Part shown: one piece after another, positions 1 through 64,000 of the stretch
How the letters are laid out: the number at the start of each line of letters is the position of its first letter
How positions within the stretch are numbered: the first letter of the stretch is position 1
IMG/VR virus record: IMGVR_UViG_3300047442_000001
Span: 1-64,000 of that record
Strand: one strand, 5' to 3'
DNA length: 64,000 nucleotides
DNA from: a virus
Notes under the pieces: model-generated
Told to the model about the DNA's origin: nothing
Seen by the model: only the letters and a program-made list of their open reading frames with translations
The model's database searches: none
Position numbers and translations under genes: made by a program

Positions 1-16
1 CACGGCCGGCGCGATC

Positions 17-415
17 ATGTCCGTGGTCAATCCATTCGGAGTCGACGTGTGGGTCAACCGGCTGGAGATCGCGCGCACGACCAAGTCCACCGGAGCTGGA
101 ACGGGCGACTTCGGAGTCGCGACCGCTTCGGCGACAACGCTGTCCGACACTCTGCTCGACGGGCTCAATCTCAACGCGACCGAAGCGACGGAGACGAACA
201 ACGCCAACGGCGGAACCAACGGCAAAGTTCGTCAGCTCTGGCCCACCGGCAAGTGGATCACCGGGTCTACGGCCTCCGGTAACGTTGCGGGGCTCGTGGG
301 CACGTACGCAATCTACTGGTCCTTCGTCAACCAGAAGCGAGTGATTGGTGTCGCGCAGGCCGCGATCACCGGAGACGGCAACGTCAGCGTCAAACTCAGC
401 ATTCGGCCTGTTTGA
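17..415 (+). CDS. hypothetical virion-module protein (5' end may lie upstream of window)
   Basis: 132-aa ORF; frame stays open back to nt 2; followed by stem-loop plus T-tract at 448-482. Confidence 0.5.
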   Translation: MSVVNPFGVDVWVNRLEIARTTKSTGAGTGDFGVATASATTLSDTLLDGLNLNATEATETNNANGGTNGKVRQLWPTGKWITGSTASGNVAGLVGTYAIYWSFVNQKRVIGVAQAAITGDGNVSVKLSIRPV

Positions 416-447
416 GGTCAATCTGTCTCAGTTTGTTTAAACTGGAC

Positions 448-482
448 CGGGGCGGCTGGCAACGGTCGCCCCGTTCAATTTT
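448..482 (+). terminator. rho-independent-type terminator candidate
   Basis: CGGGGCG (448-454) pairs with CGCCCCG (467-473), 12-nt loop, then TTCAATTTT. Confidence 0.55.
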
Positions 483-494
483 AAAGGAGCTCCA

Positions 495-740
495 ATGTCT
501 GCTCTCACTGGAACCGGAACTCTTCATCGTCCCGAGATCGCCAATCTCAAGCGGGTGAGCGTCACGTTCACGACTCCGGTCGTCAGCGGAGACACGTTCG
601 TCACGCCGCTGGCCAAGATCACCGCCGCGTGGTTCGTTCCCACGACCGCGGCGACGGTGGGCGTGGACTGGTCCGGCAAAACGATCACCATCACTCTCGG
701 CGCTTCAAAAGCGGGAACGTTGTACATGGAAGGTTACTGA
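495..740 (+). CDS. hypothetical small virion-module protein
   Basis: 81-aa ORF; AAGGAG RBS 5 nt upstream of ATG 495. Confidence 0.55.
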   Translation: MSALTGTGTLHRPEIANLKRVSVTFTTPVVSGDTFVTPLAKITAAWFVPTTAATVGVDWSGKTITITLGASKAGTLYMEGY

Positions 741-752
741 GGACCGACGCCA

Positions 753-833
753 GTGCTTCGATTCATCTATGCGGCGGTGATCGCGGTCTGTGTTTTGGCG
801 CTCGTGATCGAGGTCGTGGACGATGGCATCTGA
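753..833 (+). CDS. possible 26-aa hydrophobic micro-protein (below ORF-track cutoff)
   Basis: GTG 753 lies 9 nt after GAGGA; translates VLRFIYAAVIAVCVLALVIEVVDDGI (one TM-like helix); overlaps next gene start by 11 nt. Confidence 0.25.
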   Translation: MLRFIYAAVIAVCVLALVIEVVDDGI

Positions 834-2070
834 CCAAGTCGAGCAGCTCATCGGCGAGGTCGAGTCCATCACCGGCTGCGATCCGAACTTCGCCCGGATG
901 TACGTCCGCGACGGTTGGCGCCGGACTATGGCCATGCGCACGTGGTCGTGTACGTGGCGCCGGAGCCACATCGTCATCCCGGCCGCCATCACATCGACCG
1001 CGACTTCGACCGCGTCCGTGGTTCAGGACTCCGACGAAGTCACCTTCTCCACGTTACCAGTCGATGGCTCCTTGGTGGGGCTCCAGTTTCGTTCGGGGAA
1101 CGGTCCGATCCACGACATCGTCGGCGTGATCTCTTCGACCAAGGTCCGCGTTCGTCCCGACTACTCTGGGGCCACCGACGCTGCGGCTGCGTTCACGATC
1201 ATGCGGCGTTACGTCACCCTTCCATCGGACTGCCAGGAGATCATCGCGGTCACCCATCCCACTTTGAACAGAAGGCTCACCCACAACTATCAGCGTGAAA
1301 TGCTGGACGCGAGAGACGCGAACCGGACGAAGTCGGGGACCGGCGATCCACGGCTGCTGTGCCCCTTGGACTGGTCGCTGAGCCAAGTCGGTTCGGTGGA
1401 CCCGGTAGTGAGGGTGGTGGGCTCGGGGCCGAAGCCCATCTCTTCGGGCGAGTTCTCCGGAGCTGATCGCGCCATGTTCACGGTCACGGTGACGACCGGA
1501 GGGCTCGGAGCTGCGGTCGTCTTCAGTTGGCGAAGGAACGAAGAGACGCTCGTCACCGGAGTCGTCGCGGACACGTCTTCCGGCAACGCGTTGTCGGACG
1601 AAGTGAGCGTGTTGTGGGACGTCGATGTCACCTACGTCCTTGGCGACACCTTCATCATCGTCGCCGACGCCGGAGTCCGGACCGGAGCCCCACGGCACGA
1701 GATCTATCCATGTCCCACTTCGCGTACGGTCCTTCCGCTACTTTACTCGGCGTCGCAGCCCGACATCACCGACGACGGTGCGGTGGTTCCTTCGTTTTTC
1801 GCAGACCGGCTCGACGTCATCAAAGAGAAAGCTCTGGAGTTCGCTGCGTCCGCTCCGAACTCCACGTACTCCCAAGTCCCCTTCTCCGGGATCAGCCGGC
1901 GGGAGTATCATGCAGCGAACTGGTTGATCCAGGTGCGGTTGCTGGAGAGGGTGGACGAGCAGCTTTGCGGAAGAAACGTGCAGCTCGTGCTGCCGACCGT
2001 GCCGCTTCCGTGGGGCTCGGGGTCCGACGCCAACTTCACCGACGACCCGTATCAACCGAGATGGCTATGA
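823..2070 (+). CDS. hypothetical virion structural protein
   Basis: 415-aa ORF in the co-oriented structural block; no motif recognised. Confidence 0.6.
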   Translation: MASDQVEQLIGEVESITGCDPNFARMYVRDGWRRTMAMRTWSCTWRRSHIVIPAAITSTATSTASVVQDSDEVTFSTLPVDGSLVGLQFRSGNGPIHDIVGVISSTKVRVRPDYSGATDAAAAFTIMRRYVTLPSDCQEIIAVTHPTLNRRLTHNYQREMLDARDANRTKSGTGDPRLLCPLDWSLSQVGSVDPVVRVVGSGPKPISSGEFSGADRAMFTVTVTTGGLGAAVVFSWRRNEETLVTGVVADTSSGNALSDEVSVLWDVDVTYVLGDTFIIVADAGVRTGAPRHEIYPCPTSRTVLPLLYSASQPDITDDGAVVPSFFADRLDVIKEKALEFAASAPNSTYSQVPFSGISRREYHAANWLIQVRLLERVDEQLCGRNVQLVLPTVPLPWGSGSDANFTDDPYQPRWL

Positions 2071-2092
2071 CGACCAAAGTAAGGAGGACGCG

Positions 2093-2251
2093 ATGCCAAG
2101 CAAGGTAGTGGGCAACATCATGACCGAGATGGACGTTCCGAAGCCGCCGAAGGTGGACAAGGACTCGATGGGCCGCGGTACCACCGAGAGTGGACCTCCG
2201 GGCAAAACGACGCGGCTCAGTCACACAATCGAAGAGATCAAGAAGCGGTAG
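2093..2251 (+). CDS. hypothetical 52-aa protein (below ORF-track cutoff)
   Basis: ATG 2093 lies 4-5 nt after AAGGAGGA; MPSKVVGNIMTEMDVPKPPKVDKDSMGRGTTESGPPGKTTRLSHTIEEIKKR; fills the gap between two genes. Confidence 0.4.
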   Translation: MPSKVVGNIMTEMDVPKPPKVDKDSMGRGTTESGPPGKTTRLSHTIEEIKKR

Positions 2252-2264
2252 TCGCGCTGAGCCT

Positions 2265-2284
2265 TCGGACTAAATTTAGTTCGA
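2265..2284. repeat. 20-bp near-perfect palindrome TCGGACTAAATTTAGTTCGA
   Basis: Read directly; one symmetric mismatch pair, G.U-compatible in RNA; lies between genes 2093..2251 and 2317..3696. Confidence 0.5.
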
Positions 2285-2316
2285 CGGCTAAGTTGATATG
2301 AAAGTGGAGGCTCCTG

Positions 2317-3696
2317 TTGCCTTACGCGACGGTCACCCGCGACGCCGCTGTTGCCGTGATCGCGGACAGGCTCAACGATCCTTCAAAGAAGTTCTGGACC
2401 GAGCCCGAGATCATCGCGTCGCTCACCGAGTCTCTGCGCATCCTCAACTGTCTCACCGGTAACGATCGCGCTCGCGGCGCCTTCGCTACTTCGGACGGCA
2501 TCAGCCTGTATCAGCTGTCCACGGTCCTTCGTGACCAGGACGACGTCCTCCTTCGGCCGCAGACAGTAACGTCGTCGGACCTAGTCACCGAAGTCCGCTA
2601 TCACTTGGTCGAGTCCACCGCGACGCCGCAATTCACTTCTGATCAAATCGAGTCCGCCCTTGAACGGCGACGTGACCAGTTTCTCGCGGACACGTCGTCT
2701 GTAGTCGTCGAACTCCCGATCGACGTGTCCCCCGGCGACGGCGTCGTCGATCTTCCGGACGGCACCATCTCGGTGCGACGTGCCATGTGGCGCACAGCGG
2801 ACGGTCGCTGTTCGACGCTCAGCTCGAGCGACGAGTTCACCTCCTTGGCTCTGGGTCGTGGCGCCATCACGCAGTCGCGGCCACGGACCTACTCCGTGTC
2901 TGCGGTCGCAGGGCTTCAACTTAGACTTCTGCCGCCGCCGTCGACCGCAGGAGTTCTTGAGCTCTTAGTTACGCGATCCGGTCCAACGTTCCCCGCGACC
3001 GTGTCCGTGGCCCAAGACTACGTCTTCGTGGTGAAGTGGGGCGCGATCGCCGATCTACTTTCCGACGCTGAGTCCGTGGACCCGGAACGTGCTGACGCGG
3101 CCAACAGGCTCTGCACCTTCGGCGCGATCTTGGCGAAGGCTCAGTCGACGATCTTAGCCGCTTCGATCGACGGCGTTCTCGCGCGTCCGGCCGCGGTCCA
3201 CTTAACCGACAGACTTCGGTCCGGGTGGCAAGGTCGACGACGGTCAAAGCCCGACACGCTTTCGGTCGCGGGACCGGACACGGTCATGCTGACTCCTGTT
3301 CCCGATTTCAACAGTCACACGGTCACCTTGGACGTGGTCCGGAACGCTCAGATCCCGATCGATGGTGACGCGTTCCTTCAGGTGGCTCCGGACCAAGTTG
3401 AAACGGTCTACCTTTTCGCGCTGTGGACACTCATGTTCAAACGTTACGACACAGAGACTTCAGTCCAAGTTCTCGCGTCGGCTCTGCGCTCCGCGACCGC
3501 GATCACCCGCCGCAATCGCGCCGCTTCGTCCGCGATCCACGTCATGTACGGAATCGGCAAGCAACAGGAAGGAGCACATCCCACCGAGTCCGCGGCCGAT
3601 CCTTCGCTGAGTTCCGGAGCCGACCCGTCCGAGTCTTCCGAAATACAACTGGAACGCAACGCCCGTCGCCGGACCGGTCAGCGGAGGGGCTTCTGA
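2317..3696 (+). CDS. hypothetical virion structural protein
   Basis: 459-aa ORF; TTG start 6 nt after GTGGAGG. Confidence 0.6.
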   Translation: MPYATVTRDAAVAVIADRLNDPSKKFWTEPEIIASLTESLRILNCLTGNDRARGAFATSDGISLYQLSTVLRDQDDVLLRPQTVTSSDLVTEVRYHLVESTATPQFTSDQIESALERRRDQFLADTSSVVVELPIDVSPGDGVVDLPDGTISVRRAMWRTADGRCSTLSSSDEFTSLALGRGAITQSRPRTYSVSAVAGLQLRLLPPPSTAGVLELLVTRSGPTFPATVSVAQDYVFVVKWGAIADLLSDAESVDPERADAANRLCTFGAILAKAQSTILAASIDGVLARPAAVHLTDRLRSGWQGRRRSKPDTLSVAGPDTVMLTPVPDFNSHTVTLDVVRNAQIPIDGDAFLQVAPDQVETVYLFALWTLMFKRYDTETSVQVLASALRSATAITRRNRAASSAIHVMYGIGKQQEGAHPTESAADPSLSSGADPSESSEIQLERNARRRTGQRRGF

Positions 3697-6600
3697 TGTC
3701 CGAGTCCAAGTACGAGCAGTTTGAGCAAAGGTTCGGCGCCTACGGCCAGGACCTGGCGTCACCACCTGACGCGCCACAGCGCGCCAACCGGCTCGCGATC
3801 GGGAAGAACGTTCGCCAAGTTCTTCGTGGCACGCTCCAGTGCCGCAACGGCACGAGCGTCCATCTTACTTCAGCGACCAACGAGACTCCGTGGCACTCCC
3901 TCCGTAGACTCAACGATCCAGCGGCTTCCGACTTCACGTACATCGCCGGCATCGGCGACAGTCTTCAATTCGGCAAAACCGGTACCCTCGCCATCCCTTC
4001 GGGCGAAGGCTCCGGATGGTCCGGCAACCCGCTGTCCTTGGTCCCCTTTGTTCCAGAGCAAGCCGTCGAGCCGTGGATGGCGGTGGCCGACAGTCTGAAG
4101 CTTCGCAAGATCAAGCGCGACGGTACCGTCAGAACTCTGGGCATTGAACAGCCGAAGATCGCGCCACTCGCAGAGCTTGACTATTCCAACGGTCCGTTGC
4201 GGATCAACGTGGACACCGGAGGAAACTTCGCTGGCTGGTCCGGTGGCGCTACGAACTCGAACCGAATCAACGTAGCCTTCACCCGTCAGGTGTGGGCGGG
4301 CGAGGACCCCACCTTGGGGCTCATTGGCGGGTGGTTCGCGATCCAACTTGCTTCGATCGCGAACATCGGTCCGGGGACCATTCTGACCGACAGCTTGGGC
4401 GCAATAGTTCACGTCGAAGAAGTTCACCCGGCGTCCCCAACCGGGGTCACTTGTACGATCAAACAGATCATCTTCGACGGCGGCACCGGCAACGGGTGGT
4501 GCACGATTGTGCCCACGGTCAACTTCAAGGAGTTCACCCAGCACGCGCTAGTTCAAGTCAACACTGGAACGCCGCAGTACGTCGCGCTCACGCACACGAT
4601 CGCCGGTCCCGACAACACGGTCGCGCTCCGGTGCTACATGCCCTTTAGCTCAGCGGTCGAAGGAGTCGGGCTCGCGGTCATGCCTTCGGTCTATGGCTAC
4701 TCTACTGCGGCTGCGCTCACTGGACCTTTGACCACCGACGCGACGCGATGGAACGCGTTGGCCGCTTCGACCAAGCACACGTTCACGCGGACGATCGCGC
4801 TCAACTTGAGCAACTACGCATCCGGCGGACGAAGCGTCGATCGCGTCAACGACGAGATGCACATTTCACTCTTCACTGATGAACCGGACCGTATCACCGA
4901 GATCCGGGTCGAAGCGGACGTTGACGACGCCACGTTCACCAAGAACTACTTCACCCGGACAATCCGGTCCAACGATCTCGTGCTGTTTCGACGTGGCGAT
5001 CAACCGTCCACTGACGCGCGTCCAGCGGCGGAACGGCTTGGCCGCTACGACCGCGGCCGGGTCCGCGACCGGATGGCCTTCGACCGCGATCCGAACGAAG
5101 TCGTAGGTCCGATCTTCGACCGCTCCGATCTCCCCGACGAGCCGGGGTCTACTCCCACCGCCGACGCGCCCGGTGGAGCGTCGTCGCAGACTTCGGCGGC
5201 AGCGTCGCAGTGGTCCGAGATCAGGTTCAAACTTTCCGACTGGACGCGCTTCGGCGAAGACAAGTCCAAAGACCTCCACGCGGTCAACACTCTTCGCGTA
5301 ACGATCACGACGAACGACCGCGGCGTTGTAGACGTCCGCTTCAACTCGTGGTGGATCGGCGGGGGCTTCGAGCCCGACGTTGCTCTCGGAGCTCCTTACG
5401 ACTACGAGTACCGTTACCGCGATTCGTCGACCGGGGCTCGGTCGAACTGGTCGCCGCCATCGCGGACTCCGGTGTGGCCGCACCGCCACCAGGTCTTCGT
5501 CTCAGTCGTCGGTACCACGAACGCGGGCTGCGACAAGATCGACATCCGGCGACGCGGCGGAACGATCAACACGTGGGTCACCATCGCCACGATCCAGAAT
5601 CCGGGCGCTGCGTCCGTGGTCACCTTCACCGACATCTACAGCGACGCGTACGCATTCAACGTTTCGGCGTCCGACGCCGCAGTCGAAGGCAACGTCAACG
5701 CGCAACCGTTCTCGACGATCGCGGCTCCCTTCGTTGCCACGGTCGCCGAGATCGCGGGGTCGATGATCCGGCACGGTACTTCCGGCTTCAACGTGTTGTG
5801 GGCTCAGGGGACTGGAGTCATCGCCAACGGGATCGCTACGTCGATCTATCGCGTTCATTCGACCGACGTCATGGAGATCTACGACAACGTCGGCAGCGGG
5901 ACCACACTCCGTCTTGAGATCCCCGAGCCCGTGAAGGTGTCGCAGCCGCTCCCGGTGGTCTTCGGTCCCGACAAAGACGGCTACAGCTACGGTCTCGGCG
6001 ATCCCGCCAACCCCGGAAGACTGTACGTTTTCAGCCGGTACACGATGGACTCGACGCGTTCGGACTGGTTCGCCGACATCACCGACGCCAACGATCAGCT
6101 CCAGAACGGCTGCGTGTACAACGACCGCGGCTACGTGTGGTCGACCGGGAAGATGTGGTCCATCGTTCCGACCTTGGACCAAGCCGAACGCGTGGCGAAG
6201 AGCGAAGTTCTCGGCGCTCCGGGGCTTCGCTACCGGTGGGCGATGGACGTGAGTGACCTTATGGTGTGGGTCGCCAACGACGGTATCTACGTCAGCGACG
6301 GCGGTACCACGCGCAACATTACACGTCAGGAGCTTCAGCCGTTGTTCCCTTCGGGCGAAGGTGCGAACGGTGTCGACGTGAACGGGATCTTGGCTCCCGA
6401 CTTCACCGCCGCGCAGTCGGCGCACCGGCTTACGTGTTCGCCTGGGAAGTTTGCTTACTACAACTACCAAGCGATCACCGGAGGCGTCCGAGCCGCTTTG
6501 GTCTTGGATCGTGCCAGCGGTCCCGAAGACGAATGGGGCTGGTGGCAGGACACGTACGGCTTCAGTGCCATCGCGCACTTCGTAGACGTTTCGACGACGT

Positions 6601-7931
6601 CAGGTCGAACTTTGATCGGAGGCGCGAACGCGACCACGGCGAAACTCTACGCCTTCGCTTCGACCGCCGGCTCGGACGACGGTACCGTGATCCCGTGCCG
6701 CGTCCGGTCCTTCGCTCACAACGGTGGCGATTCTGAGTCCGAAAAGAAGTACGGTCACGTAGCGGTCAAAGCGAACCCCGGCGGCGCGACGATGACCGTG
6801 ACTACTCTGCTCGACGACTTCGTTACTTCGTTCGCTCCGACCGCTTCGCTCACAGGCTCGACGATCGGCGATCCAAGAATTGTCGCGGAGCTGGACACGT
6901 ACGCGCGGAACGTGGCGGTGGACGTTCAGTGGTCCAACGACACAGGGCACACGCCGGTCCTTCATCTGTGGACCGTGTCTTGGCTCCCGCGTCCAGTGAA
7001 CACGGTCAAGCGCCCGACAGATTATTCAAACTTCGGCTACTGGGGACCGAAGGAGCTCCTTGGGCTCGCGATCGAAGTCGACACCGAAGGAGTGGCGAAG
7101 GACTTCGTACTCGAGTACACGACCGAGTCGGGTACCGTAGCAACGGTTGCGAAGACGGTGACGACCCCAACAAAGTCCATCGCGCCAGTTTCCTTCAACC
7201 CCCCCGTGATCGGATACGAGTTCCGCATTCGTGGAACTGACGCTGACACGTGGAAGTTTTTCGAGATCGTCGAGCCGCACTTCAACCAGCTACCGGACAT
7301 GGGCCAGATGGACACTGAACGAATCGTGTTCGACGGTCTCCGCTGGGTCCAAGGCGTCGAGATCCGCGGCGACACGAACAACGTCAACGTTCCACTCACT
7401 GTCCTTAAAGACTTCGACGTCGTAGCCGCGACGATCACACCGTTTCAACATAGTGGCATCGGAACGAAGTCGTACGCGTTCCGTCCACCTTTCCTGGCCT
7501 ACGAAGCGCGACTCCGGAAGTCGGCCAACGCCCGCATTCTGGCGGCTAAGTTCATCAGTAAGCCTGAAGCTCCATTGGGCTCGTGGTGGGAGAGCCAAGA
7601 GGTCGAGCTCGGAGCCCCTTACGGGTACCTGTCCGCGCTGACTGTGGAGTACGCGTCCACGGCCGACGTTACGGTCACTTGGACCGTGGATGGGGTCTTA
7701 GCTCACACGGAAACGTTGACTTCGACCGGCGGCTTAGAAACGTTCGTCCGCGTCAGCTTTCCTGTGACCGCGGCGAAGGGGAGCTTGGGCAAACTCGTCG
7801 TGAAGACTGAAGCGGCGAACGAGTGTCGCGTCCGGGAACGCGGGACTCAAGTGTATCTGTCTTCGTGGGGGACGCGGGCGCAGTGGATTCCGGTGATCGG
7901 GGCCGCTCACGGCTCCGGAGCGGACGTCTGA
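3696..7931 (+). CDS. large (1411-aa) virion protein, tail/baseplate-type by size and position
   Basis: ORF-track frame 3423..7931; start moved to ATG 3696 (TGATG overlap with upstream stop); the earlier part overlaps gene 2317..3696. Confidence 0.7.
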   Translation: MSESKYEQFEQRFGAYGQDLASPPDAPQRANRLAIGKNVRQVLRGTLQCRNGTSVHLTSATNETPWHSLRRLNDPAASDFTYIAGIGDSLQFGKTGTLAIPSGEGSGWSGNPLSLVPFVPEQAVEPWMAVADSLKLRKIKRDGTVRTLGIEQPKIAPLAELDYSNGPLRINVDTGGNFAGWSGGATNSNRINVAFTRQVWAGEDPTLGLIGGWFAIQLASIANIGPGTILTDSLGAIVHVEEVHPASPTGVTCTIKQIIFDGGTGNGWCTIVPTVNFKEFTQHALVQVNTGTPQYVALTHTIAGPDNTVALRCYMPFSSAVEGVGLAVMPSVYGYSTAAALTGPLTTDATRWNALAASTKHTFTRTIALNLSNYASGGRSVDRVNDEMHISLFTDEPDRITEIRVEADVDDATFTKNYFTRTIRSNDLVLFRRGDQPSTDARPAAERLGRYDRGRVRDRMAFDRDPNEVVGPIFDRSDLPDEPGSTPTADAPGGASSQTSAAASQWSEIRFKLSDWTRFGEDKSKDLHAVNTLRVTITTNDRGVVDVRFNSWWIGGGFEPDVALGAPYDYEYRYRDSSTGARSNWSPPSRTPVWPHRHQVFVSVVGTTNAGCDKIDIRRRGGTINTWVTIATIQNPGAASVVTFTDIYSDAYAFNVSASDAAVEGNVNAQPFSTIAAPFVATVAEIAGSMIRHGTSGFNVLWAQGTGVIANGIATSIYRVHSTDVMEIYDNVGSGTTLRLEIPEPVKVSQPLPVVFGPDKDGYSYGLGDPANPGRLYVFSRYTMDSTRSDWFADITDANDQLQNGCVYNDRGYVWSTGKMWSIVPTLDQAERVAKSEVLGAPGLRYRWAMDVSDLMVWVANDGIYVSDGGTTRNITRQELQPLFPSGEGANGVDVNGILAPDFTAAQSAHRLTCSPGKFAYYNYQAITGGVRAALVLDRASGPEDEWGWWQDTYGFSAIAHFVDVSTTSGRTLIGGANATTAKLYAFASTAGSDDGTVIPCRVRSFAHNGGDSESEKKYGHVAVKANPGGATMTVTTLLDDFVTSFAPTASLTGSTIGDPRIVAELDTYARNVAVDVQWSNDTGHTPVLHLWTVSWLPRPVNTVKRPTDYSNFGYWGPKELLGLAIEVDTEGVAKDFVLEYTTESGTVATVAKTVTTPTKSIAPVSFNPPVIGYEFRIRGTDADTWKFFEIVEPHFNQLPDMGQMDTERIVFDGLRWVQGVEIRGDTNNVNVPLTVLKDFDVVAATITPFQHSGIGTKSYAFRPPFLAYEARLRKSANARILAAKFISKPEAPLGSWWESQEVELGAPYGYLSALTVEYASTADVTVTWTVDGVLAHTETLTSTGGLETFVRVSFPVTAAKGSLGKLVVKTEAANECRVRERGTQVYLSSWGTRAQWIPVIGAAHGSGADV

Positions 7932-8821
7932 TGGCAAAGTCGCCGGTTCCCACGATCGATCTCGCCGCGGTCCGCAACCCGCAGTCGCTTCATCTGAGGT
8001 TGAACGAAGTGCTCCGGTGGATGACCGCGACTAGGTCCGAGATCGACCAGGTGATCGAGTCCTTGGCCACCTCGTCCCAGCTACAGCTTCCTGAGATCAA
8101 AGCGGCGTTGGAACTCGGTGGACGGTCACCGCTCAACTTGACCGGTCTCGTTGGCAAGACCGCCGATCCGCAGTTCGGTGGACTTCTGACGGGGACCGTG
8201 CTCCCGCCGCCTAACAACTACGCCGAGAACATCACCTTCGATCTTCAGTCGGGGTCCCCGGTCCGGTTTCAACGCTACTATCGCGGCACGGTCAACGGCG
8301 CCCCGGCTTGGGTCCAAGCCCCAGTCCCCGAGCCTACGAACATGGCGAAGCTCGACCTCGCCAACATCTTTCTCGGACTACAAACGTTCAAAGCGGGCGT
8401 AGACTTCGTCGACCCGGCCCACGGCGCCGCGTGGTCGATCCTATACCGCGAAGAAGAAGTTACCCTGTCCACGGTCGGCGTGACCACGGACTCAACGGGA
8501 CTGCTGATCGCCGGCAACTGCCTGCTGCTGGGGGTACCGCAGTACATTACGCAGGCGATCTCGGGTGGTGGTGTCACGGGACTTCAGACCGGGGACCAAG
8601 CGACTCCGTCGCTGACGCGATTCGCGACTACGGCGACACTGACCGTTGGTGCTGGGCTCGTGGGGCTCGACCAATGGAAAGGCAGCGCGGCGACCGACGC
8701 CGCCGGACCGCTTCTGATCAACGCCTCCAAGGTCCGGTTTACTGCGACCGGGGGAACACCGACCCAAGGAAAGGTGCGGGTGGGCGTGTGGCAGGCGGTG
8801 TTCAGTCCGCAAACGAGCTGA
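7931..8821 (+). CDS. hypothetical virion protein (fibre-like Gly/Thr-rich C-terminal half)
   Basis: Frame 7823..8821; ATG 7931 overlaps upstream stop (TGATG). Confidence 0.6.
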   Translation: MAKSPVPTIDLAAVRNPQSLHLRLNEVLRWMTATRSEIDQVIESLATSSQLQLPEIKAALELGGRSPLNLTGLVGKTADPQFGGLLTGTVLPPPNNYAENITFDLQSGSPVRFQRYYRGTVNGAPAWVQAPVPEPTNMAKLDLANIFLGLQTFKAGVDFVDPAHGAAWSILYREEEVTLSTVGVTTDSTGLLIAGNCLLLGVPQYITQAISGGGVTGLQTGDQATPSLTRFATTATLTVGAGLVGLDQWKGSAATDAAGPLLINASKVRFTATGGTPTQGKVRVGVWQAVFSPQTS

Positions 8822-8843
8822 AGAGCCCCACAAGGGGAGTAGA

Positions 8844-9395
8844 ATGTCAACAACTATGAGTAACCGTTCCGCAGCCGTAGGCAACTTTGCTTCCGACGCC
8901 GAAGTGGGCTTCGTGATCACCGACGATCCAGCGCTCAGCGATCGCATCGACATCGAGCGCGCGTTCGACCAGAACGAAGTGGGAGACGTGGTCGTGTCTG
9001 CGGGCGATCCGAACGCGCGCGTGGATGCGATCGAAGACCTCATGCGCTCGCGTTTGCCGCAGATCGACATCGAGCCCGTTCACTGGTTCGCGGACGGGAT
9101 CTATGCCCGCGAGATCACCATCCTCGCGGGAACACTGTTGACGGGGAAGATGCACAGAACACAGCATCTCAACATTATCTCGAAGGGCTCGATCACCGTT
9201 TGGTCTGCGGAACACGGAGCCAAGAGGATCGATGCGCCGTGCACCTTTGTTGCGTCGCCGGGAACTCGGCGCGTGGGCTTCGCTCACGAGGACACGGTCT
9301 GGACCACCGTCCATGCGACTACTGAAACTGATCTGGACAAACTCGAAGTGGAGCTGATCGAGCCGCGTGTTCGCCGGATCGGCGGTGACAAGTGA
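8844..9395 (+). CDS. hypothetical virion-module protein
   Basis: 183-aa ORF; GGGGAG RBS 4 nt upstream of ATG. Confidence 0.55.
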   Translation: MSTTMSNRSAAVGNFASDAEVGFVITDDPALSDRIDIERAFDQNEVGDVVVSAGDPNARVDAIEDLMRSRLPQIDIEPVHWFADGIYAREITILAGTLLTGKMHRTQHLNIISKGSITVWSAEHGAKRIDAPCTFVASPGTRRVGFAHEDTVWTTVHATTETDLDKLEVELIEPRVRRIGGDK

Positions 9396-10111
9396 GCTGG
9401 GTCGCTGTCGCGAGTATCGCGGTGGGCGCTGGTACTTCGATCTACAGCGCCAACAAAGCTTCGAAGGCCGGAAGGCCGTCCAAGTCCCAAAGTCAACTGG
9501 AAGGACTCCTTGCGGACCAGACGTCCAAAACGTCGCCGATGGGTCTTCAGCTCCTCGGCGACGCCACCAGTGGGCTCGATGATCTAGATCACTACTACCA
9601 AGCTCTCAGCGAAGGGGACAGGTCCAAGCTCCTTGAGCTCCTCGGTCCCGGCGTACTGGACGCCGACTCGGCGCGACGCGACGCGACTTCGGCCGATATG
9701 TCGCTGATGCCCCGCGGCGCCGGGTCCGCCGAGCGCAGACTTCAGCTCTTGGATACTGGCGTCACCAACCGCGAGAACGCGCTACTCGGGGCGCGGTCCG
9801 CGGCGCGGTCGGCACGTGGCGACATCGCCACCGCGAGGGGGTCGCTTGGTTCTTCGGTCCTGTCCGGGTCGTCGTCCACGGGCCTCGGTTTACTTGGTGA
9901 AATCCTCAACCGGAAGACCGTCGGCTTTGATCAGGAACGTGCCGCCGGCCAAGCTCTGTGGCAGATCATGCAACTCTTCGGTCCTTCAGGCGGAGCCAAG
10001 ACCACGGAACGCGGGACAATTCCACGTGGATCGAACATCAGCCAGTTCATGGGCTCAACGCCTGGAGTGAAGCCCACTTCCACTATGTCGCCGTACGGTC
10101 CTTACAACTAA
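9392..10111 (+). CDS. hypothetical protein, Ser/Gly/Ala-rich (internal-virion-protein-like)
   Basis: 239-aa ORF; GTG start overlaps upstream stop (GTGA); short N-terminal hydrophobic segment. Confidence 0.55.
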   Translation: MSWVAVASIAVGAGTSIYSANKASKAGRPSKSQSQLEGLLADQTSKTSPMGLQLLGDATSGLDDLDHYYQALSEGDRSKLLELLGPGVLDADSARRDATSADMSLMPRGAGSAERRLQLLDTGVTNRENALLGARSAARSARGDIATARGSLGSSVLSGSSSTGLGLLGEILNRKTVGFDQERAAGQALWQIMQLFGPSGGAKTTERGTIPRGSNISQFMGSTPGVKPTSTMSPYGPYN

Positions 10112-10136
10112 GTTCCCGAATGGAGGTCGCTAAGCC

Positions 10137-11861
10137 GTGTTGATGCCGCGTTCACCAGTCGCGAGCCGGACCGAAGCCGAAGACGGCGGCGGTCGTGGTG
10201 GAGTTCTGTCCGGAATCTTGGCGCAGCTCCCGATGCTTGCGAGTCTTGCCGGCGGTCTTCGTTCCCGGGGGGTGATGGCGGGACTCGGCGACGCGATGGC
10301 GGAGGACTCGAAGCGTAAGGCTCAGACCGAAGCTGCGGCTGCTGTCCAGCGCCACCAGGACAAGCTCGCTGCTGCGTCCGAGTTCGACAAGGTGGACGAC
10401 TCGTGGCCGGAAGCCGCTCGTGTTGCTGCGGCTGAAGCCCGACTTCAACTTCTATCTTCGGACAAGTTCAATCCGAAGGACGCCGACAAACTGTGGACTG
10501 GAGTCCTTGAGGCTTCGCGTCGTCCGGATTCCGAAGCCCAAGGTCGCAATAGTCAGCGGACGATGGCGCAGGGGCTTCAGGGCGCCGCGGACGCGGTCCG
10601 TGGCGGCGGAGCTACGGCCGAAGTTCCCGGTCAGCCGAACCCAATGGACGGTGGTCAGCCTTCGTCACCGTCCACGGTCAACCTTTCCATGCTGGCTCCG
10701 GGGCTCGGCGAAGCTCTGAACACCGTGTCGACGGGGATGATGGGTGAGCTTGGGTCGATTACCCCGGAGCCCACCGAGGTTACCGGTCCCTTCACGCGAA
10801 GTGAGCAGGGACGGTTCGCGTTGGACCAGTTGCTTCAGCAAGCGAAGATCAAGGGGATGTTCACCCCTGACAAGTTTGCTTCCTCGCCGCAGGGGATCTT
10901 CAACACGGGGACTGGTGAGGTCACCTCCCCGGCGCCGCCGAAGTCGGGGACTGAGAACTTAAGCGACTTTGAAGGCTACTTCGTCGACAAGCTCAACGTG
11001 TTCCGTGAAGTGAACAAACGTGAGCCCACGGCGAAGGAGAAGGTAGGACTGAAGCTCGAGGCCAAGAACGAGTTCCATCCCGAGTTTCGTCCGCAGTCGC
11101 AGTCGCTTGAAGACTACCGGTCCGCGATGCTGGACTTGGCGCGGCAGCGTGAAGGCCGACTGGAAACGAATCAGCCGATGGTGCAGATGTACAACTCCAA
11201 AACTGGAGTCAAGTTGCCGGTGCGTCGCGACCAAGTCCAAGACTACATCGACGCCGGCTGGGAGTCGCCGCCTTCGTCTGGACCGGCAACTGGAACGATC
11301 AACTATCTCCGCGACGCCGATACGACGCTTGAACAAATCGACCCCTTGGCTAAGTTGGCTAAGAAGACCGGCGCCAGCGGTCCGCTCATGGGTCGGTGGC
11401 GCAAGTTCAAGTACGAGACTCTGGGTGGCGTCGACATGACCGCGGACGAACGGTTGTTCTTCAACAATCTTGGTAAGCTGTTTTCGTCAGGGATCTTCAG
11501 CGAAGGCGGCAAAACGCTGACTGCGTCCGAAGCCGAATACGCTGGGTATTCGCTGCCAAAGCCGAGCGACACCGTCGATACGATCTTGGTCAAACTCGAC
11601 GCTCTGAAGAAGTACACGGAACAGCGGAAGGCGAACATGGTCAAGTATCTTCCGGCCGGTCAGCGTCGCCAGATCGGGGTTGACGCGATCGGCCGACCGA
11701 TGTCGCCAACGCCGCCGACCGAGTCGGCGAAGTCTCCCGGCTCCAGAGTGCCATCCGGCACCGGACCGGCGATCGGGTCCACGATCACTGTGCAGGGTAA
11801 ACAATACAGAGTAGTCGGATACGGTTCCAACGGAAAACCGCAGGTAGCACCGATTCCGTGA
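10137..11861 (+). CDS. hypothetical large virion/ejection-type protein
   Basis: 574-aa ORF; GGAGG 10 nt upstream of GTG 10137 (alternative ATG 10143). Confidence 0.6.
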   Translation: MLMPRSPVASRTEAEDGGGRGGVLSGILAQLPMLASLAGGLRSRGVMAGLGDAMAEDSKRKAQTEAAAAVQRHQDKLAAASEFDKVDDSWPEAARVAAAEARLQLLSSDKFNPKDADKLWTGVLEASRRPDSEAQGRNSQRTMAQGLQGAADAVRGGGATAEVPGQPNPMDGGQPSSPSTVNLSMLAPGLGEALNTVSTGMMGELGSITPEPTEVTGPFTRSEQGRFALDQLLQQAKIKGMFTPDKFASSPQGIFNTGTGEVTSPAPPKSGTENLSDFEGYFVDKLNVFREVNKREPTAKEKVGLKLEAKNEFHPEFRPQSQSLEDYRSAMLDLARQREGRLETNQPMVQMYNSKTGVKLPVRRDQVQDYIDAGWESPPSSGPATGTINYLRDADTTLEQIDPLAKLAKKTGASGPLMGRWRKFKYETLGGVDMTADERLFFNNLGKLFSSGIFSEGGKTLTASEAEYAGYSLPKPSDTVDTILVKLDALKKYTEQRKANMVKYLPAGQRRQIGVDAIGRPMSPTPPTESAKSPGSRVPSGTGPAIGSTITVQGKQYRVVGYGSNGKPQVAPIP

Positions 11862-11868
11862 GCCAGCT

Positions 11869-14016
11869 ATGTCCGCGCTCAAAGCCACGAAGCCAAAGAG
11901 AGAGCTGCCAACGAAGATTGATACGGAGTTCAATCCGGAGGACGTTGACATCGTTGAATTGAGTCCGGAAGATGTTGACGTCATCGACGTTCCCGAGGAC
12001 TCGGTCGACATCGTCGAAGACAAGCCCACGTTCACTCAGCCGCGCTCGCCGGGCGACGCGATCTCGGGAATTGCAGACCGCTTGGCTCGCGTGTCGCCGA
12101 CCGAGTTCGGTGACCCTGACGGCAACGTTCCGTATATCACTGCGCCCACGATGGTGGGTGGAGCATTGAAGGGTGGAGCACGGGGACTGAAGAACTTAGT
12201 CGCTTCCTTCCTTCCGCGTTCCCCGATCCAGGACGACGGCAGCTTGGACTTAGCCGGGATGGTCCAGAACGTTCCCTTCGTAGGTCCGCCAGCCGCTTCG
12301 ACAATCGATGCTGTTCAGCGGTTCCGGTCCGCGTCCACTTTGCCCAGAGGTCCACGTCGCGCCGTCCGTGGAGCTTCGGCCGTGGTCCCCTTCGGTCCGC
12401 AGCTCGAGGAGGTCGCGCAGCCGGGACTTCGGACCGCGGAAGGCGGGCCTGTGACCTTGGCCGACAACGAAGCAGCGGCCGAAGGAGCCGGGGACATCGG
12501 GACCCAAATCGCGGCAATGGCGTTGGCGCCGAAAGCTGTCCCAGCCGCCGCAAGAACGGTCAACAAGATCCGTGGACGTCTGGCGAGCGAAGTTGGTCCC
12601 GACTTCGTCAACCGGCTTCTGGCGAAGGGTGATCCGAAGGGCATCGCTACCGAACTCGAAGAAGGACGGAACCCCGCGAAGGCTCTGATGGAGGAGCCCA
12701 TCGACCTTCCGCGATTGCGCGAAGAACTCCCCGGTGGTGCCAACGCCGCGGCGGACGCAGCGCGTAAACGTTCGATCGAAGTCTCCATCGAACTCGAAGA
12801 TCTCCAAGCTTTACCCATCGGAAAGCGACCGAAGGGGTGGTCGAAGCAGATCACCACCTTGGCTAAGCGCCAAGCGGAGCTCGAAGCCGCAGCAACCGCC
12901 TTGGACAAACTGGCGGCCAAGAACCGTCTTGGGTCCGGTGGCGGTGGCGTGGCGGACATCCTTCCGAAGTCGGTGCGGCTCGCGATGAAGGCGGCGGATC
13001 TTCCATTGGCGTTGATGCAGCACGTGATCGACTCACCGAAGTTTCGGGTGGGTGCCGCGCGGAAGCTGGCGAAGTTGAAGCCGTCCGGGACCGGAACTAA
13101 ATACAACGATCCAAGCGGCGATGGTGACGACGAAGACCTCAGGACTCGTGACGAGTTCGAGTTCACGACCGAGAACGACAGCGGAGAGCCCACACACGAG
13201 AACAGCGACCTCGTCGACCGTGTACCGATGCACAAGCTTCTTCCGGAGCGTTTCCGAGCGGCTAGACATACGCTCGGTGCTTCGGCCGCGGACCGTAATT
13301 TCAAGCCCTCGCGCGCGCGCTGGGGACTCAGCTACGAAGAAGAAGACAAGTCCAAAGGTCTCCAGCGCTTCGACAACATGGACCAGCAGCCGAAGGTCAC
13401 GTACGAGAACGAACCGCGCGTTTCGATCCGCGATCCGAGCGGCGTAGTCAAAGGTGAATACGGACCACCCCGCGACGTCAGCAGCACGATTACTTCCTAC
13501 GGCGACAACTCCAACGAGCCCTTCACTACGGTCCACGAGTACGGGCACGCGATCATGCAGGCCGACATGACCGACCAGGAGCGCGCGGCGTGGGAGAAAC
13601 TGTACTGGGGATACCGGAACCGCTACGACGAGCTTGAACAGAAGCAGTACCTGAGTCGTCGAGCCAAGTTTGAAGAGCACATCAATAACGCTCCGACGCA
13701 GACGGTGAGAGTGCGGTTGATTGAAGCTGAAGAGGCTCAGCGGCGGCAAGACGACGCGGAGCTGGCCAAGATCTCCATCCCCCGGGCACTTAAGACGAGA
13801 ACTCCGCACGAAGCTCTCCCGTCGATCATCGCTCACTACATCCTGGACTCTTCGGCTCTGAAGAAGACGTACCCGGACATCTACGGGTTCGTGAAGCAAA
13901 TCTTCGGTGGACGGGAGTACATCAACCAAGTCAAAGGTGGCGGACCGCAGCCGCCGCCGGCCACGAAGATGAAGACGAAGATGGCACCGAAGCCGCGACC
14001 GCGAATGCGTGAGTGA
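11869..14016 (+). CDS. large virion/ejection-type protein with HExxH zinc-metallopeptidase-like motif
   Basis: 715-aa ORF; TVHEYGHAIM at aa 554-563 (nt 13534-13548 = HEYGH). Confidence 0.6.
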   Translation: MSALKATKPKRELPTKIDTEFNPEDVDIVELSPEDVDVIDVPEDSVDIVEDKPTFTQPRSPGDAISGIADRLARVSPTEFGDPDGNVPYITAPTMVGGALKGGARGLKNLVASFLPRSPIQDDGSLDLAGMVQNVPFVGPPAASTIDAVQRFRSASTLPRGPRRAVRGASAVVPFGPQLEEVAQPGLRTAEGGPVTLADNEAAAEGAGDIGTQIAAMALAPKAVPAAARTVNKIRGRLASEVGPDFVNRLLAKGDPKGIATELEEGRNPAKALMEEPIDLPRLREELPGGANAAADAARKRSIEVSIELEDLQALPIGKRPKGWSKQITTLAKRQAELEAAATALDKLAAKNRLGSGGGGVADILPKSVRLAMKAADLPLALMQHVIDSPKFRVGAARKLAKLKPSGTGTKYNDPSGDGDDEDLRTRDEFEFTTENDSGEPTHENSDLVDRVPMHKLLPERFRAARHTLGASAADRNFKPSRARWGLSYEEEDKSKGLQRFDNMDQQPKVTYENEPRVSIRDPSGVVKGEYGPPRDVSSTITSYGDNSNEPFTTVHEYGHAIMQADMTDQERAAWEKLYWGYRNRYDELEQKQYLSRRAKFEEHINNAPTQTVRVRLIEAEEAQRRQDDAELAKISIPRALKTRTPHEALPSIIAHYILDSSALKKTYPDIYGFVKQIFGGREYINQVKGGGPQPPPATKMKTKMAPKPRPRMRE

Positions 14017-14059
14017 CGCTCGGGACACGTATGAGGTAAACATGTTGACTACGTTGTTC

Positions 14060-14089
14060 GTGACGGATAGCAACACATGCCCCTACAAT
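14060..14089 (+). promoter_or_regulatory. promoter candidate GTGACG-N18-TACAAT (a TTGACT also sits at 14045-14050)
   Basis: Hexamers read directly in the gap after gene 11869..14016. Confidence 0.35.
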
Positions 14090-14124
14090 TGGTGACGACA
14101 GCGGACCCAGAGAGATCAGCGACG

Positions 14125-14484
14125 ATGCCGGAGATCGGTGAGAAGGAAGAACGACGTTCCGGTGAGGACCGGCGGAGCGAAACTCCTCACCCCAGTCCTT
14201 GGGCCAACCCCGGCCTTTGGGTCAGCATTACCGGTATCCTCCTCACCGTCTGCATCTTCATGGCCGGACTGCTCCTCAGTGAGTTGAAGTCCATCAACGC
14301 CACCATGACCGCGAGCCTCGTTGCTGCTGCGCATCAGCAGGAGAAGGCGGACGGTCTGCGTCGCGACATCGACGAGTTGAAGATCTGGCGTGCGTCGCAG
14401 GACGTTTGGAATGCCAACCTCCTCGGCGACATGAAAGTGGCAAAGCAGTTCATGGCGGACTCGAAGAAGAGCAACGTACCGTAA
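14125..14484 (+). CDS. membrane protein, one TM plus coiled-coil tail (holin/spanin-like topology)
   Basis: Frame 14077..14484; ATG 14125 preferred because the TACAAT box lies downstream of ATG 14077; TM GLWVSITGILLTVCIFMAGLLLS. Confidence 0.5.
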   Translation: MPEIGEKEERRSGEDRRSETPHPSPWANPGLWVSITGILLTVCIFMAGLLLSELKSINATMTASLVAAAHQQEKADGLRRDIDELKIWRASQDVWNANLLGDMKVAKQFMADSKKSNVP

Positions 14485-14497
14485 GGGGAAATTGAAC

Positions 14498-14830
14498 ATG
14501 GGCGGACCAGCTTGCACCAAAGGAATTCTCGACAACAACGGCAACATGGGATCAGCCGCACATCGGCTGTCCGGATCATCATTCGCGTTGCTGGCGACTA
14601 CGACGGCAGCGAGCGACGGCTTCCGCGAGATGTACGACGATCTCAAAGACGAGGACAAAGCCACGTTCCTGAAGCTCAGCGACGACATCTGCGAATGGGG
14701 CGACAAGATGCGCGACTGGCAAGCGATCATCGAAAGGTGGGACACGGCCACGCACGCGCAGATGGTCACGATGGCGAAGAAGTACATCAAGTACAAATCA
14801 GACGGCACCTACGACGACGAGAAGAAGTAG
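14498..14830 (+). CDS. hypothetical protein
   Basis: Frame 14492..14830; ATG 14498 lies 8 nt after AAGGGGA. Confidence 0.5.
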   Translation: MGGPACTKGILDNNGNMGSAAHRLSGSSFALLATTTAASDGFREMYDDLKDEDKATFLKLSDDICEWGDKMRDWQAIIERWDTATHAQMVTMAKKYIKYKSDGTYDDEKK

Positions 14831-14833
14831 CGC

Positions 14834-15352
14834 GTGACTTGGCCGAACCTCATTGCCTTCCTTGGTGTACTCGCCAGTCTGACTGTCGCCGGAGTCACCG
14901 TCTTCCGCGCACGCACCGAACGTCGAGTGGACCGCGCCACGATCGCAGGCGAGTGGGCGATCCAGATGATCGGCGAGTTGCCTGACGCGATTCTTCGCGT
15001 GGCCGCCGACGAGCGGATCGTGTACGCGAACGTCCAAGCCTCGCTCATGACGAAGTTCCACACACGCGAGCTTGTTGGCATGAACGTGAACGATCTCATT
15101 CCGGCGCGGTTCCGCAAGCAGCATCCGAGTCACATGCGCGGCTACCGCAACTCCCCAAGGACGCGCGCGATGGGCACGGCCGGGACCGAGTTGTACATGC
15201 TCGACAAACGCGGCGAGGAAACGCGCGTGCTCATCTACCTCAAGCAGATGGAGCCGATCGACAACGGGCCGGAGACGCTTGTCGTGATGCGCGACTACAA
15301 CGAGCAGGCGAAGCTACTCGCGGCCACCGAAGGGCACACCGTACACCAGTGA
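14834..15352 (+). CDS. membrane-anchored PAS-domain protein
   Basis: 172-aa ORF; N-terminal TM LIAFLGVLASLTVAGVTVF; PAS-like LPDAILRVAADERIVYANVQ...ELVGMNVNDLIP...YMLDKRGEETRVLIYL...VVMRDYNEQ. Confidence 0.7.
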   Translation: MTWPNLIAFLGVLASLTVAGVTVFRARTERRVDRATIAGEWAIQMIGELPDAILRVAADERIVYANVQASLMTKFHTRELVGMNVNDLIPARFRKQHPSHMRGYRNSPRTRAMGTAGTELYMLDKRGEETRVLIYLKQMEPIDNGPETLVVMRDYNEQAKLLAATEGHTVHQ

Positions 15353-15363
15353 TGTGGACTTGG

Positions 15364-15510
15364 GAACGGTGCAGCCCGGCGGGTGGGATCGCCGGGCTGG
15401 TCGTAGAGAGGTTCAACTTCGAGGTCGCTTCAAGGCTCTGTGAAAAGGTCCACGTTCGGAGGGAGCAGATCCACCACTTCGTCTTCACTTCGGGCCGGGC
15501 TGCACCGTTC
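15364..15510. repeat. 17-bp perfect inverted repeat flanking 113 nt at the point where the two arms converge
   Basis: GAACGGTGCAGCCCGGC (15364-15380) and its reverse complement (15494-15510); nested 7-bp hairpin GCCCGGC/GCCGGGC at 15374-15397. Confidence 0.6.
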
Positions 15511-15535
15511 AATTTGGAATCTAGAATTGTAGCTC

Positions 15536-16168
15536 TTAGGTGATGGTGCGGACGAACGAAGATCCCGGCTTCTCGATGCCGAAGAAGTCCGGCCGGCGCA
15601 CGTACCACATGCGCGCCTGCGCCACGATGCGGAGCTTGTCACCGGGCAGGAAACCCCACAAACTGCTCAGAAGCTCGTTGTTGGTTGGAAGCTGTGCTTC
15701 GTCGCTCGCGTCGATCGTATACGGATGAACTGAACCGTACTTACCGACTTCGGTCGCGGGCGGTGGCTGAGCCGGCGGCGGTGTCGGCGTTTCCGGCGTC
15801 GTTGGTTGCGGCGGCTGCGGTGGCTCGGGGACCACGGGCGGTGGCTGCGGCAACGCCGCCGGTCCCGGTGCTGGCGTCGGCGTTGGCGTCGATGGCGTGA
15901 CCGGAATCTGTCCGCCATTGGCGTCCTGCATGAGCGCGACGATTACGTCGATGATGGCTTGCGTTCCGCCTAGCAGCGCCGTAGCGGTCTTCTGGCTGAT
16001 GAGACCCAGCGACGCGGTCGTCGACACCAGAGACTTGAACAGAGTCGCGACGTAAGCCGACTTCGAGGCCCCGGAGCCGGGCTGACGGAACGAGCGTTCG
16101 GCGTCCTGGATGAACGCGATGAGTTGGGCCAGAAGGGGGATGTACTGGAGATATCGGAGAATGTTCAC
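15536..16168 (-). CDS. hypothetical protein with long Pro/Thr-rich linker
   Basis: 210-aa ORF; helical N-domain, PTPTPAPGP...PPQPPQPTTPETPTPPPAQPPP linker, C-terminal domain. Confidence 0.6.
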   Translation of the reverse strand: MNILRYLQYIPLLAQLIAFIQDAERSFRQPGSGASKSAYVATLFKSLVSTTASLGLISQKTATALLGGTQAIIDVIVALMQDANGGQIPVTPSTPTPTPAPGPAALPQPPPVVPEPPQPPQPTTPETPTPPPAQPPPATEVGKYGSVHPYTIDASDEAQLPTNNELLSSLWGFLPGDKLRIVAQARMWYVRRPDFFGIEKPGSSFVRTIT

Positions 16169-16209
16169 ATGGACTCCTTCAATTTGGACTTCGGTTCAGA
16201 CTTCGGACT

Positions 16210-16542
16210 TCAGACTTCGGTGATGGTCTCGTCGACCGCTTCGGGCTTCTCGTGGGTGATGAGGTGGAACTCGGGATCGAAGGCGGAGTCGTTGATGATC
16301 GTTTCACGTACAACTCGCCCCTTCGCCGGGTCTGTGGACACGATCGAGATCAGCTCCAGCTTGGCGGCGGCGAAGTGGGCCTTGACCGTGTTGTTGGCTT
16401 CGGGCGACGACTTGGCCCAACAGTCCACGTTCTTGATTACTACTGGCCGGACGCCGATCTGGTCGCGGCGCGGCGGACCGTAGAAGACGACTTCGACGCG
16501 AAACAGCATCGTACCGTTGGGGATGCCGGGGAGGACGTTCAT
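16210..16542 (-). CDS. hypothetical protein
   Basis: 110-aa ORF; 4-nt overlap with upstream gene. Confidence 0.55.
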   Translation of the reverse strand: MNVLPGIPNGTMLFRVEVVFYGPPRRDQIGVRPVVIKNVDCWAKSSPEANNTVKAHFAAAKLELISIVSTDPAKGRVVRETIINDSAFDPEFHLITHEKPEAVDETITEV

Positions 16543-16982
16543 CGTGATCCCTTCGTCTTCGACTTGGACTTAGCCGAAGTGGTCTCGGTCGTGGCGTCGG
16601 GGTCATCGGGGAACTTCATCTCGAGGTAGTGTTTACGTTTGTTGGGGACTTTGGACTTGTCGATCACCGATCGCGCGACACCGTTCTGAAGCAGAAGTTG
16701 CTCGTCGATCCGTTCGCCGGAGCCTTGGTCCGCGATCCGGATCTGGACGCCTTCGTAGTCGAAGACCACGTTGTCCTTGATCCCGCCGGCGATCAGCTCG
16801 GGCTCCAGTTTGTCTTCGAACAGAGCGTCGAGCTCCTCCTTGAGCTTAGCGATCTTGGACTCGTGCTCCTTCATTTCGCGTTTCAGGACGATTGCGCGAT
16901 CGGCGACTGAAGTGAAACGCGCGGAGCGCTTCAGCTTCGGGAACGTGTCCCACTTCGGCGGCGGAATGTAGACTGTGGGCAT
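16539..16982 (-). CDS. hypothetical protein (coiled coil; basic KSKSK tail)
   Basis: 147-aa ORF; C-terminus ...TSAKSKSKTKGSR. Confidence 0.6.
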   Translation of the reverse strand: MPTVYIPPPKWDTFPKLKRSARFTSVADRAIVLKREMKEHESKIAKLKEELDALFEDKLEPELIAGGIKDNVVFDYEGVQIRIADQGSGERIDEQLLLQNGVARSVIDKSKVPNKRKHYLEMKFPDDPDATTETTSAKSKSKTKGSR

Positions 16983-16984
16983 CT

Positions 16985-17206
16985 TCAGCCTTCTTTGTTC
17001 AATTGAATGACGAAGTTGCTGCCGTCGTGACCGATGCTCACTTCGCCGCCGCGGGGCTCGACGAGCAGTTGTCCACTGTTTTCGGATACGAAGATATCGA
17101 CGTATGCGGCTTTGCCGAAGTTGAATCTGACGCCAAGGGCACCTTTCGGTTGATCTTCGAGTTCATTGTCTGCACCGAGGATCAGGGGTCTACGTTTCGC
17201 TTTCAT
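16985..17206 (-). CDS. hypothetical protein
   Basis: 73-aa ORF; AAGGAGAAA RBS; first gene after the promoter at 17251-17279. Confidence 0.55.
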   Translation of the reverse strand: MKAKRRPLILGADNELEDQPKGALGVRFNFGKAAYVDIFVSENSGQLLVEPRGGEVSIGHDGSNFVIQLNKEG

Positions 17207-17250
17207 TCTGATTTCTCCTTTTCGTTCAAATGTGGATTGTGATGCACGGA

Positions 17251-17279
17251 AGAGTAGAAGTGTTGATGACTGAAGTCAA
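17251..17279 (-). promoter_or_regulatory. sigma70-type promoter TTGACT-N17-TACTCT overlapping palindrome ATGACTGAAGTCAA (17266-17279)
   Basis: Minus strand reads GTTGACTTCAGTCATCAACACTTCTACTCT; upstream CTTAAGTAACTTAGCTG is shared with the 27.8-kb promoter. Confidence 0.5.
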
Positions 17280-17287
17280 CAGCTAAG

Positions 17288-20200
17288 TTACTTAAGTCGC
17301 GCCCAGTTGACCGCGAACTTCATCGAAGTCGTGATCTTCACGCCGTTGGGAAGATCGACTGGGTTCATCATGAAGGTCTCGACCGTGGTCGCGGTCACCG
17401 ACCTAGAGACTTCGGTATCGCGGACCTGGAACAGGTTCTCATCGTGGATCGACATCAGGAGCGACGTGCCCACACGGTCCAGCGTCTTCTTTCCTTTGTT
17501 CCACAGATCCGCGAGACCCATCTTCAGCACTTCAGCCGCGGTACATTGAATACGGAAATTGACGGCCTCACGTTCTGCGGCTTCTCTGATGCCGTTGATC
17601 TGCGACCACACGCCCGGGCAGTAACGGATGTGCCCCATGAGCGAGCGCACGTAGCCGTGCTGCCGGGCGAAGGACACGGTCTCTTCGATGTAGTCACCGA
17701 TCCCCGGGAACACTTCGCGAATCCACATCCGAATGAGGTCCGCGCACTCTTCAAGGGTGTACTTCATTCCACGAAGTTCCATCTGCGCCTGAAGTCCGCG
17801 TGGCGTGATCCCGAAGACGATACCGAAGTTGAGGTTCTTCGACGATTCGCGGATATCTGCGTACTTCTTTACGCCAGCTTTGCGGCCTTCGTAGATTTCG
17901 TCGTAGCTCATCGACCACGCTCGGGCGGCTCCGATGATGTGCGGGTCGCGACCTTCGATGAAGGCACGGAGAAGTTCACCGTCGCCGGAGAGCGCGGCCA
18001 GAACGCGGAGCTCGACTTGTTCATAGTCGGCCGAACTCAAGACGAAGCCATCCGGCGCGATGAAGCACTCGCGAATCAAGCGGCCGAGGTCAGCGCCACC
18101 TTTGTTGCGGACCGGGATGTTCTGAAGATTGATCGGATCTCCGGATGCCCAACGAAATGTTGCCGCGGTCGTCGGGCGGATACGTGTGTGAACTCTTCCT
18201 TCTTTGTCGACTAAGCGCGGGATCTTCTCCGCGTACGTGGTCACGAGCTTGTGCCGCGTTCTGTAGTCCAAGATCAACTGAACCGTCGACACGATGTCTT
18301 CGCGGTCGGAATACTTCAGCTTCAACCCTTCCAAGACTTTGTCGTCGGTCGAAGCACGCCTGCCGGACTTCGTCAACTTTTCCGATTGAAGGTCGAAGCT
18401 GAACGTGGGCTCGAAGTCCACTTTGTCTTCGTCCGTGTACGTGAGCTTCCGTTCACCGAAGAGAAGTGCCGCGACTTGGTCCCCAGACGCTGGATTGATC
18501 GGTCGTCCGCAGGCGCGGCGAAGTTGATGAAGGATCTCGTCGTTTTCGCGGCGCAGACGTTTCGCCAAGCGAAGGAGCTTGTCGCAGTCGACCAGCATCC
18601 CGTTGCGTTGGATCTCGGCGGCGGCGGGGATCACCGAGAGATCGATCCGGTAGGCACGACGAAGATCCATTGAATCGATCATCGCGGAGACCTTCGGATA
18701 GATCCTCAGGGTAACGTCTGCGTCACGCGCCGAGTACTGGATAGCGTCGTCGGACGGTATGTCGTCCAAGGTGGGCTCTGGCATCGGCCCAAGTAGCTCC
18801 TCCACAGGACCGCGAACGTCGTCATCCCAGCTCTTCCACCGATCGCGGATCGTTCTCGGTTTCCGTTCGTTGCCTTCGGTCTCGACTGAATCTTCGTCAG
18901 CGTCCGAGTCAGGATCGTCGAACGTGCCCTTCTCGATGTCTTCTTGCAGCTTCCGCAGGTAGCGTCCGATCTCCCATCCGGTACTGATCGACCAGACTCC
19001 GGTGTCCCAGTGGTATTTCGGTTGGCCCGCGCGCGCGGGCCACAGTCCGCCGTCGATGCACGCGGTACAGGCGTCTGTGGACTTTGAACAGGAGCAGAAC
19101 TTGGTCGTATGCTTCTTAGCTCCACTGATTCGACCAAACCCGAGGCACAGATCGCAATTCGGATCGGTGACACGTCGCGTCTCCGCAACTTTGCCGGTTC
19201 CACCGCAGACAGCGCACCGTTTCGCGTCTATGGCTCGTTTGATGTAGCTGAGTGCTAGTCTCCGTTCAGCGGGACGGATGACGTCGTCGTAGGACTGCAT
19301 CGGAACGCCGGCTAGCCGACGACCGTTGGGCTTCAGTCCAAGAGGGAGCAGCCGAAGACAGAAGAGCATGAGCATCGTGTCTTCGACGCGGGACCAGTCC
19401 ACTTCGATCCCAAGTTCCGACAGAATGGGCACGTCGTAGAGGGCATTATGAAAAATTACTCTCCCGGTCCCGGAAACGAGTCTACTGCTCTCCTGCAACG
19501 CAGCACTCTGCACGCTTCGCACGACCCGGGCTCGGCCGGCTTCGGATGCATAGGACAGCCCCCAGACATTTCCAATAACGCCTTCAGTATCAACGGCGAG
19601 CGTTCGCGGACGTAGGCGCGTGTTGCTTCTTTCAATAGATCGGCTGATGTCGGCATCTATGACTTCCTTGTAATCTGGGTGCGGGAACTCGTCGACAACG
19701 GAGAAGGGTTCCAAGTCTCCGTGAACGTAGAGGGAAAGTTGTTGGATGTCCCACCACACCAAGGGCGCGAGCTCGGAGTTGTGGAGTCCGGAAGCTGGGT
19801 GGTAGAGCGGAACGACTAGAATATTCTCCAGCCATCCTTGATCGCTTGGCCAGCGGTCTTCGGCTCCTTCGCCGACGCCACCACTGTCATCTCCGCTCCG
19901 CAGCCGCAGCGGCCCGGACCCGTTCCGATCGAGTGAGTCTCTCCCATCCGAAGGGAGTTGAACGTCCCCAAGTTTGGACACGCGTGCGTGTACTTCGGAT
20001 TCGACGGAACGCAGGTATGGATGTGCGTGCCCGGCGGAAGCCAGAAGAGCGTTTCTGAATTTTCGCTCGACTCCGTCCGCCGTCGACTGCCCCACTCGGG
20101 ACCGCTGTGCTCGTGGTACCACCGCATCCCGTTGCGATCGCAGGAGGCGTCGCACACGTGCTCCGAGCGGGAACGCGAGTCCGTGTGCCGCTTCCATAGT

Positions 20201-20554
20201 AACTTCAGAACCCAGAAGCCAGCGAGCAGCGACCCGGCCCACAGCACCAATCCACTTCGGCCGGACAGTAAGGATTTCTTCGATGATCTCGGGCTCGTCA
20301 CGGGCGATGTCCTCCTTCGACGGTGGTCTTTGTTTACCATTGACTACGGGTGGTTGGATTTTGACTAGGTTGGTGACGCGAATCGTATGACGTGGGAGCC
20401 GGGCGCGGTCCAACATCCGGTTGAGCTCCTTGCCCGACTTCCCGCGTTCACAGAACGGTTGTCCGGTGACGGTTTCCCAGTAGCCTGGAGCTTCGCCGAT
20501 GAGCAAGACTTCGGCGTCGGTGGGACCGTCACTTGGGACACGTCGCGGTTCCAC
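17288..20554 (-). CDS. family A DNA polymerase with 3'-5' exonuclease and N-terminal family-4-type UDG-like domain
   Basis: 1088 aa. UDG motifs GEAPG..GQPF and YHPAS. Exo motifs LAVDTEG, FHNALYDVPIL, YSARDADV. Pol motifs DYEQVELRVLA, KNLNFGIVFG, SIHDENL. Confidence 0.9.
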   Translation of the reverse strand: MEPRRVPSDGPTDAEVLLIGEAPGYWETVTGQPFCERGKSGKELNRMLDRARLPRHTIRVTNLVKIQPPVVNGKQRPPSKEDIARDEPEIIEEILTVRPKWIGAVGRVAARWLLGSEVTMEAAHGLAFPLGARVRRLLRSQRDAVVPRAQRSRVGQSTADGVERKFRNALLASAGHAHPYLRSVESEVHARVSKLGDVQLPSDGRDSLDRNGSGPLRLRSGDDSGGVGEGAEDRWPSDQGWLENILVVPLYHPASGLHNSELAPLVWWDIQQLSLYVHGDLEPFSVVDEFPHPDYKEVIDADISRSIERSNTRLRPRTLAVDTEGVIGNVWGLSYASEAGRARVVRSVQSAALQESSRLVSGTGRVIFHNALYDVPILSELGIEVDWSRVEDTMLMLFCLRLLPLGLKPNGRRLAGVPMQSYDDVIRPAERRLALSYIKRAIDAKRCAVCGGTGKVAETRRVTDPNCDLCLGFGRISGAKKHTTKFCSCSKSTDACTACIDGGLWPARAGQPKYHWDTGVWSISTGWEIGRYLRKLQEDIEKGTFDDPDSDADEDSVETEGNERKPRTIRDRWKSWDDDVRGPVEELLGPMPEPTLDDIPSDDAIQYSARDADVTLRIYPKVSAMIDSMDLRRAYRIDLSVIPAAAEIQRNGMLVDCDKLLRLAKRLRRENDEILHQLRRACGRPINPASGDQVAALLFGERKLTYTDEDKVDFEPTFSFDLQSEKLTKSGRRASTDDKVLEGLKLKYSDREDIVSTVQLILDYRTRHKLVTTYAEKIPRLVDKEGRVHTRIRPTTAATFRWASGDPINLQNIPVRNKGGADLGRLIRECFIAPDGFVLSSADYEQVELRVLAALSGDGELLRAFIEGRDPHIIGAARAWSMSYDEIYEGRKAGVKKYADIRESSKNLNFGIVFGITPRGLQAQMELRGMKYTLEECADLIRMWIREVFPGIGDYIEETVSFARQHGYVRSLMGHIRYCPGVWSQINGIREAAEREAVNFRIQCTAAEVLKMGLADLWNKGKKTLDRVGTSLLMSIHDENLFQVRDTEVSRSVTATTVETFMMNPVDLPNGVKITTSMKFAVNWARLK

Positions 20555-20559
20555 TTCGT

Positions 20560-20910
20560 TCAGCCCAAGTTCCGAATTCCGCCGGGACCGCTGAACTGCT
20601 GGCTGCTGCCCTGCTTGGGTCGCCCAGCGCTACCGCTGATCGTTGACGCCTGCATCTTCGCTCCAGCGTAGAGAGATCCTGAGTCCGACTTCTGTTGCTC
20701 TTCTTCGTTGTAGTGGTACCGGGCGTGGTCGTACAGCGGAAGATTGGACGAATCGACGTGTATGTCCTGACCGCACGATCCGCACCTGAGGACGCGCACG
20801 GCGCGACCAGCTTCGAGCTGAATGTCATACGAACCGGGGCCTGTCACCAAAGCTGTAACAGGCGCGTCGGTGTGATGAACCGGGAAAAACAGAACACGTA
20901 CGGTGGACAT
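20560..20910 (-). CDS. hypothetical protein
   Basis: Frame 20560..20928; second ATG (20910) lies 8 nt after GAAGGAGG. Confidence 0.5.
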   Translation of the reverse strand: MSTVRVLFFPVHHTDAPVTALVTGPGSYDIQLEAGRAVRVLRCGSCGQDIHVDSSNLPLYDHARYHYNEEEQQKSDSGSLYAGAKMQASTISGSAGRPKQGSSQQFSGPGGIRNLG

Positions 20911-20924
20911 TGGACAAACCTCCT

Positions 20925-21548
20925 TCATGGTTGCTGTTGACTGTTGATGACGACGATCTTCCGGTCCACGAGGACCTTGGTGATCGCGGCTGCGCCAATT
21001 TGCTGTGACACAAGTTCAGGCTTGAACACAGACTTCCACTTTCCTTCGACCTTTTCTTCGACGAATTTCCCTTGACGGTAGTGGTTGAGCCCCGACCACA
21101 GGTACGGCGACGGGATCGGCGGCTTCAGACCGCGGTAGCCGAAGCCGTTGTACCGTTCAAAGACGTACAAGGAGCCCGCGATCGTCCACTCAGTCCACCG
21201 GTCGAGCCCCTCGAACTTGAGCGCGTCGGCCGCGGAGTCGGTCCAAGTGAACGGTGGCCCACCGAGCTTCGGGCGCCCCGGAGGAAAGTGGACCGTTCGT
21301 CCAGTGAGAGGGTCGCCATTGTGAAGGTGGGCTCTGAAGTCACCTGAAGACTCCATGTGGTGGATGACGCCGACGACCCACCACGGGACCGAGGTCAACT
21401 TTGAAACGATCTCGTACTGGTCGCGTGGAGCTCGAGCCGTGATCGCTTTGACCGCGGCGATGGCCGCGTCTTCGCTGATCCGGCTGAAGAACGCGGCTGA
21501 ACGAAACAGTCGAGCGTAGTCGCTGCGGAGTTCGTCGGTGAGCTTCAA
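20925..21548 (-). CDS. lysozyme-family protein (COG5526-like), endolysin candidate
   Basis: Frame 20925..21641. Motifs VIHHMESS, HLHNGDPLTGRT, PPFTW, ERYNGFGYR, SPYLWSG..Y..GKF recalled from that family. TTG 21548 overlaps upstream stop (TTGA). Confidence 0.6.
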   Translation of the reverse strand: MKLTDELRSDYARLFRSAAFFSRISEDAAIAAVKAITARAPRDQYEIVSKLTSVPWWVVGVIHHMESSGDFRAHLHNGDPLTGRTVHFPPGRPKLGGPPFTWTDSAADALKFEGLDRWTEWTIAGSLYVFERYNGFGYRGLKPPIPSPYLWSGLNHYRQGKFVEEKVEGKWKSVFKPELVSQQIGAAAITKVLVDRKIVVINSQQQP

Positions 21549-21955
21549 TTGGTCGCTACTCCCGAAGTGGTGAGGGCACGTGATAGATCGGAAAGGTGAC
21601 TGACCACGAGCGCGTAGATCGCGTCCATGGCGCGGTCCCATTCGGCTTCGACTTCAGCGACCGGCGCTTCGGTCTGAATCGAAGAGTCCTGGCCCACCGT
21701 GTTGACCAGAAGAATTTCAGTCACCGGGGTCAACTCTTTGAGACAACCGAACTGGTCGCGGCACAGCTCGTCCACGAAGACCGCGGCGGCGACGAAGCGG
21801 TCGTACCGATCCGAGTCCTTCGACATCTGCGCTGCGCACTGTGGCGTGTGGTCGACGTGGTGTCGCGTCAGGGACCGGATGAGGACCACGTTCATCGGAT
21901 TGATCGAAACCGGAGGACCGGCGAGCGGTCGAATGTGGAGAAGGTATTCAGTCAT
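21545..21955 (-). CDS. hypothetical protein
   Basis: 136-aa ORF; 4-nt overlap with upstream gene. Confidence 0.5.
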   Translation of the reverse strand: MTEYLLHIRPLAGPPVSINPMNVVLIRSLTRHHVDHTPQCAAQMSKDSDRYDRFVAAAVFVDELCRDQFGCLKELTPVTEILLVNTVGQDSSIQTEAPVAEVEAEWDRAMDAIYALVVSHLSDLSRALTTSGVATN

Positions 21956-22836
21956 CGTTGCTTCCTTCCTTGGTCGTCCGGCTTCCCGGACCGAGTTCTA
22001 TAGTGGTGTTCTTCCTTCGACGCTTTCACCGCGCGCGCGGCAAGAGTTCGACCAATACCGTCGACCTTCTGCCAGTCGGCTTCGGTCGCCAAGACCGCAC
22101 GTTCGACAGTGCCGAAGTGCTCCGCCGCAGCCATTGCTTTGTCCCAGCCGATCCCGTAGACGAGCTTGTGGATCACGTTCGCTGCGGTGGACGGCTTCAC
22201 CAACATCGAAGTCCCCGTCGAACGTTCGACGATCTCCACTTTGTCTTCGGTCAGTGACTCGTCGAAGCACTTCAGCAACTTGTGCGTGTCCCACGACCGC
22301 GAGAACATCCCGTGGAGCATCCCCACGAGCGACCCGGTTTCTTCGTTGGAGCCAGTGAAGAGAAAGTTGACTGAAGCTCCGACACTGAGTTCCGCGATCA
22401 TCGCCCAGAACGTTGAGTACAACATTCGCTGGGCTCGACCGAAGAACGCCTGAGCCCAGTAGCCTTCCTCGTAGAATTTGCGGTCATACTTGTGCTCGCG
22501 CCAGTAGCGGCCGAACTTCTTTTCTTGGTTCCGTGGCGTCCACACTTGAAGGTTGCCGGCGTAGTCGGAACGGACGCGGTCCTGGATGACGACGAAGATG
22601 ATGTCGTAGTCGTCGTGCATGTTGAGGAGCTGCTTCGCGTTGAAGCGGCCCGTTTCAATGGAGCCCAAGAAGTCGCCGAGGTGCTTGAGTTCGATACCGT
22701 ACCACGCCAAGCCGCGGGGCGAATGACCGACGAAACCGAAGTCGCCGCTGTCCAACATAGTGACGACGACCTTGTGCTGCGAAGGAATGTGGGCTCGGAT
22801 GGTGATCGAGCCGGCGCGTGGGTCGAGCAGGATCAT
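21952..22836 (-). CDS. ERCC4 (XPF/Mus81-like) nuclease with C-terminal helix-hairpin-helix
   Basis: Frame 21952..22926; ATG 22836 overlaps upstream stop (ATGA); DSGDFGF...IELKHLGDFLGSI..GR...Q; HhH WQKVDGIGRTLAARAV. Confidence 0.65.
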   Translation of the reverse strand: MILLDPRAGSITIRAHIPSQHKVVVTMLDSGDFGFVGHSPRGLAWYGIELKHLGDFLGSIETGRFNAKQLLNMHDDYDIIFVVIQDRVRSDYAGNLQVWTPRNQEKKFGRYWREHKYDRKFYEEGYWAQAFFGRAQRMLYSTFWAMIAELSVGASVNFLFTGSNEETGSLVGMLHGMFSRSWDTHKLLKCFDESLTEDKVEIVERSTGTSMLVKPSTAANVIHKLVYGIGWDKAMAAAEHFGTVERAVLATEADWQKVDGIGRTLAARAVKASKEEHHYRTRSGKPDDQGRKQR

Positions 22837-23216
22837 AGGTACCATGACTCCCATCGTCGATCCAACTGGTGCTTCCAAGGCAATAGTTCGACTCGTTGAA
22901 ACTGTCGTGCACGGCCGAATGGCCAATGCTTGATGAATAAACCGCGCTCTGCTAAAGATTTCAGTTGAATCAGCTGATCATAAATGACGGCCATCTGACA
23001 CGCGAGCACCGAGCGGAGTGCATCCTCCCTGAAACTCAGACTGTGAACTGCAAAGTCCGATACGACTCTGTAGCACCAATCCACGTATCTTCCTGTGCGA
23101 CTGTGCACGCGCACGATGAAATAGGCGGCCAAACGCGCTTCGTCAGATATGAAGGATGCAGGTCCCAACGTCAGCCTGAAGAATTCGCCGGTGCTCTCGG
23201 TACTGAGTAGGAGCAT
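22833..23216 (-). CDS. hypothetical protein (codon-usage outlier)
   Basis: 127-aa ORF coupled at both ends (TGATG, ATGA); uses TTA/CTA/AGA/ATA/TTT codons that are rare in neighbouring genes. Confidence 0.45.
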   Translation of the reverse strand: MLLLSTESTGEFFRLTLGPASFISDEARLAAYFIVRVHSRTGRYVDWCYRVVSDFAVHSLSFREDALRSVLACQMAVIYDQLIQLKSLAERGLFIKHWPFGRARQFQRVELLPWKHQLDRRWESWYL

Positions 23217-23653
23217 CAGTGCCCTCCCGATCTGATCTCACTGCGGACTTGCATCAGCAGCCGTCCGAGGTGGTTGTCGCCGATACCTCGGCACACGCCC
23301 CAGAAAGTGTCACCCCATTCGTTCCATTCGATCAGCTCCGCGTCTTCAGTCGACAGAAGAAGGTCACGAAGTCCGCGGTTGGCGAACTTCTTCCGGAGAA
23401 GCTCCAACATGACATCGAGCCGCACTTCGGTCAAGTCTGAACGAAGAGGCACAGCGCGTCCGTAGCGTTTCGCGGCTCCCGGAGTGATCCCGGACCGGAA
23501 GTGGGCTCGGTGGTCTTCGGACTCGGTCTTCGCGGCTTGGTACGCGTGCTCGACCGAAGCGTAGATGCCTCCGTCGAATTCGACCGTCACGGCTTGGAAG
23601 TTTGACAGAAACCGGTATCGGCCGTCGAAGCGTTCGATGGGTTTAGTCTTCAT
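23216..23653 (-). CDS. NADAR (YbiA/DUF1768-like) domain protein
   Basis: 145 aa; FLSNF, SVEHAYQAAK, KF..R.LRDLLLST, WGDTFWG, GDNHLGRLLMQVR match YbiA-family motifs. Confidence 0.8.
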   Translation of the reverse strand: MKTKPIERFDGRYRFLSNFQAVTVEFDGGIYASVEHAYQAAKTESEDHRAHFRSGITPGAAKRYGRAVPLRSDLTEVRLDVMLELLRKKFANRGLRDLLLSTEDAELIEWNEWGDTFWGVCRGIGDNHLGRLLMQVRSEIRSGGH

Positions 23654-24569
23654 CTTCGTCCTTCCCCTTCGACTTCGACTTCGGTTTCAGGTCGACCCAG
23701 TCTTCAGGCTCAGTCTTCACGAGTTGTTCGCTGCTGATCCAAGCGAACGGTCCCCACTTGCCCCAGTCGTCTTCTGTGTACACAGCTCTGTTGGTCTTCG
23801 CGTTGAGCCCGGAGCGGAGAACTTCCACTTGGAATTGGCCCTTCTTGTTGATCGAAGTTTCAAGGATCACCTGGACCGCGTAGTGGGTCTTCTGGTAGCC
23901 GTCCAGGATGCGACGCCCGGTTTTCTCGTTCTCGGTGACCGTGTTGCCGCGTTCGTCCACCTTTTTGACGGGGCCGTATTCGTCCTTGAGCTCGTGGACC
24001 CAGACCACTGACGCCGCGTACTTGTGACCTTCCCTCATCAGAGTTCCGATCTCCAGGTTCGCGTCGCCGCGCGCGTACTGGGGGATCTTCGACAGGCGCC
24101 CGAACTCGGAAATGAGACGAAGGTCGATGAGCGAAGAGGCGTCGTCTACCGAAATCAGACGGACGCCGCCCGGTCGAAGTGAAGACTCGAGCGCCATGTG
24201 ATAGTGCTCGATGAACTTGTTCCATTCGGCCATCCCTTCGCTCTTCGCCTTGGACATGGCCTCTTGGACTCCGGCGTCGGAGAGTTTCGCGTTCCATCCG
24301 ACAACTTTGGGGATGCGCAAAGGAAGCCGGACGATGGTCTTGGGCTCGTGGCTTCGGCTACCGCGCTCCCACGGGTTGGCGACGCCTTCGAGCCGGTCAT
24401 CTATGTCGAGGTGAACTTGCGGATGCGGCCCGGACAAAGGGAAGGTGGACTTGGCCGTCTTCGGTTCGCCTTGGACTGAATAGATGATCCTCGGGAGCTC
24501 GCGGCGGATTCGTTCAAACTTCCCCTTTTCGAGTCCGGGGATGGAAGGTACCGACTTCTCGTTCGCCAT
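23643..24569 (-). CDS. RecA-fold ATPase, AAA_24/Sak4-like (recombination/replication accessory)
   Basis: Frame 23643..24605; ATG 24569 after AGGAAGGAA; degenerate Walker A GEPKTAKST; Walker B-like VRLISVDD; basic/acidic tail KPKSKSKGKDEDED. Confidence 0.5.
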   Translation of the reverse strand: MANEKSVPSIPGLEKGKFERIRRELPRIIYSVQGEPKTAKSTFPLSGPHPQVHLDIDDRLEGVANPWERGSRSHEPKTIVRLPLRIPKVVGWNAKLSDAGVQEAMSKAKSEGMAEWNKFIEHYHMALESSLRPGGVRLISVDDASSLIDLRLISEFGRLSKIPQYARGDANLEIGTLMREGHKYAASVVWVHELKDEYGPVKKVDERGNTVTENEKTGRRILDGYQKTHYAVQVILETSINKKGQFQVEVLRSGLNAKTNRAVYTEDDWGKWGPFAWISSEQLVKTEPEDWVDLKPKSKSKGKDEDED

Positions 24570-24745
24570 TACCGTTCCTTCCTGTCGCGGCGGCCGAATT
24601 TCCATAGTGCGAGCGCTCCACCAATGAACGGGATACGTCCGATCCAGCCGCCCCGCTCTGGGTACTTAGCGAGGCTGTATAGCGTCACATCTATGACTAG
24701 AGTGGCAAAGATTCCGACTACTGCCGTCCATGCTCCTGCCGTCAT
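24569..24745 (-). CDS. small 2-TM membrane protein (holin-like topology)
   Basis: Frame 24569..24811; ATG 24745 lies 8 nt after GAGGAG; two hydrophobic helices plus basic tail KFGRRDRKER. Confidence 0.45.
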   Translation of the reverse strand: MTAGAWTAVVGIFATLVIDVTLYSLAKYPERGGWIGRIPFIGGALALWKFGRRDRKER

Positions 24746-24759
24746 TTGACTGTTCTCCT

Positions 24760-25038
24760 CTACGATTGAACTTTCCTGCCGCCGAGCGCGTTGACCGCTG
24801 AATCGATCCACATGCCCACGGCCAGATTGAAGTCTGAGTCTGATTGAATCGTTCCTTGGGCCGCTTCGGACCGAAGGAGCTTAAGTAATGAAGACCGCGC
24901 CAACTTGGCGACAGTTGACGAGTGAAACTGGACAGCGGTCGTCGACAGCACGTCGCCCGCGGACTGGAACATAAGAACGGGACCGCGGTGCTTGACCGCG
25001 GCGCCCGAAGACAGAAGACGACGCCATGGGCGCTTCAC
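24760..25038 (-). CDS. hypothetical protein
   Basis: Frame 24760..25197; GTG 25038 overlaps upstream stop (GTGA) and lies 8 nt after GGAG. Confidence 0.4.
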   Translation of the reverse strand: MKRPWRRLLSSGAAVKHRGPVLMFQSAGDVLSTTAVQFHSSTVAKLARSSLLKLLRSEAAQGTIQSDSDFNLAVGMWIDSAVNALGGRKVQS

Positions 25039-25403
25039 GAGGTCAGCTCCTTCAACGACTCTCTCAAATGTTCCCGGATATGGTCCATCGTGATCTTCGA
25101 CGCGAACTCCACCGCCATGAGATAGGCGACTGAAGGATCGTGGACCTCTTCCACGGTCCGCACGTCCGGGAACGTGGTCAGCATTTCCGCGGCCCACATG
25201 ATCCCGATGGCGATGAGGACGATGTCGGCATAGTCGATCGATTCCTTCGTTTCGAGCTCCGCGGCTGCGTTCGACATGACCGTCGACAGAAGGATGCTGA
25301 GCTGCTCAGCGGTAACTACGTCCTTGTGGCCCAAGGAACGTCCAACGAGACTGTCCAGAAGGCTCGGTAAGTCAGACGGCGGTGGCATCGAGCAGTCCTC
25401 CAT
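25035..25403 (-). CDS. hypothetical acidic helical protein
   Basis: 122-aa ORF (alternative ATG 25388). Confidence 0.5.
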   Translation of the reverse strand: MEDCSMPPPSDLPSLLDSLVGRSLGHKDVVTAEQLSILLSTVMSNAAAELETKESIDYADIVLIAIGIMWAAEMLTTFPDVRTVEEVHDPSVAYLMAVEFASKITMDHIREHLRESLKELTS

Positions 25404-26091
25404 CTATGGCGTTGGTGACGATCATCGACCAGTTCTCTTCGAGCTCGATCCGGGTGAACTCTATGTCGTAACGTACCGTCGTCGAGTCCCGCGTCGTGAG
25501 ACCGTAGTCCCCTTCGACGAAACAACCGTCTATGCGCCCCACCAAAGTATCCAAGAGAAAGCAGTACCCTTTGACTTGGTAAATCCACCCGGGGATGCCG
25601 GCGCTGATGTGCTCATACCCACTTAGCTCCTTCTGCGGGACTCCGCCGAAGGGAATGAACACGTCGCCGCCCGCAGACCGTAGAGACTTCTTTGTGAACT
25701 TCCACTCTAGATAGCACCAGTCGAAGACCATGACCGCGTCCGGAGTCGCGAAGATGCCGTGGTGACCGTGGCGCAGACAGTGGAGCTCGGACTTCTCGCG
25801 GCCCCACAGAACACGTGAACATTCGACGCACCACATCAACTGCCCCGGTCGCATGAGCCCTGAACGGTGGCCGGACAGGTCGACCTCGATCGCTTGACGC
25901 GCCATGACGCGCTCCCACACGAAGCCGGAGAGAAAGTTCGCCTGTGTGGTGACTGAAGACTGGTCCGCGTAGTCCTTGTTGACGATGTACTCGATGACCG
26001 AAGAAAGGTGGCAGCCGAGGGAACGTGGAACGTTGAAGTCGAACGAATAGCGGTCCGCGTCGACTTGGAAGATGGAACGGGTCACGAGCAC
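25372..26091 (-). CDS. PD-(D/E)XK nuclease (phage exonuclease / Cas4-like)
   Basis: 239 aa; GTG start after AAGGAA; ATPDAV...YLEWKFTKKS fits D..ExK; Cys/His cluster CVEC..C..HGH. Confidence 0.55.
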   Translation of the reverse strand: MLVTRSIFQVDADRYSFDFNVPRSLGCHLSSVIEYIVNKDYADQSSVTTQANFLSGFVWERVMARQAIEVDLSGHRSGLMRPGQLMWCVECSRVLWGREKSELHCLRHGHHGIFATPDAVMVFDWCYLEWKFTKKSLRSAGGDVFIPFGGVPQKELSGYEHISAGIPGWIYQVKGYCFLLDTLVGRIDGCFVEGDYGLTTRDSTTVRYDIEFTRIELEENWSMIVTNAIDGGLLDATAV

Positions 26092-26096
26092 GTTCC

Positions 26097-26372
26097 TTAG
26101 TCCTCCAGACGGTAGTCGCCGGGTAGATCCACGCTGACAGTGATCCTGATCGGCTGGAGAGGCTTGTTGAATGTCATCACATCGGTGTAGATGTCACCGG
26201 ACCATAGAACGCGAAGTCGCTCAATCCAGCTCAATCTCCACCGCGTCAACCGCCTACCATGCAACGGATCACCTACCGGCAGAGTAGATAACGGGAGGTA
26301 CTCCGGTTGGTCCTTGGCGTAGACAATCTGGCGTTCTTCGTATCCGACAATTACTGGCGATTCCGGAGTCAT
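26097..26372 (-). CDS. hypothetical protein
   Basis: 91-aa ORF; GGAGAGG RBS. Confidence 0.5.
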   Translation of the reverse strand: MTPESPVIVGYEERQIVYAKDQPEYLPLSTLPVGDPLHGRRLTRWRLSWIERLRVLWSGDIYTDVMTFNKPLQPIRITVSVDLPGDYRLED

Positions 26373-26508
26373 TTCTGGTACCTCTCCCCTTGATCGAAGT
26401 GCTCCGGTGCCCGTCCACGTTTGCTCTGAACGTTGATAGGCTCACAGTCGCCGGACCGGCTGACCACTCGACGGCGGTATGGGCCGCGCCGCCGAGTTCC
26501 TTGACTAC

Positions 26509-26814
26509 TTAGTCGTCGTCTTCGTCGTCGTCTTCGGTGAGGGTGGCCGCGTCGGCGTTGACCGCTTCGATCGCCTGGTACTCGTCCGCCAGACGCCGGA
26601 GCGTCGCCGGGACCGTGCGACCACGGACCGCGAGACCGTCGACTTCCTTCGCGGTGCCGAGCCACTTCGATCCCATGTTCCCTTGCTCGAGCTGCTGGTC
26701 CTTCGATAAGGGGACCACGATGAAGGTGAAGCGCTTCGCCTTCGCCTTGGGCTTCGACTTCGACTTCGGTGCTGGCGCCGACTTCTGTGTTTTCGTCTTC
26801 GCTTTCGTCGTCAT
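26509..26814 (-). CDS. hypothetical protein, basic N-terminus and poly-acidic C-terminal tail
   Basis: 101 aa; N-terminal ...APKSKSKPKAKAKR, C-terminal ...TEDDDEDDD. Confidence 0.5.
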   Translation of the reverse strand: MTTKAKTKTQKSAPAPKSKSKPKAKAKRFTFIVVPLSKDQQLEQGNMGSKWLGTAKEVDGLAVRGRTVPATLRRLADEYQAIEAVNADAATLTEDDDEDDD

Positions 26815-26819
26815 GACGT

Positions 26820-27650
26820 TCAGTCCTTCGCCTTCCGGATGGTGCCCTTCTTCTCGTTGTAGCTGAGCCCCTCGATCGAGCCAATCCAGTCGTCGTTGTC
26901 GAAAAGGCTCATGATCTCTTTGTTGTCATCGTCTTCCTTGAGAGCTTTCTTGTTCGCGGCGATCACTTCAGGAATGGTGACCGAGTCGTCGTCGGACTCG
27001 GCGAGCGTCGACTTGATCATCTTCGCGGCGCGGTTCTGGATGGACTTCGACGGGAGGTCATCCGACGACGTCGTCTTGGACTTCGACTTCGGTTCGTCTT
27101 CGTCCACCGCAGCGGTGGACTTCTTCTTCGACGCTGCCGCGGCTGAAGACTTTCCGCCGGGGAGCTTGAAGATCTCGGTGATCAACATGATCGGGAACTT
27201 GTCGCCTTCCTTCCGCGGCTTCCCGGCTACGTTCGCTTCGGTGCCCACCAGCGCTCTGACGTCACCGGAAGCAAGCTTCCGTGCGCTGAACCCCTGCGCG
27301 ACGGCTGACGCAAGGAGCTGTCCGAAGTCCGAGGTCATATCAATGGTGTACGGCTTCCCTTCTTCGCGGCCGGAGACCGCGTACCCGACTTCGGCTTCGT
27401 CGGCGTCTTCGTCTGCGGTCGCGCGGATGCACGCGTACTGCGCGTTGCCGATCGTGTAGCGTGGGACCACGGTACCGCCTTCGGACTTCTCCCACGTGAC
27501 GTGGGCTTCGATCAGGGTGAAGGGCTTGTTGTCCTTCTTGGCGACTCCGGAGTGGTACTTGAGAACGACGTCGGTGATGGTGGCGCGGCCACCGTCCCAT
27601 TTTCCGGAGCCGAAGTCTTCCGGGGAGAGTGATGTGATTGGACCTGGCAT
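26820..27650 (-). CDS. hypothetical abundant early protein (possible DNA-binding)
   Basis: 276-aa ORF; AAGGAAGGAAG RBS; first gene after the 27.8-kb promoter, with a long leader. Confidence 0.6.
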   Translation of the reverse strand: MPGPITSLSPEDFGSGKWDGGRATITDVVLKYHSGVAKKDNKPFTLIEAHVTWEKSEGGTVVPRYTIGNAQYACIRATADEDADEAEVGYAVSGREEGKPYTIDMTSDFGQLLASAVAQGFSARKLASGDVRALVGTEANVAGKPRKEGDKFPIMLITEIFKLPGGKSSAAAASKKKSTAAVDEDEPKSKSKTTSSDDLPSKSIQNRAAKMIKSTLAESDDDSVTIPEVIAANKKALKEDDDNKEIMSLFDNDDWIGSIEGLSYNEKKGTIRKAKD

Positions 27651-27814
27651 CTTGATTTCTTCCTTCCTTGGCTGCTTGGTTACTTGGTTGTGTGGTGGAT
27701 GAGAGCGTGGATGTGAACGTTGAATGAAGGGACTGGACTGAAGTGATCGTGGACTGGCGGTCTAAGGAGACCGGGACCGTTGATCAAAGTGGGGATTGAA
27801 CATATGAAGTGCGG

Positions 27815-27843
27815 AGAATGGCACAGGATGTGACTTCAGTCAA
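27815..27843 (-). promoter_or_regulatory. promoter TTGACT-N17-CATTCT overlapping palindrome GTGACTTCAGTCAAC (27830-27844)
   Basis: Minus strand reads CCTTAAGTTAGCTGTTGACTGAAGTCACATCCTGTGCCATTCT, inside the 314-nt gap 27651-27964. Confidence 0.45.
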
Positions 27844-27964
27844 CAGCTAACTTAAGGTACAATCCTCATTTAGGGGATCAGCCGTTGCGTCGTGAAGTGC
27901 ATTCCGAAGACGAAGGGTCGTCAGGATTCGCGACGGAGGCGGCGAGCCAACGGTGCCGACCTTT

Positions 27965-28180
27965 TCACCCTTTCGGTCGAACACGGGTCGCGATCCCTGC
28001 TTCTGCGCGTAGCTCCATCCGAATACCCGCAACGATGTCCGCTGCTTCGCCGTGAATCCAACCAGACCCACCGCAGGACGCGCATTGAAATGCGAAGCCG
28101 TCTGCGCACCGTTGAACGCCGCCTTTGCAGTTAGTGCAGCGCTCGCAACGCACAACGTCTCCGCACGTGCAGCCTCTCAT
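27965..28180 (-). CDS. small Cys-rich protein with DnaJ-type CxxCxGxG zinc-finger motif
   Basis: 71 aa; CERCTNCKGG...CASCGGSGW. Confidence 0.5.
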   Translation of the reverse strand: MRGCTCGDVVRCERCTNCKGGVQRCADGFAFQCASCGGSGWIHGEAADIVAGIRMELRAEAGIATRVRPKG

Positions 28181-28440
28181 TTCTGCTTCGCTTCATCGCT
28201 TAACGTTAGTGACGCATCGCCTTCGCTGAGTATCCTGAACGCGACGGCCATCACCTGAATCGCTTCCTTCCGCACCTGCTGCGGTCCGAGTTGCTGCATT
28301 TGTGCGCACGCCAGCTCACCGCACTCTTCCATGAGCGCGGCGGTCAGGTTGAAGTGATTCGGGAACTTTGCACGAGCGCGAAGGACTTCGGACGCGAGAT
28401 CTTCGATCACATCGACTGGAATAGTCAACGTAGCTAGCAT
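28177..28440 (-). CDS. MazG-like all-alpha NTP pyrophosphohydrolase (tentative)
   Basis: Frame 28177..28563; ATG 28440 after AAGGAG; LMEECGELA...RKEAIQVMAVAF. Confidence 0.45.
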   Translation of the reverse strand: MLATLTIPVDVIEDLASEVLRARAKFPNHFNLTAALMEECGELACAQMQQLGPQQVRKEAIQVMAVAFRILSEGDASLTLSDEAKQK

Positions 28441-28460
28441 TTTAGGCTTCTCCTTTTGAT

Positions 28461-30110
28461 CTACGTGGTTACCACCAGCGGCTCGGGAATCGACCGCACC
28501 CACACGAGTGCTTCGTTGAAACTCTTCGTTGCGTACTTGGTGGCGTATCGCGGCAGCGCCCACCGGGCGTGGTCGTCGATGACGATCACTTCGCCCCAGT
28601 CGTCAACCGAACGAACGTGCCGCCCGGCGGATTGAACTAAGGACTGCATCATCATCTTGTTTCCGACGTCCGGGTCGACTTCCTTCCTTCGTTTCATGAC
28701 CAGCGAAGTACCGTTGGGGAAGGGGAGCTTCGGAACTAATATCCAGCGGCACTGGTCGTCGGGGAAGTCTTCGCCTTGGGTGACTGAAGGCGACACCAAG
28801 ATCAGAGGCCCCTTCGGATCGCGGAACCGAAGCAGAGTTTCTTTGGTCTCGCGGCTGTCCGCATTTCCGATCATGTGTCCGCGGTACCGCGACAGCTCGA
28901 GGATACGCCGCGCGCGTTCGTAACTGACGCAGTGGATGATTCCCTTGCGGCCGAGTTCCAAGCGGCTTCGGATAGTAGCGTCGATGCGGCTGATCCACAT
29001 CCGTTCGCTGAACTCGTCCATGTGACGGTCGACGCGCACCTGAGGTTCAAGTAGAACGACGTAGACAGGTCGCCGTTGAACCGGGAACGAAGACGGGTAC
29101 TCGACGACTTCGCAACTCTGCACGGGAACGCCGAGACGGGGGAGTTCAAACTTGGACATTGTTGCGGAAAGGAATAGCACCGACTTGGCGCCGCGGTAAA
29201 GAAGCGACTCGCAACGGTCCGCCGGCCACACGGGCTCGAACTTCACCGCGTCGCGGCGGCGTACCCGGTCGAGCTCGGAGCTAACGACCCAGTCTTCATC
29301 TATGCCGCTGAGCTGAGTCAAGGACTCTTTGATCGAACGAAGGCTCGACGACAGTTTCGATACTTCCGAAGTGAGACCGGTCCGTGACACTTGACGCTTG
29401 AGCCGCTTCGAGAGGTCGACGACCAGGTCCAAAGACCGCCCCGCCCACTTCGTCCAGTCTTCGGTCGACGCCGCAACTGGGAGGACAGGAACGCCCACGG
29501 CACTTCGGAACTCGTCTGGATAAAGCGTCACGGTCAGGGCGTCGCACACCCGGTCCGCGGCGTCGTGGGATTCGTCGCACACGATGTGGTCAAAGTTCCC
29601 AAGGACCTCTTCGCTTCGCCCTGCGGCGACAGCTTTCCCGAGCGTCAGCCAAAAGGAATAGTTGGTCGACACGATCTTCGATTCCGCCGCCACCTTTACC
29701 GAGTCGAAGTAGTCGCAGCCGCCATTCAACATTGAACAGTAGATGCCACTGTGGCATGGCGCCCGGTCGACCGTCGTCCCGTGGGCTCGGTAGTGTTCTA
29801 GCCACCCTGCCGCTTTGACCGCGTTGCAGACGTAGTTCTGCTGACCGCGGACGTCGTAGAGCGAAGGGGCGAAGTCGTCGCGGTACACGTCTTCCAAGGA
29901 ACGATTGGAAGTAAGGATCAACGTGCGACCACCGTCCGAAGAGGCGAAATGAGAAGACCAAGCAAGTAGAGTTTTCCCCGAGCCCGTGGGAGCTAAGGTG
30001 AACTTGAAGCGGAAGTCAGACGCCTGAAGTCGGTACCAAGCGTCGAGCTGATCGCGGCGCCAGTCGATGAACTTGGCTGGGGCGCCCAGCGTTGAAGGAG
30101 AGAAGGTCAT
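28461..30110 (-). CDS. XPD/DinG-family (Rad3-like) DNA helicase with putative FeS-cluster Cys set
   Basis: 549 aa; Walker A APTGSGKT; DExH box IVCDESHD; four Cys between them (YVCN...APCHSGIYCSMLNGGCDYF); C-terminal GEDFPDD..ILVPKLPFP. Confidence 0.8.
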   Translation of the reverse strand: MTFSPSTLGAPAKFIDWRRDQLDAWYRLQASDFRFKFTLAPTGSGKTLLAWSSHFASSDGGRTLILTSNRSLEDVYRDDFAPSLYDVRGQQNYVCNAVKAAGWLEHYRAHGTTVDRAPCHSGIYCSMLNGGCDYFDSVKVAAESKIVSTNYSFWLTLGKAVAAGRSEEVLGNFDHIVCDESHDAADRVCDALTVTLYPDEFRSAVGVPVLPVAASTEDWTKWAGRSLDLVVDLSKRLKRQVSRTGLTSEVSKLSSSLRSIKESLTQLSGIDEDWVVSSELDRVRRRDAVKFEPVWPADRCESLLYRGAKSVLFLSATMSKFELPRLGVPVQSCEVVEYPSSFPVQRRPVYVVLLEPQVRVDRHMDEFSERMWISRIDATIRSRLELGRKGIIHCVSYERARRILELSRYRGHMIGNADSRETKETLLRFRDPKGPLILVSPSVTQGEDFPDDQCRWILVPKLPFPNGTSLVMKRRKEVDPDVGNKMMMQSLVQSAGRHVRSVDDWGEVIVIDDHARWALPRYATKYATKSFNEALVWVRSIPEPLVVTT

Positions 30111-30475
30111 ACTGCGGAATCGATCAACGTCAGCACGGCACGGAGTCTGTCGGCGACACCTTTAATCAGATCCCGCAACTCATCGTAGTGGTGCGCTTCT
30201 CGGACTTCGGAGATCTCCCTCTCGGTACGAGCACCGAAGAATTCGACTGTTGTCATTCCGTACACGTCAAGGATGCGAAGGAGCTGTGAGATCTTCAGCG
30301 ATCCGATGCGCTGACCAGTCTCGAAGGAGCTGATCGTCTTCTCACCAAGACTGGTCTGTGCCGCGAGCGCTTTCTGAGTTAAACCGCGGAGCTTGCGTAG
30401 CTCGCGTAGGCGCAAAACCACATCCACCGACAGTTGGAGCTCATGGGCTTCGTTGGATCGTTCAATCGTGGGCAT
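30107..30475 (-). CDS. XRE-family helix-turn-helix regulator
   Basis: 122 aa; LRGLTQKALAAQTSLGEKTISSFETGQR; stop overlaps helicase start (ATGA). Confidence 0.75.
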   Translation of the reverse strand: MPTIERSNEAHELQLSVDVVLRLRELRKLRGLTQKALAAQTSLGEKTISSFETGQRIGSLKISQLLRILDVYGMTTVEFFGARTEREISEVREAHHYDELRDLIKGVADRLRAVLTLIDSAV

Positions 30476-30493
30476 GGCGGGTTCTCCTCTGAG

Positions 30494-30524
30494 ACGGAAA
30501 ACGCAGCGGGGCGGCCGCTGCGTT
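30494..30524 (-). terminator. rho-independent terminator candidate
   Basis: 10-bp perfect stem AACGCAGCGG/CCGCTGCGTT (30500-30524), 5-nt loop, followed on the minus strand by TTTTCC. Confidence 0.6.
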
Positions 30525-30547
30525 CACGTCACCTTCAGCTTCGCTCC

Positions 30548-31042
30548 TTAGAACGGAACTTCTTCGTCGTCGTCTTCCGGCTTCGGTTCTTCGACCGGTC
30601 CCGTGGGCTCGGTGGGCTCGGTCGGTGCCGCCGGTCCCGGTCCTGTGGACTCCGGAACGGTGGGCTCCGGGATCGGGTTGCTGGCATCCTTCCCCATCCC
30701 GTCGAGAGTGGACGCTGCCGCGGTCAACTGCGACGTGTGCGTCCGAATGCGGCCGGCGATCACCTGAGCACGGGACTCCTGTTCTGGGGACACGGTCCCT
30801 TCGCCGGAGTCCTTGATCGACGCGATCAGCTCGGCGACCAAGTCGCCGGTCTGTGAGACTTCGGTCGCCAGGTTGTTGAGCGCCGCAGCCTGGGCGCTGG
30901 TGGCGACTTCGTACAGATCGTTGAGTTCCGAAACTTTCAATTTCAATCTCCAAATCAAATAAGTAAGGTAGATGAGGACAGATGTGTTGACGGACGTCAG
31001 AATGAGGAGTGCGACGAGAGCAGCGAAGATGTTGTTGTTCAA
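30548..31042 (-). CDS. membrane-anchored coiled-coil protein with SSB-like acidic C-terminal tip
   Basis: 164 aa; TTG start; N-terminal TM IFAALVALLILTSV..IYLTYLIW; C-terminus ...PEDDDEEVPF. Confidence 0.55.
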   Translation of the reverse strand: MNNNIFAALVALLILTSVNTSVLIYLTYLIWRLKLKVSELNDLYEVATSAQAAALNNLATEVSQTGDLVAELIASIKDSGEGTVSPEQESRAQVIAGRIRTHTSQLTAAASTLDGMGKDASNPIPEPTVPESTGPGPAAPTEPTEPTGPVEEPKPEDDDEEVPF

Positions 31043-31085
31043 AGTTTCATGGTGCGTACGGACCTCCTTGGTTCAGTCTTCAACC

Positions 31086-31124
31086 TTCAATCTTCGTCTT
31101 CAGTCATTCAATCTTCGTCTTCAG
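31086..31124. repeat. 18-bp perfect direct repeat, 21-bp period
   Basis: TTCAATCTTCGTCTTCAG at 31086-31103 and 31107-31124; the second copy encodes the C-terminal PEDED-stop of gene 31108..31752. Confidence 0.7.
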
Positions 31125-31752
31125 GCTCAGTGGACTTAGGTACGCGACCTTGGACCGTGAGCCCAGTGATCGATCCTTGCTTCAGAAGGTCGCCATGGAC
31201 CGCGCGGATCTCGCGTTCAAAGATGTTCCGGTATTCGTCGTCCTTCGGGAGCCTTCGGACGATGTCCAGAACTCGGCGCACGGTCTCAGCGGCTGTCTTC
31301 TTCGCGCCGTTCGCCAGGTGGGCGTAGATCGAGTTCCGCGTCGCTTGAATGTGTCGTATGAACCCAAGCCGCGTCTCGGTCGCTGCGTTCTCATGCCCTA
31401 TGGCGACCATGATGCCCACGTTCGACGGGTGGTCCTCCGGAGGGTCCAAGCGCTCGCGAAGGTCCATCATCAGCACGATCGCGGTCCGGATGAACTGGCC
31501 GCGGTCGTCGAAGTCGCGGGTTTCGTCCAAGTGCCGGTCGAGCTCGGCGACCAGGTAAGGTGGCGCGTCGAAGCTGATCCGCTGCGGGAACCCTTTGTCG
31601 TCGCGTGTCGGGTACCGAGTTTCCAAGATCGAAAGGTCGGGGCGTACTGAGGGGTTCGTGTATGACTTCGGATGTTCTTCGGTCGAATCGGTATGGGACG
31701 ACTCGGATCTGGACTTTGGTCGTCTCCGTCGCGAAGCTGGTCTGGTTGGCAC
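31108..31752 (-). CDS. hypothetical protein with ribbon-helix-helix-like segment
   Basis: 214 aa; RISFDAPPYLVAELDRHLDE..DRGQFIRTAIV. Confidence 0.45.
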   Translation of the reverse strand: MPTRPASRRRRPKSRSESSHTDSTEEHPKSYTNPSVRPDLSILETRYPTRDDKGFPQRISFDAPPYLVAELDRHLDETRDFDDRGQFIRTAIVLMMDLRERLDPPEDHPSNVGIMVAIGHENAATETRLGFIRHIQATRNSIYAHLANGAKKTAAETVRRVLDIVRRLPKDDEYRNIFEREIRAVHGDLLKQGSITGLTVQGRVPKSTEPEDED

Positions 31753-31796
31753 CCGACTACCTTCCTTCTCTTATCGACGCAGGAACGCTGGCCGAT

Positions 31797-31997
31797 CTAC
31801 TCATCGTCGTAGACCTCCATTACGATTTGTTCATCAGCTATTCCCGCGAGCTCACCGATCTCCTGAAACGCACAGGACTCGCAGTAGTCGAGTTTCTGCA
31901 CTGAACCGTCGATGATGTTTCCGTTCTTGTCTTTGCCCGCCACCTCGATCTCGAAATCGGCGGTTCTTCCGCAGTTGGCGCAAACTCGATCGCTCAT
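31797..31997 (-). CDS. small zinc-ribbon protein
   Basis: 66 aa; CANCG...CESC; GGAG RBS. Confidence 0.5.
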   Translation of the reverse strand: MSDRVCANCGRTADFEIEVAGKDKNGNIIDGSVQKLDYCESCAFQEIGELAGIADEQIVMEVYDDE

Positions 31998-32045
31998 TCA
32001 GATTACTCCGATGCTGCCAGACGTGACCTTGGACTGTTGGGGTGG

Positions 32046-32075
32046 ATCGTAACCGTTGAACGTGACTGGAGTCAA
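32046..32075 (-). promoter_or_regulatory. promoter TTGACT-N18-TACGAT overlapping palindrome GTGACTGGAGTCAAC (32062-32076)
   Basis: Minus strand reads GTTGACTCCAGTCACGTTCAACGGTTACGAT, upstream of gene 31797..31997. Confidence 0.45.
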
Positions 32076-32082
32076 CTGCGAA

Positions 32083-32109
32083 ATTGATCAATGTGTTGAC
32101 TACTTGACT
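32083..32109 (+). promoter_or_regulatory. operator/promoter cluster: palindrome ATTGATCAAT plus two TTGACT boxes
   Basis: ATTGATCAAT at 32083-32092; TTGACT at 32096-32101 and 32104-32109. Confidence 0.4.
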
Positions 32110-32157
32110 GCGTTGGATGACTCGTGTCACCATCACCGTCCGGAGAACCTAAGGTCG

Positions 32158-32604
32158 ATGCCCACTTCAGCTTCAGCCTCACTTCAGTCTTCAGCGGCCA
32201 ACTCCGGACCCAGCCACCGTGACCACGACCGCGACCGTCAACGTCAGCGTATCGTGCCACCGAAGCCGAAGCGTCCGCGCGTTCATTCTACGCGAATCGT
32301 GGAGCCGAAGTCCGGTCCCGAGCCCGCCGACGTCCGCGCCGACGCCGGAGTCGAAGAGGAACCGAAGTGCTGCTGGTGTCACGGCACTGGAGCCGAGCCC
32401 AAGATCCCCGACGTCACCGCCATCAGCCAGTCGGCGATGTCGAAGGGCACGGGCGTGTCGCCGAGCCTAGTGAGCTTGATTAACTCGGGAAAGCGAAAGA
32501 ACCCGACCTTGGACACGATGAGAAAGTTCCAGCGGTTCCTTCACGCCGAGACCGGTCAGAGGTTACCGCTGGACATTATCGCGGCGATCTTCGACGGCGC
32601 CTGA
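32158..32604 (+). CDS. HTH (XRE/Cro-like) regulator, divergent from the leftward genes
   Basis: Frame 32056..32604; the TTG 32056 start lies inside the operator, so ATG 32158 preferred; C-terminal ISQSAMSKGTGVSPSLVSLINSGKRKNPTLDTMRKF. Confidence 0.5.
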   Translation: MPTSASASLQSSAANSGPSHRDHDRDRQRQRIVPPKPKRPRVHSTRIVEPKSGPEPADVRADAGVEEEPKCCWCHGTGAEPKIPDVTAISQSAMSKGTGVSPSLVSLINSGKRKNPTLDTMRKFQRFLHAETGQRLPLDIIAAIFDGA

Positions 32605-32893
32605 GCCCCTTCGATCCTTCGCTCAAAGTAGAGGCTCTCGCCCTCCGTTCCCAGTGCGCCCACTCTCTGACGCCTTCGAGACGCGATTCGATCAGAAGCT
32701 CCAGAGCCACTTCGTCACGTCTACCGATGTCCAAGTCCGTGAAGTCCAGATCGAAGTGGGCTTTGTCGGTACCATCCCATACGCGAATTCGGACGGCAGC
32801 GGTATCGCGAAGCGGTGACACGGTAACTCGGCTGAAGCGGCCGACCTTCGTGACGATCCGACGCAGCACTTCGGTCATGGTCACGGTTTCCAT
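32576..32893 (-). CDS. hypothetical protein
   Basis: 105-aa ORF; 3' end overlaps the convergent gene 32158..32604 by 29 nt. Confidence 0.45.
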   Translation of the reverse strand: METVTMTEVLRRIVTKVGRFSRVTVSPLRDTAAVRIRVWDGTDKAHFDLDFTDLDIGRRDEVALELLIESRLEGVREWAHWERRARASTLSEGSKGLRRRRRSPR

Positions 32894-33174
32894 TTGAACC
32901 TTCTTTTGGCCGTAGCCGCTTCGATACTTTGTTCAAGTAGCTCTGTGAGCGTGGTATCCGACTTCATGTCGCCGACGCCAGAGTCGCGGCAACCTCGACA
33001 TTCGACTCCTTCCTTCGGTCCACAGCTCGAGTCCAAGGTCGATGTAATGGGGTAGATGACCACGGCTTCGTCATACGCAGTGAAGCACCCACAGTAGAAG
33101 CACTTCAGCCACGTGACCGTCCGGGGCGACTTCGACCGCGACCGTGACCGTGGTGGCTCAGTGGTAGTGGTCAC
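32881..33174 (-). CDS. hypothetical Cys-rich protein
   Basis: Frame 32881..33543; GTG 33174 overlaps upstream stop (GTGA); the upstream part of the frame overlaps better ORFs. Confidence 0.4.
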   Translation of the reverse strand: MTTTTEPPRSRSRSKSPRTVTWLKCFYCGCFTAYDEAVVIYPITSTLDSSCGPKEGVECRGCRDSGVGDMKSDTTLTELLEQSIEAATAKRRFKWKP

Positions 33175-33374
33175 CGTCGCCGGCCTCCACCGAAGCCGCG
33201 GACGCTGGACCGGTGATCGTGGAGCGCCGCGGTCACCTGGCGTACGGTCGCGTGGCCCGAAGCGAAGGCGGCACGCGTAGGCGCCGGCAGCCGCCACCAG
33301 CACCGGGAACAGAAGGAAGGGTGAAGGCGACGATCGTCTGCGTCCAAGGGAGCGGAGCACGCAGCGCACTTCAA
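33171..33374 (-). CDS. small zinc-ribbon-like protein
   Basis: 67 aa; CAAC...CSRC; ATGA overlap with upstream gene. Confidence 0.45.
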   Translation of the reverse strand: MKCAACSAPLDADDRRLHPSFCSRCWWRLPAPTRAAFASGHATVRQVTAALHDHRSSVRGFGGGRRR

Positions 33375-33565
33375 CGGTCACGCTCCTCAACGGTTGCCGC
33401 GGTCGCGATCGAGTTGATCGCGTCAGTGAGCTCGGCGACTTCGGACTCGGTTGGATAGTGGCGCCCGGCTGCGGCGAAGATGAGACGGGAAGCCAGACGA
33501 AGAGTCGAGTCGACTTGGGATTGGATCTGTGGACTGTGATCACGGACGTGGACGTTGGCCATCAC
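33371..33565 (-). CDS. hypothetical protein
   Basis: 64-aa ORF; 4-nt overlap with upstream gene. Confidence 0.5.
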   Translation of the reverse strand: MMANVHVRDHSPQIQSQVDSTLRLASRLIFAAAGRHYPTESEVAELTDAINSIATAATVEERDR

Positions 33566-33729
33566 CCCTCCGGCTCGTTTTGGTTTGCGCAGTTCCAGTT
33601 CTTCGCTAAGAAGTCCAGATAGTCGCGGACCATCTCAATCTCCGCTCGGTCGATTCGATCACTACTCGTAATCTCTATCCTCGCGCTGACAGTCGCCGAT
33701 CCGCACGAGAACTCTCTTTGCTGGCTCAC
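33562..33729 (-). CDS. hypothetical 55-aa protein
   Basis: C-terminal part of ORF 33562..33879; GTG 33729 overlaps the stop of 33726..33893 (GTGA). Confidence 0.35.
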   Translation of the reverse strand: MSQQREFSCGSATVSARIEITSSDRIDRAEIEMVRDYLDFLAKNWNCANQNEPEG

Positions 33730-33893
33730 CGTCCGCCTCCGATCACGCGCCAGTCGCGAAACAGGTCCTCGGACTGCCCAGTCCACACGCCGCCGCCGAT
33801 CAGCCAGAACTCGTACCATCCCGACTCTTTGCCGACAAACACCGCCAGCGTGATGCAAGCCAACGCGAGCGCGTAACACGTAATCCGCTTCAT
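33726..33893 (-). CDS. 55-aa membrane/secreted-type peptide (below ORF-track cutoff)
   Basis: ATG 33893 overlaps upstream stop (ATGA); MKRITCYALALACITLAVFVGKESGWYEFWLIGGGVWTGQSEDLFRDWRVIGGGR. Confidence 0.4.
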   Translation of the reverse strand: MKRITCYALALACITLAVFVGKESGWYEFWLIGGGVWTGQSEDLFRDWRVIGGGR

Positions 33894-34405
33894 TGTGCGC
33901 CGCCCACCGTAAACGGCTTCCCGAACACTACCTCTTTCACTCCGCTCGGCAGCGCGGTCACCGAAATGTACGTCGATCCGTCCGTCGTGCAGCGTGACCG
34001 CAGTACCGTTTGCGACTCAACGCCAACCGACGTAGCAATGGTCTGCGTTTCGAGATTCGTCTGGAGCCTCCACGCGGTCACTCCCGGAGGCGTCGGGTTG
34101 CTCGTCCACGGAACGAAGCATTCGGGCTCGGTAGCCTCCGTTGCGACAGGCCGGACTGCCCGCGCCGCCCCCGAGAAGGTCTTCGGCGCAGGGGGAGCCG
34201 CAGGAGCGCTCAGGCGGTCCACGAGCCCTTCGATGCGATCAGCGGTGGCGGGGAGGTCCTTCGCGTCAGGGGCGGCGGAGGTGGTCACGGACGGGGCGGA
34301 TTGGACCGGTGCGGATGGCTGCGATGGCGCGCGGTCACGTATGGCGAAGATAGCGACTCCGATCACGATGGCGGCTCCGACGACGGGGGCGACTGTGCGG
34401 TTCAT
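33890..34405 (-). CDS. membrane-anchored hypothetical protein
   Basis: 171 aa; N-terminal TM VAPVVGAAIVIGVAIFAI followed by a Pro/Ala/Ser-rich linker. Confidence 0.55.
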   Translation of the reverse strand: MNRTVAPVVGAAIVIGVAIFAIRDRAPSQPSAPVQSAPSVTTSAAPDAKDLPATADRIEGLVDRLSAPAAPPAPKTFSGAARAVRPVATEATEPECFVPWTSNPTPPGVTAWRLQTNLETQTIATSVGVESQTVLRSRCTTDGSTYISVTALPSGVKEVVFGKPFTVGGAQ

Positions 34406-34632
34406 GCGCCGACCCCGAGCTGATGTCGCTGTCCGCGCCCTGCTGCTTTCGTGAGCAGCGCTGCGAGTTCCATCGCTTCGTCAACCGAGAGGCAGATATC
34501 CATGCAGCCGAACACGACTTCAATCGGTTCGCGCGGGGCATCGACGATGCGAACCTGTCCCGCTTCGCAACCTTCGGGTGCCGTCGTATCGCCGATCACT
34601 TCGAGAACTTTGTGCGCCATCCCTTCCTCCAT
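34402..34632 (-). CDS. hypothetical protein
   Basis: 76-aa ORF. Confidence 0.5.
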   Translation of the reverse strand: MEEGMAHKVLEVIGDTTAPEGCEAGQVRIVDAPREPIEVVFGCMDICLSVDEAMELAALLTKAAGRGQRHQLGVGA

Positions 34633-34650
34633 TCGCCGAACTTGCGGCGG

Positions 34651-34926
34651 TTAGCGGCCCTTCGTTATTCCCGGCTGCTTCATCGCGTCGGGAGCAAGTT
34701 TCGCGAACGCTTCGAAATCAGCGATCACGGCGTCAATTCCCGTGAGATGGTAGTCAGTGCAACCGTCGTCCACGCTGAGTTGCCGGTAGTGGCGCAGCAT
34801 CGGGAGAGCAAGATAGTCGCGGGCGCGAAACAGGATGCGCGGCTCGCCATCGGGAAGCGGCTGCCCGTTCGAAGTTTTAATGATCTGTTCGCCATCGATG
34901 TGGAACTTCCTGTCGATCTGCCTCAT
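34651..34926 (-). CDS. hypothetical protein
   Basis: Frame 34651..35028; ATG 34926 overlaps upstream stop (ATGA). Confidence 0.5.
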   Translation of the reverse strand: MRQIDRKFHIDGEQIIKTSNGQPLPDGEPRILFRARDYLALPMLRHYRQLSVDDGCTDYHLTGIDAVIADFEAFAKLAPDAMKQPGITKGR

Positions 34927-36107
34927 GACGTTCGCTCCTTCGTTCCGGTCGTCGCCGGATCGCCTGATGGGCGGCGGATCTGAGCGACGTACGTCTCTGC
35001 GTAGAGTTGCTTGCAGCAGCGCCGACACACCCTACCGACGTAGTAATTGTGACCAGTGCGCAGCAGATGCCCCTCAATGGTCTCGAAGTTCGGTTCAGCC
35101 GTTGCCGAATGCTCCGCGCACGGCATCACGTTGCCGCACGGACCTGACGCGATCAGCGCGCCGAACTTATGCTCTTGAAATGTGGTCGCGTTGTCACGGC
35201 GGACGATCACGGGACAGGTTGGCACGTTCGCCACCGTGCACACGCCTGCATCGCGAGGATGGTCCTCGCACGGCAAGAGCTTGTCGCACGATGCCGTTTC
35301 GTATTCGTTGTGCGTCGCGACTGGCATTCCGCATCGTTCCGGTTGTGGATGCTCGGGGCGTCCGGGCCGGTGCGCCAAGCAACGACAGTCGATCGTCTCG
35401 CAAATCTTGTTCGTGCCGTATGGCTCAGCGTGAGGCGTCGAGTGGCCGCAGTCTAGACATGGCGCTACATGCTCGGTGGCATGGTCCGCGCACGGCATCA
35501 CGTTGCCGCAGGGACGGCTGCATACATCTGGACCGCATGGCTGTCCGTAATGCGCCTGACTAACACGTACGGTGCAGCACTCAGCAGATTGCGCGCTCGG
35601 CTCCGTTCGCCCACGGGCAGCGCGGATCATCTTCACGATTGACGCCACGGTCTCGCGGCCTGCCGGAATAAGCAGCGCCAGTTCTTCGATCGCGTAATCG
35701 GTCAACCGTTCAGAGTTGGCTTCATCGAGTTGCGCTTCGAGCGCGGCGTAGCCTTCGTGACAGAGTTGGATAACCTCTTCGGCTCGATTCAACTTCCTCT
35801 CCGCCGCCACTCGCGCGAACGTCATTTCGCCGAGCGCGCCTGTAAGGCGGTCGATCTCGGCTTGCGTCGCGCGGTCTAAGTCTTCGTACTGGTCATGCAT
35901 CAATTGACCACGCAGGCGTAATTCTCGGATCTCTCGCATCGCCTCCTCAATGATCGGCATGAGCCGGTCGTGGATCAGCGTCGATGCACCTCCGGACATT
36001 GCGGAGTTCGAAGCGTGTACACGCATTACGGGATCTTCGGCGATCTTGCGGGCGATGGTCCATGCGAGAGTGTCGGCGTTCATCGGCATACTCCGTGTCT
36101 TGAACAA
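34923..36107 (-). CDS. coiled-coil plus Cys/His-rich protein with duplicated PCGNVMPCA[DE]H motif
   Basis: 394 aa; about 25 Cys in the C-terminal half; 25-nt exact DNA repeat at 35114-35138 and 35486-35510. Confidence 0.6.
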   Translation of the reverse strand: MFKTRSMPMNADTLAWTIARKIAEDPVMRVHASNSAMSGGASTLIHDRLMPIIEEAMREIRELRLRGQLMHDQYEDLDRATQAEIDRLTGALGEMTFARVAAERKLNRAEEVIQLCHEGYAALEAQLDEANSERLTDYAIEELALLIPAGRETVASIVKMIRAARGRTEPSAQSAECCTVRVSQAHYGQPCGPDVCSRPCGNVMPCADHATEHVAPCLDCGHSTPHAEPYGTNKICETIDCRCLAHRPGRPEHPQPERCGMPVATHNEYETASCDKLLPCEDHPRDAGVCTVANVPTCPVIVRRDNATTFQEHKFGALIASGPCGNVMPCAEHSATAEPNFETIEGHLLRTGHNYYVGRVCRRCCKQLYAETYVAQIRRPSGDPATTGTKERTS

Positions 36108-36143
36108 TTAACTTCGAGAATGCTGCCGGAATCGGCGCACGTT

Positions 36144-36413
36144 TCACCATCGCGCCGACTCCAACTCCGTGATCCGCCCCTGCTGAGCCGCCGTCTCGAA
36201 ATCCAACGTCTCAATGCGCTTGAGTAACTCCTGAACATACCGGTCGGAGTGCATCGTGCGGAGTTGCTCGGATTGCTCTTCGATCCGCTTGTCGGCGGCT
36301 TCGAGACGGCCTATGGCTTGATGGCGCGCCAACAGTTCGTCTATTGGTGACGATTGCGAGAGAGCGCGGTACCAGACGATGAACTCCGCGTTTGTCATTC
36401 TGACGCTGTTCAT
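36144..36413 (-). CDS. hypothetical coiled-coil protein
   Basis: Frame 36144..36533; ATG 36413 overlaps upstream stop (ATGA). Confidence 0.5.
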   Translation of the reverse strand: MNSVRMTNAEFIVWYRALSQSSPIDELLARHQAIGRLEAADKRIEEQSEQLRTMHSDRYVQELLKRIETLDFETAAQQGRITELESARW

Positions 36414-36604
36414 CGCGGCCTCATTACGTGATGTGCACGCGCGTAGTCGTATGCGTTCTTGCAATCCTGATCGCAGAACCGCCCGTCGAATGGGACGATG
36501 CCACGTTCGGGCCAGTAGATGTGCGCGCCGCACGTGTTGCAGTGCAAGTTCTCTTTGGCACCTTCGCGCAACTCTGCTACAAACTCGGCGTTCGTCTGCG
36601 TCAT
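36410..36604 (-). CDS. small zinc-binding-type protein
   Basis: 64 aa; CNTC...CDQDC. Confidence 0.5.
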   Translation of the reverse strand: MTQTNAEFVAELREGAKENLHCNTCGAHIYWPERGIVPFDGRFCDQDCKNAYDYARAHHVMRPR

Positions 36605-36849
36605 TTGGTCACCTTATGCGTCTCGCATGCAATCAAGTCGAGATACCCGCCGCGCTTCATCGATTCGAGACAGCACGGCCGCGCTCGGAATATCTCCCCC
36701 ACTAACGCAGCGACGGCACTCTTCGGCAGGCAGAGATGGCTCTTCGTTCCGCAATTGTGGTGCATCCCGGTTCTCGCATCAGCAAATGCGGATGCAACGG
36801 CTTCGAGAGCGCGGACAAGAGCGGTCAGACGCGGACTCTTCGGCATCAT
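36601..36849 (-). CDS. hypothetical protein
   Basis: Frame 36601..36882; ATG 36849 overlaps upstream stop (ATGA). Confidence 0.45.
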   Translation of the reverse strand: MMPKSPRLTALVRALEAVASAFADARTGMHHNCGTKSHLCLPKSAVAALVGEIFRARPCCLESMKRGGYLDLIACETHKVTK

Positions 36850-37073
36850 CCCTCCAGCACTTTCCGCAACTCGGTAGCCCACACCGTTTGATTGTCAGCG
36901 GCCCATCGGTCCGCAAGAGCACGGACGCGGGTGAGGGTGGCTGCGCGGGTCTCGATCTCGCCGAGGAGAACTCGTACCGGCGCATGCACGCGATCCTTGC
37001 AATCATTCGGGCATTTCGCGGCCTCAATCCGAATTGCTTCAAGCGTCGGCCAGCGGAATTCGGAAGCGGTCAT
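36846..37073 (-). CDS. hypothetical protein
   Basis: 75-aa ORF; 4-nt overlaps at both ends. Confidence 0.5.
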   Translation of the reverse strand: MTASEFRWPTLEAIRIEAAKCPNDCKDRVHAPVRVLLGEIETRAATLTRVRALADRWAADNQTVWATELRKVLEG

Positions 37074-37279
37074 CGCCAGTCTCTCCAGTAGCCGCGACGA
37101 CTCGGCTTGACGCCATTCAGCGCGAGCATTACGTCGTCAAGCGCATCGCGATAGCCTCCGGCGTAACCCTCGGCTGCCATGCCCCGCGCATACATCCCAC
37201 CGACTGACGCGCTGTCCGAAATTTCCTTATCAACCCATTTCCTTGCGGCGTTAACCGCACGCACAATTCCTTTCGTCAT
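37070..37279 (-). CDS. hypothetical protein
   Basis: 69-aa ORF. Confidence 0.5.
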   Translation of the reverse strand: MTKGIVRAVNAARKWVDKEISDSASVGGMYARGMAAEGYAGGYRDALDDVMLALNGVKPSRRGYWRDWR

Positions 37280-37288
37280 CGCTACCTC

Positions 37289-37675
37289 CTACCTCTCGAA
37301 CATCGACTGGATGGTGCCACTGAGCATTTCGTGGAACGTGGCGATCAGGGCGCGTCCGTGATCGCTACGCGGATAGAACTTGTCGATCCAGCAAATCTGT
37401 TCACACCGATGCCGTTGCGCGGCGAAGGCTTCTTGGAACTGCCGCGCCATCCGTTCAGCCGACATGTCCAGCGCGCGATCTGGAATGGAGCGGGCGGGCT
37501 CAATCGGCACGAGCGGCGTCAATGCTTGATCGAACGTTTCGACAGTCAGCTCGCACTTTCGCGAACAATAATCGCTCGGCTCTTCCGCGTCGGACGTGGC
37601 GGGGTCGTACTCGATTCCGTGCACGTTGGTGGAGTCGCCTACGTAGCCTTGGCAGATGGCGGTCACTTTGGCCAT
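37289..37675 (-). CDS. hypothetical protein
   Basis: 128-aa ORF. Confidence 0.5.
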   Translation of the reverse strand: MAKVTAICQGYVGDSTNVHGIEYDPATSDAEEPSDYCSRKCELTVETFDQALTPLVPIEPARSIPDRALDMSAERMARQFQEAFAAQRHRCEQICWIDKFYPRSDHGRALIATFHEMLSGTIQSMFER

Positions 37676-37851
37676 TCGTACACCTCGTACCCGAACGCAG
37701 AGCCGAATAATGTGTCCTCCGCCGCATCCTTGGCTTCGGACTCCGAAGCGAACAGCGCCGGTACGTCATCGGAGTGAGCCGCGTGCTCGGCGGCGGCGAG
37801 CATGATCGGGTCACCGCTCTGTGTGTACAGCATCGCAAACCACCGGCTCAT
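37663..37851 (-). CDS. hypothetical acidic protein
   Basis: 62-aa ORF. Confidence 0.5.
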   Translation of the reverse strand: MSRWFAMLYTQSGDPIMLAAAEHAAHSDDVPALFASESEAKDAAEDTLFGSAFGYEVYEWPK

Positions 37852-38138
37852 CGTTCGCCCCTTCCAGCTCCGGCCGCGTTGCGGCGTCCCGCGGCGCCCT
37901 CTTCGATCTCTTCGACTTCGGCTTCGTCGGCCTCTTCAGTCACCCGCTTCTGCCGCCGCCGCTGTGCTTCCTTCAGCGCTTGGTTGATAGCCTGGTTCCT
38001 CGAGACCCCGTCGCGCTTCGCCGCCTTGGTCCAGAAGGCCAGCTTTCTGGTTTCGATCCGGAGCTCGATGGTGGAGATCCCGTCGAGCTGCCGGCGGCGG
38101 TAGCGCGGGACCGGGGCCGAAGTCGAAGTTACCGTCAT
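37848..38138 (-). CDS. ribbon-helix-helix-type DNA-binding protein (first gene of a leftward unit)
   Basis: Frame 37848..38147; ATG 38138 lies 10 nt after GAAGGAG; ISTIELRIETRKLAFWTKAAKRDGVSRNQAINQAL. Confidence 0.5.
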   Translation of the reverse strand: MTVTSTSAPVPRYRRRQLDGISTIELRIETRKLAFWTKAAKRDGVSRNQAINQALKEAQRRRQKRVTEEADEAEVEEIEEGAAGRRNAAGAGRGER

Positions 38139-38152
38139 ATGATCCATGCTCC

Positions 38153-38181
38153 TTCATTCGATGACTGAAGTCAACTACAAT
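38153..38181 (+). promoter_or_regulatory. divergent control site: palindrome ATGACTGAAGTCAAC (38161-38175) abutting TACAAT (38176-38181)
   Basis: TACAAT ends 7 nt before ATG 38189 and there is no SD, so the geometry is leaderless. Confidence 0.45.
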
Positions 38182-38188
38182 TTCGTTC

Positions 38189-39019
38189 ATGAACTCTGAT
38201 GAAGTGACCGCCGACACCTTCTTCGACTTGGCCGCCAGACTTCAGTTGCCGACTTCGGAAAGTGAAGTGACCGCGGCCGACGTCGGAGTGATCGTCGCGG
38301 CGCTCCGGTCCGCGGCGGACTGTCTGCTGAAGCATCCGCGGTCACATCCGCAGTACGCGGACGAAGACGCGGCCGAGACAGCGACCGAGATAGTGATCTC
38401 CGAAGAAGGCTTCCCGTTTCTGTTCCGGGCTCGAGTCACTGGCACGCTTCAGTGGACGTGTCCCAAGTGTGGACGGTGTCACCGGACCATGCTGCGCGAC
38501 ACCACGTTCGCGGTCCGCTGCACTTCGAGCTACTGTCAGCGGTCCTTCGTTCTTGGGTGGACGTTGTACGTGCCAGCGCAGGGGCTTCGGTCCATGCCGC
38601 CGGATATGACGTTCCCCGCCACTTTGATCGAAGTCGAAGACCCGGACGAAGGTGGACCGGTCGACCCGATGCCCCTTGGTGAGATTGGACGGTGGCGGTC
38701 CGGGGAACTTGTACATCGACTGAAGCTCGACCGCGACAACCGACGAAGGAGAGCTAAGCGAAGTCTTCGTCGCTATCACCGGGAACGCGGACGGGAGATC
38801 GGGGTCAAGTTCCCCGTGGACTCGAGGTGGATCGTCGAAGCCGCAGCGAAGCGGAAGAAGGAAGCCGCGGAACGAAGGGAAGCAAGAGCGAAGATGCCGC
38901 CGAAGGTCAAAGTGAAAGTGCAGCGCGACCGGAAGCCGAAGAGCGCCAAGACTGTGGCGAAGAGAGTGTTCAAGCTGCTTCGACCTTCACGCGGAAAGAA
39001 GAGGGCTAAGACGAAGTGA
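38189..39019 (+). CDS. zinc-ribbon protein with extremely basic C-terminal tail
   Basis: 276 aa; CPKCGRCH...C..YC; the last ~100 aa are Arg/Lys-rich; lone + strand gene in the leftward arm. Confidence 0.55.
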   Translation: MNSDEVTADTFFDLAARLQLPTSESEVTAADVGVIVAALRSAADCLLKHPRSHPQYADEDAAETATEIVISEEGFPFLFRARVTGTLQWTCPKCGRCHRTMLRDTTFAVRCTSSYCQRSFVLGWTLYVPAQGLRSMPPDMTFPATLIEVEDPDEGGPVDPMPLGEIGRWRSGELVHRLKLDRDNRRRRAKRSLRRYHRERGREIGVKFPVDSRWIVEAAAKRKKEAAERREARAKMPPKVKVKVQRDRKPKSAKTVAKRVFKLLRPSRGKKRAKTK

Positions 39020-39671
39020 CCGAAGATCGTGGACGAACGTACTTGGTCACCACTTCAGTCAGAGTTCTCGGCGATCCGATCAAATCGGCATAGTCCACGG
39101 TCCTGCGGCTCATTCGATCGACCAGCTCGCGCAACGTGATCGACGGGATCAACTCTTCACCGCTGTCTCCGGTCCTCCAGAAAGTCCACTCGGTCCAATC
39201 GTCAACGAACAAAGAGACGCCACCGAAGTGCCAGATGGCTTCGATGTCGCGGCGTGGATCTAACAGAAGTGTTCGCGCGCCCCAGCACTCGACGTGGTTG
39301 CGACGATACGGCCAACTGAACCCATACTCGGTCCACCGGTCGCCGCGAGCCGTGACGTGGAGCCCGAGACCGTAACGATACGCGGGGTAGTTGAGCAGTT
39401 CTTCATCGTGCCAGTCGTACAGAGTCCCAGCCGGCACGATCAAGTGTTCCGAGACTTCGGCCGGTGGATAGAAGACCGTGCGTCCGACACCGGGGTCGAA
39501 ATCTTCAGCGGAAGGACGCAACAGCGCTTCGCGCGTCAGGTGAGTGAGTGGAGCCGATATCGAAGCACGAGTCTGCGCTCCGTATGTGGAGTACTCGCGC
39601 CACGGTTCTTCGTTGTCGAGGAGCTTTCCAAGTAGAAGGCTCATTTCGACCGACATGTGCGGACACGTCAT
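39006..39671 (-). CDS. hypothetical protein
   Basis: 221-aa ORF, Trp-rich; 3' end overlaps the convergent gene by 14 nt. Confidence 0.55.
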   Translation of the reverse strand: MTCPHMSVEMSLLLGKLLDNEEPWREYSTYGAQTRASISAPLTHLTREALLRPSAEDFDPGVGRTVFYPPAEVSEHLIVPAGTLYDWHDEELLNYPAYRYGLGLHVTARGDRWTEYGFSWPYRRNHVECWGARTLLLDPRRDIEAIWHFGGVSLFVDDWTEWTFWRTGDSGEELIPSITLRELVDRMSRRTVDYADLIGSPRTLTEVVTKYVRPRSSVTSS

Positions 39672-39673
39672 AT

Positions 39674-39871
39674 TCAGACCTCCCTGAGTTCTGCTTCCTT
39701 CTTCATCCTGGTCGCGTCAACGCGGCGGACGATGTACCACTTCCGGTCGAGTCGCACCACCATTCTTCGGCGCCACCACAACCACCACGCGACAGCGAAG
39801 CCGAGGACGAAGAAAAGAAGACTGTTGACCGTGGACGCGAGCATCACGACGAAGGAGTCGAAGAAGCTCAT
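39674..39871 (-). CDS. small single-TM membrane protein
   Basis: Frame 39674..40159; ATG 39871 overlaps upstream stop (ATGA); FVVMLASTVNSLLFFVLGFAVAWWLWW. Confidence 0.45.
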   Translation of the reverse strand: MSFFDSFVVMLASTVNSLLFFVLGFAVAWWLWWRRRMVVRLDRKWYIVRRVDATRMKKEAELREV

Positions 39872-40251
39872 CTGAGACTCCGTACAGTTCCCATATCCGA
39901 CAGCGCCGCGTCGCAGCCATACCGATCGAAGATGTTTCCGCGCGGCGTCTTGGTGACCGGTCCGGCCCACGACTTCGGATACAGGACGTCGCCGGTCCTG
40001 CGATCGACGAAGCCGACGACGGACTTCGATTCGTCCTGAGGCCCGTAGGCGTCGATTTGGACGATGCGGATGTACTTCGGTGCCACGTCTGCTACGAATG
40101 AAGTAATCGAGTGCGGCCCTCCCTCCATCTTCGTACGGTAGCCCATCCTCGACATCCAAGCATCGTGACGCGACTGCATCAACTGGAGCAGCGATCCGAG
40201 TTCCGGTGTCGTGGAATCAACCTTAAGTAACGTGTCGTGCATCTCCCCCAT
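39868..40251 (-). CDS. hypothetical protein
   Basis: 127-aa ORF. Confidence 0.5.
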   Translation of the reverse strand: MGEMHDTLLKVDSTTPELGSLLQLMQSRHDAWMSRMGYRTKMEGGPHSITSFVADVAPKYIRIVQIDAYGPQDESKSVVGFVDRRTGDVLYPKSWAGPVTKTPRGNIFDRYGCDAALSDMGTVRSLR

Positions 40252-40295
40252 ACCCCCTCTTTGATAGAGTACCGATTCCTACGCTGAGAACAACA

Positions 40296-40589
40296 TCATA
40301 CGACGAGTTTCGTAGCTCCTGAGCCCACCGTTGGACCGGTCGAATAGATCGAATTCGGACACTCGATCGTGTGCCGGTCCGTGTCACAACCCGGGAGACA
40401 GTCGGCGACTTCGACTTCGGTCGTGGGCTCAGACGTGGACGTGGACGTCGCCGACACGAACTCGTGACTGCCGACGCGGCACGACGCGCAGATCGTGTGG
40501 CCGACCGCAGAGTCGACCATCGACAGCGGAAAAGCACAGACGCAGACAGGAGCGAAGCGGCAGCGGCAGAGCGAAGGAGTGAAGGTCAC
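40296..40589 (-). CDS. hypothetical Cys-rich protein
   Basis: Frame 40296..40613; GTG 40589 overlaps upstream stop (GTGA). Confidence 0.4.
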   Translation of the reverse strand: MTFTPSLCRCRFAPVCVCAFPLSMVDSAVGHTICASCRVGSHEFVSATSTSTSEPTTEVEVADCLPGCDTDRHTIECPNSIYSTGPTVGSGATKLVV

Positions 40590-40909
40590 ACCATCACCAA
40601 CCGACGTTTCCACTCACGCGCCCACGTTCGTAGCCTCTGCGCCCGCTGACGAATCGCGTCTATCTGGTGTGTCGACCAGCCGCCGCGTATACTCTCGTCA
40701 GCCCACGTTTCGAGTTGTTCTGCTTCGGTTAACAGTTCCTCAACCGAGTCCGCGGCGATCTGCCACACCAACCGAAACTTGTCCGCTCTTGTGGTGTGCT
40801 CACCGATCAGCCATCCACACTGACTGCACACGCGCCCGTCGTGGGTTTGAGGCTCGACACACGGCCCCAACTGCTCGATATGGATTGGTGCTTTGACGTC
40901 CGTGTTCAC
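40586..40909 (-). CDS. hypothetical protein
   Basis: Frame 40586..41026; GTG 40909 overlaps upstream stop (GTGA). Confidence 0.45.
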   Translation of the reverse strand: MNTDVKAPIHIEQLGPCVEPQTHDGRVCSQCGWLIGEHTTRADKFRLVWQIAADSVEELLTEAEQLETWADESIRGGWSTHQIDAIRQRAQRLRTWAREWKRRLVMV

Positions 40910-41184
40910 CTGACCCTCCGATAGCTGCCGTCCGTTTGCCGCTGTTCGATCCACCACACCACTTTGGTGCGTTCCGCGTTCTCCCGCTTCAGCTCCCGCG
41001 CCTCGTCGCGCTTGACGGCGTACCACGTGGTCGGCCAGTCGTCACTAACGATGCGGTACGGCGCCGACTTCACGTCGGCGAACGGGGGCAGCTCCGGTGA
41101 CGGTGATGGTAGTGTTGGTGGCCGGTGGCGGTCGCGGATCTTCGCGGCCAGTGCGGTACGCCGGGTGAGTTTACCTTTGTTCAT
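40906..41184 (-). CDS. hypothetical protein
   Basis: Frame 40906..41247; ATG 41184 after GAAGGAG. Confidence 0.45.
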   Translation of the reverse strand: MNKGKLTRRTALAAKIRDRHRPPTLPSPSPELPPFADVKSAPYRIVSDDWPTTWYAVKRDEARELKRENAERTKVVWWIEQRQTDGSYRRVR

Positions 41185-41366
41185 TTCGTGTCGTCTCCTT
41201 CGTTGGTCTGTAACTCGACTCCCAGCTGTCTCGCGTATCCGGCGCACGTTCGACAGTGGCGCTTGAACACCGATACCGCGTCTTCGATCGCAGCGCGGAC
41301 GACGACTCGGACGTCGTGACGCAAGAGTATGTGGTCGCGCATGTCGTCGAACTCGAGGTTCGTCAC
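41181..41366 (-). CDS. hypothetical protein
   Basis: Frame 41181..41471; GTG 41366 overlaps upstream stop (GTGA). Confidence 0.4.
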   Translation of the reverse strand: MTNLEFDDMRDHILLRHDVRVVVRAAIEDAVSVFKRHCRTCAGYARQLGVELQTNEGDDTK

Positions 41367-41575
41367 TTGTCGGTCTCGCGCGCGATCTGGCAGCTCAGAT
41401 GCTCGATCAGCCGTCCCTCGTCTACGGCAATCGGAGTGTTGAATCCTAGCGGCTCGTTGCACGTACAGCACTCGTAACCTGCGTAGTGGGCATCAGTAAC
41501 CCAGCCGCCGGAAGCACAGGTGCAATTACCGTGATGGAGTATCTGATGTTTGGGTATTGCCACTGCCATCGTCAC
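41363..41575 (-). CDS. small Cys-rich protein
   Basis: Frame 41363..41770; GTG 41575 overlaps upstream stop (alternative ATG 41569). Confidence 0.45.
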   Translation of the reverse strand: MTMAVAIPKHQILHHGNCTCASGGWVTDAHYAGYECCTCNEPLGFNTPIAVDEGRLIEHLSCQIARETDK

Positions 41576-41880
41576 TTGCCTGACTCCCGTTCGACGATGG
41601 CGCGAATGTCCTTCGCGCTCATCCAGTCGCCGAATTCGTCTTGATGCACTGTTATGAATTCGTCGCGCGTCGGATCGTATCCAACGTCGAAGCGTGGCAG
41701 CGCACCGATCTCCGCGATCACTCCGTGCAGGCGGTCGTTTTCCACGCGGCGCCGCTCGCCGATTCGCCAAAGACGCAGCGTGACGTCGTACGCGAACTCG
41801 GAATCGATCTGAAAGCGCGTCACCTCAATCTCCGTGACAACATCTACTTCTTCCGTGACAACGTCATCATCACTCGCCAT
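41572..41880 (-). CDS. hypothetical acidic protein
   Basis: 102-aa ORF. Confidence 0.5.
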   Translation of the reverse strand: MASDDDVVTEEVDVVTEIEVTRFQIDSEFAYDVTLRLWRIGERRRVENDRLHGVIAEIGALPRFDVGYDPTRDEFITVHQDEFGDWMSAKDIRAIVERESGK

Positions 41881-42064
41881 CGCCCACTCCTTTCTCGCGC
41901 CGCATGATTTCTTCCGTTACCCATTCCTCAGCGGCCGCTAGATCGTCTTCGCTTACGTCTGGTGCTGCCTGTAGAGTTGCTTCGACATCACCAGCTCGCA
42001 ATAAGCTCATTGCGAACTGAAGGGCGCGCAATCGCCGGACTGTTAACCGAGTTCTTCCGCTCAC
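41870..42064 (-). CDS. hypothetical protein
   Basis: Frame 41870..42115; GTG 42064 overlaps upstream stop (GTGA). Confidence 0.4.
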   Translation of the reverse strand: MSGRTRLTVRRLRALQFAMSLLRAGDVEATLQAAPDVSEDDLAAAEEWVTEEIMRREKGVGDGE

Positions 42065-42327
42065 GACTTCGCTCCTTTTTCGTACTGCGCGATCAGGTCG
42101 CGAAGATCGCACCAAACGTTACATCCGACGCGGCAGTCTTCGTGCTTTTTGACCAACTCCCGGATCCTCGCAATCAGTTCGTCGCGGGGATCGACGGCGT
42201 GGATGTAAGGGTGATGATATCCGGCACTGTCCGGGTCGTGTCGGGCTGTCCACCGGGCATCACCGCACGGCTGATAGTCAGGCAACATTGCCGCGCACGG
42301 TCGCGTGTCGGGCGGTTGGGGGGTCAT
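42061..42327 (-). CDS. hypothetical protein
   Basis: 88-aa ORF. Confidence 0.5.
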   Translation of the reverse strand: MTPQPPDTRPCAAMLPDYQPCGDARWTARHDPDSAGYHHPYIHAVDPRDELIARIRELVKKHEDCRVGCNVWCDLRDLIAQYEKGAKS

Positions 42328-42725
42328 GGCTTTGGCACAACACGCAGGTTACGAATGTCAACCTGCCCGGTAGTTGGTCCCGGTGTGCCGTCGCGCTTCG
42401 GCCACTGGATGCGCGCGTAGACTACTTGCCCATCTACGTAACACGGCGGAATATCAACACCGACGAAGAACCCACGGCGAACCTTCCCGCGCATGCTTTC
42501 TCGCTCGCCGACGACAACCGGCACGCCGGGACTTAGATGCAGCGCCGCAGCGATGGCGTTTATTCTGTCTTCGGCGGACGGGCCATGCGGCAGTTTCGCA
42601 AATGCTTGATCGTAGTCGGTGAGCGCGGCCGTCAACTCCTCTAAAACGTCCGGGAACATGCTCGTCGTTTGCAGCAGCATATACAGTCGTCTGGCGTCGG
42701 GCTCTGAAATCTCAATTGTCAGCAT
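42324..42725 (-). CDS. hypothetical protein
   Basis: Frame 42324..42758; ATG 42725 after GGAGGAA. Confidence 0.5.
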   Translation of the reverse strand: MLTIEISEPDARRLYMLLQTTSMFPDVLEELTAALTDYDQAFAKLPHGPSAEDRINAIAAALHLSPGVPVVVGERESMRGKVRRGFFVGVDIPPCYVDGQVVYARIQWPKRDGTPGPTTGQVDIRNLRVVPKP

Positions 42726-42808
42726 TCGTTCGTTCCTCCGCACCGTCGCACCTGTCACATGCGCCGGAACTGATTAACGACCCCACGCAGCCGAGACAGA
42801 CGGCACCG

Positions 42809-43378
42809 TTAGACGACCCGGGCGCACGGCGGCAGCCCGTCTGCGTCACGGTCTTCGTCAAACGGGTCACCGCCGCTCATGATTTCGTCGATCTCTTCAT
42901 CCAACCACGACAGCGCATCGTTGAGGCTTGCACCATTCTCGATTCGGGCGATGCACGCCGCAGCTGAGGTGTGCAGTTTGCCGATGCGCGGATCGTCGTC
43001 GTCCGGATCGCTCAGCATCACGTCGCTTTGCGCGTCCGCCAGTGCTTCGGCTTCAGTGTCGAATGGCCCCTCGGGATCACCGTCCGGCACGCAGCCGGTG
43101 TAACCGGCCTGCCAGTACCAACCCACTGACGGAGTGTCAGTCTCATTGACTTGCCGTTCGAGCAACCCATTGCGCTTCGCATAGTCTTCGACCCCCTCAT
43201 AGCGCTGCGAGTCGTCGCGACAATCGCAGGACGAGTAAACATTGTGATAACCGCCGCATGACCCACACTCAAAAATCGTATGCAGTGGGAAGCTATCCGG
43301 CGCGATGTACCAGATTTCCCCATCCGGCAGCGCTCGCGGATCACTCTCACGTCTCGGGTCGAAGTAGAACTGTGCCAT
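42809..43378 (-). CDS. hypothetical acidic protein
   Basis: Frame 42809..43585; ATG 43378 follows the upstream stop; the upstream part of the frame overlaps gene 43380..43595. Confidence 0.5.
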   Translation of the reverse strand: MAQFYFDPRRESDPRALPDGEIWYIAPDSFPLHTIFECGSCGGYHNVYSSCDCRDDSQRYEGVEDYAKRNGLLERQVNETDTPSVGWYWQAGYTGCVPDGDPEGPFDTEAEALADAQSDVMLSDPDDDDPRIGKLHTSAAACIARIENGASLNDALSWLDEEIDEIMSGGDPFDEDRDADGLPPCARVV

Positions 43379-43379
43379 T

Positions 43380-43595
43380 TCAGTAGATCTCCTCAAAGCA
43401 GTCATCACAAAGCTCTGGATCGCCGGTATCCCCGTTGGTGTAGTCCGCAGTGTTCCACAAGAACAACGGATGTACAGGATTCCCTCCGTTGTCCTTGGTA
43501 TCAGGATCGCGTAGTGCCGCTTGGCCGAATCTCTTCTCTGCACACCCCACACAGTGCAGCGCTGCTTCGTACGCGTAACCCACAATTATGCTCAT
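43380..43595 (-). CDS. small Cys-containing protein
   Basis: Frame 43380..43685; ATG 43595 overlaps upstream stop (ATGA). Confidence 0.45.
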   Translation of the reverse strand: MSIIVGYAYEAALHCVGCAEKRFGQAALRDPDTKDNGGNPVHPLFLWNTADYTNGDTGDPELCDDCFEEIY

Positions 43596-43771
43596 GACCC
43601 ACTCCTGCCTGCCTCTGCCCACTGCCGCGCTTTCATGATCGCCCACGCTTCGGCACTTCGATTGTCCAGACCGCACGCGGCGCACACGTACCCGTCGGCA
43701 CGTCTGAACGGGGTCTTACAGGCATAGCACGCGGCGGGATATGACGCGTCGAGTTGTTCGTTCGTGTTCAT
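43592..43771 (-). CDS. small zinc-ribbon-like protein (59 aa)
   Basis: Frame 43592..44026; ATG 43771 lies 6 nt after AGGAG and overlaps the upstream stop; CYAC...CAAC. Confidence 0.4.
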   Translation of the reverse strand: MNTNEQLDASYPAACYACKTPFRRADGYVCAACGLDNRSAEAWAIMKARQWAEAGRSGS

Positions 43772-43929
43772 GGTTCGCTCCTGCACGCCCCGCTGATCGC
43801 CGCTCGGATCTCTTCCACACTCTCCCGCCTGACTTCTCTTCGGATCATGGTCACTCGAGCGCGGCGGTACTCGCGGGCGGCATCGCGGCGGATGGCTGAG
43901 GACTCGGATTGCAATGCTTGGATAGTCAT
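43768..43929 (-). CDS. 53-aa Arg-rich protein (below ORF-track cutoff)
   Basis: ATGA overlaps at both ends bridge an otherwise empty gap; MTIQALQSESSAIRRDAAREYRRARVTMIRREVRRESVEEIRAAISGACRSEP. Confidence 0.35.
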   Translation of the reverse strand: MTIQALQSESSAIRRDAAREYRRARVTMIRREVRRESVEEIRAAISGACRSEP

Positions 43930-44183
43930 TTTGTGCCGTCCTTCGTGTACCCCTCGCAGTGCAGATTCGGGTGTCCGTGTTCAACGATGATTTGCACATC
44001 AGCGTCGAGTCGGTACAGGCAGACACTCAACGTTGCTCTGCCGTCGTTGCCATCGATACGCTGAAATGAGATCAACTCGCCAACCGCTGCAACTTCATCG
44101 GAGAATTCGATAATGCGCTCGCCCGGCAATGCGTACTGATTCGACGGACGTGCAGGATTCGTGACCTTCGGAGCCTTCTTCAT
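43926..44183 (-). CDS. hypothetical protein
   Basis: 85-aa ORF; GGGAGGAA RBS. Confidence 0.5.
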   Translation of the reverse strand: MKKAPKVTNPARPSNQYALPGERIIEFSDEVAAVGELISFQRIDGNDGRATLSVCLYRLDADVQIIVEHGHPNLHCEGYTKDGTK

Positions 44184-44246
44184 GGTGATTCCTCCCGTGA
44201 TGCCCGCCGCTCCATAGCGACGAGCACGGACGCGGGGAACGACCGG

Positions 44247-44501
44247 TTACTCCAGCACGTCAGCACATGGTCCGCAGATTGCCGTGCCAGTGCTGCCGTG
44301 CAACGGGCAAGGCAATGTTGCGAGTAGTGCCTCAATCTCTTCTGAACCGCCATCGGCGACGAGTCGAGACATATCCGTGCGATGTGGTGACTTACCGATG
44401 CCCTCTTCGTCCTTCCAATGGCCAAAGATGGATGGATTCGTGCCGACTGACTTCCCAGTGATAATGAACGGAATCGTGTCGCCGCGAGTGTAGATGCTCA
44501 T
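44247..44501 (-). CDS. hypothetical protein
   Basis: 84-aa ORF. Confidence 0.5.
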   Translation of the reverse strand: MSIYTRGDTIPFIITGKSVGTNPSIFGHWKDEEGIGKSPHRTDMSRLVADGGSEEIEALLATLPCPLHGSTGTAICGPCADVLE

Positions 44502-44764
44502 TTCGCACCGTCCTTCGCGCCCCGAACCTTCGCGGTTGCCGTCGTCGACCGACGCGCCCGCCGCTGCATCATGTCGTGGTAGTACCGCGCACGTGATCCA
44601 TTGGCGTTGGCAGGCTTGTGGTATCTATCGTGGTCAGCAGCGCTGAGCAGTGCGTCAACTTGCGTTCTGCTGAGCGTGTGGAAGTCCGTGCCGAGCGGAA
44701 TACGGCACGATTTGAGTACCGCCAGTGCGTTGGCGCGTTCGCCCTCTACATGTCGTGTTTTCAT
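44498..44764 (-). CDS. hypothetical basic protein
   Basis: 88-aa ORF. Confidence 0.5.
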   Translation of the reverse strand: MKTRHVEGERANALAVLKSCRIPLGTDFHTLSRTQVDALLSAADHDRYHKPANANGSRARYYHDMMQRRARRSTTATAKVRGAKDGAK

Positions 44765-45138
44765 TTCGTCCTCCGAATTTTACTCGTTGCCGTCGTCGCG
44801 CCGCTCAGCCGTCCGGCGATCTTCCGCAGCCTTCCCGCGGCACGCCACTGGTTGATCTCACCCGTCCACAGTTGCGCCGCTGTGGTCCGGAGCTCGTCGG
44901 CGACGCCCGCAAGCGCGTCCTCGAGCGGCTTCATTACTTCGTCCAAGTCCACCGCGTCGCCGTGTGGCATCTCTCCGCCGTAGTCAGAGTGCCGTGCACA
45001 GTTTCGGTCGGTACACGGCGGTTCGGTCGTCGTCGTTGACACCGTCTCCGCGGTCGCGGTCACGTTGCCCGGTGAAGGTTTCCGCGTACGTTTGCCTGCG
45101 CCCTTGGACTTCGTCACTTTCGCCTGTGTTGTGTTCAT
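44761..45138 (-). CDS. hypothetical protein
   Basis: Frame 44761..45219; ATG 45138 lies just after the upstream stop. Confidence 0.5.
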   Translation of the reverse strand: MNTTQAKVTKSKGAGKRTRKPSPGNVTATAETVSTTTTEPPCTDRNCARHSDYGGEMPHGDAVDLDEVMKPLEDALAGVADELRTTAAQLWTGEINQWRAAGRLRKIAGRLSGATTATSKIRRTK

Positions 45139-45143
45139 AGTTG

Positions 45144-45347
45144 TCACTCTTTCTCGCTGTCCGGATCGTGGACATTCCGCAACTCCACGGACCATTCCCA
45201 CCAATGTCCACGCCGACACATCACCGGCCCGCTAGATACGTGCGTTGTGCTCGTGGGATCATCGAACGTGGTGCGCATCGCTGCACCGCAGTGGCACTGC
45301 GCTGCCAGATCGGCACGGATGAATCCTGCCTGCTTCGGTTGTCGCAT
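45144..45347 (-). CDS. small Cys/His-containing protein
   Basis: Frame 45144..45650; ATG 45347 lies just after the upstream stop. Confidence 0.45.
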   Translation of the reverse strand: MRQPKQAGFIRADLAAQCHCGAAMRTTFDDPTSTTHVSSGPVMCRRGHWWEWSVELRNVHDPDSEKE

Positions 45348-45352
45348 GGTGA

Positions 45353-45550
45353 CTAGTGCTCCTGCTCCGTGTCCATGGTCGCGAGCGTCATGAAGGTCGT
45401 ATGAGCGACGTAGACGTTGATTTCCTTCATTGGCACAGACACGGTACAGTCGCGCCAGACGAACGTGGAACCGTGGACGAAGGTCAATGCGTCGTGAAGG
45501 ATGATGTCGCCGCCGCCGCGTGTGAGGACCGCTGAGAAGGTGGAAGTCAT
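45353..45550 (-). CDS. hypothetical protein
   Basis: 65-aa ORF; ATGA overlap with upstream gene. Confidence 0.45.
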   Translation of the reverse strand: MTSTFSAVLTRGGGDIILHDALTFVHGSTFVWRDCTVSVPMKEINVYVAHTTFMTLATMDTEQEH

Positions 45551-45768
45551 CGCACCTCCGCCGTGAACACGTGCGTTGATTCACCCGGCACGGGAGCGGC
45601 GGTGTCCCAAACGAAACCAAGCTCCGCGCCGAGTTCCCGCCACGTGTCATTCGCGTTCTCGGCAGGTGAGCGTGGTTCCATTCCGCCCGCCACGATGTAC
45701 AGGACCGGCTGGCACGCGGCCATCAGTCGCGCGTGCTGCTCCTCTGTGAGTTTAAATTGTTTGCGCAT
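45547..45768 (-). CDS. hypothetical protein (first gene of the leftward arm)
   Basis: 73-aa ORF; GGAGGGAGAA RBS. Confidence 0.5.
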   Translation of the reverse strand: MRKQFKLTEEQHARLMAACQPVLYIVAGGMEPRSPAENANDTWRELGAELGFVWDTAAPVPGESTHVFTAEVR

Positions 45769-46068
45769 TGCGTTCTCCCTCCACCGGTTCAGTCACCGAA
45801 GCCCTTGGACTTCGGGAACTCAACTCGGCCGGCGAGCCTGTCACGCGCTCGCCGCGAGTCAGTCCTTCATGGCATCTGCCGCCGTGCTCCGTCGCCGCGA
45901 ACCGGCCCGACCATTTAGCACTTCCAACCCTAGCTCGTAGTTGGTGTCTGGTCGCCGCCCGCTGTCGCGCTAGCTACCCGCGGACCGCATGGACTGCCGA
46001 GTTTTCAATGACCTTCGGGTTGCTTCGTTGTTCGTCTGAAGTCTGAAGTAACCTGATGTACTATGACA

Positions 46069-46096
46069 ATCATATGCCTTTCTTGACTGAAGTCAA
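46069..46096 (-). promoter_or_regulatory. leftward promoter TTGACT-N16-TATGAT overlapping palindrome TTGACTGAAGTCAA (46083-46096)
   Basis: Minus strand reads TTGACTTCAGTCAAGAAAGGCATATGAT; would give a ~290-nt leader before ATG 45768. Confidence 0.5.
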
Positions 46097-46395
46097 GTGG
46101 TCGTGATGACTTTAGTCAACAATCTTCACTTCGCAAGTTATCCAAGGTGAAACCTGCTTAAGTGGTCACGTGAACGTTGACTTCTGGCGCGACCTGTGAT
46201 CCGAGTTCACTTCGCCACTTAACACTTGACTTCTGAGCCCAACGTCCGACCGAAACAGTCAACGGGACTGATACATTTTGTACCACTTAGCTACTTACTT
46301 CCACAGCCACCTCAGCGAAGATCAACCGTCCGTGCGGACGTCAACTAGTTGACATTCAACCGGTAGCACTTCGGTTACCGGTAACAGTACGCAGC

Positions 46396-46431
46396 TTGAC
46401 TACTTCGTCAACGTCTTGACTACTTAGTCAA
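46396..46431. repeat. two 16-bp inverted-repeat sites TTGACTACTT(C/A)GTCAA, 20 bp centre to centre
   Basis: 46396-46411 and 46416-46431, read directly. Confidence 0.6.
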
Positions 46432-46750
46432 CTAGCGAACGTTCCTTAGCTACTTCGGTCCCAAGCGGCCGGTCGTCCGATTGAAGGACCGTGCCGGCGC
46501 CCGAAGCAACGGACCGACGAAGCCACTAGTCAACGTGTGGACTACTTCGCTTCGGCCGCGGTCTTAGTTACTTCGGTCCTTAGCCACTTAAGGACTGAAG
46601 TCCTCCGGCCGTCCGATCCTTCGGTCCTTCGTTCCGTCCTTAAGTACTTCGGTACTTCGGTTTATTCGTTGAAGGGGTAGGTGGGCTAAGGGGCGTGGTG
46701 GGGAAGTCGCCGCCTAGAGCGCGATTTTAAAAATTCAGACGAATTGACTG

Positions 46751-46780
46751 TTGACTAGAGTCACGGTCGTACAGTAAGCT
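46751..46780 (+). promoter_or_regulatory. rightward promoter TTGACT-N18-TAAGCT, leaderless geometry
   Basis: The -10 box ends 7 nt before ATG 46788; no SD; a second TTGACT at 46744. Confidence 0.5.
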
Positions 46781-46787
46781 GCTGATC

Positions 46788-47012
46788 ATGCTGCGCAAAC
46801 ACTTCGCATCAAGTCCGTCGCTCTGGAGCACTCCACGCCACAAGTTGGACCCAACGTTCGACGCGGGCGAAGTTCGCCGCTACCTCCGCTTCGCCAGGTT
46901 GGAAGAGGACCGAAGGAAGATCACGAGACTGTTGCGACGAGCGAAGGAACACGCCGCGGCCGCGTGGCGGATCGCGCGATTGATCGAGAAGCAAGAGGAG
47001 ATGCAACGATGA
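46788..47012 (+). CDS. hypothetical basic protein (first gene of the rightward arm)
   Basis: 74-aa ORF. Confidence 0.5.
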   Translation: MLRKHFASSPSLWSTPRHKLDPTFDAGEVRRYLRFARLEEDRRKITRLLRRAKEHAAAAWRIARLIEKQEEMQR

Positions 47013-47215
47013 AACGATACTTCTGTGATGTGTGCAACACCGAAGCAGCGACTGGAGGTGCGCTACAGCAGGTCAAACTCGATATCTACAGCGGTGCCAC
47101 CGCTGCACATACCGTATTTGATAAGGACGAAGTGTGCCTGAGCTGCCGCGTGATGATCGAAGCGGTATCGAAGACGTGGAGCCCGGAGCCCAGATCGATC
47201 AATCGGTCGCAGTAA
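47009..47215 (+). CDS. small zinc-ribbon protein
   Basis: Frame 46964..47215; ATG 47009 overlaps upstream stop (ATGA); CDVC...CLSC. Confidence 0.5.
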   Translation: MKRYFCDVCNTEAATGGALQQVKLDIYSGATAAHTVFDKDEVCLSCRVMIEAVSKTWSPEPRSINRSQ

Positions 47216-47221
47216 CGAACG

Positions 47222-47518
47222 ATGAGTTCCTTCGATACTTACTTGATCCTGTGCCCTAGCTGCGGAGCTCAGCTCGAGTTCCAGACCAAAGCCCGTTACG
47301 GCTATGGCGGCAAGTTTGAATACTTCACCACTGACCCCACGATCCAGCGACCGGTCCACTCTACCGCGGTCGTCACGTTCGGCGTTCCCGAGTGGGTACG
47401 TGCGGACTTGGTGAACGATGAGCGCACGTGCCGACCGTGCGGCCGAAGAGTGAAGCTCGACGCCGAGTTGAAGCCGCTACGGATGTTGAATCGTGGAAGG
47501 AAGACCGATGGCGTTTGA
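47222..47518 (+). CDS. small zinc-ribbon protein
   Basis: 98 aa; CPSC...CRPC. Confidence 0.5.
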   Translation: MSSFDTYLILCPSCGAQLEFQTKARYGYGGKFEYFTTDPTIQRPVHSTAVVTFGVPEWVRADLVNDERTCRPCGRRVKLDAELKPLRMLNRGRKTDGV

Positions 47519-47891
47519 TGCAGATGAAGTGCACGAATACGTGGAGAGCACCTTCGCTTCACTGGGTTCGCCGGTCGTCGATCCGTACCGTGAGACTGGT
47601 TTCGAGGTCTATTCGACCGAAGCGGGCGCACACGGCGGCGATGTGCTGATTGTTCAGCCACCACGGCGCAGATATGGTCGTGCTCACGGTCTGGTGCAGG
47701 CTGCAAAGACTGTTGGCTACAAAGCTCGTGCGGAAGCTGCGAGAGAAACCACTTGTCACCTGTGCAGTCGACCGAATCGAGTTCTAGATTCAGCCAACAG
47801 ATGCACGGGTCGAACGATGTGTGAACGTTCTCGAATTTCGCAGCTCAGCGCGCTTGAGCGTGCACACAGGGAGAGTTCCGGTGGCGAATGA
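47508..47891 (+). CDS. hypothetical protein
   Basis: Frame 47493..47891; ATG 47508 after GGAAGGAAG. Confidence 0.5.
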   Translation: MAFDADEVHEYVESTFASLGSPVVDPYRETGFEVYSTEAGAHGGDVLIVQPPRRRYGRAHGLVQAAKTVGYKARAEAARETTCHLCSRPNRVLDSANRCTGRTMCERSRISQLSALERAHRESSGGE

Positions 47892-48486
47892 GTCTGTCGA
47901 CCTCTCCACCGACGAGCTCGACGTCGTCACGTCGAACTTCGATCCGGATTCCGCGGTTGAGCTCCTTCAGTCCTGCGACTTCGGTCTCGAGCCCACCGAT
48001 CCGGTGTTCCAAGCCGCCGTCGTCATGTTGTGCCCCGGCGCGATTCCAGCGTCCTTCGGTTACCACCAGATCGACTTCTATCGCGAAGTGAAAGCTCGGC
48101 TGCTTCGCGACTGGATCTGGATTCCTTCGGCTCCGAACAAAGTGATCCGTGCCGCGTGGCGCCGCGACAACGGTCGCGGTCACGTCGCCTTGCTTCTCGA
48201 CGCGATGGTCGCCGCCGGCCGCTTCGGCGACGAAGAAACGCAGATCCGGAGAACTTGGTCCGGCAGCTACCACACCGAGTCCACCCGTCCTTCGTCCGAG
48301 TCGCAACGTTCCCGAGTTCTGAGCCACCTGAAGACTGTAGCCTCGGCCTCAGCCGCGGACGTCTCAGTCCATCTCACCGCGATCGGTCCACCGGTCACCC
48401 GCTCCGCGGTCCAGTCGATCCTTTCACGGCTCCACAAAGCTTCGGAAGTGGTCAACGTCCACGGTATCTGGAGAGCTTCGATCTGA
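47881..48486 (+). CDS. hypothetical protein with C-terminal winged-helix-like segment
   Basis: Frame 47821..48486; GTG 47881 lies 5 nt after GGGAGAG; RSRVLSHLKTVASASAADVSVHLTAIGPPVTRSAVQSILSRL. Confidence 0.45.
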   Translation: MANESVDLSTDELDVVTSNFDPDSAVELLQSCDFGLEPTDPVFQAAVVMLCPGAIPASFGYHQIDFYREVKARLLRDWIWIPSAPNKVIRAAWRRDNGRGHVALLLDAMVAAGRFGDEETQIRRTWSGSYHTESTRPSSESQRSRVLSHLKTVASASAADVSVHLTAIGPPVTRSAVQSILSRLHKASEVVNVHGIWRASI

Positions 48487-48603
48487 GCCCTTCAGTCGAC
48501 GTTCCGAACGTGCGCCAACTTGGTGCGCAATTGACGCGCGAAAACGCACGAAATGACCACTTTCACCGAGTTTTCAGCCCCGAGCTCAAATTTCAACGAA
48601 ACG

Positions 48604-48667
48604 CTTCGTACTTCAGCAACAGTCCGCGTTCTCAGTCACTTACGTCCGAATTCCACGAAGTACGAAG
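48604..48667. repeat. 11-bp inverted repeat CTTCGTACTTC / GAAGTACGAAG with 42-nt spacer
   Basis: Arms at 48604-48614 and 48657-48667, in the 260-nt gap before gene 48747. Confidence 0.4.
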
Positions 48668-48746
48668 TCCTTCGTGTGTACGTGCACACAGCGTAGGAAT
48701 CGGTACTCTAGTATTATAGGGGAGTGTGAGGGGGTCACGAGCTGCT

Positions 48747-49307
48747 ATGCCGAAGTCCAAAACGAAGCCGCCGCGTCGAGTTCCAGGCGACAACTCCAGC
48801 ACCGAGATCGAGTACCAGAGACTTCGGAAGCTTCAGGACGAACTCGAACACCGCCAACGCGGCTTCCGGCTACCGCGGCGTCACGTGTCCGTTCCACACG
48901 ACGCCAAGGTCACGGTCTACTTCACCCAAACCGAAGCTGAAGCGATCAAGTCGACCGCCGAACGTCTGGCAAAGTGGAAGCGCCGGCACGTGTCCAAGTT
49001 CACCGTCCCCGAGTTCATCCGGGCCGCGGTCAACGCCTTCGTCACTTTGGTTCCCGACGACGAGGAGATTGAACAGATTCTCTTCGTTCGACACTTCGGC
49101 TTGGACACTTCGTCCGAGTCCGAGTCCGAAGTCGAAGATCGTTCAAATTCAACTCTGAACGAAGTAACCCGGTCCGCGGTCCACTTCGCTACGTCCGAAG
49201 CCCAAGTCCCCGCGACCGTCGACCCCTTCAGTCCACCGAAGCTGGACCGAAGAACCAAGTCGAAACTGTCCACTGGTCGGGCTCGACGGTCGCCGAAGAA
49301 AAGTTGA
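48747..49307 (+). CDS. ribbon-helix-helix-type protein
   Basis: Frame 48726..49307; ATG 48747; KVTVYFTQTEAEAIKSTAERLAKWKRRHVSKFTVPEFIRAAV. Confidence 0.5.
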   Translation: MPKSKTKPPRRVPGDNSSTEIEYQRLRKLQDELEHRQRGFRLPRRHVSVPHDAKVTVYFTQTEAEAIKSTAERLAKWKRRHVSKFTVPEFIRAAVNAFVTLVPDDEEIEQILFVRHFGLDTSSESESEVEDRSNSTLNEVTRSAVHFATSEAQVPATVDPFSPPKLDRRTKSKLSTGRARRSPKKS

Positions 49308-49310
49308 CCG

Positions 49311-49341
49311 TTGACTTCCGCCGCACCGGCTGTGCTACACT
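49311..49341 (+). promoter_or_regulatory. weak promoter candidate TTGACT-N19-TACACT
   Basis: Tandem TTGACC/TTGACT at 49303-49316; the spacer is long. Confidence 0.3.
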
Positions 49342-49493
49342 CCGCCGCGTGCTGCGATCTTGGTTCAACTTTCTTCCGGTCTTCGTCGTCCGGTACTTCG
49401 CCAAACGTCGCTGCGAAGTCCTCAGTCTCGGCGACATGAACTTTGTTCAAGCTCTCCCCGGCGTCCTCTTCGCTCTTCCATCCGGAGCCGCCG

Positions 49494-49811
49494 ATGTCTG
49501 AGCCGGCATCCGAGCCCACTTCGGTCCCGACCACGGTCTTCGTGAAGTCCTCCGAACGCGGACTTTCCTTGGTCGACCTTGAGCTCCTGATCGTCCGTCG
49601 CACCTGCGCCGCGATCCTTGCGAGTACAGCGCGACTGGCTTCGGACTTGGACACCTTCCTCGCTACAGTCGCAGGGCTGGACCGCCGCGAGAGCGAATTC
49701 ACTCGTCAAGCTTTGAACAAAGCCATAGAAGACTTCACTTCGGCCGTGAACGAAGTCGAGTCCGCAGCATGGTCCAAGTCCGCGTCTACCGTCCCCACTT
49801 CGGTCTCTTAG
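49494..49811 (+). CDS. hypothetical protein
   Basis: Frame 49443..49811; ATG 49494 lies 7 nt after GGAG. Confidence 0.5.
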   Translation: MSEPASEPTSVPTTVFVKSSERGLSLVDLELLIVRRTCAAILASTARLASDLDTFLATVAGLDRRESEFTRQALNKAIEDFTSAVNEVESAAWSKSASTVPTSVS

Positions 49812-49815
49812 CTCC

Positions 49816-50058
49816 GTGGGCTACACGACCCAGCCCACCGACCACATCCTGGTCTTCGAGCTTGGCTCCTTCACCTTCGGGCTGATCTACGACCCTCGTA
49901 CACGTCTGGTGCGCCGCGCTCCACCGGTCGCGAAGAAGTGGCTCCACCGGCACATCGAAGACGCGATCGAACACTACCGCGGTCGCGGTGCGGTCATCCG
50001 TCACGAGTCCGATGAAACCATCGAGCCCTTAACCACTTCAATCAAAGTTGTTGACTGA
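49816..50058 (+). CDS. hypothetical protein
   Basis: 80-aa ORF; GTG start; its stop codon lies inside the palindrome at 50051. Confidence 0.45.
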   Translation: MGYTTQPTDHILVFELGSFTFGLIYDPRTRLVRRAPPVAKKWLHRHIEDAIEHYRGRGAVIRHESDETIEPLTTSIKVVD

Positions 50059-50080
50059 AGTCAATCGTCCGGTTTACCAT
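50051..50080 (+). promoter_or_regulatory. promoter TTGACT-N18-TACCAT overlapping palindrome TTGACTGAAGTCAA (50051-50064)
   Basis: Read directly, upstream of gene 50109. Confidence 0.45.
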
Positions 50081-50108
50081 CGCGTTCCGACATAATGTCG
50101 ACCGCGTC

Positions 50109-50930
50109 ATGACCACGAAACCGAAGTCTCGATCAAAGTCGAAGTCCAAGCCGCCCGTCCAGCGTCGGAAGCCGAAGTCCAAGCTCCTTCCTTCGACTTC
50201 GACCCCGGCCGCTGCCGCGCTCGAGCTCACCCGCCACGATCTCCAGTCCACGCTCACCCCGTCCGAACGTCAGATCGTCACTTCGCTCTTCGCCGAGATC
50301 CCCCGGTCCGAGATCGTTCAACTTCTCCTCCGTTCCGCGTCTCCGACCGACGTCCACCTCTTAGCCTTAGCCAACCTTCTCAGCGACCGTGACCACGGTA
50401 CCGACGACTGGTCTTCGTTGTGCCGCTTGGCCTCCATGTCTCCGAAGCAACTGTTCGACGTGGTGATCGAAGGCTACTTCAGCGAAGGCGGTCTTCGTGC
50501 CGCGCGACGTCTTCCTTCCTTAGTCGAACACTGGCTCGACCTCGGCATGGACCGGACCGCGGACTGTGCCGCGTGCGACGGCGCCGGCTTCACTTCAGTC
50601 ACCGATCAACGGACCGGCGTCGAGAAGAAGGTCATCTGCAAATTGTGCAAGAAGGGTAAGGTTCTCGTACCCGCGAACTTGGCCGCTGCCGAGTTGGCGC
50701 TGAACTCAGTCGGCTTCGGTCGGCGCGGTCCTTCGACCGCGATCCAGATCAACAACCAGGGCTCCGGTGGCAGCAACGGTCGGCTCCAACTTACACATGG
50801 TGATCTCGGCGTCCCGGACATGGCCGACTGGTCCCGAAAAACAGACGACGTTTTCGAGGAGCGCCGGCCGGTTACGTACACCGAGCCCGAGCCCAACAAA
50901 TTCACTGAAGCGGAGGTCGTCGACTCGTGA
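50109..50930 (+). CDS. hypothetical protein with basic KSKSK N-terminus and CxxCxGxG zinc-finger motif
   Basis: 273 aa; MTTKPKSRSKSKSKPP...; CAACDGAGF...CKLCKKGK. Confidence 0.55.
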   Translation: MTTKPKSRSKSKSKPPVQRRKPKSKLLPSTSTPAAAALELTRHDLQSTLTPSERQIVTSLFAEIPRSEIVQLLLRSASPTDVHLLALANLLSDRDHGTDDWSSLCRLASMSPKQLFDVVIEGYFSEGGLRAARRLPSLVEHWLDLGMDRTADCAACDGAGFTSVTDQRTGVEKKVICKLCKKGKVLVPANLAAAELALNSVGFGRRGPSTAIQINNQGSGGSNGRLQLTHGDLGVPDMADWSRKTDDVFEERRPVTYTEPEPNKFTEAEVVDS

Positions 50931-51277
50931 TCAAGCTTCCAGTGTTAGATTCCGATCACGTATGCGGTGGGGACAAACTACCGTGGGCGGATGTGTGCAA
51001 ATACGCATGGCATCCACGCCGTACGCAAAACGATCGGCACTGCCACTGTGGAGCTGCGCCCGGTTGGTGGTACAACAGCGACTGGATCAGAGACGATGAT
51101 GGTGCGGTAGCGTGTGTACTATTCATGGAGCACGCGATCGAGAGTCAAGTGTACCGTCCCGCTTCCGGTGGTGGATTCTGTTTTCGGTTCAGTGGCTATC
51201 ACTTTCAGTTTGAATACACGAATGGCAGCGTCGAGTGTGCAGTCCAGCGCATGAAAGCGGAGGTCGTACCGTCATGA
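50927..51277 (+). CDS. hypothetical Cys/Trp-rich protein (codon-usage outlier)
   Basis: 116 aa; GTG start overlaps upstream stop (GTGA). Confidence 0.5.
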   Translation: MIKLPVLDSDHVCGGDKLPWADVCKYAWHPRRTQNDRHCHCGAAPGWWYNSDWIRDDDGAVACVLFMEHAIESQVYRPASGGGFCFRFSGYHFQFEYTNGSVECAVQRMKAEVVPS

Positions 51278-51615
51278 GTTCATCGAGCCCCAGTCCAAGT
51301 TCTCCTCTCCCCGAGTTCCTCCACAATCCTTCGATCACCGGCACCCCGGTCACCGTCACCCAGCTCACGGTCGAATGCCCCTCGTGCCACCAAGGACAGT
51401 TGACGTTCACCGGCCGCTCTCGCCAGTTCGGTTCAAACAAAACCGAGACCACCCGCTACCAGCACCAGTGTTCCCATTGCGGCGTCGGCACGTTCATGTC
51501 CAAACAGTACCCGCACGTTACTTACACGCCGGGCCCTTCGGTCGCGGTCACGCCGGCTGAAGAGCCTCTTCCGTGGTCGACACCGGTCGACGACAGCAGC
51601 GGTACTTCGGTCTGA
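51274..51615 (+). CDS. zinc-ribbon protein
   Basis: Frame 51235..51615; ATG 51274 overlaps upstream stop (ATGA); CPSC...CSHC. Confidence 0.5.
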   Translation: MSSSSPSPSSPLPEFLHNPSITGTPVTVTQLTVECPSCHQGQLTFTGRSRQFGSNKTETTRYQHQCSHCGVGTFMSKQYPHVTYTPGPSVAVTPAEEPLPWSTPVDDSSGTSV

Positions 51616-51890
51616 TGACCACTTCACCCGTTCCACCGAAGTCGAAGCCGAAGACCGTAGTTGGCGCAATCATTCTTCTGGCACGGTCCTTCGCTTCGGT
51701 CGCTCACCAGCTTCGTCGCGTCGCCGACGTCGGTGAGCGCTTCGCTCTTCATCACGGTCTTCCGGAGCTAAGTACCGAAGTCGAAGTCCTCGGCTCCGCG
51801 ATCCCTTCAACCGGACCGCGGTCCGACCGCGAGATCGCTCAGGAAGAAGTCTGGTCAAACCACGAAAAGGTCGCCGATGTCCTTGGCTGA
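51615..51890 (+). CDS. hypothetical protein
   Basis: Frame 51573..51890; ATG 51615 overlaps upstream stop (TGATG). Confidence 0.45.
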   Translation: MTTSPVPPKSKPKTVVGAIILLARSFASVAHQLRRVADVGERFALHHGLPELSTEVEVLGSAIPSTGPRSDREIAQEEVWSNHEKVADVLG

Positions 51891-52092
51891 CACGTCCTCC
51901 GGCCAGTGCCCCTTGTGCCGCGGCGAACGTGTCGTCCGGCGCCGTGTCTTCAAGTCGTGCCGCCAGCGCCCGTGCCACGATCACGCGGTCCACTTCTTCA
52001 AAGTGAAGTGCTGGCTGTGCCGCGGCTCCGGTGTCGACGACTTCGTAACGCGCTCTCTTCGCTACTTCGTTCAAAGGTGGAGGTCGAAGTGA
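51877..52092 (+). CDS. small Cys-rich protein with CxxCxGxG motif
   Basis: 71 aa; CPLCRGE...CWLCRGSGV. Confidence 0.45.
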   Translation: MSLADTSSGQCPLCRGERVVRRRVFKSCRQRPCHDHAVHFFKVKCWLCRGSGVDDFVTRSLRYFVQRWRSK

Positions 52093-52403
52093 CCGACCGT
52101 GCCGCCGCTCTCGACGCTCTTCGGTCGTGGCTTCGTTCTTACTTCGGCTCTGAGCTCGATCGTCCGCGTCACCGCGTCACCTTAGCCGCCGAACGAGTCG
52201 TCGCGTGCCCAGCTCACGGTGAAGTGGTCACGTTACCTGGACAGCTCGACTGTCCTTACGAGACTTCCTTCGACTTAGCCACCGACGCTGCGACTTCGTT
52301 CAAAGTCGGCCGTCGCCACGATCCATTCGCCGACGTCCTGTCCCAGTTCCACCGTCTGCCGCATCGACCCGAGTTCGCGGTCCGCGCGATTTCCCTTGAT
52401 TAA
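52089..52403 (+). CDS. hypothetical protein
   Basis: Frame 51906..52403; GTG 52089 overlaps upstream stop (GTGA) and lies 5 nt after GGTGGAGG. Confidence 0.45.
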   Translation: MTDRAAALDALRSWLRSYFGSELDRPRHRVTLAAERVVACPAHGEVVTLPGQLDCPYETSFDLATDAATSFKVGRRHDPFADVLSQFHRLPHRPEFAVRAISLD

Positions 52404-52493
52404 CGCGCACATTCTGGTACCGTAGCTGCGGCGGTCTGAAGCCCATACCTTCGGAGCGCTGTCATGTCTGGTACCTCCTCTCCTCTGTGCGCC

Positions 52494-52523
52494 GGGGACC
52501 GGTGAAGGCGAGCACCGGTCCCC
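52494..52523 (+). promoter_or_regulatory. 11-bp perfect-stem hairpin in the gap upstream of the terminase gene
   Basis: GGGGACCGGTG-aaggcgag-CACCGGTCCCC; no U-tract follows. Confidence 0.5.
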
Positions 52524-52657
52524 ACCTCCCTTCAGCTTCGTCGCGCAACAGCACTCCGCCCCGTTCGTGCAGACACACTTTCGGGCTTCGGAAGTTTCCG
52601 CTGTGATCAAGTCCACACGTTGACTACTTCGCTCACTTCGGTGACGATGACGCGCAC

Positions 52658-54817
52658 GTGTACTCAGACTTAATCACCGGACGCCGGATCGCCAACTACG
52701 AACGCGTCTACCGAACGCGCCTTCGCGAAGTCCCCATCCAACGAGTCCGTCAACTCGTTGACTACCTCAACGGTCACCGGGACCACACTTCCAAGAAGGA
52801 AGTCTGGGTCCGTCCTCCAGTGACTCCGGAGTTCCGCGCCTTCATCGACAACGAGCTGGCGATGTGTAAAGCCAACTTCCTCTACTTCGCGCGCCGCTAC
52901 TGCTTCCTTCAACTCGATGGTGGCGACGGCGGTTACGGTCTCTTCGTTCCTTGGGAGTCGCAACTTCTGCTTCTCACGAAGATGGCTTCAGCGGAGGAAC
53001 ATATGTGGTTTCGCCGCGATTCCGGCGATCACGCGTTCGACGCCCTTTGCTACTTCATTCACAAAGCTCGTCAACTTGGTTTCACGGCTCTGGTCCAACT
53101 TCTCCTCCTTCACCGAGCACTCTTCTACTCGGGGTCTCGAACGATCACCGTGTCGCTCGACGACCAAAAGACCCAGGACGTCCACAAACGTCTCAGTGAC
53201 GCGTACGACAAACTCCCGTACTGGATGAAAGTGCCGATCCACCGTCAGGACGTAGAGCGTGGAAAGTGGCTCACAAACGGTTCCAAGCTCACCCTCCAGG
53301 ACTTCAGTCAGGAGTCGGGACTTGGTCAAGGTGAACAGTGGGACAACGCTCACTTGACCGAAGTCGCTGCGGTCCCCGACGAATACTGCCGCGTTGCGAT
53401 TCAGAATCACTTCATGCCCACGATCGCGCGTTCGCTCCGCGGCATGGCCTTCATGGAGTCCACGGCCCAGGGAATGGGCAACTGGTGGCACACCGTGTGG
53501 CAACTGGTCGTCGCTGAAGGTTTTGGACGCTGGCGTCCGATGTTCTGTCCGTGGTACGCGCAGCCGACGAAGTGGTCGCGGCCCGACGTCCCTTCGTTCT
53601 GGTCCCCGGACGCCGACACCCAAGCCCACGCGGCCAAGATCGCGCTCACCAGCGAACGGTGGATGGGTCGAGTTTACACGCCGACGCGTGAACAGTTGTA
53701 CTGGTGGGAGACTGAACGGGCGACGTACCGCGACACGCAAGGGCTGGGGATCTTCTACACCGACTACCCGGCGACGCCGGAGGAGTCGTTCCAGCATAGC
53801 GGCTCGGGCGCGTTCAACTCAGAGATCATTCAACTCCTCACCGACCGCGTCATCAGAAAGCCCACCGCGTACGTTCTCGGGAGCGTCAACTACGAGTCTT
53901 CAGCGCGGCGGCTGGACCGAAACGTCATCACCTTCGGCGACCAGTCCCTTATCCCCGTTCACATGACTGAACGCGACGAGGTCGACCCACGCGGCTTGGT
54001 CTTGGTCTTCGATCCACCGCGCAAAGACGTCTACTACTCGGTCGGCGGCGACCCGGCCGAAGGTATTCCGGGGTGGCATCCGAAGACGCGGATGTCGACG
54101 CCGGACGAACTCGGTCGCGACAACGCGGCGTTATCAGGCTGGTACGTTGACCCGATGTCGGGGCTCACGATGCAGGCGGTCGAATTCGCCGGCCCCGTGA
54201 CCCCGCGCGAGTTCGCCCTTTACGCCGCGGTCGTTGGCCGGTGGTTCGGTGGGCTCTACGGAAACGAGCGCGGAGCCCCTTTGGTCATCGAGATATATCC
54301 AGGTCCCGGCGGTCAAACGTACGCGCGGCTCGCGTATGAGCTCGGGTATAGCCACTTCTTCCAGTGGTCGACGTTCAACGGCTCCGAAATAAAGTTCACG
54401 AACTCGTTTGGGTTCTACTCGAGCCAGAAGTCCGTCCGGGAAGCTTGGATCAAAGCCAAGGACTTGATTGAACACAAAGACACGCTACCGGTTCGTCCTC
54501 AGTCACCGTACGTACTCTACGAGATGAGCTACGCGACTTGGGACCCGGTCCGGATGCGCGGTCAGGCGATGGGAGGCTTTCACGACGATCGTATTTCCGC
54601 GACTTTGTTCGCGCTGTGGCAGCTCCACAGTTGGCACCTTCCGCAGCAGGCACCCGCGCGCCAAGTAGGACCGCAGCCGGGGCAACCGGTTGAAGTTCCC
54701 GCCGACAAGGTGGACTTCCAGCTCCGCGACATCGCCACTACGGTGGAACTGAACAAAGCCTACGACGCGTGGTGGCGAAGGAGCGTGGCGTACGGAAACG
54801 GGAACGGTGGATGGTGA
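52658..54817 (+). CDS. terL: terminase large subunit
   Basis: 719 aa; GTG start; Walker A-like FIHKARQLGFT; Walker B-like DNAHLTEVAAV; size and position ahead of the portal-like gene. Confidence 0.8.
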   Translation: MYSDLITGRRIANYERVYRTRLREVPIQRVRQLVDYLNGHRDHTSKKEVWVRPPVTPEFRAFIDNELAMCKANFLYFARRYCFLQLDGGDGGYGLFVPWESQLLLLTKMASAEEHMWFRRDSGDHAFDALCYFIHKARQLGFTALVQLLLLHRALFYSGSRTITVSLDDQKTQDVHKRLSDAYDKLPYWMKVPIHRQDVERGKWLTNGSKLTLQDFSQESGLGQGEQWDNAHLTEVAAVPDEYCRVAIQNHFMPTIARSLRGMAFMESTAQGMGNWWHTVWQLVVAEGFGRWRPMFCPWYAQPTKWSRPDVPSFWSPDADTQAHAAKIALTSERWMGRVYTPTREQLYWWETERATYRDTQGLGIFYTDYPATPEESFQHSGSGAFNSEIIQLLTDRVIRKPTAYVLGSVNYESSARRLDRNVITFGDQSLIPVHMTERDEVDPRGLVLVFDPPRKDVYYSVGGDPAEGIPGWHPKTRMSTPDELGRDNAALSGWYVDPMSGLTMQAVEFAGPVTPREFALYAAVVGRWFGGLYGNERGAPLVIEIYPGPGGQTYARLAYELGYSHFFQWSTFNGSEIKFTNSFGFYSSQKSVREAWIKAKDLIEHKDTLPVRPQSPYVLYEMSYATWDPVRMRGQAMGGFHDDRISATLFALWQLHSWHLPQQAPARQVGPQPGQPVEVPADKVDFQLRDIATTVELNKAYDAWWRRSVAYGNGNGGW

Positions 54818-55093
54818 GTACCGCGACTTAGATCACCGGCTGAAGCGTCGAATTTCCCATCGCTTGCCGGTCCTTACTTCCTTCCATGCTCGCGATGGCG
54901 GACACCACGGGTTCCAAGGTGGAAGAAGGTCAATTAGTGAACTAAGTCGCTGCCACCACGTCAGCTCGACGATCACCACGGTAGCGCGGCCGAAGATGAC
55001 GTCGAGTACATCTCTCCTTAGCTCTTCGTCTTCGGCTTCGTTCACGCGGCGGAGTCTACACCCACCGGATGGATCGTGAATGTAGTAAACAAG

Positions 55094-55123
55094 TTGACTT
55101 TCATCTAGTCAATGCCCGATCAT
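55094..55123 (+). promoter_or_regulatory. promoter TTGACT-N18-GATCAT, leaderless geometry; TTGAC-N9-GTCAA inverted repeat at 55094-55112
   Basis: The -10 box ends 7 nt before ATG 55131; no SD. Confidence 0.45.
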
Positions 55124-55130
55124 CCGCAGC

Positions 55131-56000
55131 ATGGGACGTCCGAAACGCCACCGTGGCAAGTCCACTTCATCTTCGTCTTCGGTTGCTGCCGAGCCCACTT
55201 CACCTTCGTCTTCGGCGTCACCGGGTCCGAAGCCGAAGCCCGGTCTGAGTCTCCAGGCGAAGTTGAACAAAGCGGTCGCCGAGTCGCGTCACCTTCAGAT
55301 CCGCGGTCCCGAGCCCCCAACGACCGAGCCCGCGTCCACTCCCGAAGTGCCCACCTCGGCGACCGAAGAGATCCACATTCCCATCGACCCGTCCGATGCC
55401 GAAGAGTACGAGCTTCAGTCGTCCGAAGCCGAAGCCTTCGACGACGCGCCCGAAGAGTTCGATCACGCCAAGTTCTTCGACACCCCGGAGCCTGACAGTC
55501 GACAGAAACCGCAACGTTCACCGAGACCTCAGTCCCAGTCCCAGTCGCCGGCCTCGACCGAAGCGATCCAGACGATGGTCGACCGCGGCTACCGCGGCGG
55601 CGTCTTCGTTTCTTTGTCCGAAGACATAGTTCGTCGCTATCAGTCCCAAGCCGCCGCCGCCGGAGTCGACCTTCCTTCGTTCCTTGCGGCGCGCCTGTCG
55701 CGCTGCGTCGACCACGTTTCAGCGCGCGGTCTGTGGATCGACGACATGGCCATCCGCGACTTGGCACCCATCCTTAACTCTGCGCTTATGGACACCCGGT
55801 CCTTGGTCGGCGCGGTCAAAGGTCTGGTCCAAGTTCGCGTCAAAGGTCACAGCGGCGTTGATGAGATCGAGTCCCCTGTCGAGTTCTACATCGACCGCGA
55901 GCTCGCCAACCGCATCGCCATGGGCGCACGCTCCGGGGTCACCTTTGAACAAGTCCTCATTCAGTCTTCAATCTGGGGAATCAAGACGAGGGGCTGCTAG
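55131..56000 (+). CDS. hypothetical protein with long disordered Ser/Pro/Glu-rich N-terminal half
   Basis: 289-aa ORF. Confidence 0.55.
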   Translation: MGRPKRHRGKSTSSSSSVAAEPTSPSSSASPGPKPKPGLSLQAKLNKAVAESRHLQIRGPEPPTTEPASTPEVPTSATEEIHIPIDPSDAEEYELQSSEAEAFDDAPEEFDHAKFFDTPEPDSRQKPQRSPRPQSQSQSPASTEAIQTMVDRGYRGGVFVSLSEDIVRRYQSQAAAAGVDLPSFLAARLSRCVDHVSARGLWIDDMAIRDLAPILNSALMDTRSLVGAVKGLVQVRVKGHSGVDEIESPVEFYIDRELANRIAMGARSGVTFEQVLIQSSIWGIKTRGC

Positions 56001-56002
56001 CT

Positions 56003-56719
56003 ATGTCGAGACCCAACTGTGTAGTCATCGAAGGTGCTAACGGAATCGAATGGGGACCGCACGCTGCCGATTTCAATTCGGACGGCGTTCACGTGTGCCT
56101 CTACCACATTCCTTGCGTGCTCAAGGAGGGGACTACGTGGACTCTGGTCAATCTCCAAGTCCCACAGTTCGCTCTGTGCGACCGGTGTGGTGCTTCGGTC
56201 GAACGTCTGGTCGACGTCGACTTCAGCGGCGATCCCACGGTCCCCTTCTGCGCCTTCTGTCCTTCGATCGAGCGGTCCACGTTCCGGAGCGCCAACGCTC
56301 AAGTGTCCGACGCCGAAGCCACCGTCGTTGCCTTCAATCCCCGCACGGGCGACGTGGTGAACTTCGCGATGCGTAACGATCAGCCGATACCTTCAGACTT
56401 AGCCTCCAGCGGTTACGAACCCGTGCGACTGAAGCACTTCCGCCAAGTCGAACAGGTGGCTCGAGCGATGGGCGCACGGTCCGGTCGACAGGTGATTGCG
56501 GGGATCGAGACCGACAACCCGGAAGGAGTCGACGGCGACCGGTCCTTCGCTCGCGCGCGCCGCGAGCACGAAGCCCGAGTCGACGCGGCTAACCGTCAGG
56601 CCCTCGATGCTTCGCGTGAAGTTCGCCGCCGCGGAATCAAGCTTGATAAGCTCAGTTCCGAACAGCGATCAGAGATGGCCGTGGCCATCAATGAAGGCCG
56701 TGTAAGGCACAATCGCTGA
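56003..56719 (+). CDS. hypothetical protein
   Basis: 238-aa ORF. Confidence 0.55.
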   Translation: MSRPNCVVIEGANGIEWGPHAADFNSDGVHVCLYHIPCVLKEGTTWTLVNLQVPQFALCDRCGASVERLVDVDFSGDPTVPFCAFCPSIERSTFRSANAQVSDAEATVVAFNPRTGDVVNFAMRNDQPIPSDLASSGYEPVRLKHFRQVEQVARAMGARSGRQVIAGIETDNPEGVDGDRSFARARREHEARVDAANRQALDASREVRRRGIKLDKLSSEQRSEMAVAINEGRVRHNR

Positions 56720-58653
56720 TGGCGTTCGCCGAGTCGCCGCCGCAGCCTGAAGACTCCGGCTACGGTCCGCGCGGCCGGAACATGCTGGGCTTCTGCTCCG
56801 AGATGCTTCAGGAGGCGCAGAAAGTCGTTCGGTCGTGTCAAGGCTACTCGAACATCGTGCCGACGATGCAGGCCATCGCCGGAGCCAATACGTCTTCGGT
56901 CTTAGTCCCCACTGACCGTTCCCAGACGTTCGTCAACGAGATCGGCCGCAACCACGAAACGCTCCACGCCCACATGACCGACACCAAGCCTTCGGTCGAG
57001 TTCCGCACCAAGAACTCAGCCTACCAAGGTCACGCGAAGGACTTCGGCGGCATGTGGAACGTGTGGTACCTCAACCGGGCCATCGACCACAAATTCGGTT
57101 CGGTAGTCGACTACGCTTCGGTCGCCGGCTCCGGCTACGCTCATCAGCAGTGGAACAAAGCAATCAACGATTTGGACGTGGTGGCGTTCGACGGCCGGGA
57201 CTTCCTTCCTGTGAACCCCTTCGACGACACTGTTCAAAGTTGCTGGGGAGGCTTCCTTCGCCGCTTCGTTCCGCTGCCGTGGGCTCAGTCGATGTTCCCG
57301 CACATGGCGGCGCAGCTCGAGGCTGACGCTACCTACGAGCCGGCGACGGGGCTTCCTGAATTCGACCGCAACAAGGTGCTGTCGAAAGCTGACCGTGGTG
57401 CTCCCTTCTTCTCTTCTATGGCGAACACCGAAGCCGAAGAGCGAAGGAGCCAAGGAATCCGCGGAGTTCACCTGTACTGGTTCTACTTCAACGATCCCAC
57501 GGTCAACGATTCGTCCGACGTCATGTACGTCGGCGACTGGGAGAAGTCGGACAGTGGTTCCGGCTACGAAGCCCTGACCAACTATTCGTACCGTGTGAAG
57601 CCCAACCTTCCGGTGTACCCCAGAAAGCGGCTGGTGGTTCATTCAAAGACCGCCCTGTGCTACGACGGCCCGAATCACTACTGGCACGGGATGTTCCCCG
57701 TGTCCAAGTACACGATGATCCCGCTTCCGTGGTCATGGCTCGGGATGTCTCCGCTCTGGGACTGCCTTCCGCTTCAGGAGTCTCTTACCTTCGCTCTTCG
57801 CGTGCACGACGACCACGTTCGCAAGCTCACCCGTCCCCCGGTCCATGGCGGCCGCAATACGGCCGACGACGACCTTCGCAAACTTAGCGAGATGATCGCG
57901 CTGCCTGGTGCGTTCTGGAAGAACATGATGCCCGACGAGATCGGGATCGAAGTGATTCCTCCACTTGACGCTGCGGTCCCGTGGCAGATCGACTACTGCA
58001 CCCGCAAGATTGCCGAGCGCATGGGCGTGGATGCGGTCGGAGCGCTCATGGAAAAGCTCCAAGTTCCGGCCGCGGACACTTCGGACCAGTTGATGTTCGA
58101 AGGCGGCGCGTCGATGCGTCTGCGTTCGCGGCACTTGGAACGCTTCTACCGCGAACAGGGCCGCATGTTCGCGTTCAACTCGTCGCAGTTCTTCAGTGTG
58201 GGAAAGAAGTTTCGCATGATCGGTGGTGAGTCGCTCAAGCCGCAGGACTACATGGACGACACCACGTCCATCGTTCCACGTTCTGACGATGACGACCGCG
58301 ATCCGGTCGAAATCGGGACCGAGTGGGCGGATCAGTTTGATTTCTACGTTGCACAGTCTTCGCTGCTTCGCTCCGCTGCCTTAGCCGAAGTCGCAACCGC
58401 AATGGCGGCAATCCGTCTGGGCGCCATCGACCGGAGAACGTTCCTTGAGAAGCTTGACTACCAGAACGTGGAAGAGATCATGACTCGCGTCCGTGCCGAG
58501 ATGCAGGAGAAGGTAGAGATGGCCGCCGCTGTCAAAGGTGCCGGCGACCAAGTCGGTGGCATCAGACCGCTGGGCGGTGACCCGCGCGGACGCGACGCCA
58601 CGGGCACCGGAGCCCCGAGCCTCGGTGGCGACGGCTACGTTCGCAACCAGTGA
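56719..58653 (+). CDS. portal protein (putative)
   Basis: 644 aa; TGATG coupling; size and position in the terL block; no motif-level proof. Confidence 0.5.
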   Translation: MAFAESPPQPEDSGYGPRGRNMLGFCSEMLQEAQKVVRSCQGYSNIVPTMQAIAGANTSSVLVPTDRSQTFVNEIGRNHETLHAHMTDTKPSVEFRTKNSAYQGHAKDFGGMWNVWYLNRAIDHKFGSVVDYASVAGSGYAHQQWNKAINDLDVVAFDGRDFLPVNPFDDTVQSCWGGFLRRFVPLPWAQSMFPHMAAQLEADATYEPATGLPEFDRNKVLSKADRGAPFFSSMANTEAEERRSQGIRGVHLYWFYFNDPTVNDSSDVMYVGDWEKSDSGSGYEALTNYSYRVKPNLPVYPRKRLVVHSKTALCYDGPNHYWHGMFPVSKYTMIPLPWSWLGMSPLWDCLPLQESLTFALRVHDDHVRKLTRPPVHGGRNTADDDLRKLSEMIALPGAFWKNMMPDEIGIEVIPPLDAAVPWQIDYCTRKIAERMGVDAVGALMEKLQVPAADTSDQLMFEGGASMRLRSRHLERFYREQGRMFAFNSSQFFSVGKKFRMIGGESLKPQDYMDDTTSIVPRSDDDDRDPVEIGTEWADQFDFYVAQSSLLRSAALAEVATAMAAIRLGAIDRRTFLEKLDYQNVEEIMTRVRAEMQEKVEMAAAVKGAGDQVGGIRPLGGDPRGRDATGTGAPSLGGDGYVRNQ

Positions 58654-58703
58654 TCATCTGAGATCACCGCAGTCCGAGTTCAAGTTCAAAGGAGTCTCAA
58701 GTC

Positions 58704-59015
58704 ATGGCCTTCAAATCAACATCGGCAGCTTCAACCGCGGTCGACACGGCCAAGTCCCTCTACGAGCTCACCGGGGTCGACATGTTCTTCCATCTGGCTT
58801 TCTTCACAATCGACGACGCTGCCACAGGAACAGTAGCGGTGGGTGGGATCGACGTGAAGATCGCCACGAAGAAAGGTACGCCACTTCAGCCTGGACAGAC
58901 TCACCAGTGGCCCGGGACTACAGCTCCGGGTCCGTACCACACCAAACAGACGTACCTTGCGTTTGAAGTGAACGCCGCCACTGAAGCGGTGTGGATCAAC
59001 CTGCTACCGACGTGA
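58704..59015 (+). CDS. hypothetical small virion-module protein
   Basis: 103 aa; AAAGGAG RBS. Confidence 0.5.
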   Translation: MAFKSTSAASTAVDTAKSLYELTGVDMFFHLAFFTIDDAATGTVAVGGIDVKIATKKGTPLQPGQTHQWPGTTAPGPYHTKQTYLAFEVNAATEAVWINLLPT

Positions 59016-59026
59016 GGATCGAATCG

Positions 59027-60682
59027 ATGAAGAGACTACTTGTTACTTTGTCTGCTTTGTTCGTTGTCGTATCGGCGGTTGCGCAGAACTCACCCACGAC
59101 CGGACCATCGGGCTCGATCAGGTCGGGAACCACCGATCCTTCGACGTGTCGTCCTCGTGCGCTCAACGTGTTCCTCAATAGATCGGTTGTTCCTTCGGTT
59201 CTCAAGGTCTGTACAGATTCGAACACGTGGACAGCGGTCACGCTTGGCGGCATCACACAGGCTGCCGCCGATCTTCGCTATCTCAAGCTTGCTGCGGACA
59301 ATGATCCGTTGACAGGTGGGCTCAGAACGATCAACGGCACCGCGGCAACTCCGGCAATCGACTCTGCTGCCGGCGCCGGGGTCCACTTCACCTCTACCGC
59401 CTTCGGAATCGATGCCGCTGGAGTCACCACAACGATCTGTGGTGTCGGTTGCGCGGCAGGGTCCAGTGGCACCTATGCATGGACTGGTACGGCTGACGCC
59501 ACTGCCACTGCCGACTTGAAGCTGGCGCGCGGCGGCGCGAAGCTGCTCGACATTCTGGGATCATCGGCCGGTGGGCTTCGGATCGACGTCACCAACTTCA
59601 CGGCAACGCGCGCGTGGGGCTTCAACCTCGACGCGGCGGATACGTTCGTCGGGCTTGTCGGCGTGCAGACGTTGACGAACAAGACGTTGACCTCTCCGGT
59701 GCTCACCACGCCTTCGCTCGGCGTAGCAACCGCTACGACGATCAACAAAGTCACGATCACGCCGGTTGCCACATCGTCGACGCTATCGATCGCTGACGGC
59801 TTCGCGCTCGTCGTACCGGGCAATGCTACGATCAGCGGCACGAATACCGGCGACCAGTTGTCGATCTCCGGCAACGCCGGGACCGCGACCGCGCTTCAAA
59901 ACGCGCGCACGATCAACGGCGATTCGTTTGACGGCACCGCGAATATCCAGAACACGCTCGCGTCGGCGGACTTCGCGAATCAAGGCACGACGACGACCGT
60001 GTATCACGGTGCAGCGGCAGGTAATCCCTCCTTCGGTGCCGTGGTCAGCGCCGACATGAACATCACCACGACTTCATGTTCCAGCCAAGTGGTCACCGCG
60101 ATCTCGGCGGGCGGCGTGGGCACGTGTTCAGGTATCACTGGGTCGTGGGTGAGCGCCGGCACGATCGCGACGGCGCGCGGCGGCACGAACATCGACACGA
60201 GCGGTTCGACCGGCGTTCCGAAGATCGTAGCTGGCACGTGGTCAGTTACCGAAGACTGCTACGGCTCCCTCAACGCGAACTTCACGAGTTCCTCCGCTAC
60301 GCCGTCGTCGACGAACCTCACATGCAACGTGACAAGCGGCCGAACGTACGCGTTCCGAACCATTCTATTCGTGAGCGAATCGGTGGCGGCGGAAGGGATC
60401 AAGATTAACTTTAACAGTGGTCCGATCACCGCTACTGACTTCCGAGCACATTGCACCCTGTTCGATACTGCGCTTTTACTATCGGCTCAGATCTCGAGCA
60501 TCGGTTCGAGCGTCGCGCAAGCGACAATGACTGGATCAAGCATGGTCGAGTGCTACGGCTCGCTCGTTCCTTCGTCGACCGGCGCGTTCGGAATTCAGGC
60601 CGGACAGAACACCCATGCGACCGGCACCTTGACCGTGTTCCGTGGATCGCATTTCCAAGTGAAGGAGTCGAGCGCCCTATGA
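59027..60682 (+). CDS. tail-fibre-like protein with N-terminal signal-peptide-like sequence
   Basis: Frame 58991..60682; ATG 59027 after GAGGA; MKRLLVTLSALFVVVSAVA|QN; TLTNKTLTSP.. and ALQNARTINGDSFDGTANIQ resemble fibre repeat motifs. Confidence 0.65.
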   Translation: MKRLLVTLSALFVVVSAVAQNSPTTGPSGSIRSGTTDPSTCRPRALNVFLNRSVVPSVLKVCTDSNTWTAVTLGGITQAAADLRYLKLAADNDPLTGGLRTINGTAATPAIDSAAGAGVHFTSTAFGIDAAGVTTTICGVGCAAGSSGTYAWTGTADATATADLKLARGGAKLLDILGSSAGGLRIDVTNFTATRAWGFNLDAADTFVGLVGVQTLTNKTLTSPVLTTPSLGVATATTINKVTITPVATSSTLSIADGFALVVPGNATISGTNTGDQLSISGNAGTATALQNARTINGDSFDGTANIQNTLASADFANQGTTTTVYHGAAAGNPSFGAVVSADMNITTTSCSSQVVTAISAGGVGTCSGITGSWVSAGTIATARGGTNIDTSGSTGVPKIVAGTWSVTEDCYGSLNANFTSSSATPSSTNLTCNVTSGRTYAFRTILFVSESVAAEGIKINFNSGPITATDFRAHCTLFDTALLLSAQISSIGSSVAQATMTGSSMVECYGSLVPSSTGAFGIQAGQNTHATGTLTVFRGSHFQVKESSAL

Positions 60683-62787
60683 CCAGTCTACGAAACTTAG
60701 CCGTCGCGTCCTTAGCAACGTTGACGCTGCTTCTCTGCGCCCCTTCAGCGTCCGCCCTCGGTCGTCTCCAGAGCTACGTCGAACGTGGCGGCGCCGACGT
60801 CCTCGTCAACCTGTCGGGGTCCAGAATCGACGCTCAGCGCTCGTGCCCAGGTGCTTCAGTCCTAGTCCGCAAAACCGGGACGATCACGAACGCGGTGATC
60901 TATTCAAATTCGACTCTGACGCTCAAGTCGAATCCGTTCACGGCGGACCTTCTTGGTTCCTTCGACTTCTACACAAACGAGTCCTCGGTCGACATCCAGT
61001 TCACCGGTTGCGGTTCGACGTGGACTCGGTATTTCAACGTCACGTCCGGCGGAGGCTCGACCGGAGGCGCGATTGCGTGCGCGAATGCAGCGGCGGACCA
61101 GACGGCCATTGCAGCTGCGATTGCGGCAGTACCGGTCGCTGGAGGCTCCGTAGAAATCGGCTCGGGGCGCTGTGCTATTACTGCAAACTTAGCCTTTCCG
61201 GCCAACACCACTTTGAAAATCGACCAAGGTGCGGAGTTCTACATCGATCCTGCGGTCACCGTTACGATCAGCGGTCCGTTCGATGCTGGCCGGTACGGGG
61301 TCTTCACTCTGGTGGACTCGTCCACCTCCGTAGTGTCCCTCGGTGGTCTGACACCGCACGTCTATCCGGAGTGGTTCGGCACTGGAGCCTCGGCGATGCA
61401 GGCGGCTATCAACGCGACCTATACGCTGCATCAGCCTGTCGTGCTCGGAGCCGCCAAATACTCGATCGGTACCACGACCGCCAACATCACCAGTAGCTAC
61501 ACCAGGATCATTTCTGAATTCGCACAGGAGCGCGACGGCTACGCCTCTTCGCCTGTCACGAACACGTGGGGCACGATCGAATACACCGGCACCGGCACCG
61601 CGATCAAAGTGGGCAAATCCTTCGGCGTCACGGGTGATCGCATCCAAGGGTTTCAACTCGACCACGTCCGGATCATCTGTACGAACCTCAATGCGTCCGC
61701 GCTGGACCTGTGGACCGCGGTCAACTTCGAGCTCCGCAGCGTGTCCGTTCACAACGTCAACGTCGCCGCGCCCGCGGGCTCCGGGAACTTCGGCATTCGG
61801 GTCCGTGGCTACATCAACTCGGTCATCGACTCGACCGAAGTGAATGGATTCTTCGAGGGAATCGCGCTCGAGTCCTTCGCGGGAGCCGGCGGCGATCTAC
61901 CGTCAGGTACCGTGGCTACCACGATTACCTTCATCGGAGCCAATCTCATCGGCTACTGCAACACGGGCATACGCGTCACGGGAGCATTCTTCGAGATTGG
62001 TGACCACGTCGAGTTCAACGGGATCTCGTCGCGATGCCTGCGTCTCGATGCTTCGATCGGTCACGTTTCGCACGCTTGGTTCGAGAACGTGGGTACGGCC
62101 AAGTGTCTTTCGCTCACCAACTCTTCGCGGCTCCACGTTACCAATTCCACGCTCAACAACCACTCCACGGCTCAGTACATGGTGGAGATGCCCGTGGGCT
62201 CGGGAGCGTCGTTCCTGTGGCTCAACGACTGCACGTTCATTCACGCGCACGCGACTCCGCGGCTCATCGACCAGACCAACTTTTCAACCTCGTCGCGGGT
62301 GTTGATCTCCAATCCCCACATTCACCTCTCGCCCAACTTCAAGATCAGCACGACCACTTACCCTTCGTCGTTGACGCATGGCGAACGCGTCATCGTTACG
62401 TCGATGCGTGAACAGATCGTTGGGTATCACATCACCCTTCTTCCGGCGAACGCCACCACCGCGCTCTTCGACGTGCACTTCGCTGAATCGGTCGGAGTCA
62501 ACTTCTCCAGCGTCTCGCGTGCGGGTCACGTAGTCGGTCTGCGTCTGCTGTTCTCCACGAGCCCCGCGGCGACTCCGTACAATTACGCGGTAAAAAAGAA
62601 CGGGGCCACTATATTCAGCGAAAGCGGCTCCGGAGCGGTGGTCTTGACCCGTTGGGCTGAGTACTACGCCTTCACCTTCGCGGCCGGCGACCTTCTGTCG
62701 ATCGAGGTCACCACTCCGGTTGGCTTCACTCCATGTGAAGTGTACGCGGAGCTGATCACCGCCCAAGGGTACGACGGCATCCAGTAG
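60679..62787 (+). CDS. right-handed beta-helix (pectate-lyase-like) tailspike/depolymerase-like protein with signal-peptide-like N-terminus
   Basis: Frame 60451..62787; ATG 60679 overlaps upstream stop (ATGA); MTSLRNLAVASLATLTLLLCAPSASA|LG; AADQTAIAAAIAAVPVAGGSVEIGSGRCAI..TLKIDQGAEF. Confidence 0.6.
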   Translation: MTSLRNLAVASLATLTLLLCAPSASALGRLQSYVERGGADVLVNLSGSRIDAQRSCPGASVLVRKTGTITNAVIYSNSTLTLKSNPFTADLLGSFDFYTNESSVDIQFTGCGSTWTRYFNVTSGGGSTGGAIACANAAADQTAIAAAIAAVPVAGGSVEIGSGRCAITANLAFPANTTLKIDQGAEFYIDPAVTVTISGPFDAGRYGVFTLVDSSTSVVSLGGLTPHVYPEWFGTGASAMQAAINATYTLHQPVVLGAAKYSIGTTTANITSSYTRIISEFAQERDGYASSPVTNTWGTIEYTGTGTAIKVGKSFGVTGDRIQGFQLDHVRIICTNLNASALDLWTAVNFELRSVSVHNVNVAAPAGSGNFGIRVRGYINSVIDSTEVNGFFEGIALESFAGAGGDLPSGTVATTITFIGANLIGYCNTGIRVTGAFFEIGDHVEFNGISSRCLRLDASIGHVSHAWFENVGTAKCLSLTNSSRLHVTNSTLNNHSTAQYMVEMPVGSGASFLWLNDCTFIHAHATPRLIDQTNFSTSSRVLISNPHIHLSPNFKISTTTYPSSLTHGERVIVTSMREQIVGYHITLLPANATTALFDVHFAESVGVNFSSVSRAGHVVGLRLLFSTSPAATPYNYAVKKNGATIFSESGSGAVVLTRWAEYYAFTFAAGDLLSIEVTTPVGFTPCEVYAELITAQGYDGIQ

Positions 62788-62847
62788 CTTCACCCACTGC
62801 GTTCACTTCAGTCACCGTTTACCGTCTCCGTGAATATAGTCAAGGTG

Positions 62848-62876
62848 TTGACTTCTTTCTCTGTTGTGCCCACACT
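62848..62876 (+). promoter_or_regulatory. promoter candidate TTGACT-N17-CACACT with AGTCAA-N4-TTGACT inverted repeat (62838-62853)
   Basis: Read directly in the gap after the tailspike-like gene. Confidence 0.35.
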
Positions 62877-62914
62877 CCAGCTCGAAACAGCAACTTAAAC
62901 GAAGGAGTCAACCG

Positions 62915-63025
62915 ATGCGCGGCTACGGAAAGAAAATCAAGATGACCTCCAGCGCGAAACCGAAGAAAGTCGGCAACATCGTCACCAATGCCTCCAAGGC
63001 GCCGATCAAGGGCATCAAGGGCTGA
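62915..63025 (+). CDS. 36-aa Lys-rich peptide (below ORF-track cutoff)
   Basis: ATG 62915 lies 7 nt after GAAGGAG; MRGYGKKIKMTSSAKPKKVGNIVTNASKAPIKGIKG. Confidence 0.35.
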   Translation: MRGYGKKIKMTSSAKPKKVGNIVTNASKAPIKGIKG

Positions 63026-63046
63026 AGTCTAAGAACTGAGATCGAA

Positions 63047-63517
63047 GTGCCCAAGAGCTTGATCGCCAGACCCCCGGACTCCGACGCGAACGACAAATCG
63101 GATCGCGTCGGCGGCGGCTTCGATCCGATGTCCCCTCCGCAACGTTCCTACCACCGCGAACGCGAGTCCGAAGCGAAGCAGAACGCGACAGCGCTACTTG
63201 GCTTCGGCGACGGCAAGTCGGCTTCAATCGACCCAAGTGAAGGTGGTGTCGCGGGACTCCGTTCGGCTGCGGTCGCGGGGCTCCTCAAGAATCTCCAGAT
63301 GTTGTCGATGACCGCGGTAGACGTTCCTCCTGAAGTGTCGATGTGGCTCGACAACCTGATGCAGACCCTTCCTCAACTCAATTCACAGATGGCGTCGGCT
63401 GAGCCCTACCTCGGCGGCTTGATTCAACCGTCGCCCGTCCAGTCTCCGGTGCCGGCTCCGATGCCACCGATGCCACAACCGGCGCAGTTGCCTATGTCAC
63501 CGAACCCGATGATGTAG
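63047..63517 (+). CDS. hypothetical protein with Pro/Met-rich C-terminus
   Basis: 156-aa ORF; GTG start; weak RBS. Confidence 0.4.
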   Translation: MPKSLIARPPDSDANDKSDRVGGGFDPMSPPQRSYHRERESEAKQNATALLGFGDGKSASIDPSEGGVAGLRSAAVAGLLKNLQMLSMTAVDVPPEVSMWLDNLMQTLPQLNSQMASAEPYLGGLIQPSPVQSPVPAPMPPMPQPAQLPMSPNPMM

Positions 63518-63675
63518 TTTTGACCAAAGTCCAAGTTCGAAGCCCGAAGTCCAAAATGAACAGTTCCACCTACCGTTGTCCATCGTCTAGCTACCGGGAC
63601 CAGTCCCCGTCTTCGTCTTCACTTTGCTCCATGTCGACGCGGACCGGAAGGTAGACGGGAGAGAAGGAAAACATC

Positions 63676-64000
63676 ATGGCGAAAGCAAAACAGGTTGATC
63701 CCCGCGAGTGGCTCAAGAAGACACTCGAAGCCAACACCAAGCTCACTCCAGAGCAGCGGACCGCGGCCTTGGCCGCGTTCGACGACGACGACACGCTCTC
63801 GGCGTTCAATCAAGAGTACGTGCCGGTGCCCACTTTCAAGTCCGAGATGCAGAAGCGCGACGACAAGATCAAGGAAGTGGAAGGCTGGAACGTGGGTTGG
63901 ATCAACGAGCATATCGCCACCCTTCGCCGGCTTGGTGCCGTGGACGCACTCAAGGCGTTCGCCAAGCAGTATGATCTCGAGCTCGACCTGTCGGACTTGG
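63676..64000 (+). CDS. partial ORF running off the window end (scaffold-like: acidic, helical)
   Basis: ATG 63676 after GAGAAGGAAA; MAKAKQVDPREWLKKTLEANTKLTPEQRTAALAAFDDDD...; no stop before nt 64000, so absent from the ORF track. Confidence 0.45.
   Translation, partial: MAKAKQVDPREWLKKTLEANTKLTPEQRTAALAAFDDDDTLSAFNQEYVPVPTFKSEMQKRDDKIKEVEGWNVGWINEHIATLRRLGAVDALKAFAKQYDLELDLSDL

Follow-up and report, generated by a model that had tools for sequence, protein, structure and literature searches.

Gene content and gene order around the locus

The window analysed here comprises 64,000 nucleotides (positions 1 to 64,000 of IMG/VR virus record IMGVR_UViG_3300047442_000001) and derives from a novel, very divergent tailed phage with a GC content of ~60% and almost no other recognisable genes. 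A megablast search with the 12 kb surrounding the gene of interest found no match in 50,697 phage records. In IMG/VR, no relative was retrieved when the 320-aa neighbour, the polymerase or the terminase served as query; a scan of GTDB genomes with a polymerase-family alignment gave no relative either, and a tRNA search found none.

The replication module is co-directional and is anchored at 17288-20554 on the minus strand by a fusion protein in which a family-4-type uracil-DNA glycosylase (UDG) domain precedes a family-A DNA polymerase (Pfam DNA_pol_A, 258.9 bits; UDG, 71.9 bits; PHROG DNA polymerase). Homologues of this UDG-PolA protein share 40-56% identity, carry the same UDG fusion and have an invariant GEAPG motif. 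It served as the query by which related phages were found, and the order helicase, g276, g239, up320, ERCC4-like gene, g136 and PolA is kept in four related contigs (L009-L012). The helicase, a DinG/XPD-like superfamily-2 protein at 28461-30110 on the minus strand (Pfam Helicase_C_2, 57.8 bits), is retained in collinear order in L009, L011 and L012; it lies 4.8 kb from the NADAR gene but is a member of the phage replication module. An HTH protein is encoded at 30107-30475 according to a profile search.

Within this module, a NADAR-domain gene occupies positions 23216-23653 of the minus strand. It reads from ATG to TGA, encodes 145 aa and matches the gene call of the source assembly. On the evidence of the reading frame, Pfam, sequence identity, AlphaFold (AF2) modelling and Foldseek, the product is predicted to be an orphan ADP-ribosyl-nucleobase glycohydrolase resembling AdfN^Bas32. 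A Shine-Dalgarno-like sequence, GGGGAAGGA, can be read directly at 23659-23667 (minus strand), 5 nt before the ATG. It sits within the 3′ end of the upstream 320-aa gene, the last 11 nt of which overlap the NADAR start. The gene has a strong Shine-Dalgarno signal, start/stop overlaps with both neighbours and a GC content typical of the genome; it is made for translation and is not a recent import. A scan for promoters and terminators between 20 and 32 kb gave nothing above shuffled expectation.

The upstream flank is the gene for the 320-aa protein (23643-24605, minus strand; 308 aa in the assembly's call), which tblastn finds collinear in L009-L012 at 38-62% identity. The downstream flank at 21952-22926 (minus strand) encodes a protein that is probably an ERCC4/XPF-type nuclease and carries an HhH region at its C-terminus. 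This call is weak, as the Pfam ERCC4 match of 22.9 bits falls just under the cut-off of 24 and the XPF/Hef HhH matches have E values of 0.01-0.03. Its homologues in L009-L012 share 36-45% identity, and the L010 and L012 copies have precomputed ERCC4 matches. Between these flanks the NADAR gene is accompanied by a second occupant, a 127-aa ORFan at 22833-23216 (minus strand), the ATG of which overlaps the NADAR stop codon (TGATG). The ORFan has a GC content of 52% and a GC3 of 0.58, both below those of its neighbours. No homologue was detected among 5.8 billion proteins, there was no match in Pfam, PHROG or PADLOC, and a single-sequence AF2 model was all-helical and of low confidence (pLDDT 40.7).

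Neither the NADAR gene nor the ORFan occurs in the related phages. In the four contigs no NADAR was found even at an E value of 10, and unrelated small genes fill the slot. The pattern is that of an accessory gene acquired into a variable slot flanked by the genes for the 320-aa protein and the ERCC4-like nuclease. The gene is also an orphan: searches of its flanks with Pfam, PHROG and PADLOC found no DarT or other ADP-ribosyltransferase (ART). Riboflavin genes (ribA/ribD) were absent from the 30 window proteins scanned, and Pfam gave zero matches to macrodomain, ART or riboflavin genes in 10 further minus-strand ORFs.

The first-pass annotation had placed the gene among nucleases, an ATPase and the polymerase. 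The polymerase stands and the ERCC4-like nuclease stands weakly; the ATPase, which was probably the 320-aa gene, has no family or PDB match. Pfam, PHROG and PDB searches returned nothing for the 320-aa protein or for the 239-aa putative nuclease, and neither label was retained.

Family membership, predicted fold and active site

NADAR family membership is confirmed by a match far above chance. The protein scores 75.8 bits against Pfam PF08719 (NADAR/DUF1768; gathering score 35.1, E 6e-21) over residues 12-141, matches phrog_1017 (E 7.8e-39), and retrieves the E. coli YbiA structure 2b3w by sequence search (E 2e-17). The Pfam and PHROG matches and the predicted fold bear out the original assignment. 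All of the YbiA/NADAR motifs that had been listed for the 145-aa product are present (F15-L-S-N-F19, E35-HAYQAA-K42 and W118-G119 ... G125-D-N127-H-L129-G130-RL-L133-M134-Q-V136-R137). The spacer written as WG....G was one residue too short, because five residues stand between WG and G125. The protein is single-domain; its FLSNF motif starts at residue 15 and it has no N-terminal beta-beta-alpha extension. More specific profiles were not reached: TIGR02464 (riboflavin biosynthesis intermediates N-glycosidase) scored 68.1 bits, under the curated equivalog cut-off of 73.7, and the DS-32 NADAR anti-phage profile NF053876 scored 41 bits, under its curated cut-off of 240. PADLOC gave only a weak PDC-M42C match (18.2 bits) and no DarG match.

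The AF2 model (pLDDT 96.7, pTM 0.90) predicts a YbiA-like alpha-helical core with flanking small beta-sheets. Using Foldseek, the model aligned with E. coli YbiA 2b3w at a TM score of 0.88 (E 8e-11, rmsd 2.0 Å, probability 1.00) and with ADP-ribose-bound Phytophthora PnNADAR 8bau at a TM score of 0.82 (E 7e-7, probability 1.00). The score against DarG1 8bat was 0.51 (E 0.5).

The active site was predicted by alignment to PnNADAR, in which the reference residues are ADPr-binding or catalytic positions known from structure and mutagenesis. PnNADAR E43, K50, K75, R79, R93, E125, D130 and W133 correspond to E35, K42, K62, R66, R78, E109, D115 and W118 of the window protein. Four of these (E35, K42, E109 and D115) are invariant in 120/120 homologues. 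The conserved Glu/Lys pair, E88/K95 in the E. coli C7 protein and E43/K50 in PnNADAR, is needed for ADPr positioning and hydrolysis; it is present here as E35 and K42, and is invariant across the reference alignment too. The residue matching PnNADAR E125 is a Glu (E109), as in the YbiA family sensu de Souza and Aravind, and not an Asp or His. As judged from the alignment, the catalytic positions validated by mutagenesis, E35, K42 and E109 among them, are all intact.

Two positions depart from the family. L74 stands where 118/120 homologues have a Trp, the equivalent of the pyrophosphate-contacting W89 in PnNADAR, and W110 replaces a near-invariant Gly beside the catalytic Glu, E109. Each substitution is unique among the 120 close homologues and is one nucleotide away from the consensus codon. 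In AdfN^Bas32 both positions follow the consensus, W and G.

Relationship to AdfN^Bas32

The window protein is 58% identical to bas32_0066 over 140 of its 145 residues (E 1e-52); we equated bas32_0066 with AdfN^Bas32 through the bas32_ locus tags. Identity to E. coli YbiA is 40%. T4 AdfN (gp30.3) gave a BLASTP E value of 0.003 over 53 residues and an aligned identity of 15%. Clade placement was by pairwise-identity ranking. Ordered by identity to the window protein, AdfN^Bas32 is 42nd of 123 and so lies inside the homologue set; each of the 120 closest homologues resembles AdfN^Bas32 more than YbiA. By this ranking, the protein belongs to an AdfN^Bas32-like clade of short phage, archaeal and bacterial NADARs. 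Members from archaeal MAGs share 48-51% identity, in agreement with the published placement (PMC11825919). The clade is frequent in genomes and phages of Acidobacteriota, Planctomycetota, Myxococcota and Streptomyces, and many database homologues are automatically named "N-glycosidase YbiA" or "ribA/ribD-fused". On other phage contigs, NADAR homologues have different neighbours, with none of the genes that flank the window gene. In the neighbourhoods of 80 cellular homologues, no cluster of neighbours recurred at more than 9 loci and no ART partner was found. Cellular genomes contain many members of the clade that lack an evident toxin partner, so countering DarT may not have been its original role.

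Discussion

We consider it probable (about 0.62) that the window protein is an AdfN^Bas32-like glycohydrolase countering a host defence based on a DarT1-type or other guanine-directed ADP-ribosyltransferase. The activity of the protein, its target in vivo and the host system countered are inferred from its family, its fold, its intact catalytic residues, its closeness to a validated anti-DarTG1 factor and its location in an accessory slot. A role in counter-defence against DarT had been suggested by the first-pass annotation and is supported by the 58% identity to AdfN^Bas32, the retention of the catalytic residues and the variable slot. DarT2, which the first-pass annotation had considered alongside DarT1, is not an expected target; it produces thymidine-ADPr, and every NADAR tested has been inactive on T-ADPr or DarTG2. 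G-ADPr glycohydrolase activity has been seen in every NADAR tested in the literature, and the expected target here would be guanine, and possibly also cytosine, ADP-ribosylation. The counter-defence idea itself is not new, phage NADARs having been published as anti-DarTG1 factors in 2023-2025. Given its 58% identity to an enzyme shown to strip ADP-ribose from DNA guanine and to defeat DarTG1, the protein is a well-supported further case of a known mechanism and not a new one.

As a minimal single-domain NADAR-fold enzyme of this clade, the protein would be co-expressed with the replication genes during infection. It would cut the N-glycosidic bond between ADP-ribose and the nucleobase on single-stranded phage DNA, with guanine-N2 as the established substrate, and would thereby erase the replication-blocking marks left by the host transferase. 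The modified base would be sufficient for this "orphan antitoxin" mode, and neither a toxin partner nor contact with the toxin would be needed. Hydrolysis of G-ADPr in vitro is no guarantee of protection, as E. coli YbiA and T4 gp30.3 remove G-ADPr in vitro yet do not rescue uninfected cells from DarT1 toxicity.

The closest characterised system is AdfN^Bas32 (QXV80247.1), of Escherichia phage IrisVonRoten/Bas32 and other T5-like Markadamsvirinae. It neutralises DarT1 in E. coli in the absence of other phage factors, and lets RB69, T5 and Bas25 plate again on DarTG1 hosts but not on DarTG2 hosts (Johannesman et al. 2025, Nat Commun, PMC11825919). Both proteins are minimal NADAR cores of ~145-150 aa that lack the N-terminal extension and share the Glu-type catalytic residue and the SNF, EHA.QA.K and E.N.WGD..WG motifs, and both are orphan genes within the early/replication region of a lytic phage. 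The phage lineages are unrelated (the window phage has ~60% GC, 66 kb and UDG-PolA, with no DNA similarity) and the neighbouring genes differ; the function is proven for Bas32 and predicted for the window protein. AdfN^T4 (gp30.3) is likewise a phage-encoded orphan NADAR and, in T4, counters DarTG1 through enzymatic de-ADP-ribosylation. It has a His at the family-defining position, where the window protein has a Glu, and the similarity between the two is marginal. AdfN^T4 needs the T-even infection context for full activity (PMC11825919) and does not remove C-ADPr (PMC12945103).

Cellular NADARs provide further comparisons. The DarG1/BC4488-type enzymes (E. coli C7; G. lovleyi 8BAT; Schuller et al., Mol Cell 2023, PMC11543638) share the core Glu/Lys, with E35/K42 equivalent to C7 E88/K95, and the predicted reaction is alike, namely hydrolysis of guanine-N2-ADP-ribose on ssDNA. 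However, DarG1 has a catalytic Asp (C7 D171), an N-terminal beta-beta-alpha DNA-binding groove and an adjacent darT1, whereas the window protein lacks all three and has a Glu instead; the low Foldseek score reflects a weak structural likeness. The stand-alone NADARs (P. nicotianae 8BAU and S. coelicolor SCO5665) have the same Glu-type active site, and their ADP-ribose contacts map one to one, but they are cellular proteins with 24-31% identity to the window protein and with extra N-terminal helices and loops that form an electropositive tunnel. YbiA (PDB 2B3W), the best structural match, shares the Glu at the family-defining position, an N-terminal beta-hairpin and the helical core. It differs in being chromosomal, in the LexA-controlled dinG-ybiB region, and in its N-glycosidase activity on riboflavin intermediates; the window protein falls below the TIGR02464 cut-off and clusters with AdfN^Bas32.

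The same chemistry could be directed at another target, that is, at C- or G-ADPr marks placed on DNA or RNA by a non-DarT transferase (pierisin/ScARP-like, YarT-like, a secreted Rhs-type ART or an undescribed ART defence) in a ~60% GC host. Glu-type NADAR/YbiA enzymes clear C-ADPr as well as G-ADPr, from DNA and RNA alike, whereas the Asp-type DarG1 and His-type T4 enzymes remove G-ADPr only (PMC12945103; RNA activity PMC11833690), and E109 places the window protein in the first group. In myxobacteria, a YbiA-type NADAR serves as antitoxin to YarT, a non-DarT ART, and the frequency of the clade in Acidobacteriota, Planctomycetota, Myxococcota and Streptomyces also fits such a role. Functional data for the clade are limited to AdfN^Bas32 and deal with DarT1 and guanine; C-ADPr is not known to take part in phage defence, and no ART gene was found beside the cellular homologues. 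We regard this alternative as rather unlikely. The L74 and W110 substitutions bear on it, as activity or specificity could differ as a result and the unique pair might mean an altered substrate pocket. A more specific version, in which L74/W110 re-shape the pocket of a Glu-type phage NADAR tuned to a mark other than DarT1-modified guanine (e.g. C-ADPr or RNA base ADPr), so that it counters an undescribed ADP-ribosyltransferase defence in a non-enterobacterial, possibly Acidobacteriota- or Planctomycetota-like, host, is speculative and improbable. The same substitutions could instead indicate a weakened or non-catalytic variant, in which W74L cripples ADP-ribose binding and the gene is either in decay or works through binding and not hydrolysis. 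Both are unique among the 120 homologues and a single nucleotide from consensus, and another phage NADAR acts with no need for its enzymatic activity (Johannesman et al., PMC11825919). We find this very unlikely, given a full-length, intact ORF with a strong Shine-Dalgarno signal, retention of all of the mutagenesis-validated residues and a model pLDDT of 96.7. PnNADAR W89 was never demonstrated to be essential, and two changes involving Trp in one pocket resemble a compensated swap more than decay.

A YbiA-like housekeeping or auxiliary metabolic N-glycosidase, destroying reactive intermediates of the riboflavin pathway with no part in defence, would account for E. coli YbiA being the best solved-structure match at 40% identity, for the TIGR02464 score of 68.1 bits and for the names of the homologues. 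That score is below the curated cut-off of 73.7, however, and the names are automatic transfers that do not come from functional tests. All 120 homologues are nearer to AdfN^Bas32, no riboflavin gene was detected nearby, and a variable slot in a replication module does not fit such a role; there is little probability that it is correct. Finally, the NADAR could be the antitoxin of a self-immunity pair, with the translationally coupled ORFan downstream as a phage ADP-ribosyltransferase, by analogy with YbiA-YarT. The overlap of NADAR stop and ORFan start, the joint absence of both genes from related phages and the myxobacterial precedent of YbiA upstream of a small ART are consistent with this arrangement, but start/stop overlaps are the norm across this operon and NADAR homologues elsewhere have no conserved partner. 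For the ORFan, neither a homologue nor any ART, Pfam or PADLOC match was found, and its all-helical, low-confidence model differs from the beta-rich ART fold. We consider such a pair highly improbable.

Under the preferred reading of AdfN^Bas32-like counter-defence, the validated "orphan antitoxin" strategy would extend from T5-like coliphages to a deeply divergent environmental phage lineage of ~60% GC, which supports reversal of DNA ADP-ribosylation as a widespread phage need. Current understanding of NADAR function is unchanged by the finding. The slot between the 320-aa gene and the ERCC4-like nuclease is a concrete accessory-gene site; other anti-defence functions may reasonably be suspected among the unrelated small genes that occupy it in the sister phages. 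The natural L74/W110 variant offers a ready test of the share of the conserved Trp in NADAR catalysis or specificity.

The NADAR gene and its product

The open reading frame at 23216-23653 (minus strand; 145 codons, ATG to TGA) was called identically in the source assembly, on a 66,225-nt contig of Logan SRR26077936. Its ATG is preceded, at a distance of 5 nt, by a Shine-Dalgarno-like GGGGAAGGA. The frame shares 11 nt with the gene upstream, and at its other end a TGATG joins its stop codon to the start codon of the next ORF downstream. The first-pass annotation had assigned the 145-aa product (hereafter the window protein) to the NADAR family, and this call was borne out by matches far past chance: Pfam PF08719 (E = 6e-21; 75.8 bits, where the gathering score is 35.1), phrog_1017 (E = 7.8e-39) and the E. 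coli YbiA structure 2B3W (E = 2e-17). The motifs it had quoted are present as FLSNF (residues 15-19), EHAYQAAK (35-42) and WG...G.N.LG..LM.VR (from 118), the spacer after WG having been miscounted by one. An AlphaFold2 model built from 55 homologues (pLDDT 96.7, pTM 0.90) matched NADAR structures only, with TM-scores of 0.88 to YbiA, 0.82 to the ADP-ribose-bound Phytophthora nicotianae NADAR (PnNADAR; 8BAU) and 0.51 to G. lovleyi DarG1 (8BAT).

Subtype and relatives

Homologues were found by tblastn in 460 deposited phage genomes, the top matches (57-58% identity) all being T5-like Markadamsvirinae. These include Escherichia phage IrisVonRoten, identified by its locus tags (bas32_00xx) as BASEL phage Bas32, whose bas32_0066 is the NADAR named AdfN^Bas32 by Johannesman et al. 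2025 (PMC11825919). In BLASTP comparisons the window protein was 58% identical to AdfN^Bas32 over 140 residues (E = 1e-52), 40% identical to E. coli YbiA (E = 2e-24) and 32% identical to T4 gp30.3 (AdfN^T4) over 53 residues (E = 0.003). Reference NADARs were then aligned with the 120 nearest database entries, most of them metagenomic, which share 46-63% identity with the window protein. In order of that identity, AdfN^Bas32 came 42nd of 123, YbiA, PnNADAR and T4 AdfN took the last three places, and every one of the 120 homologues was nearer AdfN^Bas32 than YbiA. These sequence comparisons place the window protein in an AdfN^Bas32-like clade, whose members are short NADARs of a single domain.

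A further 528 clade members were found in GTDB genomes of Bryobacterales, Planctomycetota, Myxococcota, Streptomyces, other bacteria and a few archaeal MAGs, the last in agreement with the published grouping of AdfN^Bas32 with archaeal NADARs (Johannesman et al. 2025, PMC11825919). No partner, ART or other, recurred in more than 9 of 80 cellular loci. Bryobacterales genomes carry up to four copies (loci L013, L024, L025, L027 and L044; MAG chromosomes OZ244625.1 and OZ241991.1), and these have in common a ~334-aa neighbour and a repeated sequence upstream, suggestive of carriage by a multi-copy mobile element. Phage records with homologues include ~125 for Streptomyces phages and 88 for Vibrio phages. 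The names that databases give to the clade vary and for the most part mislead ("swarming motility protein YbiA", "GTP cyclohydrolase II", "N-glycosidase", "glycosylase", "DUF1768", "hypothetical"); a single phage record is named "antitoxin-like enzyme".

Active site

PnNADAR contacts ADP-ribose through E43, K50, K75, R79, W89, R93, E125, D130 and W133, and mutagenesis of E. coli C7 DarG1 showed a requirement for the residues equivalent to E43, K50 and E125 (Schuller et al. 2023, PMC11543638). The SCO5665 equivalent of E125 is essential on both G-ADPr and C-ADPr (Mikolcevic et al. 2026). The corresponding window residues are, in order, E35, K42, K62, R66, L74, R78, E109, D115 and W118, with E35, K42, E109 and D115 invariant in 120 of 120 homologues. 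Because position 109 is Glu, the sequence places the window protein among Glu-type NADARs (YbiA and "NADAR" families).

Two positions are peculiar to the window protein among the 120: Leu at 74, which is Trp in 118, and Trp at 110, directly after the catalytic Glu, which is Gly in 107. Both codons (L74, TTG, 23432-23434; W110, TGG, 23324-23326; minus strand) differ from the consensus codon by a single nucleotide. The pair could represent a compensated relocation of Trp in the ADP-ribose pocket; it could also mean that the enzyme is mildly impaired or that its specificity has changed.

A variable slot in related phages

Four related contigs (L009-L012) were found by polymerase search (40-56% polymerase identity). 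Within the reach of each contig, the helicase, g276, g239, the 320-aa gene, the ERCC4-like gene, g136 and PolA are all kept and collinear. Neither the NADAR nor the 127-aa ORF downstream of it had a match in the four contigs even at E = 10. The slot flanked by the 320-aa gene and the ERCC4-like nuclease gene (window 22833-23642, minus strand) instead holds a 119-aa gene in L009 (5258-5617), genes of 112, 109 and 85 aa in L010 (3463-4371), a 156-aa gene in L011 (7645-8115) and a 150-aa gene in L012 (7298-7750). Only the 119-aa gene of L009 and the 109-aa gene of L010 are weakly alike (31%, E = 2e-8). These small genes, for which no family matches were found, are anti-defence candidates. No flanking gene was common to the window and the NADAR homologues on other phage-like contigs. 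Since slot contents differ per contig and NADAR homologues elsewhere have other flanks, the NADAR is an accessory gene, inserted singly into a hypervariable slot, as is usual for counter-defence cargo. With GC and GC3 like those of the genome, it was not imported very recently.

Proposed role and alternatives

NADARs release ADP-ribose from guanine-N2 by hydrolysis of the N-glycosidic bond, in ssDNA as well as in RNA; cytosine-ADPr is also a substrate of Glu-type members, and no NADAR tested acts on thymidine-ADPr or phosphate-linked ADPr (published family work). AdfN^Bas32 alone neutralises DarT1 in E. coli and fully restores the titres of RB69, T5 and Bas25 on DarTG1, with no effect on DarTG2 (PMC11825919). 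Given this chemistry and these results, we put at roughly 60% the probability that the window protein removes ADP-ribose from phage ssDNA and so counters a DarT1-type or other G-directed transferase. Produced alongside the replication proteins, it would strip ADP-ribose off modified bases in phage ssDNA, and replication would thereby continue in a host with such a transferase.

The same chemistry directed at another writer or another base seems unlikely. We consider it doubtful that the L74/W110 pocket is re-tuned for a non-DarT1 modification in the host, and improbable that W74L has left a weakened or non-catalytic variant. Riboflavin damage control of the YbiA kind has a similarly slight chance, as the window protein does not reach the cut-off of TIGR02464 and lies in no riboflavin context, and both its clade and its slot speak against it.

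Very improbable is an antitoxin role towards a phage-borne ART encoded by the 127-aa ORF (22833-23216, minus strand), which is translationally coupled to the NADAR. This ORF has no homologue among 5.8 billion proteins and no family match, and its model is all-helical and of low confidence. Its GC (52%) and GC3 (0.58) are markedly below those of its neighbours (GC3 0.70-0.75), and it may be foreign DNA or possibly no real gene.

Known systems were also compared. DarG1 antitoxins are Asp-type, with an N-terminal extension and an adjacent darT1, whereas the window protein has Glu and lacks both, and was rejected as a DarG1. AdfN^T4 is His-type with negligible similarity, which excludes a T4-type AdfN, and a DS-32 defence NADAR was rejected on score (41 vs 240 bits).

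The counter-defence hypothesis of the first-pass annotation accords with the published field, in which the NADAR reaction (Schuller 2023, PMC11543638), the activity and in-cell specificity of all four subtypes (Cihlova 2024), phage AdfN including a T5-like clade (Johannesman 2025, PMC11825919) and confirmation of adfN (HIDEN-SEQ preprint) are already described. New here are the phage lineage carrying the NADAR, the variable slot and the L74/W110 variant.

The phage and its replication module

The window (GC ~60%) belongs to a tailed phage, as judged by its terminase (large subunit, 52658-54817), portal (56719-58653) and structural proteins. No tRNAs were found in it; no deposited phage is related to it at the DNA level, and IMG/VR yielded no close relative. 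The NADAR is part of a long minus-strand block of co-directional genes, together with a DinG/XPD-like helicase, an HTH protein, a probable ERCC4/XPF-type nuclease and a family-A polymerase, a gene content that justifies its earlier description as a replication module; the "ATPase" reported next to it was not supported by family or structure searches of the neighbour gene.

Nearly all of the window is dark matter: in a scan of ~40 larger ORFs, family matches were confined to the polymerase, helicase, HTH protein, NADAR, terminase, portal and a few structural proteins, and no integrase was seen. Structural genes occupy the plus strand (~50-64 kb and 0-16 kb) and replication/early genes the minus strand (~16-50 kb).

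The polymerase (17288-20554, minus strand) carries an N-terminal family-4-type UDG domain by family matches. GEAPG (residues 20-24) and HPAAGLHNP do not vary across 11 homologues, nor do four Cys (C447, C450, C496 and C499) that probably belong to a zinc-finger insert. This conservation supports the long GTG start at 20554; the UDG domain is truncated both in the assembly gene call, at 1042 aa, and in the 823-aa database entry. Two relatives (P0126 and P0133) carry intein/LAGLIDADG domains within the same polymerase.

Follow-up and report, generated by a model that had tools for sequence, protein, structure and literature searches.

A candidate early/late transcription switch region between the divergent gene arms of an uncultured podovirus-like phage

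The long non-coding region at positions 45769-46787 of the 64,000-nt stretch of viral DNA analysed here (the window) is probably the central transcription-control region of a lytic-type, podovirus-like phage of ~66 kb, and is best read as the region in which early and late transcription would be switched. The initial annotation had named a multi-operator master switch as one of several candidate roles for this region, termed the hub below, and the sequence evidence favors that role. Its half-sites fall into two classes of palindrome that are also found at other promoters of this genome and of related phages, two divergent promoters of sigma-70 type are predicted within the hub, and nowhere else do both classes occur together.

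Genome setting and motif content

The window represents ~97% of a ~66.2-kb uncultured podovirus-like phage genome, in which the minus arm carries the polymerase and helicase and the plus arm carries the terminase and portal. Divergent arms around a gap of 277-1019 nt are found in all eight relatives with contigs reaching the gap, as well as in the isolate Tunturi 1. The hub was originally described as free of open reading frames, and public gene calls on the source contig indeed leave 45769-46787 empty. It is the largest gene gap in the 16.7 kb shown (the runner-up measures 313 nt), and its longest mechanical ORF, of 92 aa with a TTG start, failed the GC3/GC2 codon-position filter. The genes flanking the hub are small, lack family matches, and are not conserved among relatives, features that would fit fast-evolving early genes.

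Few of the encoded proteins resemble characterized ones. A PHROGs scan of ~50 window proteins gave a named function for only four (polymerase, helicase, terminase, and portal), and one of the ~50 scanned had a Pfam match above the curated cutoff. The best similarity of the terminase to known isolates is ~25%. At the nucleotide level, the hub matched none of 50,697 phage records, and a single-protein IMG/VR search with the terminase found nothing, while a profile search with the terminase recovered relatives at 20-41% identity only. The host could not be assigned because the GTDB genomes contained no prophage relative, and a metagenome scan gained only one extra usable locus. An IMG/VR pattern scan for the A/T patch plus palindrome was set aside, its 20 loci being mostly A/T-rich and none sharing proteins with the window. 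The acidobacterial phages Tunturi 1 and 2 are distant members of the soil phage lineage to which the window phage belongs. Tunturi 1 points to Acidobacteriota as a lead for the host. The source of the hub is a novel soil phage, and a transcription-control region at the start of both gene arms, its most likely identity, would be a familiar kind of element.

The motifs listed in the initial annotation are all present where it placed them (Table 1), with the exception of one hairpin: GGCGAGC/GCTCGCC stands at 45831-45853, whereas CCGAAG/CTTCGG lies at 45796-45815, 1 nt from the position first given. TRF adds a 20-nt unit in 1.9 copies at 46395-46432. Motif classes, positions, orientation, enrichment, and conservation were read directly from the DNA. 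The density of motifs, which had been said to go beyond the needs of two promoters, exceeds chance when the hub is set against 1219 other 1019-nt windows: TTGAC/GTCAA half-sites number 15 versus a mean of 2.41 (sd 1.49, maximum 6; Poisson P ~5e-8), TTGACW/WGTCAA sites 13 versus 0.75, and inverted repeats whose arms span 6 nt or more 10 versus 1.7, with none of the 1219 equaling the hub on any of these counts. Repeats based on ACTTCGG or CTTCG are only partly hub-specific and partly reflect a genome-wide CTTCG bias. ACTTCGG occurs in 83 copies in the window versus 12.4 expected, CTTCG is 5.4-fold over-represented genome-wide, and the plus-strand CTTCG count of the hub (15) is equaled or exceeded by 31 of the 1219 other windows. 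Enriched genome-wide in all reading frames, the ACTTCGG repeats were rejected as hub-specific iterons forming the main signal.

Table 1. Features of the hub, with positions in the window
Feature	Position	Strand	Remark or basis
Putative ~295-nt GC-rich 5′ leader of the leftward operon	45769-46062	-	Placed from the position of P_L
Tandem GTCTGAA x2	46034-46047		Sequence and TRF
P_L, predicted	46069-46096	-	-35 TTGACT (46096-46091), 16-nt spacer, -10 TATGAT (46074-46069)
Type I palindrome TTGACTGAAGTCAA, perfect	46083-46096	strandless	Overlaps -35 and spacer of P_L
Second type I palindrome ATGACTTTAGTCAA, auxiliary site	46106-46119	-	Perfect TTGACT on minus strand
Two orphan boxes sharing TTGACTTCTG	46177, 46226 (46177-46237)	+	Look like degenerate type I
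Type II palindrome GTCAACTAGTTGAC, perfect	46340-46353	strandless	Identical 14-mers in L005 (5638) and L035 (1419, 1512)
Palindrome GTTACCGGTAAC (46374-46385), extended as GGTTACCGGTAACC	46373-46386	strandless	Sequence
Alternating half-site array, 20-nt period	46387-46440	+	TRF: 1.9 copies, 94% matches
Two imperfect copies of a ~120-135-nt unit	46407-46485, 46529-46620	+	Repeat search, spacings 118-136
Type II site GTCAACGTGTGGAC with right flank TACTTCGCT	46529-46551	+	Matches terminase-upstream copies
Palindrome GGACTGAAGTCC	46592-46603	strandless	Type I core (GACTGAAGTC) with altered outer bases
Tandem GTACTTCG x2	46644-46659		Sequence and TRF
G-box ATTCGTTGAAGGGGTAGGTGGGCTAAGGGGCGTGGTGGGG	46664-46703	+	Family-conserved; G-quadruplex-prone by score
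A/T patch ATTTTAAAAATT	46724-46735	strandless	Near-palindromic; ~-64 to -53 of P_R; UP-element-like
P_R, predicted	46744-46790	+	-35 TTGACT (46751-46756), 18-nt spacer, -10 TAAGCT (46775-46780)
TTGAC(T/A) boxes	46083, 46177, 46226, 46349, 46396, 46416, 46744, 46751		Sequence
GTCAAC sites	46115, 46258, 46340, 46407, 46427, 46529		Sequence

Predicted promoters and two palindrome classes

The half-sites resolve into two 14-bp palindrome classes, type I (TTGACT-NN-AGTCA; 8 sites at up to one mismatch versus 0.14 expected) and type II (GTCAAC-NN-GTTGAC; 8 sites versus 0.27 expected), so that neither class would be expected more than 0.3 times. Both have dyad sites that overlap core promoter elements and recur at other promoters of their gene class. 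Each of the eight type I sites has its perfect TTGACT half on the same strand as the genes of the flanking arm, and most are followed by TAnnnT 16-18 nt downstream. Every type I site is located in the early/replication part of the genome or in the hub, and the class probably marks the sigma-70-type promoters that serve early and replication genes. The -35 and spacer are overlapped by type I at the leftward promoter P_L, at the rightward promoter P_R, and at 50051, where a 14-mer identical to TTGACTGAAGTCAA lies upstream of gene 50109.

P_L and P_R each have -35 and -10 hexamers near TTGACA and TATAAT, 16-18 nt apart, and the orientation and position of P_R upstream of a gene are kept in relatives. 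P_L is the only sigma-70 consensus match in 45300-47300, agreeing at 10 of 12 positions, and its -35 sits inside a perfect type I palindrome, with the second palindrome 23 nt further upstream. Transcription from P_L is predicted to start near 46062, and the putative leader would contain both hairpins and a Shine-Dalgarno sequence (GGAGGGAG) before the ATG at 45768. The fold of the leader RNA is -117.3 kcal/mol (z = -2.1, a value that is not decisive). A leftward leader of ~290 nt had been proposed beforehand, and a promoter at 46096-46069 is consistent with it.

P_R has its -35 inside the type I palindrome at 46751-46764, with an extra TTGACT at 46744. Since the ATG at 46788 comes 7 nt after the -10, the first rightward gene appears leaderless, and the same layout of TAnnnT, 6-10 nt, and ATG is found in L002, L003, L012, L033, L034, and L047. 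With only 3 of 6 positions of its -10 agreeing with TATAAT, P_R escaped the consensus scan; the hexamer fits TAnnnT only and is weak by the consensus of E. coli. The rightmost 130 nt of the hub, comprising the G-box, A/T patch, -35 palindrome, -10, and ATG, are aligned in 8 phages and visible in 12. This module occurs once per locus and is alignable down to 35% terminase identity, while the neighboring genes are not conserved. In relatives with a recognizable patch, the A/T patch is kept as AATTTTnAAAATT or as an A-run 5-24 nt upstream of the -35. The G-box, whose G4Hunter score of 1.92 is the highest in the 64-kb window, lies at a fixed distance of 69-84 nt from the -35. Because it is beyond the reach of RNA polymerase, its deep conservation is left unexplained by a promoter model.

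Outside the hub, type II sites lie upstream of plus-arm structural/late gene starts (52611 and 52749, both at the terminase, as well as 55085, 62839, and 14036), and they are also found upstream of structural genes in five of the relatives fetched. The distance to the gene is 27-65 nt at L003 4213, 7082, 8469, and 13859, at L034 12501 and 19110, and at L002 9952. GTTGAC is intact in all four plus-arm sites with one mismatch. At these sites outside the hub, the right half of type II forms the -35 and the left half falls at ~-45 to -40. The -10 hexamers of type II promoters are poor, and the type II copies in the hub have none.

Within the central hub, the array at 46387-46440 is laid out as TTGAC-N6-GTCAAC-N2-CTTGAC-N6-GTCAAC-N2-GCGAAC and includes a type II site (46407-46420), with degenerate copies at 46387 and 46427. 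Each copy of the ~120-135-nt unit holds, in order, a type II site with GACTACTT, then CTTAGYTACTTCGGTCC, then CCGGYCGTCCGAT. The 17-mer repeat of this duplicated unit occurs in two perfect and two degenerate copies, and its matches without mismatch are confined to the hub. The 17-mer at 46527-46543 is the reverse complement of 52610-52626, and the 12-mer at 46540-46551 is identical to 52622-52633, both just upstream of the terminase gene. Since hubs of 277-440 nt suffice in relatives and those of L012, L033, and L034 are devoid of type II sites, the central type II cluster appears to be accessory rather than essential. None of the internal TTGAC boxes of the hub, including the orphan boxes at 46177 and 46226 in a manual check, has TAnnnT 16-19 nt downstream, and these boxes were ruled out as promoters on that ground. 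The orphan box at 46177 is overlapped by an imperfect inverted repeat (46158-46175/46205-46222; 83% complementary). Because the hub type II sites and two TTGACT boxes lack a -10, the ~600 nt from 46120 to 46720 are only loosely explained.

From these features, transcription starts, early/late timing, protein binding, and the choice between repression and activation can be predicted. Host sigma-70-type RNA polymerase would start both gene arms in the hub. P_L would drive the leftward arm, with small early genes followed by replication genes, through the structured leader, and P_R would drive the rightward arm, in which the terminase and structural genes come after small early genes, the first of which would begin at or within 1 nt of the 5′ end of the transcript. 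Early starts would thus fall at ~46062 on the minus strand and 46787/46788 on the plus strand, and late starts ~25-30 nt beyond the type II centers at 52611, 55085, 62839, and 14036. In both promoters, the predicted -35 TTGACT is the left half of a type I palindrome centered near -29, where a dimeric protein would occlude RNA polymerase. Because type I marks five further early/replication promoters, a single regulator could shut down the whole early set. The type II cluster lies between P_L and P_R, and the geometry of type II elsewhere would fit an activator-dependent promoter. The hub copies may be extra binding sites that let a late regulator influence the early promoters or be titrated there. 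The A/T patch may work like an UP element, and the G-box, ~75 nt upstream of the -35, may be a conserved accessory element. Two regulators are implied, since types I and II share the same 5-mer half-site in opposite arrangement and one dimer cannot read both; distinct binders would be expected for TTGACTGAAGTCAA and for TAGTCAACTAGTTGACTA.

The RHH and HTH proteins that the initial annotation named for binding tests could not be confirmed next to the hub. Pfam searches with the ten hub-flanking proteins gave no match passing the curated cutoff and none at E <= 0.01. The only candidate for a cognate DNA-binding protein, ORF 32056-32604, lies 14 kb away, with a weak HTH_3 match (E = 0.002) and a weak PDB match to an immunity repressor (E = 0.08). 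The region upstream of this ORF carries both motif types. A conserved 273-aa protein (50109-50930) was also considered as a regulator, and its relatives show only a DnaJ-type zinc-finger signature. N4-like hairpin promoters served by a virion RNA polymerase were rejected: the 1502-aa protein has neither a PDB match nor a polymerase family match, and shows only a weak match to a carbohydrate-binding module.

Alternative roles of the hub

The conserved right-hand module bears on a different role, in which the hub contains the physical genome ends, which could take the form of a short direct terminal repeat or of a signal for cleavage/packaging. The terminase would recognize the G-box and A/T patch, the promoters would enter the cell first at each end, and this role could coexist with promoter function. 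The G-box module is kept down to 35-39% terminase identity and neighboring genes are not, so that it would track conserved proteins such as the terminase; however, its fixed spacing to the -35 suggests coupling to the promoter, and the terminase gene is 5.9 kb from the hub. In L004, the closest relative, the contig ends 14 nt left of the G-box, and the L009 contig starts ~80 nt left of its own, but contig breaks are expected anyway in a repeat-rich, hypervariable region, and 6-7 contigs run through the hub, namely the source contig and, at 58.6-70.8 kb, those of L002, L034, L035, L046, L047, and L050. Two assemblies, of 66,225 and 66,322 bp, both come to 66,195 bp once end overlaps of 30 nt and 127 nt are removed. 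This removal, inferred from usual assembler k values, fits the cyclic assembly graph expected for terminally redundant genomes. The window phage also has an SU10-type adaptor, and the long region between the divergent clusters of phage 7-11 is formed by genome ends (PMC4331800). A profile of the terminase retrieved from PDB only T4 gp17 (ATPase domain), and so gives no hint of the packaging type. A placement of the termini or a packaging site within the hub, one of the roles first suggested, is possible but unlikely. Equally tentative is the more specific proposal that the G-box and A/T patch (46664-46735), instead of being a promoter accessory, would be the conserved cis-acting genome-end/packaging signal of the lineage, possibly via a G-quadruplex, with the hub as the joined ends of a terminally redundant podovirus genome.

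The repeats of the central hub invite two further explanations. That 46340-46620 is a replication origin, with the phased 20-nt array and dispersed copies as initiator-bound iterons and with DNA opening aided by the A/T patch or the promoters close by, seems improbable. Half-sites do alternate in steps of 9-11 bp over 46396-46440, which places them on one face of the helix. There is also a duplicated unit of ~125 nt, and each relative with a long hub has a private repeat (GTTAGTCG in L035, GTACG in L002). The phage also encodes a T7-like set of family A polymerase and helicase, and T7-like replisomes can use promoter-linked origins. However, the iteron origin of the initial annotation is not supported, as the repeat motif is not origin-specific, occurring also upstream of terminase and structural genes here and in relatives. 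The 20-nt unit reaches only 1.9 tandem copies in TRF, with a further degenerate copy on each side. An adjacent A/T-rich unwinding region is lacking, since the only A/T patch measures 12 nt, lies at a distance of 290 nt, and belongs to the conserved promoter module, and cumulative GC skew runs straight through the hub, negative on both sides. No initiator-like gene is recognizable near the hub, the replication genes lie 16-28 kb away, and three relatives have no such cluster in the hub at all. It is more improbable still that transcription of the central hub yields one or several small non-coding RNAs, of which the duplicated units could be a source, or a long structured leader for the right arm. 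Counted from the start of a type II site, the CTTAGYTACTTCGGTCC repeats lie ~34-38 nt downstream, close to where transcription would begin if these sites fire, but the internal -35-like boxes lack -10 hexamers. The plus strand of 46001-46750 carries CTTCG 14 times versus CGAAG 3 times, an asymmetry that nevertheless spans most of the genome. A related 23-27-nt element occurs in sense orientation in another non-coding gap (24859-24884), whereas the central hub region is not alignable in relatives, its folding z-scores are modest and alike on both strands (-2.4 and -1.75), and no Rfam family matched the hub, the only hit being a chance snoRNA (20.5 bits versus a gathering score of 39; E = 1.2).

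Comparison with known control regions and implications

The transcription-control reading of the hub has its closest counterparts in other phages. As in the phiEco32-like phage 7-11, a single non-coding region of unusual length separates two gene clusters with transcription directed away from it, and a phage-specific motif is both clustered in that region and recurrent upstream of late genes. Phage-specific promoters cluster in the long intergenic region of phage 7-11, between its two divergent gene clusters (PMC4331800), and class-specific late promoter motifs of this phage have been validated by primer extension (PMC8948821). The two phages would further share host sigma-70 promoters for early genes and a podovirus-type virion, here deduced from the SU10-type adaptor match. 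In contrast to 7-11, a phage sigma factor was not found in the window phage, its motifs are 14-bp palindromes on a host-like -35 TTGAC rather than GTAAtg-16-aCTA (7-11) or tAATGTAtA (phiEco32), and the intergenic region of 7-11 is made of genome ends.

The switch region of phi29 contains the promoters A2c, A2b, and A3 with multiple p4 and p6 sites. Like this Bacillus phage, the window phage has a compact control region between a leftward early (replication) operon and a rightward operon with late (structural) genes, and the likeness would extend to several dyad-symmetric sites for one regulator that represses early promoters and activates the late one. However, the region spans ~220 bp in phi29 versus ~1 kb here, and phi29 uses protein-primed replication from its ends with a family B polymerase, whereas the window phage has a family A polymerase. 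Unlike in phi29, both the promoter and the first genes of the right arm are of early type, and no p4-like protein was identified.

Other parallels concern single elements. The type II GTCAA-N4-TTGAC dyad overlaps the -35 and is paired with a poor -10, as in class II CRP/FNR-type promoters, and FNR/FixK boxes (TTGAT-N4-ATCAA) have the same 5-N4-5 spacing with the opposite arrangement of half-sites. In contrast to these promoters, the type II center would fall at ~-38 to -40 by the predicted starts rather than at -41.5, the right half is itself a consensus -35, and a CRP/FNR-family protein was not found. Iteron origins, such as lambda ori and those of iteron plasmids, also have dyad-symmetric repeats of ~20 bp phased by two helical turns and single copies near promoters, but the hub differs in having fewer than three clean tandem copies, no adjacent A/T-rich block, no GC-skew turn, no initiator gene nearby, and a motif used genome-wide. 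The A/T patch resembles the UP element of rrnB P1 as an A/T-rich tract directly upstream of the -35, kept in position in relatives with a recognizable patch. Unlike the canonical element at -57 to -38, it lies at ~-64 to -53 and is near-palindromic (ATTTTnAAAAT), and it could equally be a protein site.

The hub would thus be a well-documented instance of a phage control region rather than a new kind of biology. Its lineage is almost wholly unannotated, and the hub together with the two palindrome classes provides a testable regulatory map, in which the classes predict early versus late genes and the positions of transcription starts, and the DNA sites could be used to fish out the two predicted regulators. 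The right-hand module is also a concrete candidate for a packaging, end, or G-quadruplex signal; if the joined-ends reading were true, the hub would be flanked by inward-facing early promoters and regulator-binding arrays. The conserved right-hand module, above all the G-box, offers one fixed genomic anchor in otherwise unalignable soil phage genomes.

A phage genome with two divergent arms

The window covers approximately 97% of the genome of an uncultured phage. The 66,225-bp Logan contig SRR26077936_511 carries a terminase protein identical to that of the window, and a 66,322-bp JGI contig carries a terminase call that is 100% identical but shorter (665 aa). Subtracting overlaps of 30 and 127 nt at the contig ends, as inferred from usual assembler k values, brings each length to 66,195 bp, which suggests a cyclic assembly graph. 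Among the approximately 50 window proteins scanned, only four received a named function from PHROGs (polymerase, helicase, terminase, and portal) and one matched Pfam above the curated cutoff. A match to an SU10-type adaptor points to a podovirus-like virion. A nucleotide search against isolated phages returned no match; the closest terminases among isolates (~25% identical) come from two 63-kb acidobacterial podoviruses, the Tunturiibacter phages Tunturi 1 and 2 (PMC11924767).

The arms diverge back to back from the hub, the minus arm from 45768 and the plus arm from 46788. Plus-strand ORFs at 14077-14484, 14492-14830, 14834-15352, and 15349-15543, downstream of a type II palindrome, have a third-position GC of 0.68-0.82. 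The plus arm probably does not stop at 14016 but continues to ~15540; the minus-strand ORF 14116-14808, which overlaps these ORFs, is doubtful. The minus-strand genes 15536-16168 and 16210-16542 are separated by a short gap, where GACTTCGG occurs three times within 33 nt (16188-16220).

Motifs and predicted promoters of the hub

The initial annotation described the hub as ORF-free and dense in half-sites, palindromes, and repeats. Public calls place no gene at 45769-46787, the widest gap across the 16.7 kb with such calls, and every listed motif was found where it had been placed, save the CCGAAG/CTTCGG hairpin, which exists but lies at 45796-45815, not 45797-45816. The density is far above chance: the hub contains 15 TTGAC/GTCAA half-sites, whereas 1219 other windows of its size average 2.4 and never exceed 6, and equal-sized windows hold 0.75 TTGACW/WGTCAA boxes and 1.7 short inverted repeats to the hub's 13 and 10.

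The hub repeats based on ACTTCGG/CTTCG are also present, but partly reflect an enrichment across the genome. The whole window contains 83 copies of ACTTCGG (12.4 expected) and, on both strands, 752 of CTTCG/CGAAG (~138 expected from base composition), the latter exceeding codon-shuffled controls in each of the three frames of either strand (215 vs. 89; 244 vs. 100). This excess is particular to the window phage, with a zero-order observed/expected ratio of 5.4 versus 0.9-3.2 in eleven relatives. On the plus strand, CTTCG exceeds CGAAG over most of the genome, independent of gene direction; the excess of the 5-mer may stem from DNA modification, a binding motif, or a mutational bias. Separately, several 6-bp palindromes are strongly depleted relative to Markov expectation (GGATCC, 2 vs. 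38; TTCGAA, 16 vs. 68; CAGCTG, 10 vs. 31; TGATCA, 30 vs. 60) and CTAG is also scarce (72 observed, 161 expected); this looks like restriction-site avoidance.

The half-sites build two classes of 14-bp palindromes, which occur together only in the hub. Type I (TTGACT-NN-AGTCAA, counted at ≤1 mismatch) has 8 sites versus 0.14 expected and is confined to the hub and the genome's early/replication part. In 8/8 sites, the perfect TTGACT half and the flanking arm's genes share a strand, and most sites have a TAnnnT hexamer 16-18 nt downstream, then a gene start. Judged by sequence, type I sites would be sigma-70-type promoters whose -35 forms the left half of a dyad centered near -29, and the five outside the hub are probably early/middle promoters. 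CTTAAGT(A)ACTTAGCTGT precedes the sites at 17266 and 27830. ORF 32056-32604 (+), with a probable start near 32158 and neighbors on the opposite strand, is a candidate regulator. It has a weak C-terminal HTH of the Cro/CI type (Pfam HTH_3, E = 0.002; PDB immunity repressor, E = 0.08), and its upstream region contains a type I palindrome at 32062 and a type II-like site at 32087.

A consensus scan of 45300-47300 returned a single promoter, the predicted leftward P_L (TTGACT-16-TATGAT, 46096-46069, minus strand, 10/12 positions). Its -35 is enclosed by the perfect type I palindrome at 46083-46096; a second site of this class is found 23 nt upstream. The predicted GC-rich leader of ~295 nt, in agreement with the ~290 nt first proposed, ends at a strong Shine-Dalgarno and ATG 45768; it folds moderately (z = -2.1) and matched no Rfam family. 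The predicted rightward P_R comprises TTGACT (46751), an 18-nt spacer, and TAAGCT (46775-46780). Since only 7 nt separate this -10 from ATG 46788, the first plus-arm gene appears leaderless. In the related locus L002, the first right-arm gene (4546-5001, ~150 aa, Cys-rich) also begins 7 nt past its -10 and is absent from the public gene calls, probably owing to the lack of a ribosome-binding site. Gene calling may systematically overlook leaderless first genes in this lineage.

Type II (GTCAAC-NN-GTTGAC, TA often on both flanks) has 8 sites versus 0.27 expected. The right half, which reads as a -35, is intact in all four one-mismatch plus-arm sites. In relatives L003, L034, and L002, type II sites lie 27-65 nt upstream of terminase, portal, and other structural genes, and L005 has a further site within its structural region. 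Several sites in L003 and L034 have good -10 hexamers 17-18 nt past the right half; the poor ones of the window suggest that an activator is required. Type II is a candidate late-promoter or activator motif of the lineage.

Features of the window and of related loci
Feature	Position	Strand	Remarks
Family A DNA polymerase	17288-20554	minus	PHROG match
Helicase	28461-30110	minus	PHROG match
Terminase large subunit	52658-54817	plus	PHROG match
Portal	56719-58653	plus	PHROG match
SU10-type adaptor	2317-3396		Protein match
Type I, hub	46083, 46106, 46751		
Type I, outside hub	17266-17279, 27830-27843, 32062-32075, 38161-38174, 50051-50064		Each intergenic
Type II, hub	46340, 46407, 46529		
Type II, before terminase	52611-52624, 52749-52762		
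Type II, before other plus-arm genes	55085-55098, 62839-62852, 14036-14049		Structural/late genes
Type II, relatives	L003 4213, 6397, 7082, 8469, 13859; L034 12155, 12501, 19110; L002 9952		
Orphan boxes TTGACTTCTG	Hub center, between promoters		n = 2
Perfect type II site, then palindrome GGTTACCGGTAACC	Hub center		
Alternating half-sites	46387-46440		Period 20 nt
~125-nt unit	Hub center		Two imperfect copies, each type II site + GACTACTT, then CTTAGYTACTTCGGTCC, then CCGGYCGTCCGAT
Module element 1, G-box			ATTCGTTG..AAGGGGTRGG..GGGG
Module element 2, A/T patch	20-35 nt after G-box		AATTTTnAAAATT or A-run; in most
Module element 3, -35	5-24 nt after A/T patch		Usually within TTGACT-N2-3-AGTCA
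Module element 4, TAnnnT			In most, ATG after 6-10 nt

Conserved right-hand module and variable center

The hub was retrieved from eleven relatives with terminase identities falling from 58% to 35%. The small genes flanking it showed no conservation among the relatives compared. In an alignment, its final ~130 nt are conserved in a fixed element order, and a profile search gave one match per locus and none elsewhere, with GGGGT-to--35 spacing held at 69-84 nt. The G-box is the top G4Hunter peak of the whole window (1.92), and likewise in loci L033, L047, and L050; it is the hub element without a described counterpart. The hub of relative L035 has approximately five copies of a different 8-mer, GTTAGTCG (1856-2260), which also takes the place of TTGACT at the -35 of the right promoter; this suggests that promoter and regulator specificity changed together.

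Between the promoters, none of the hub center's internal -35-like boxes has a -10 after it. A 17-mer and a 12-mer of the hub copy at 46527-46551 recur in the element immediately upstream of the terminase gene. Long hubs of relatives carry type II sites (three in L035, 1419-1525; 4558-4611 and 5638 in L005; one in L002), and the hubs of L012, L033, and L034 have none; this variation points to an accessory, lineage-variable central 600 nt. We infer that it supplies extra sites for regulator(s) acting on both promoter classes. Elsewhere, CTTAAGCTCCTTCGGTCCGAAGCGGCC (24859-24884, minus, sense orientation), in a ~290-nt non-coding gap of the minus arm (24745-25035), matches the hub repeat AGCTACTTCGGTCCCAAGCGGCC (46448-46470) at 21/23 positions, and, separately, 46415-46429 recurs without change at 26500-26514 (CTTGACTACTTAGTC).

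Role of the hub and related systems

The hub is a genuine feature, most likely with the ordinary overall role of a transcription-control hub. The initial annotation had also proposed a replication origin with iterons, which is not supported: the hub repeat also occurs outside the hub and has fewer than two clean copies in tandem, the A/T patch is part of the promoter module, GC skew is negative to both sides, and nearby genes include no recognizable initiator. Genome termini or a packaging site may lie in the hub, with lower probability. Against this reading, seven long contigs span the hub uninterrupted; in its favor, two partial contigs of relatives stop 14 and ~80 nt left of the G-box, which, unlike early genes, is conserved as deeply as terminase, and the equivalent long region of phage 7-11 is made of genome ends (PMC4331800). 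A non-coding RNA from the hub found no positive support.

For transcription control, the early/late switch region of phi29 is the nearest mechanistic analogue. We place the hub, with motifs of its own, as a fresh instance of such control regions. The nearest description is the long intergenic region between two divergent clusters of the phiEco32-like phage 7-11, which holds clustered phage-specific promoters (PMC4331800); class-specific late promoter motifs of this phage are experimentally confirmed (PMC4331800, PMC8948821). Tunturi 1 (PP887698) has similarly divergent arms and a 495-nt gene-free gap (58546-59039) ~4 kb upstream of its terminase gene, with only a vestigial G-box. The layout of this isolated acidobacterial podovirus offers a hint of the lineage's host range and virion type. 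For this unannotated lineage of soil phages, the hub is a useful regulatory map.
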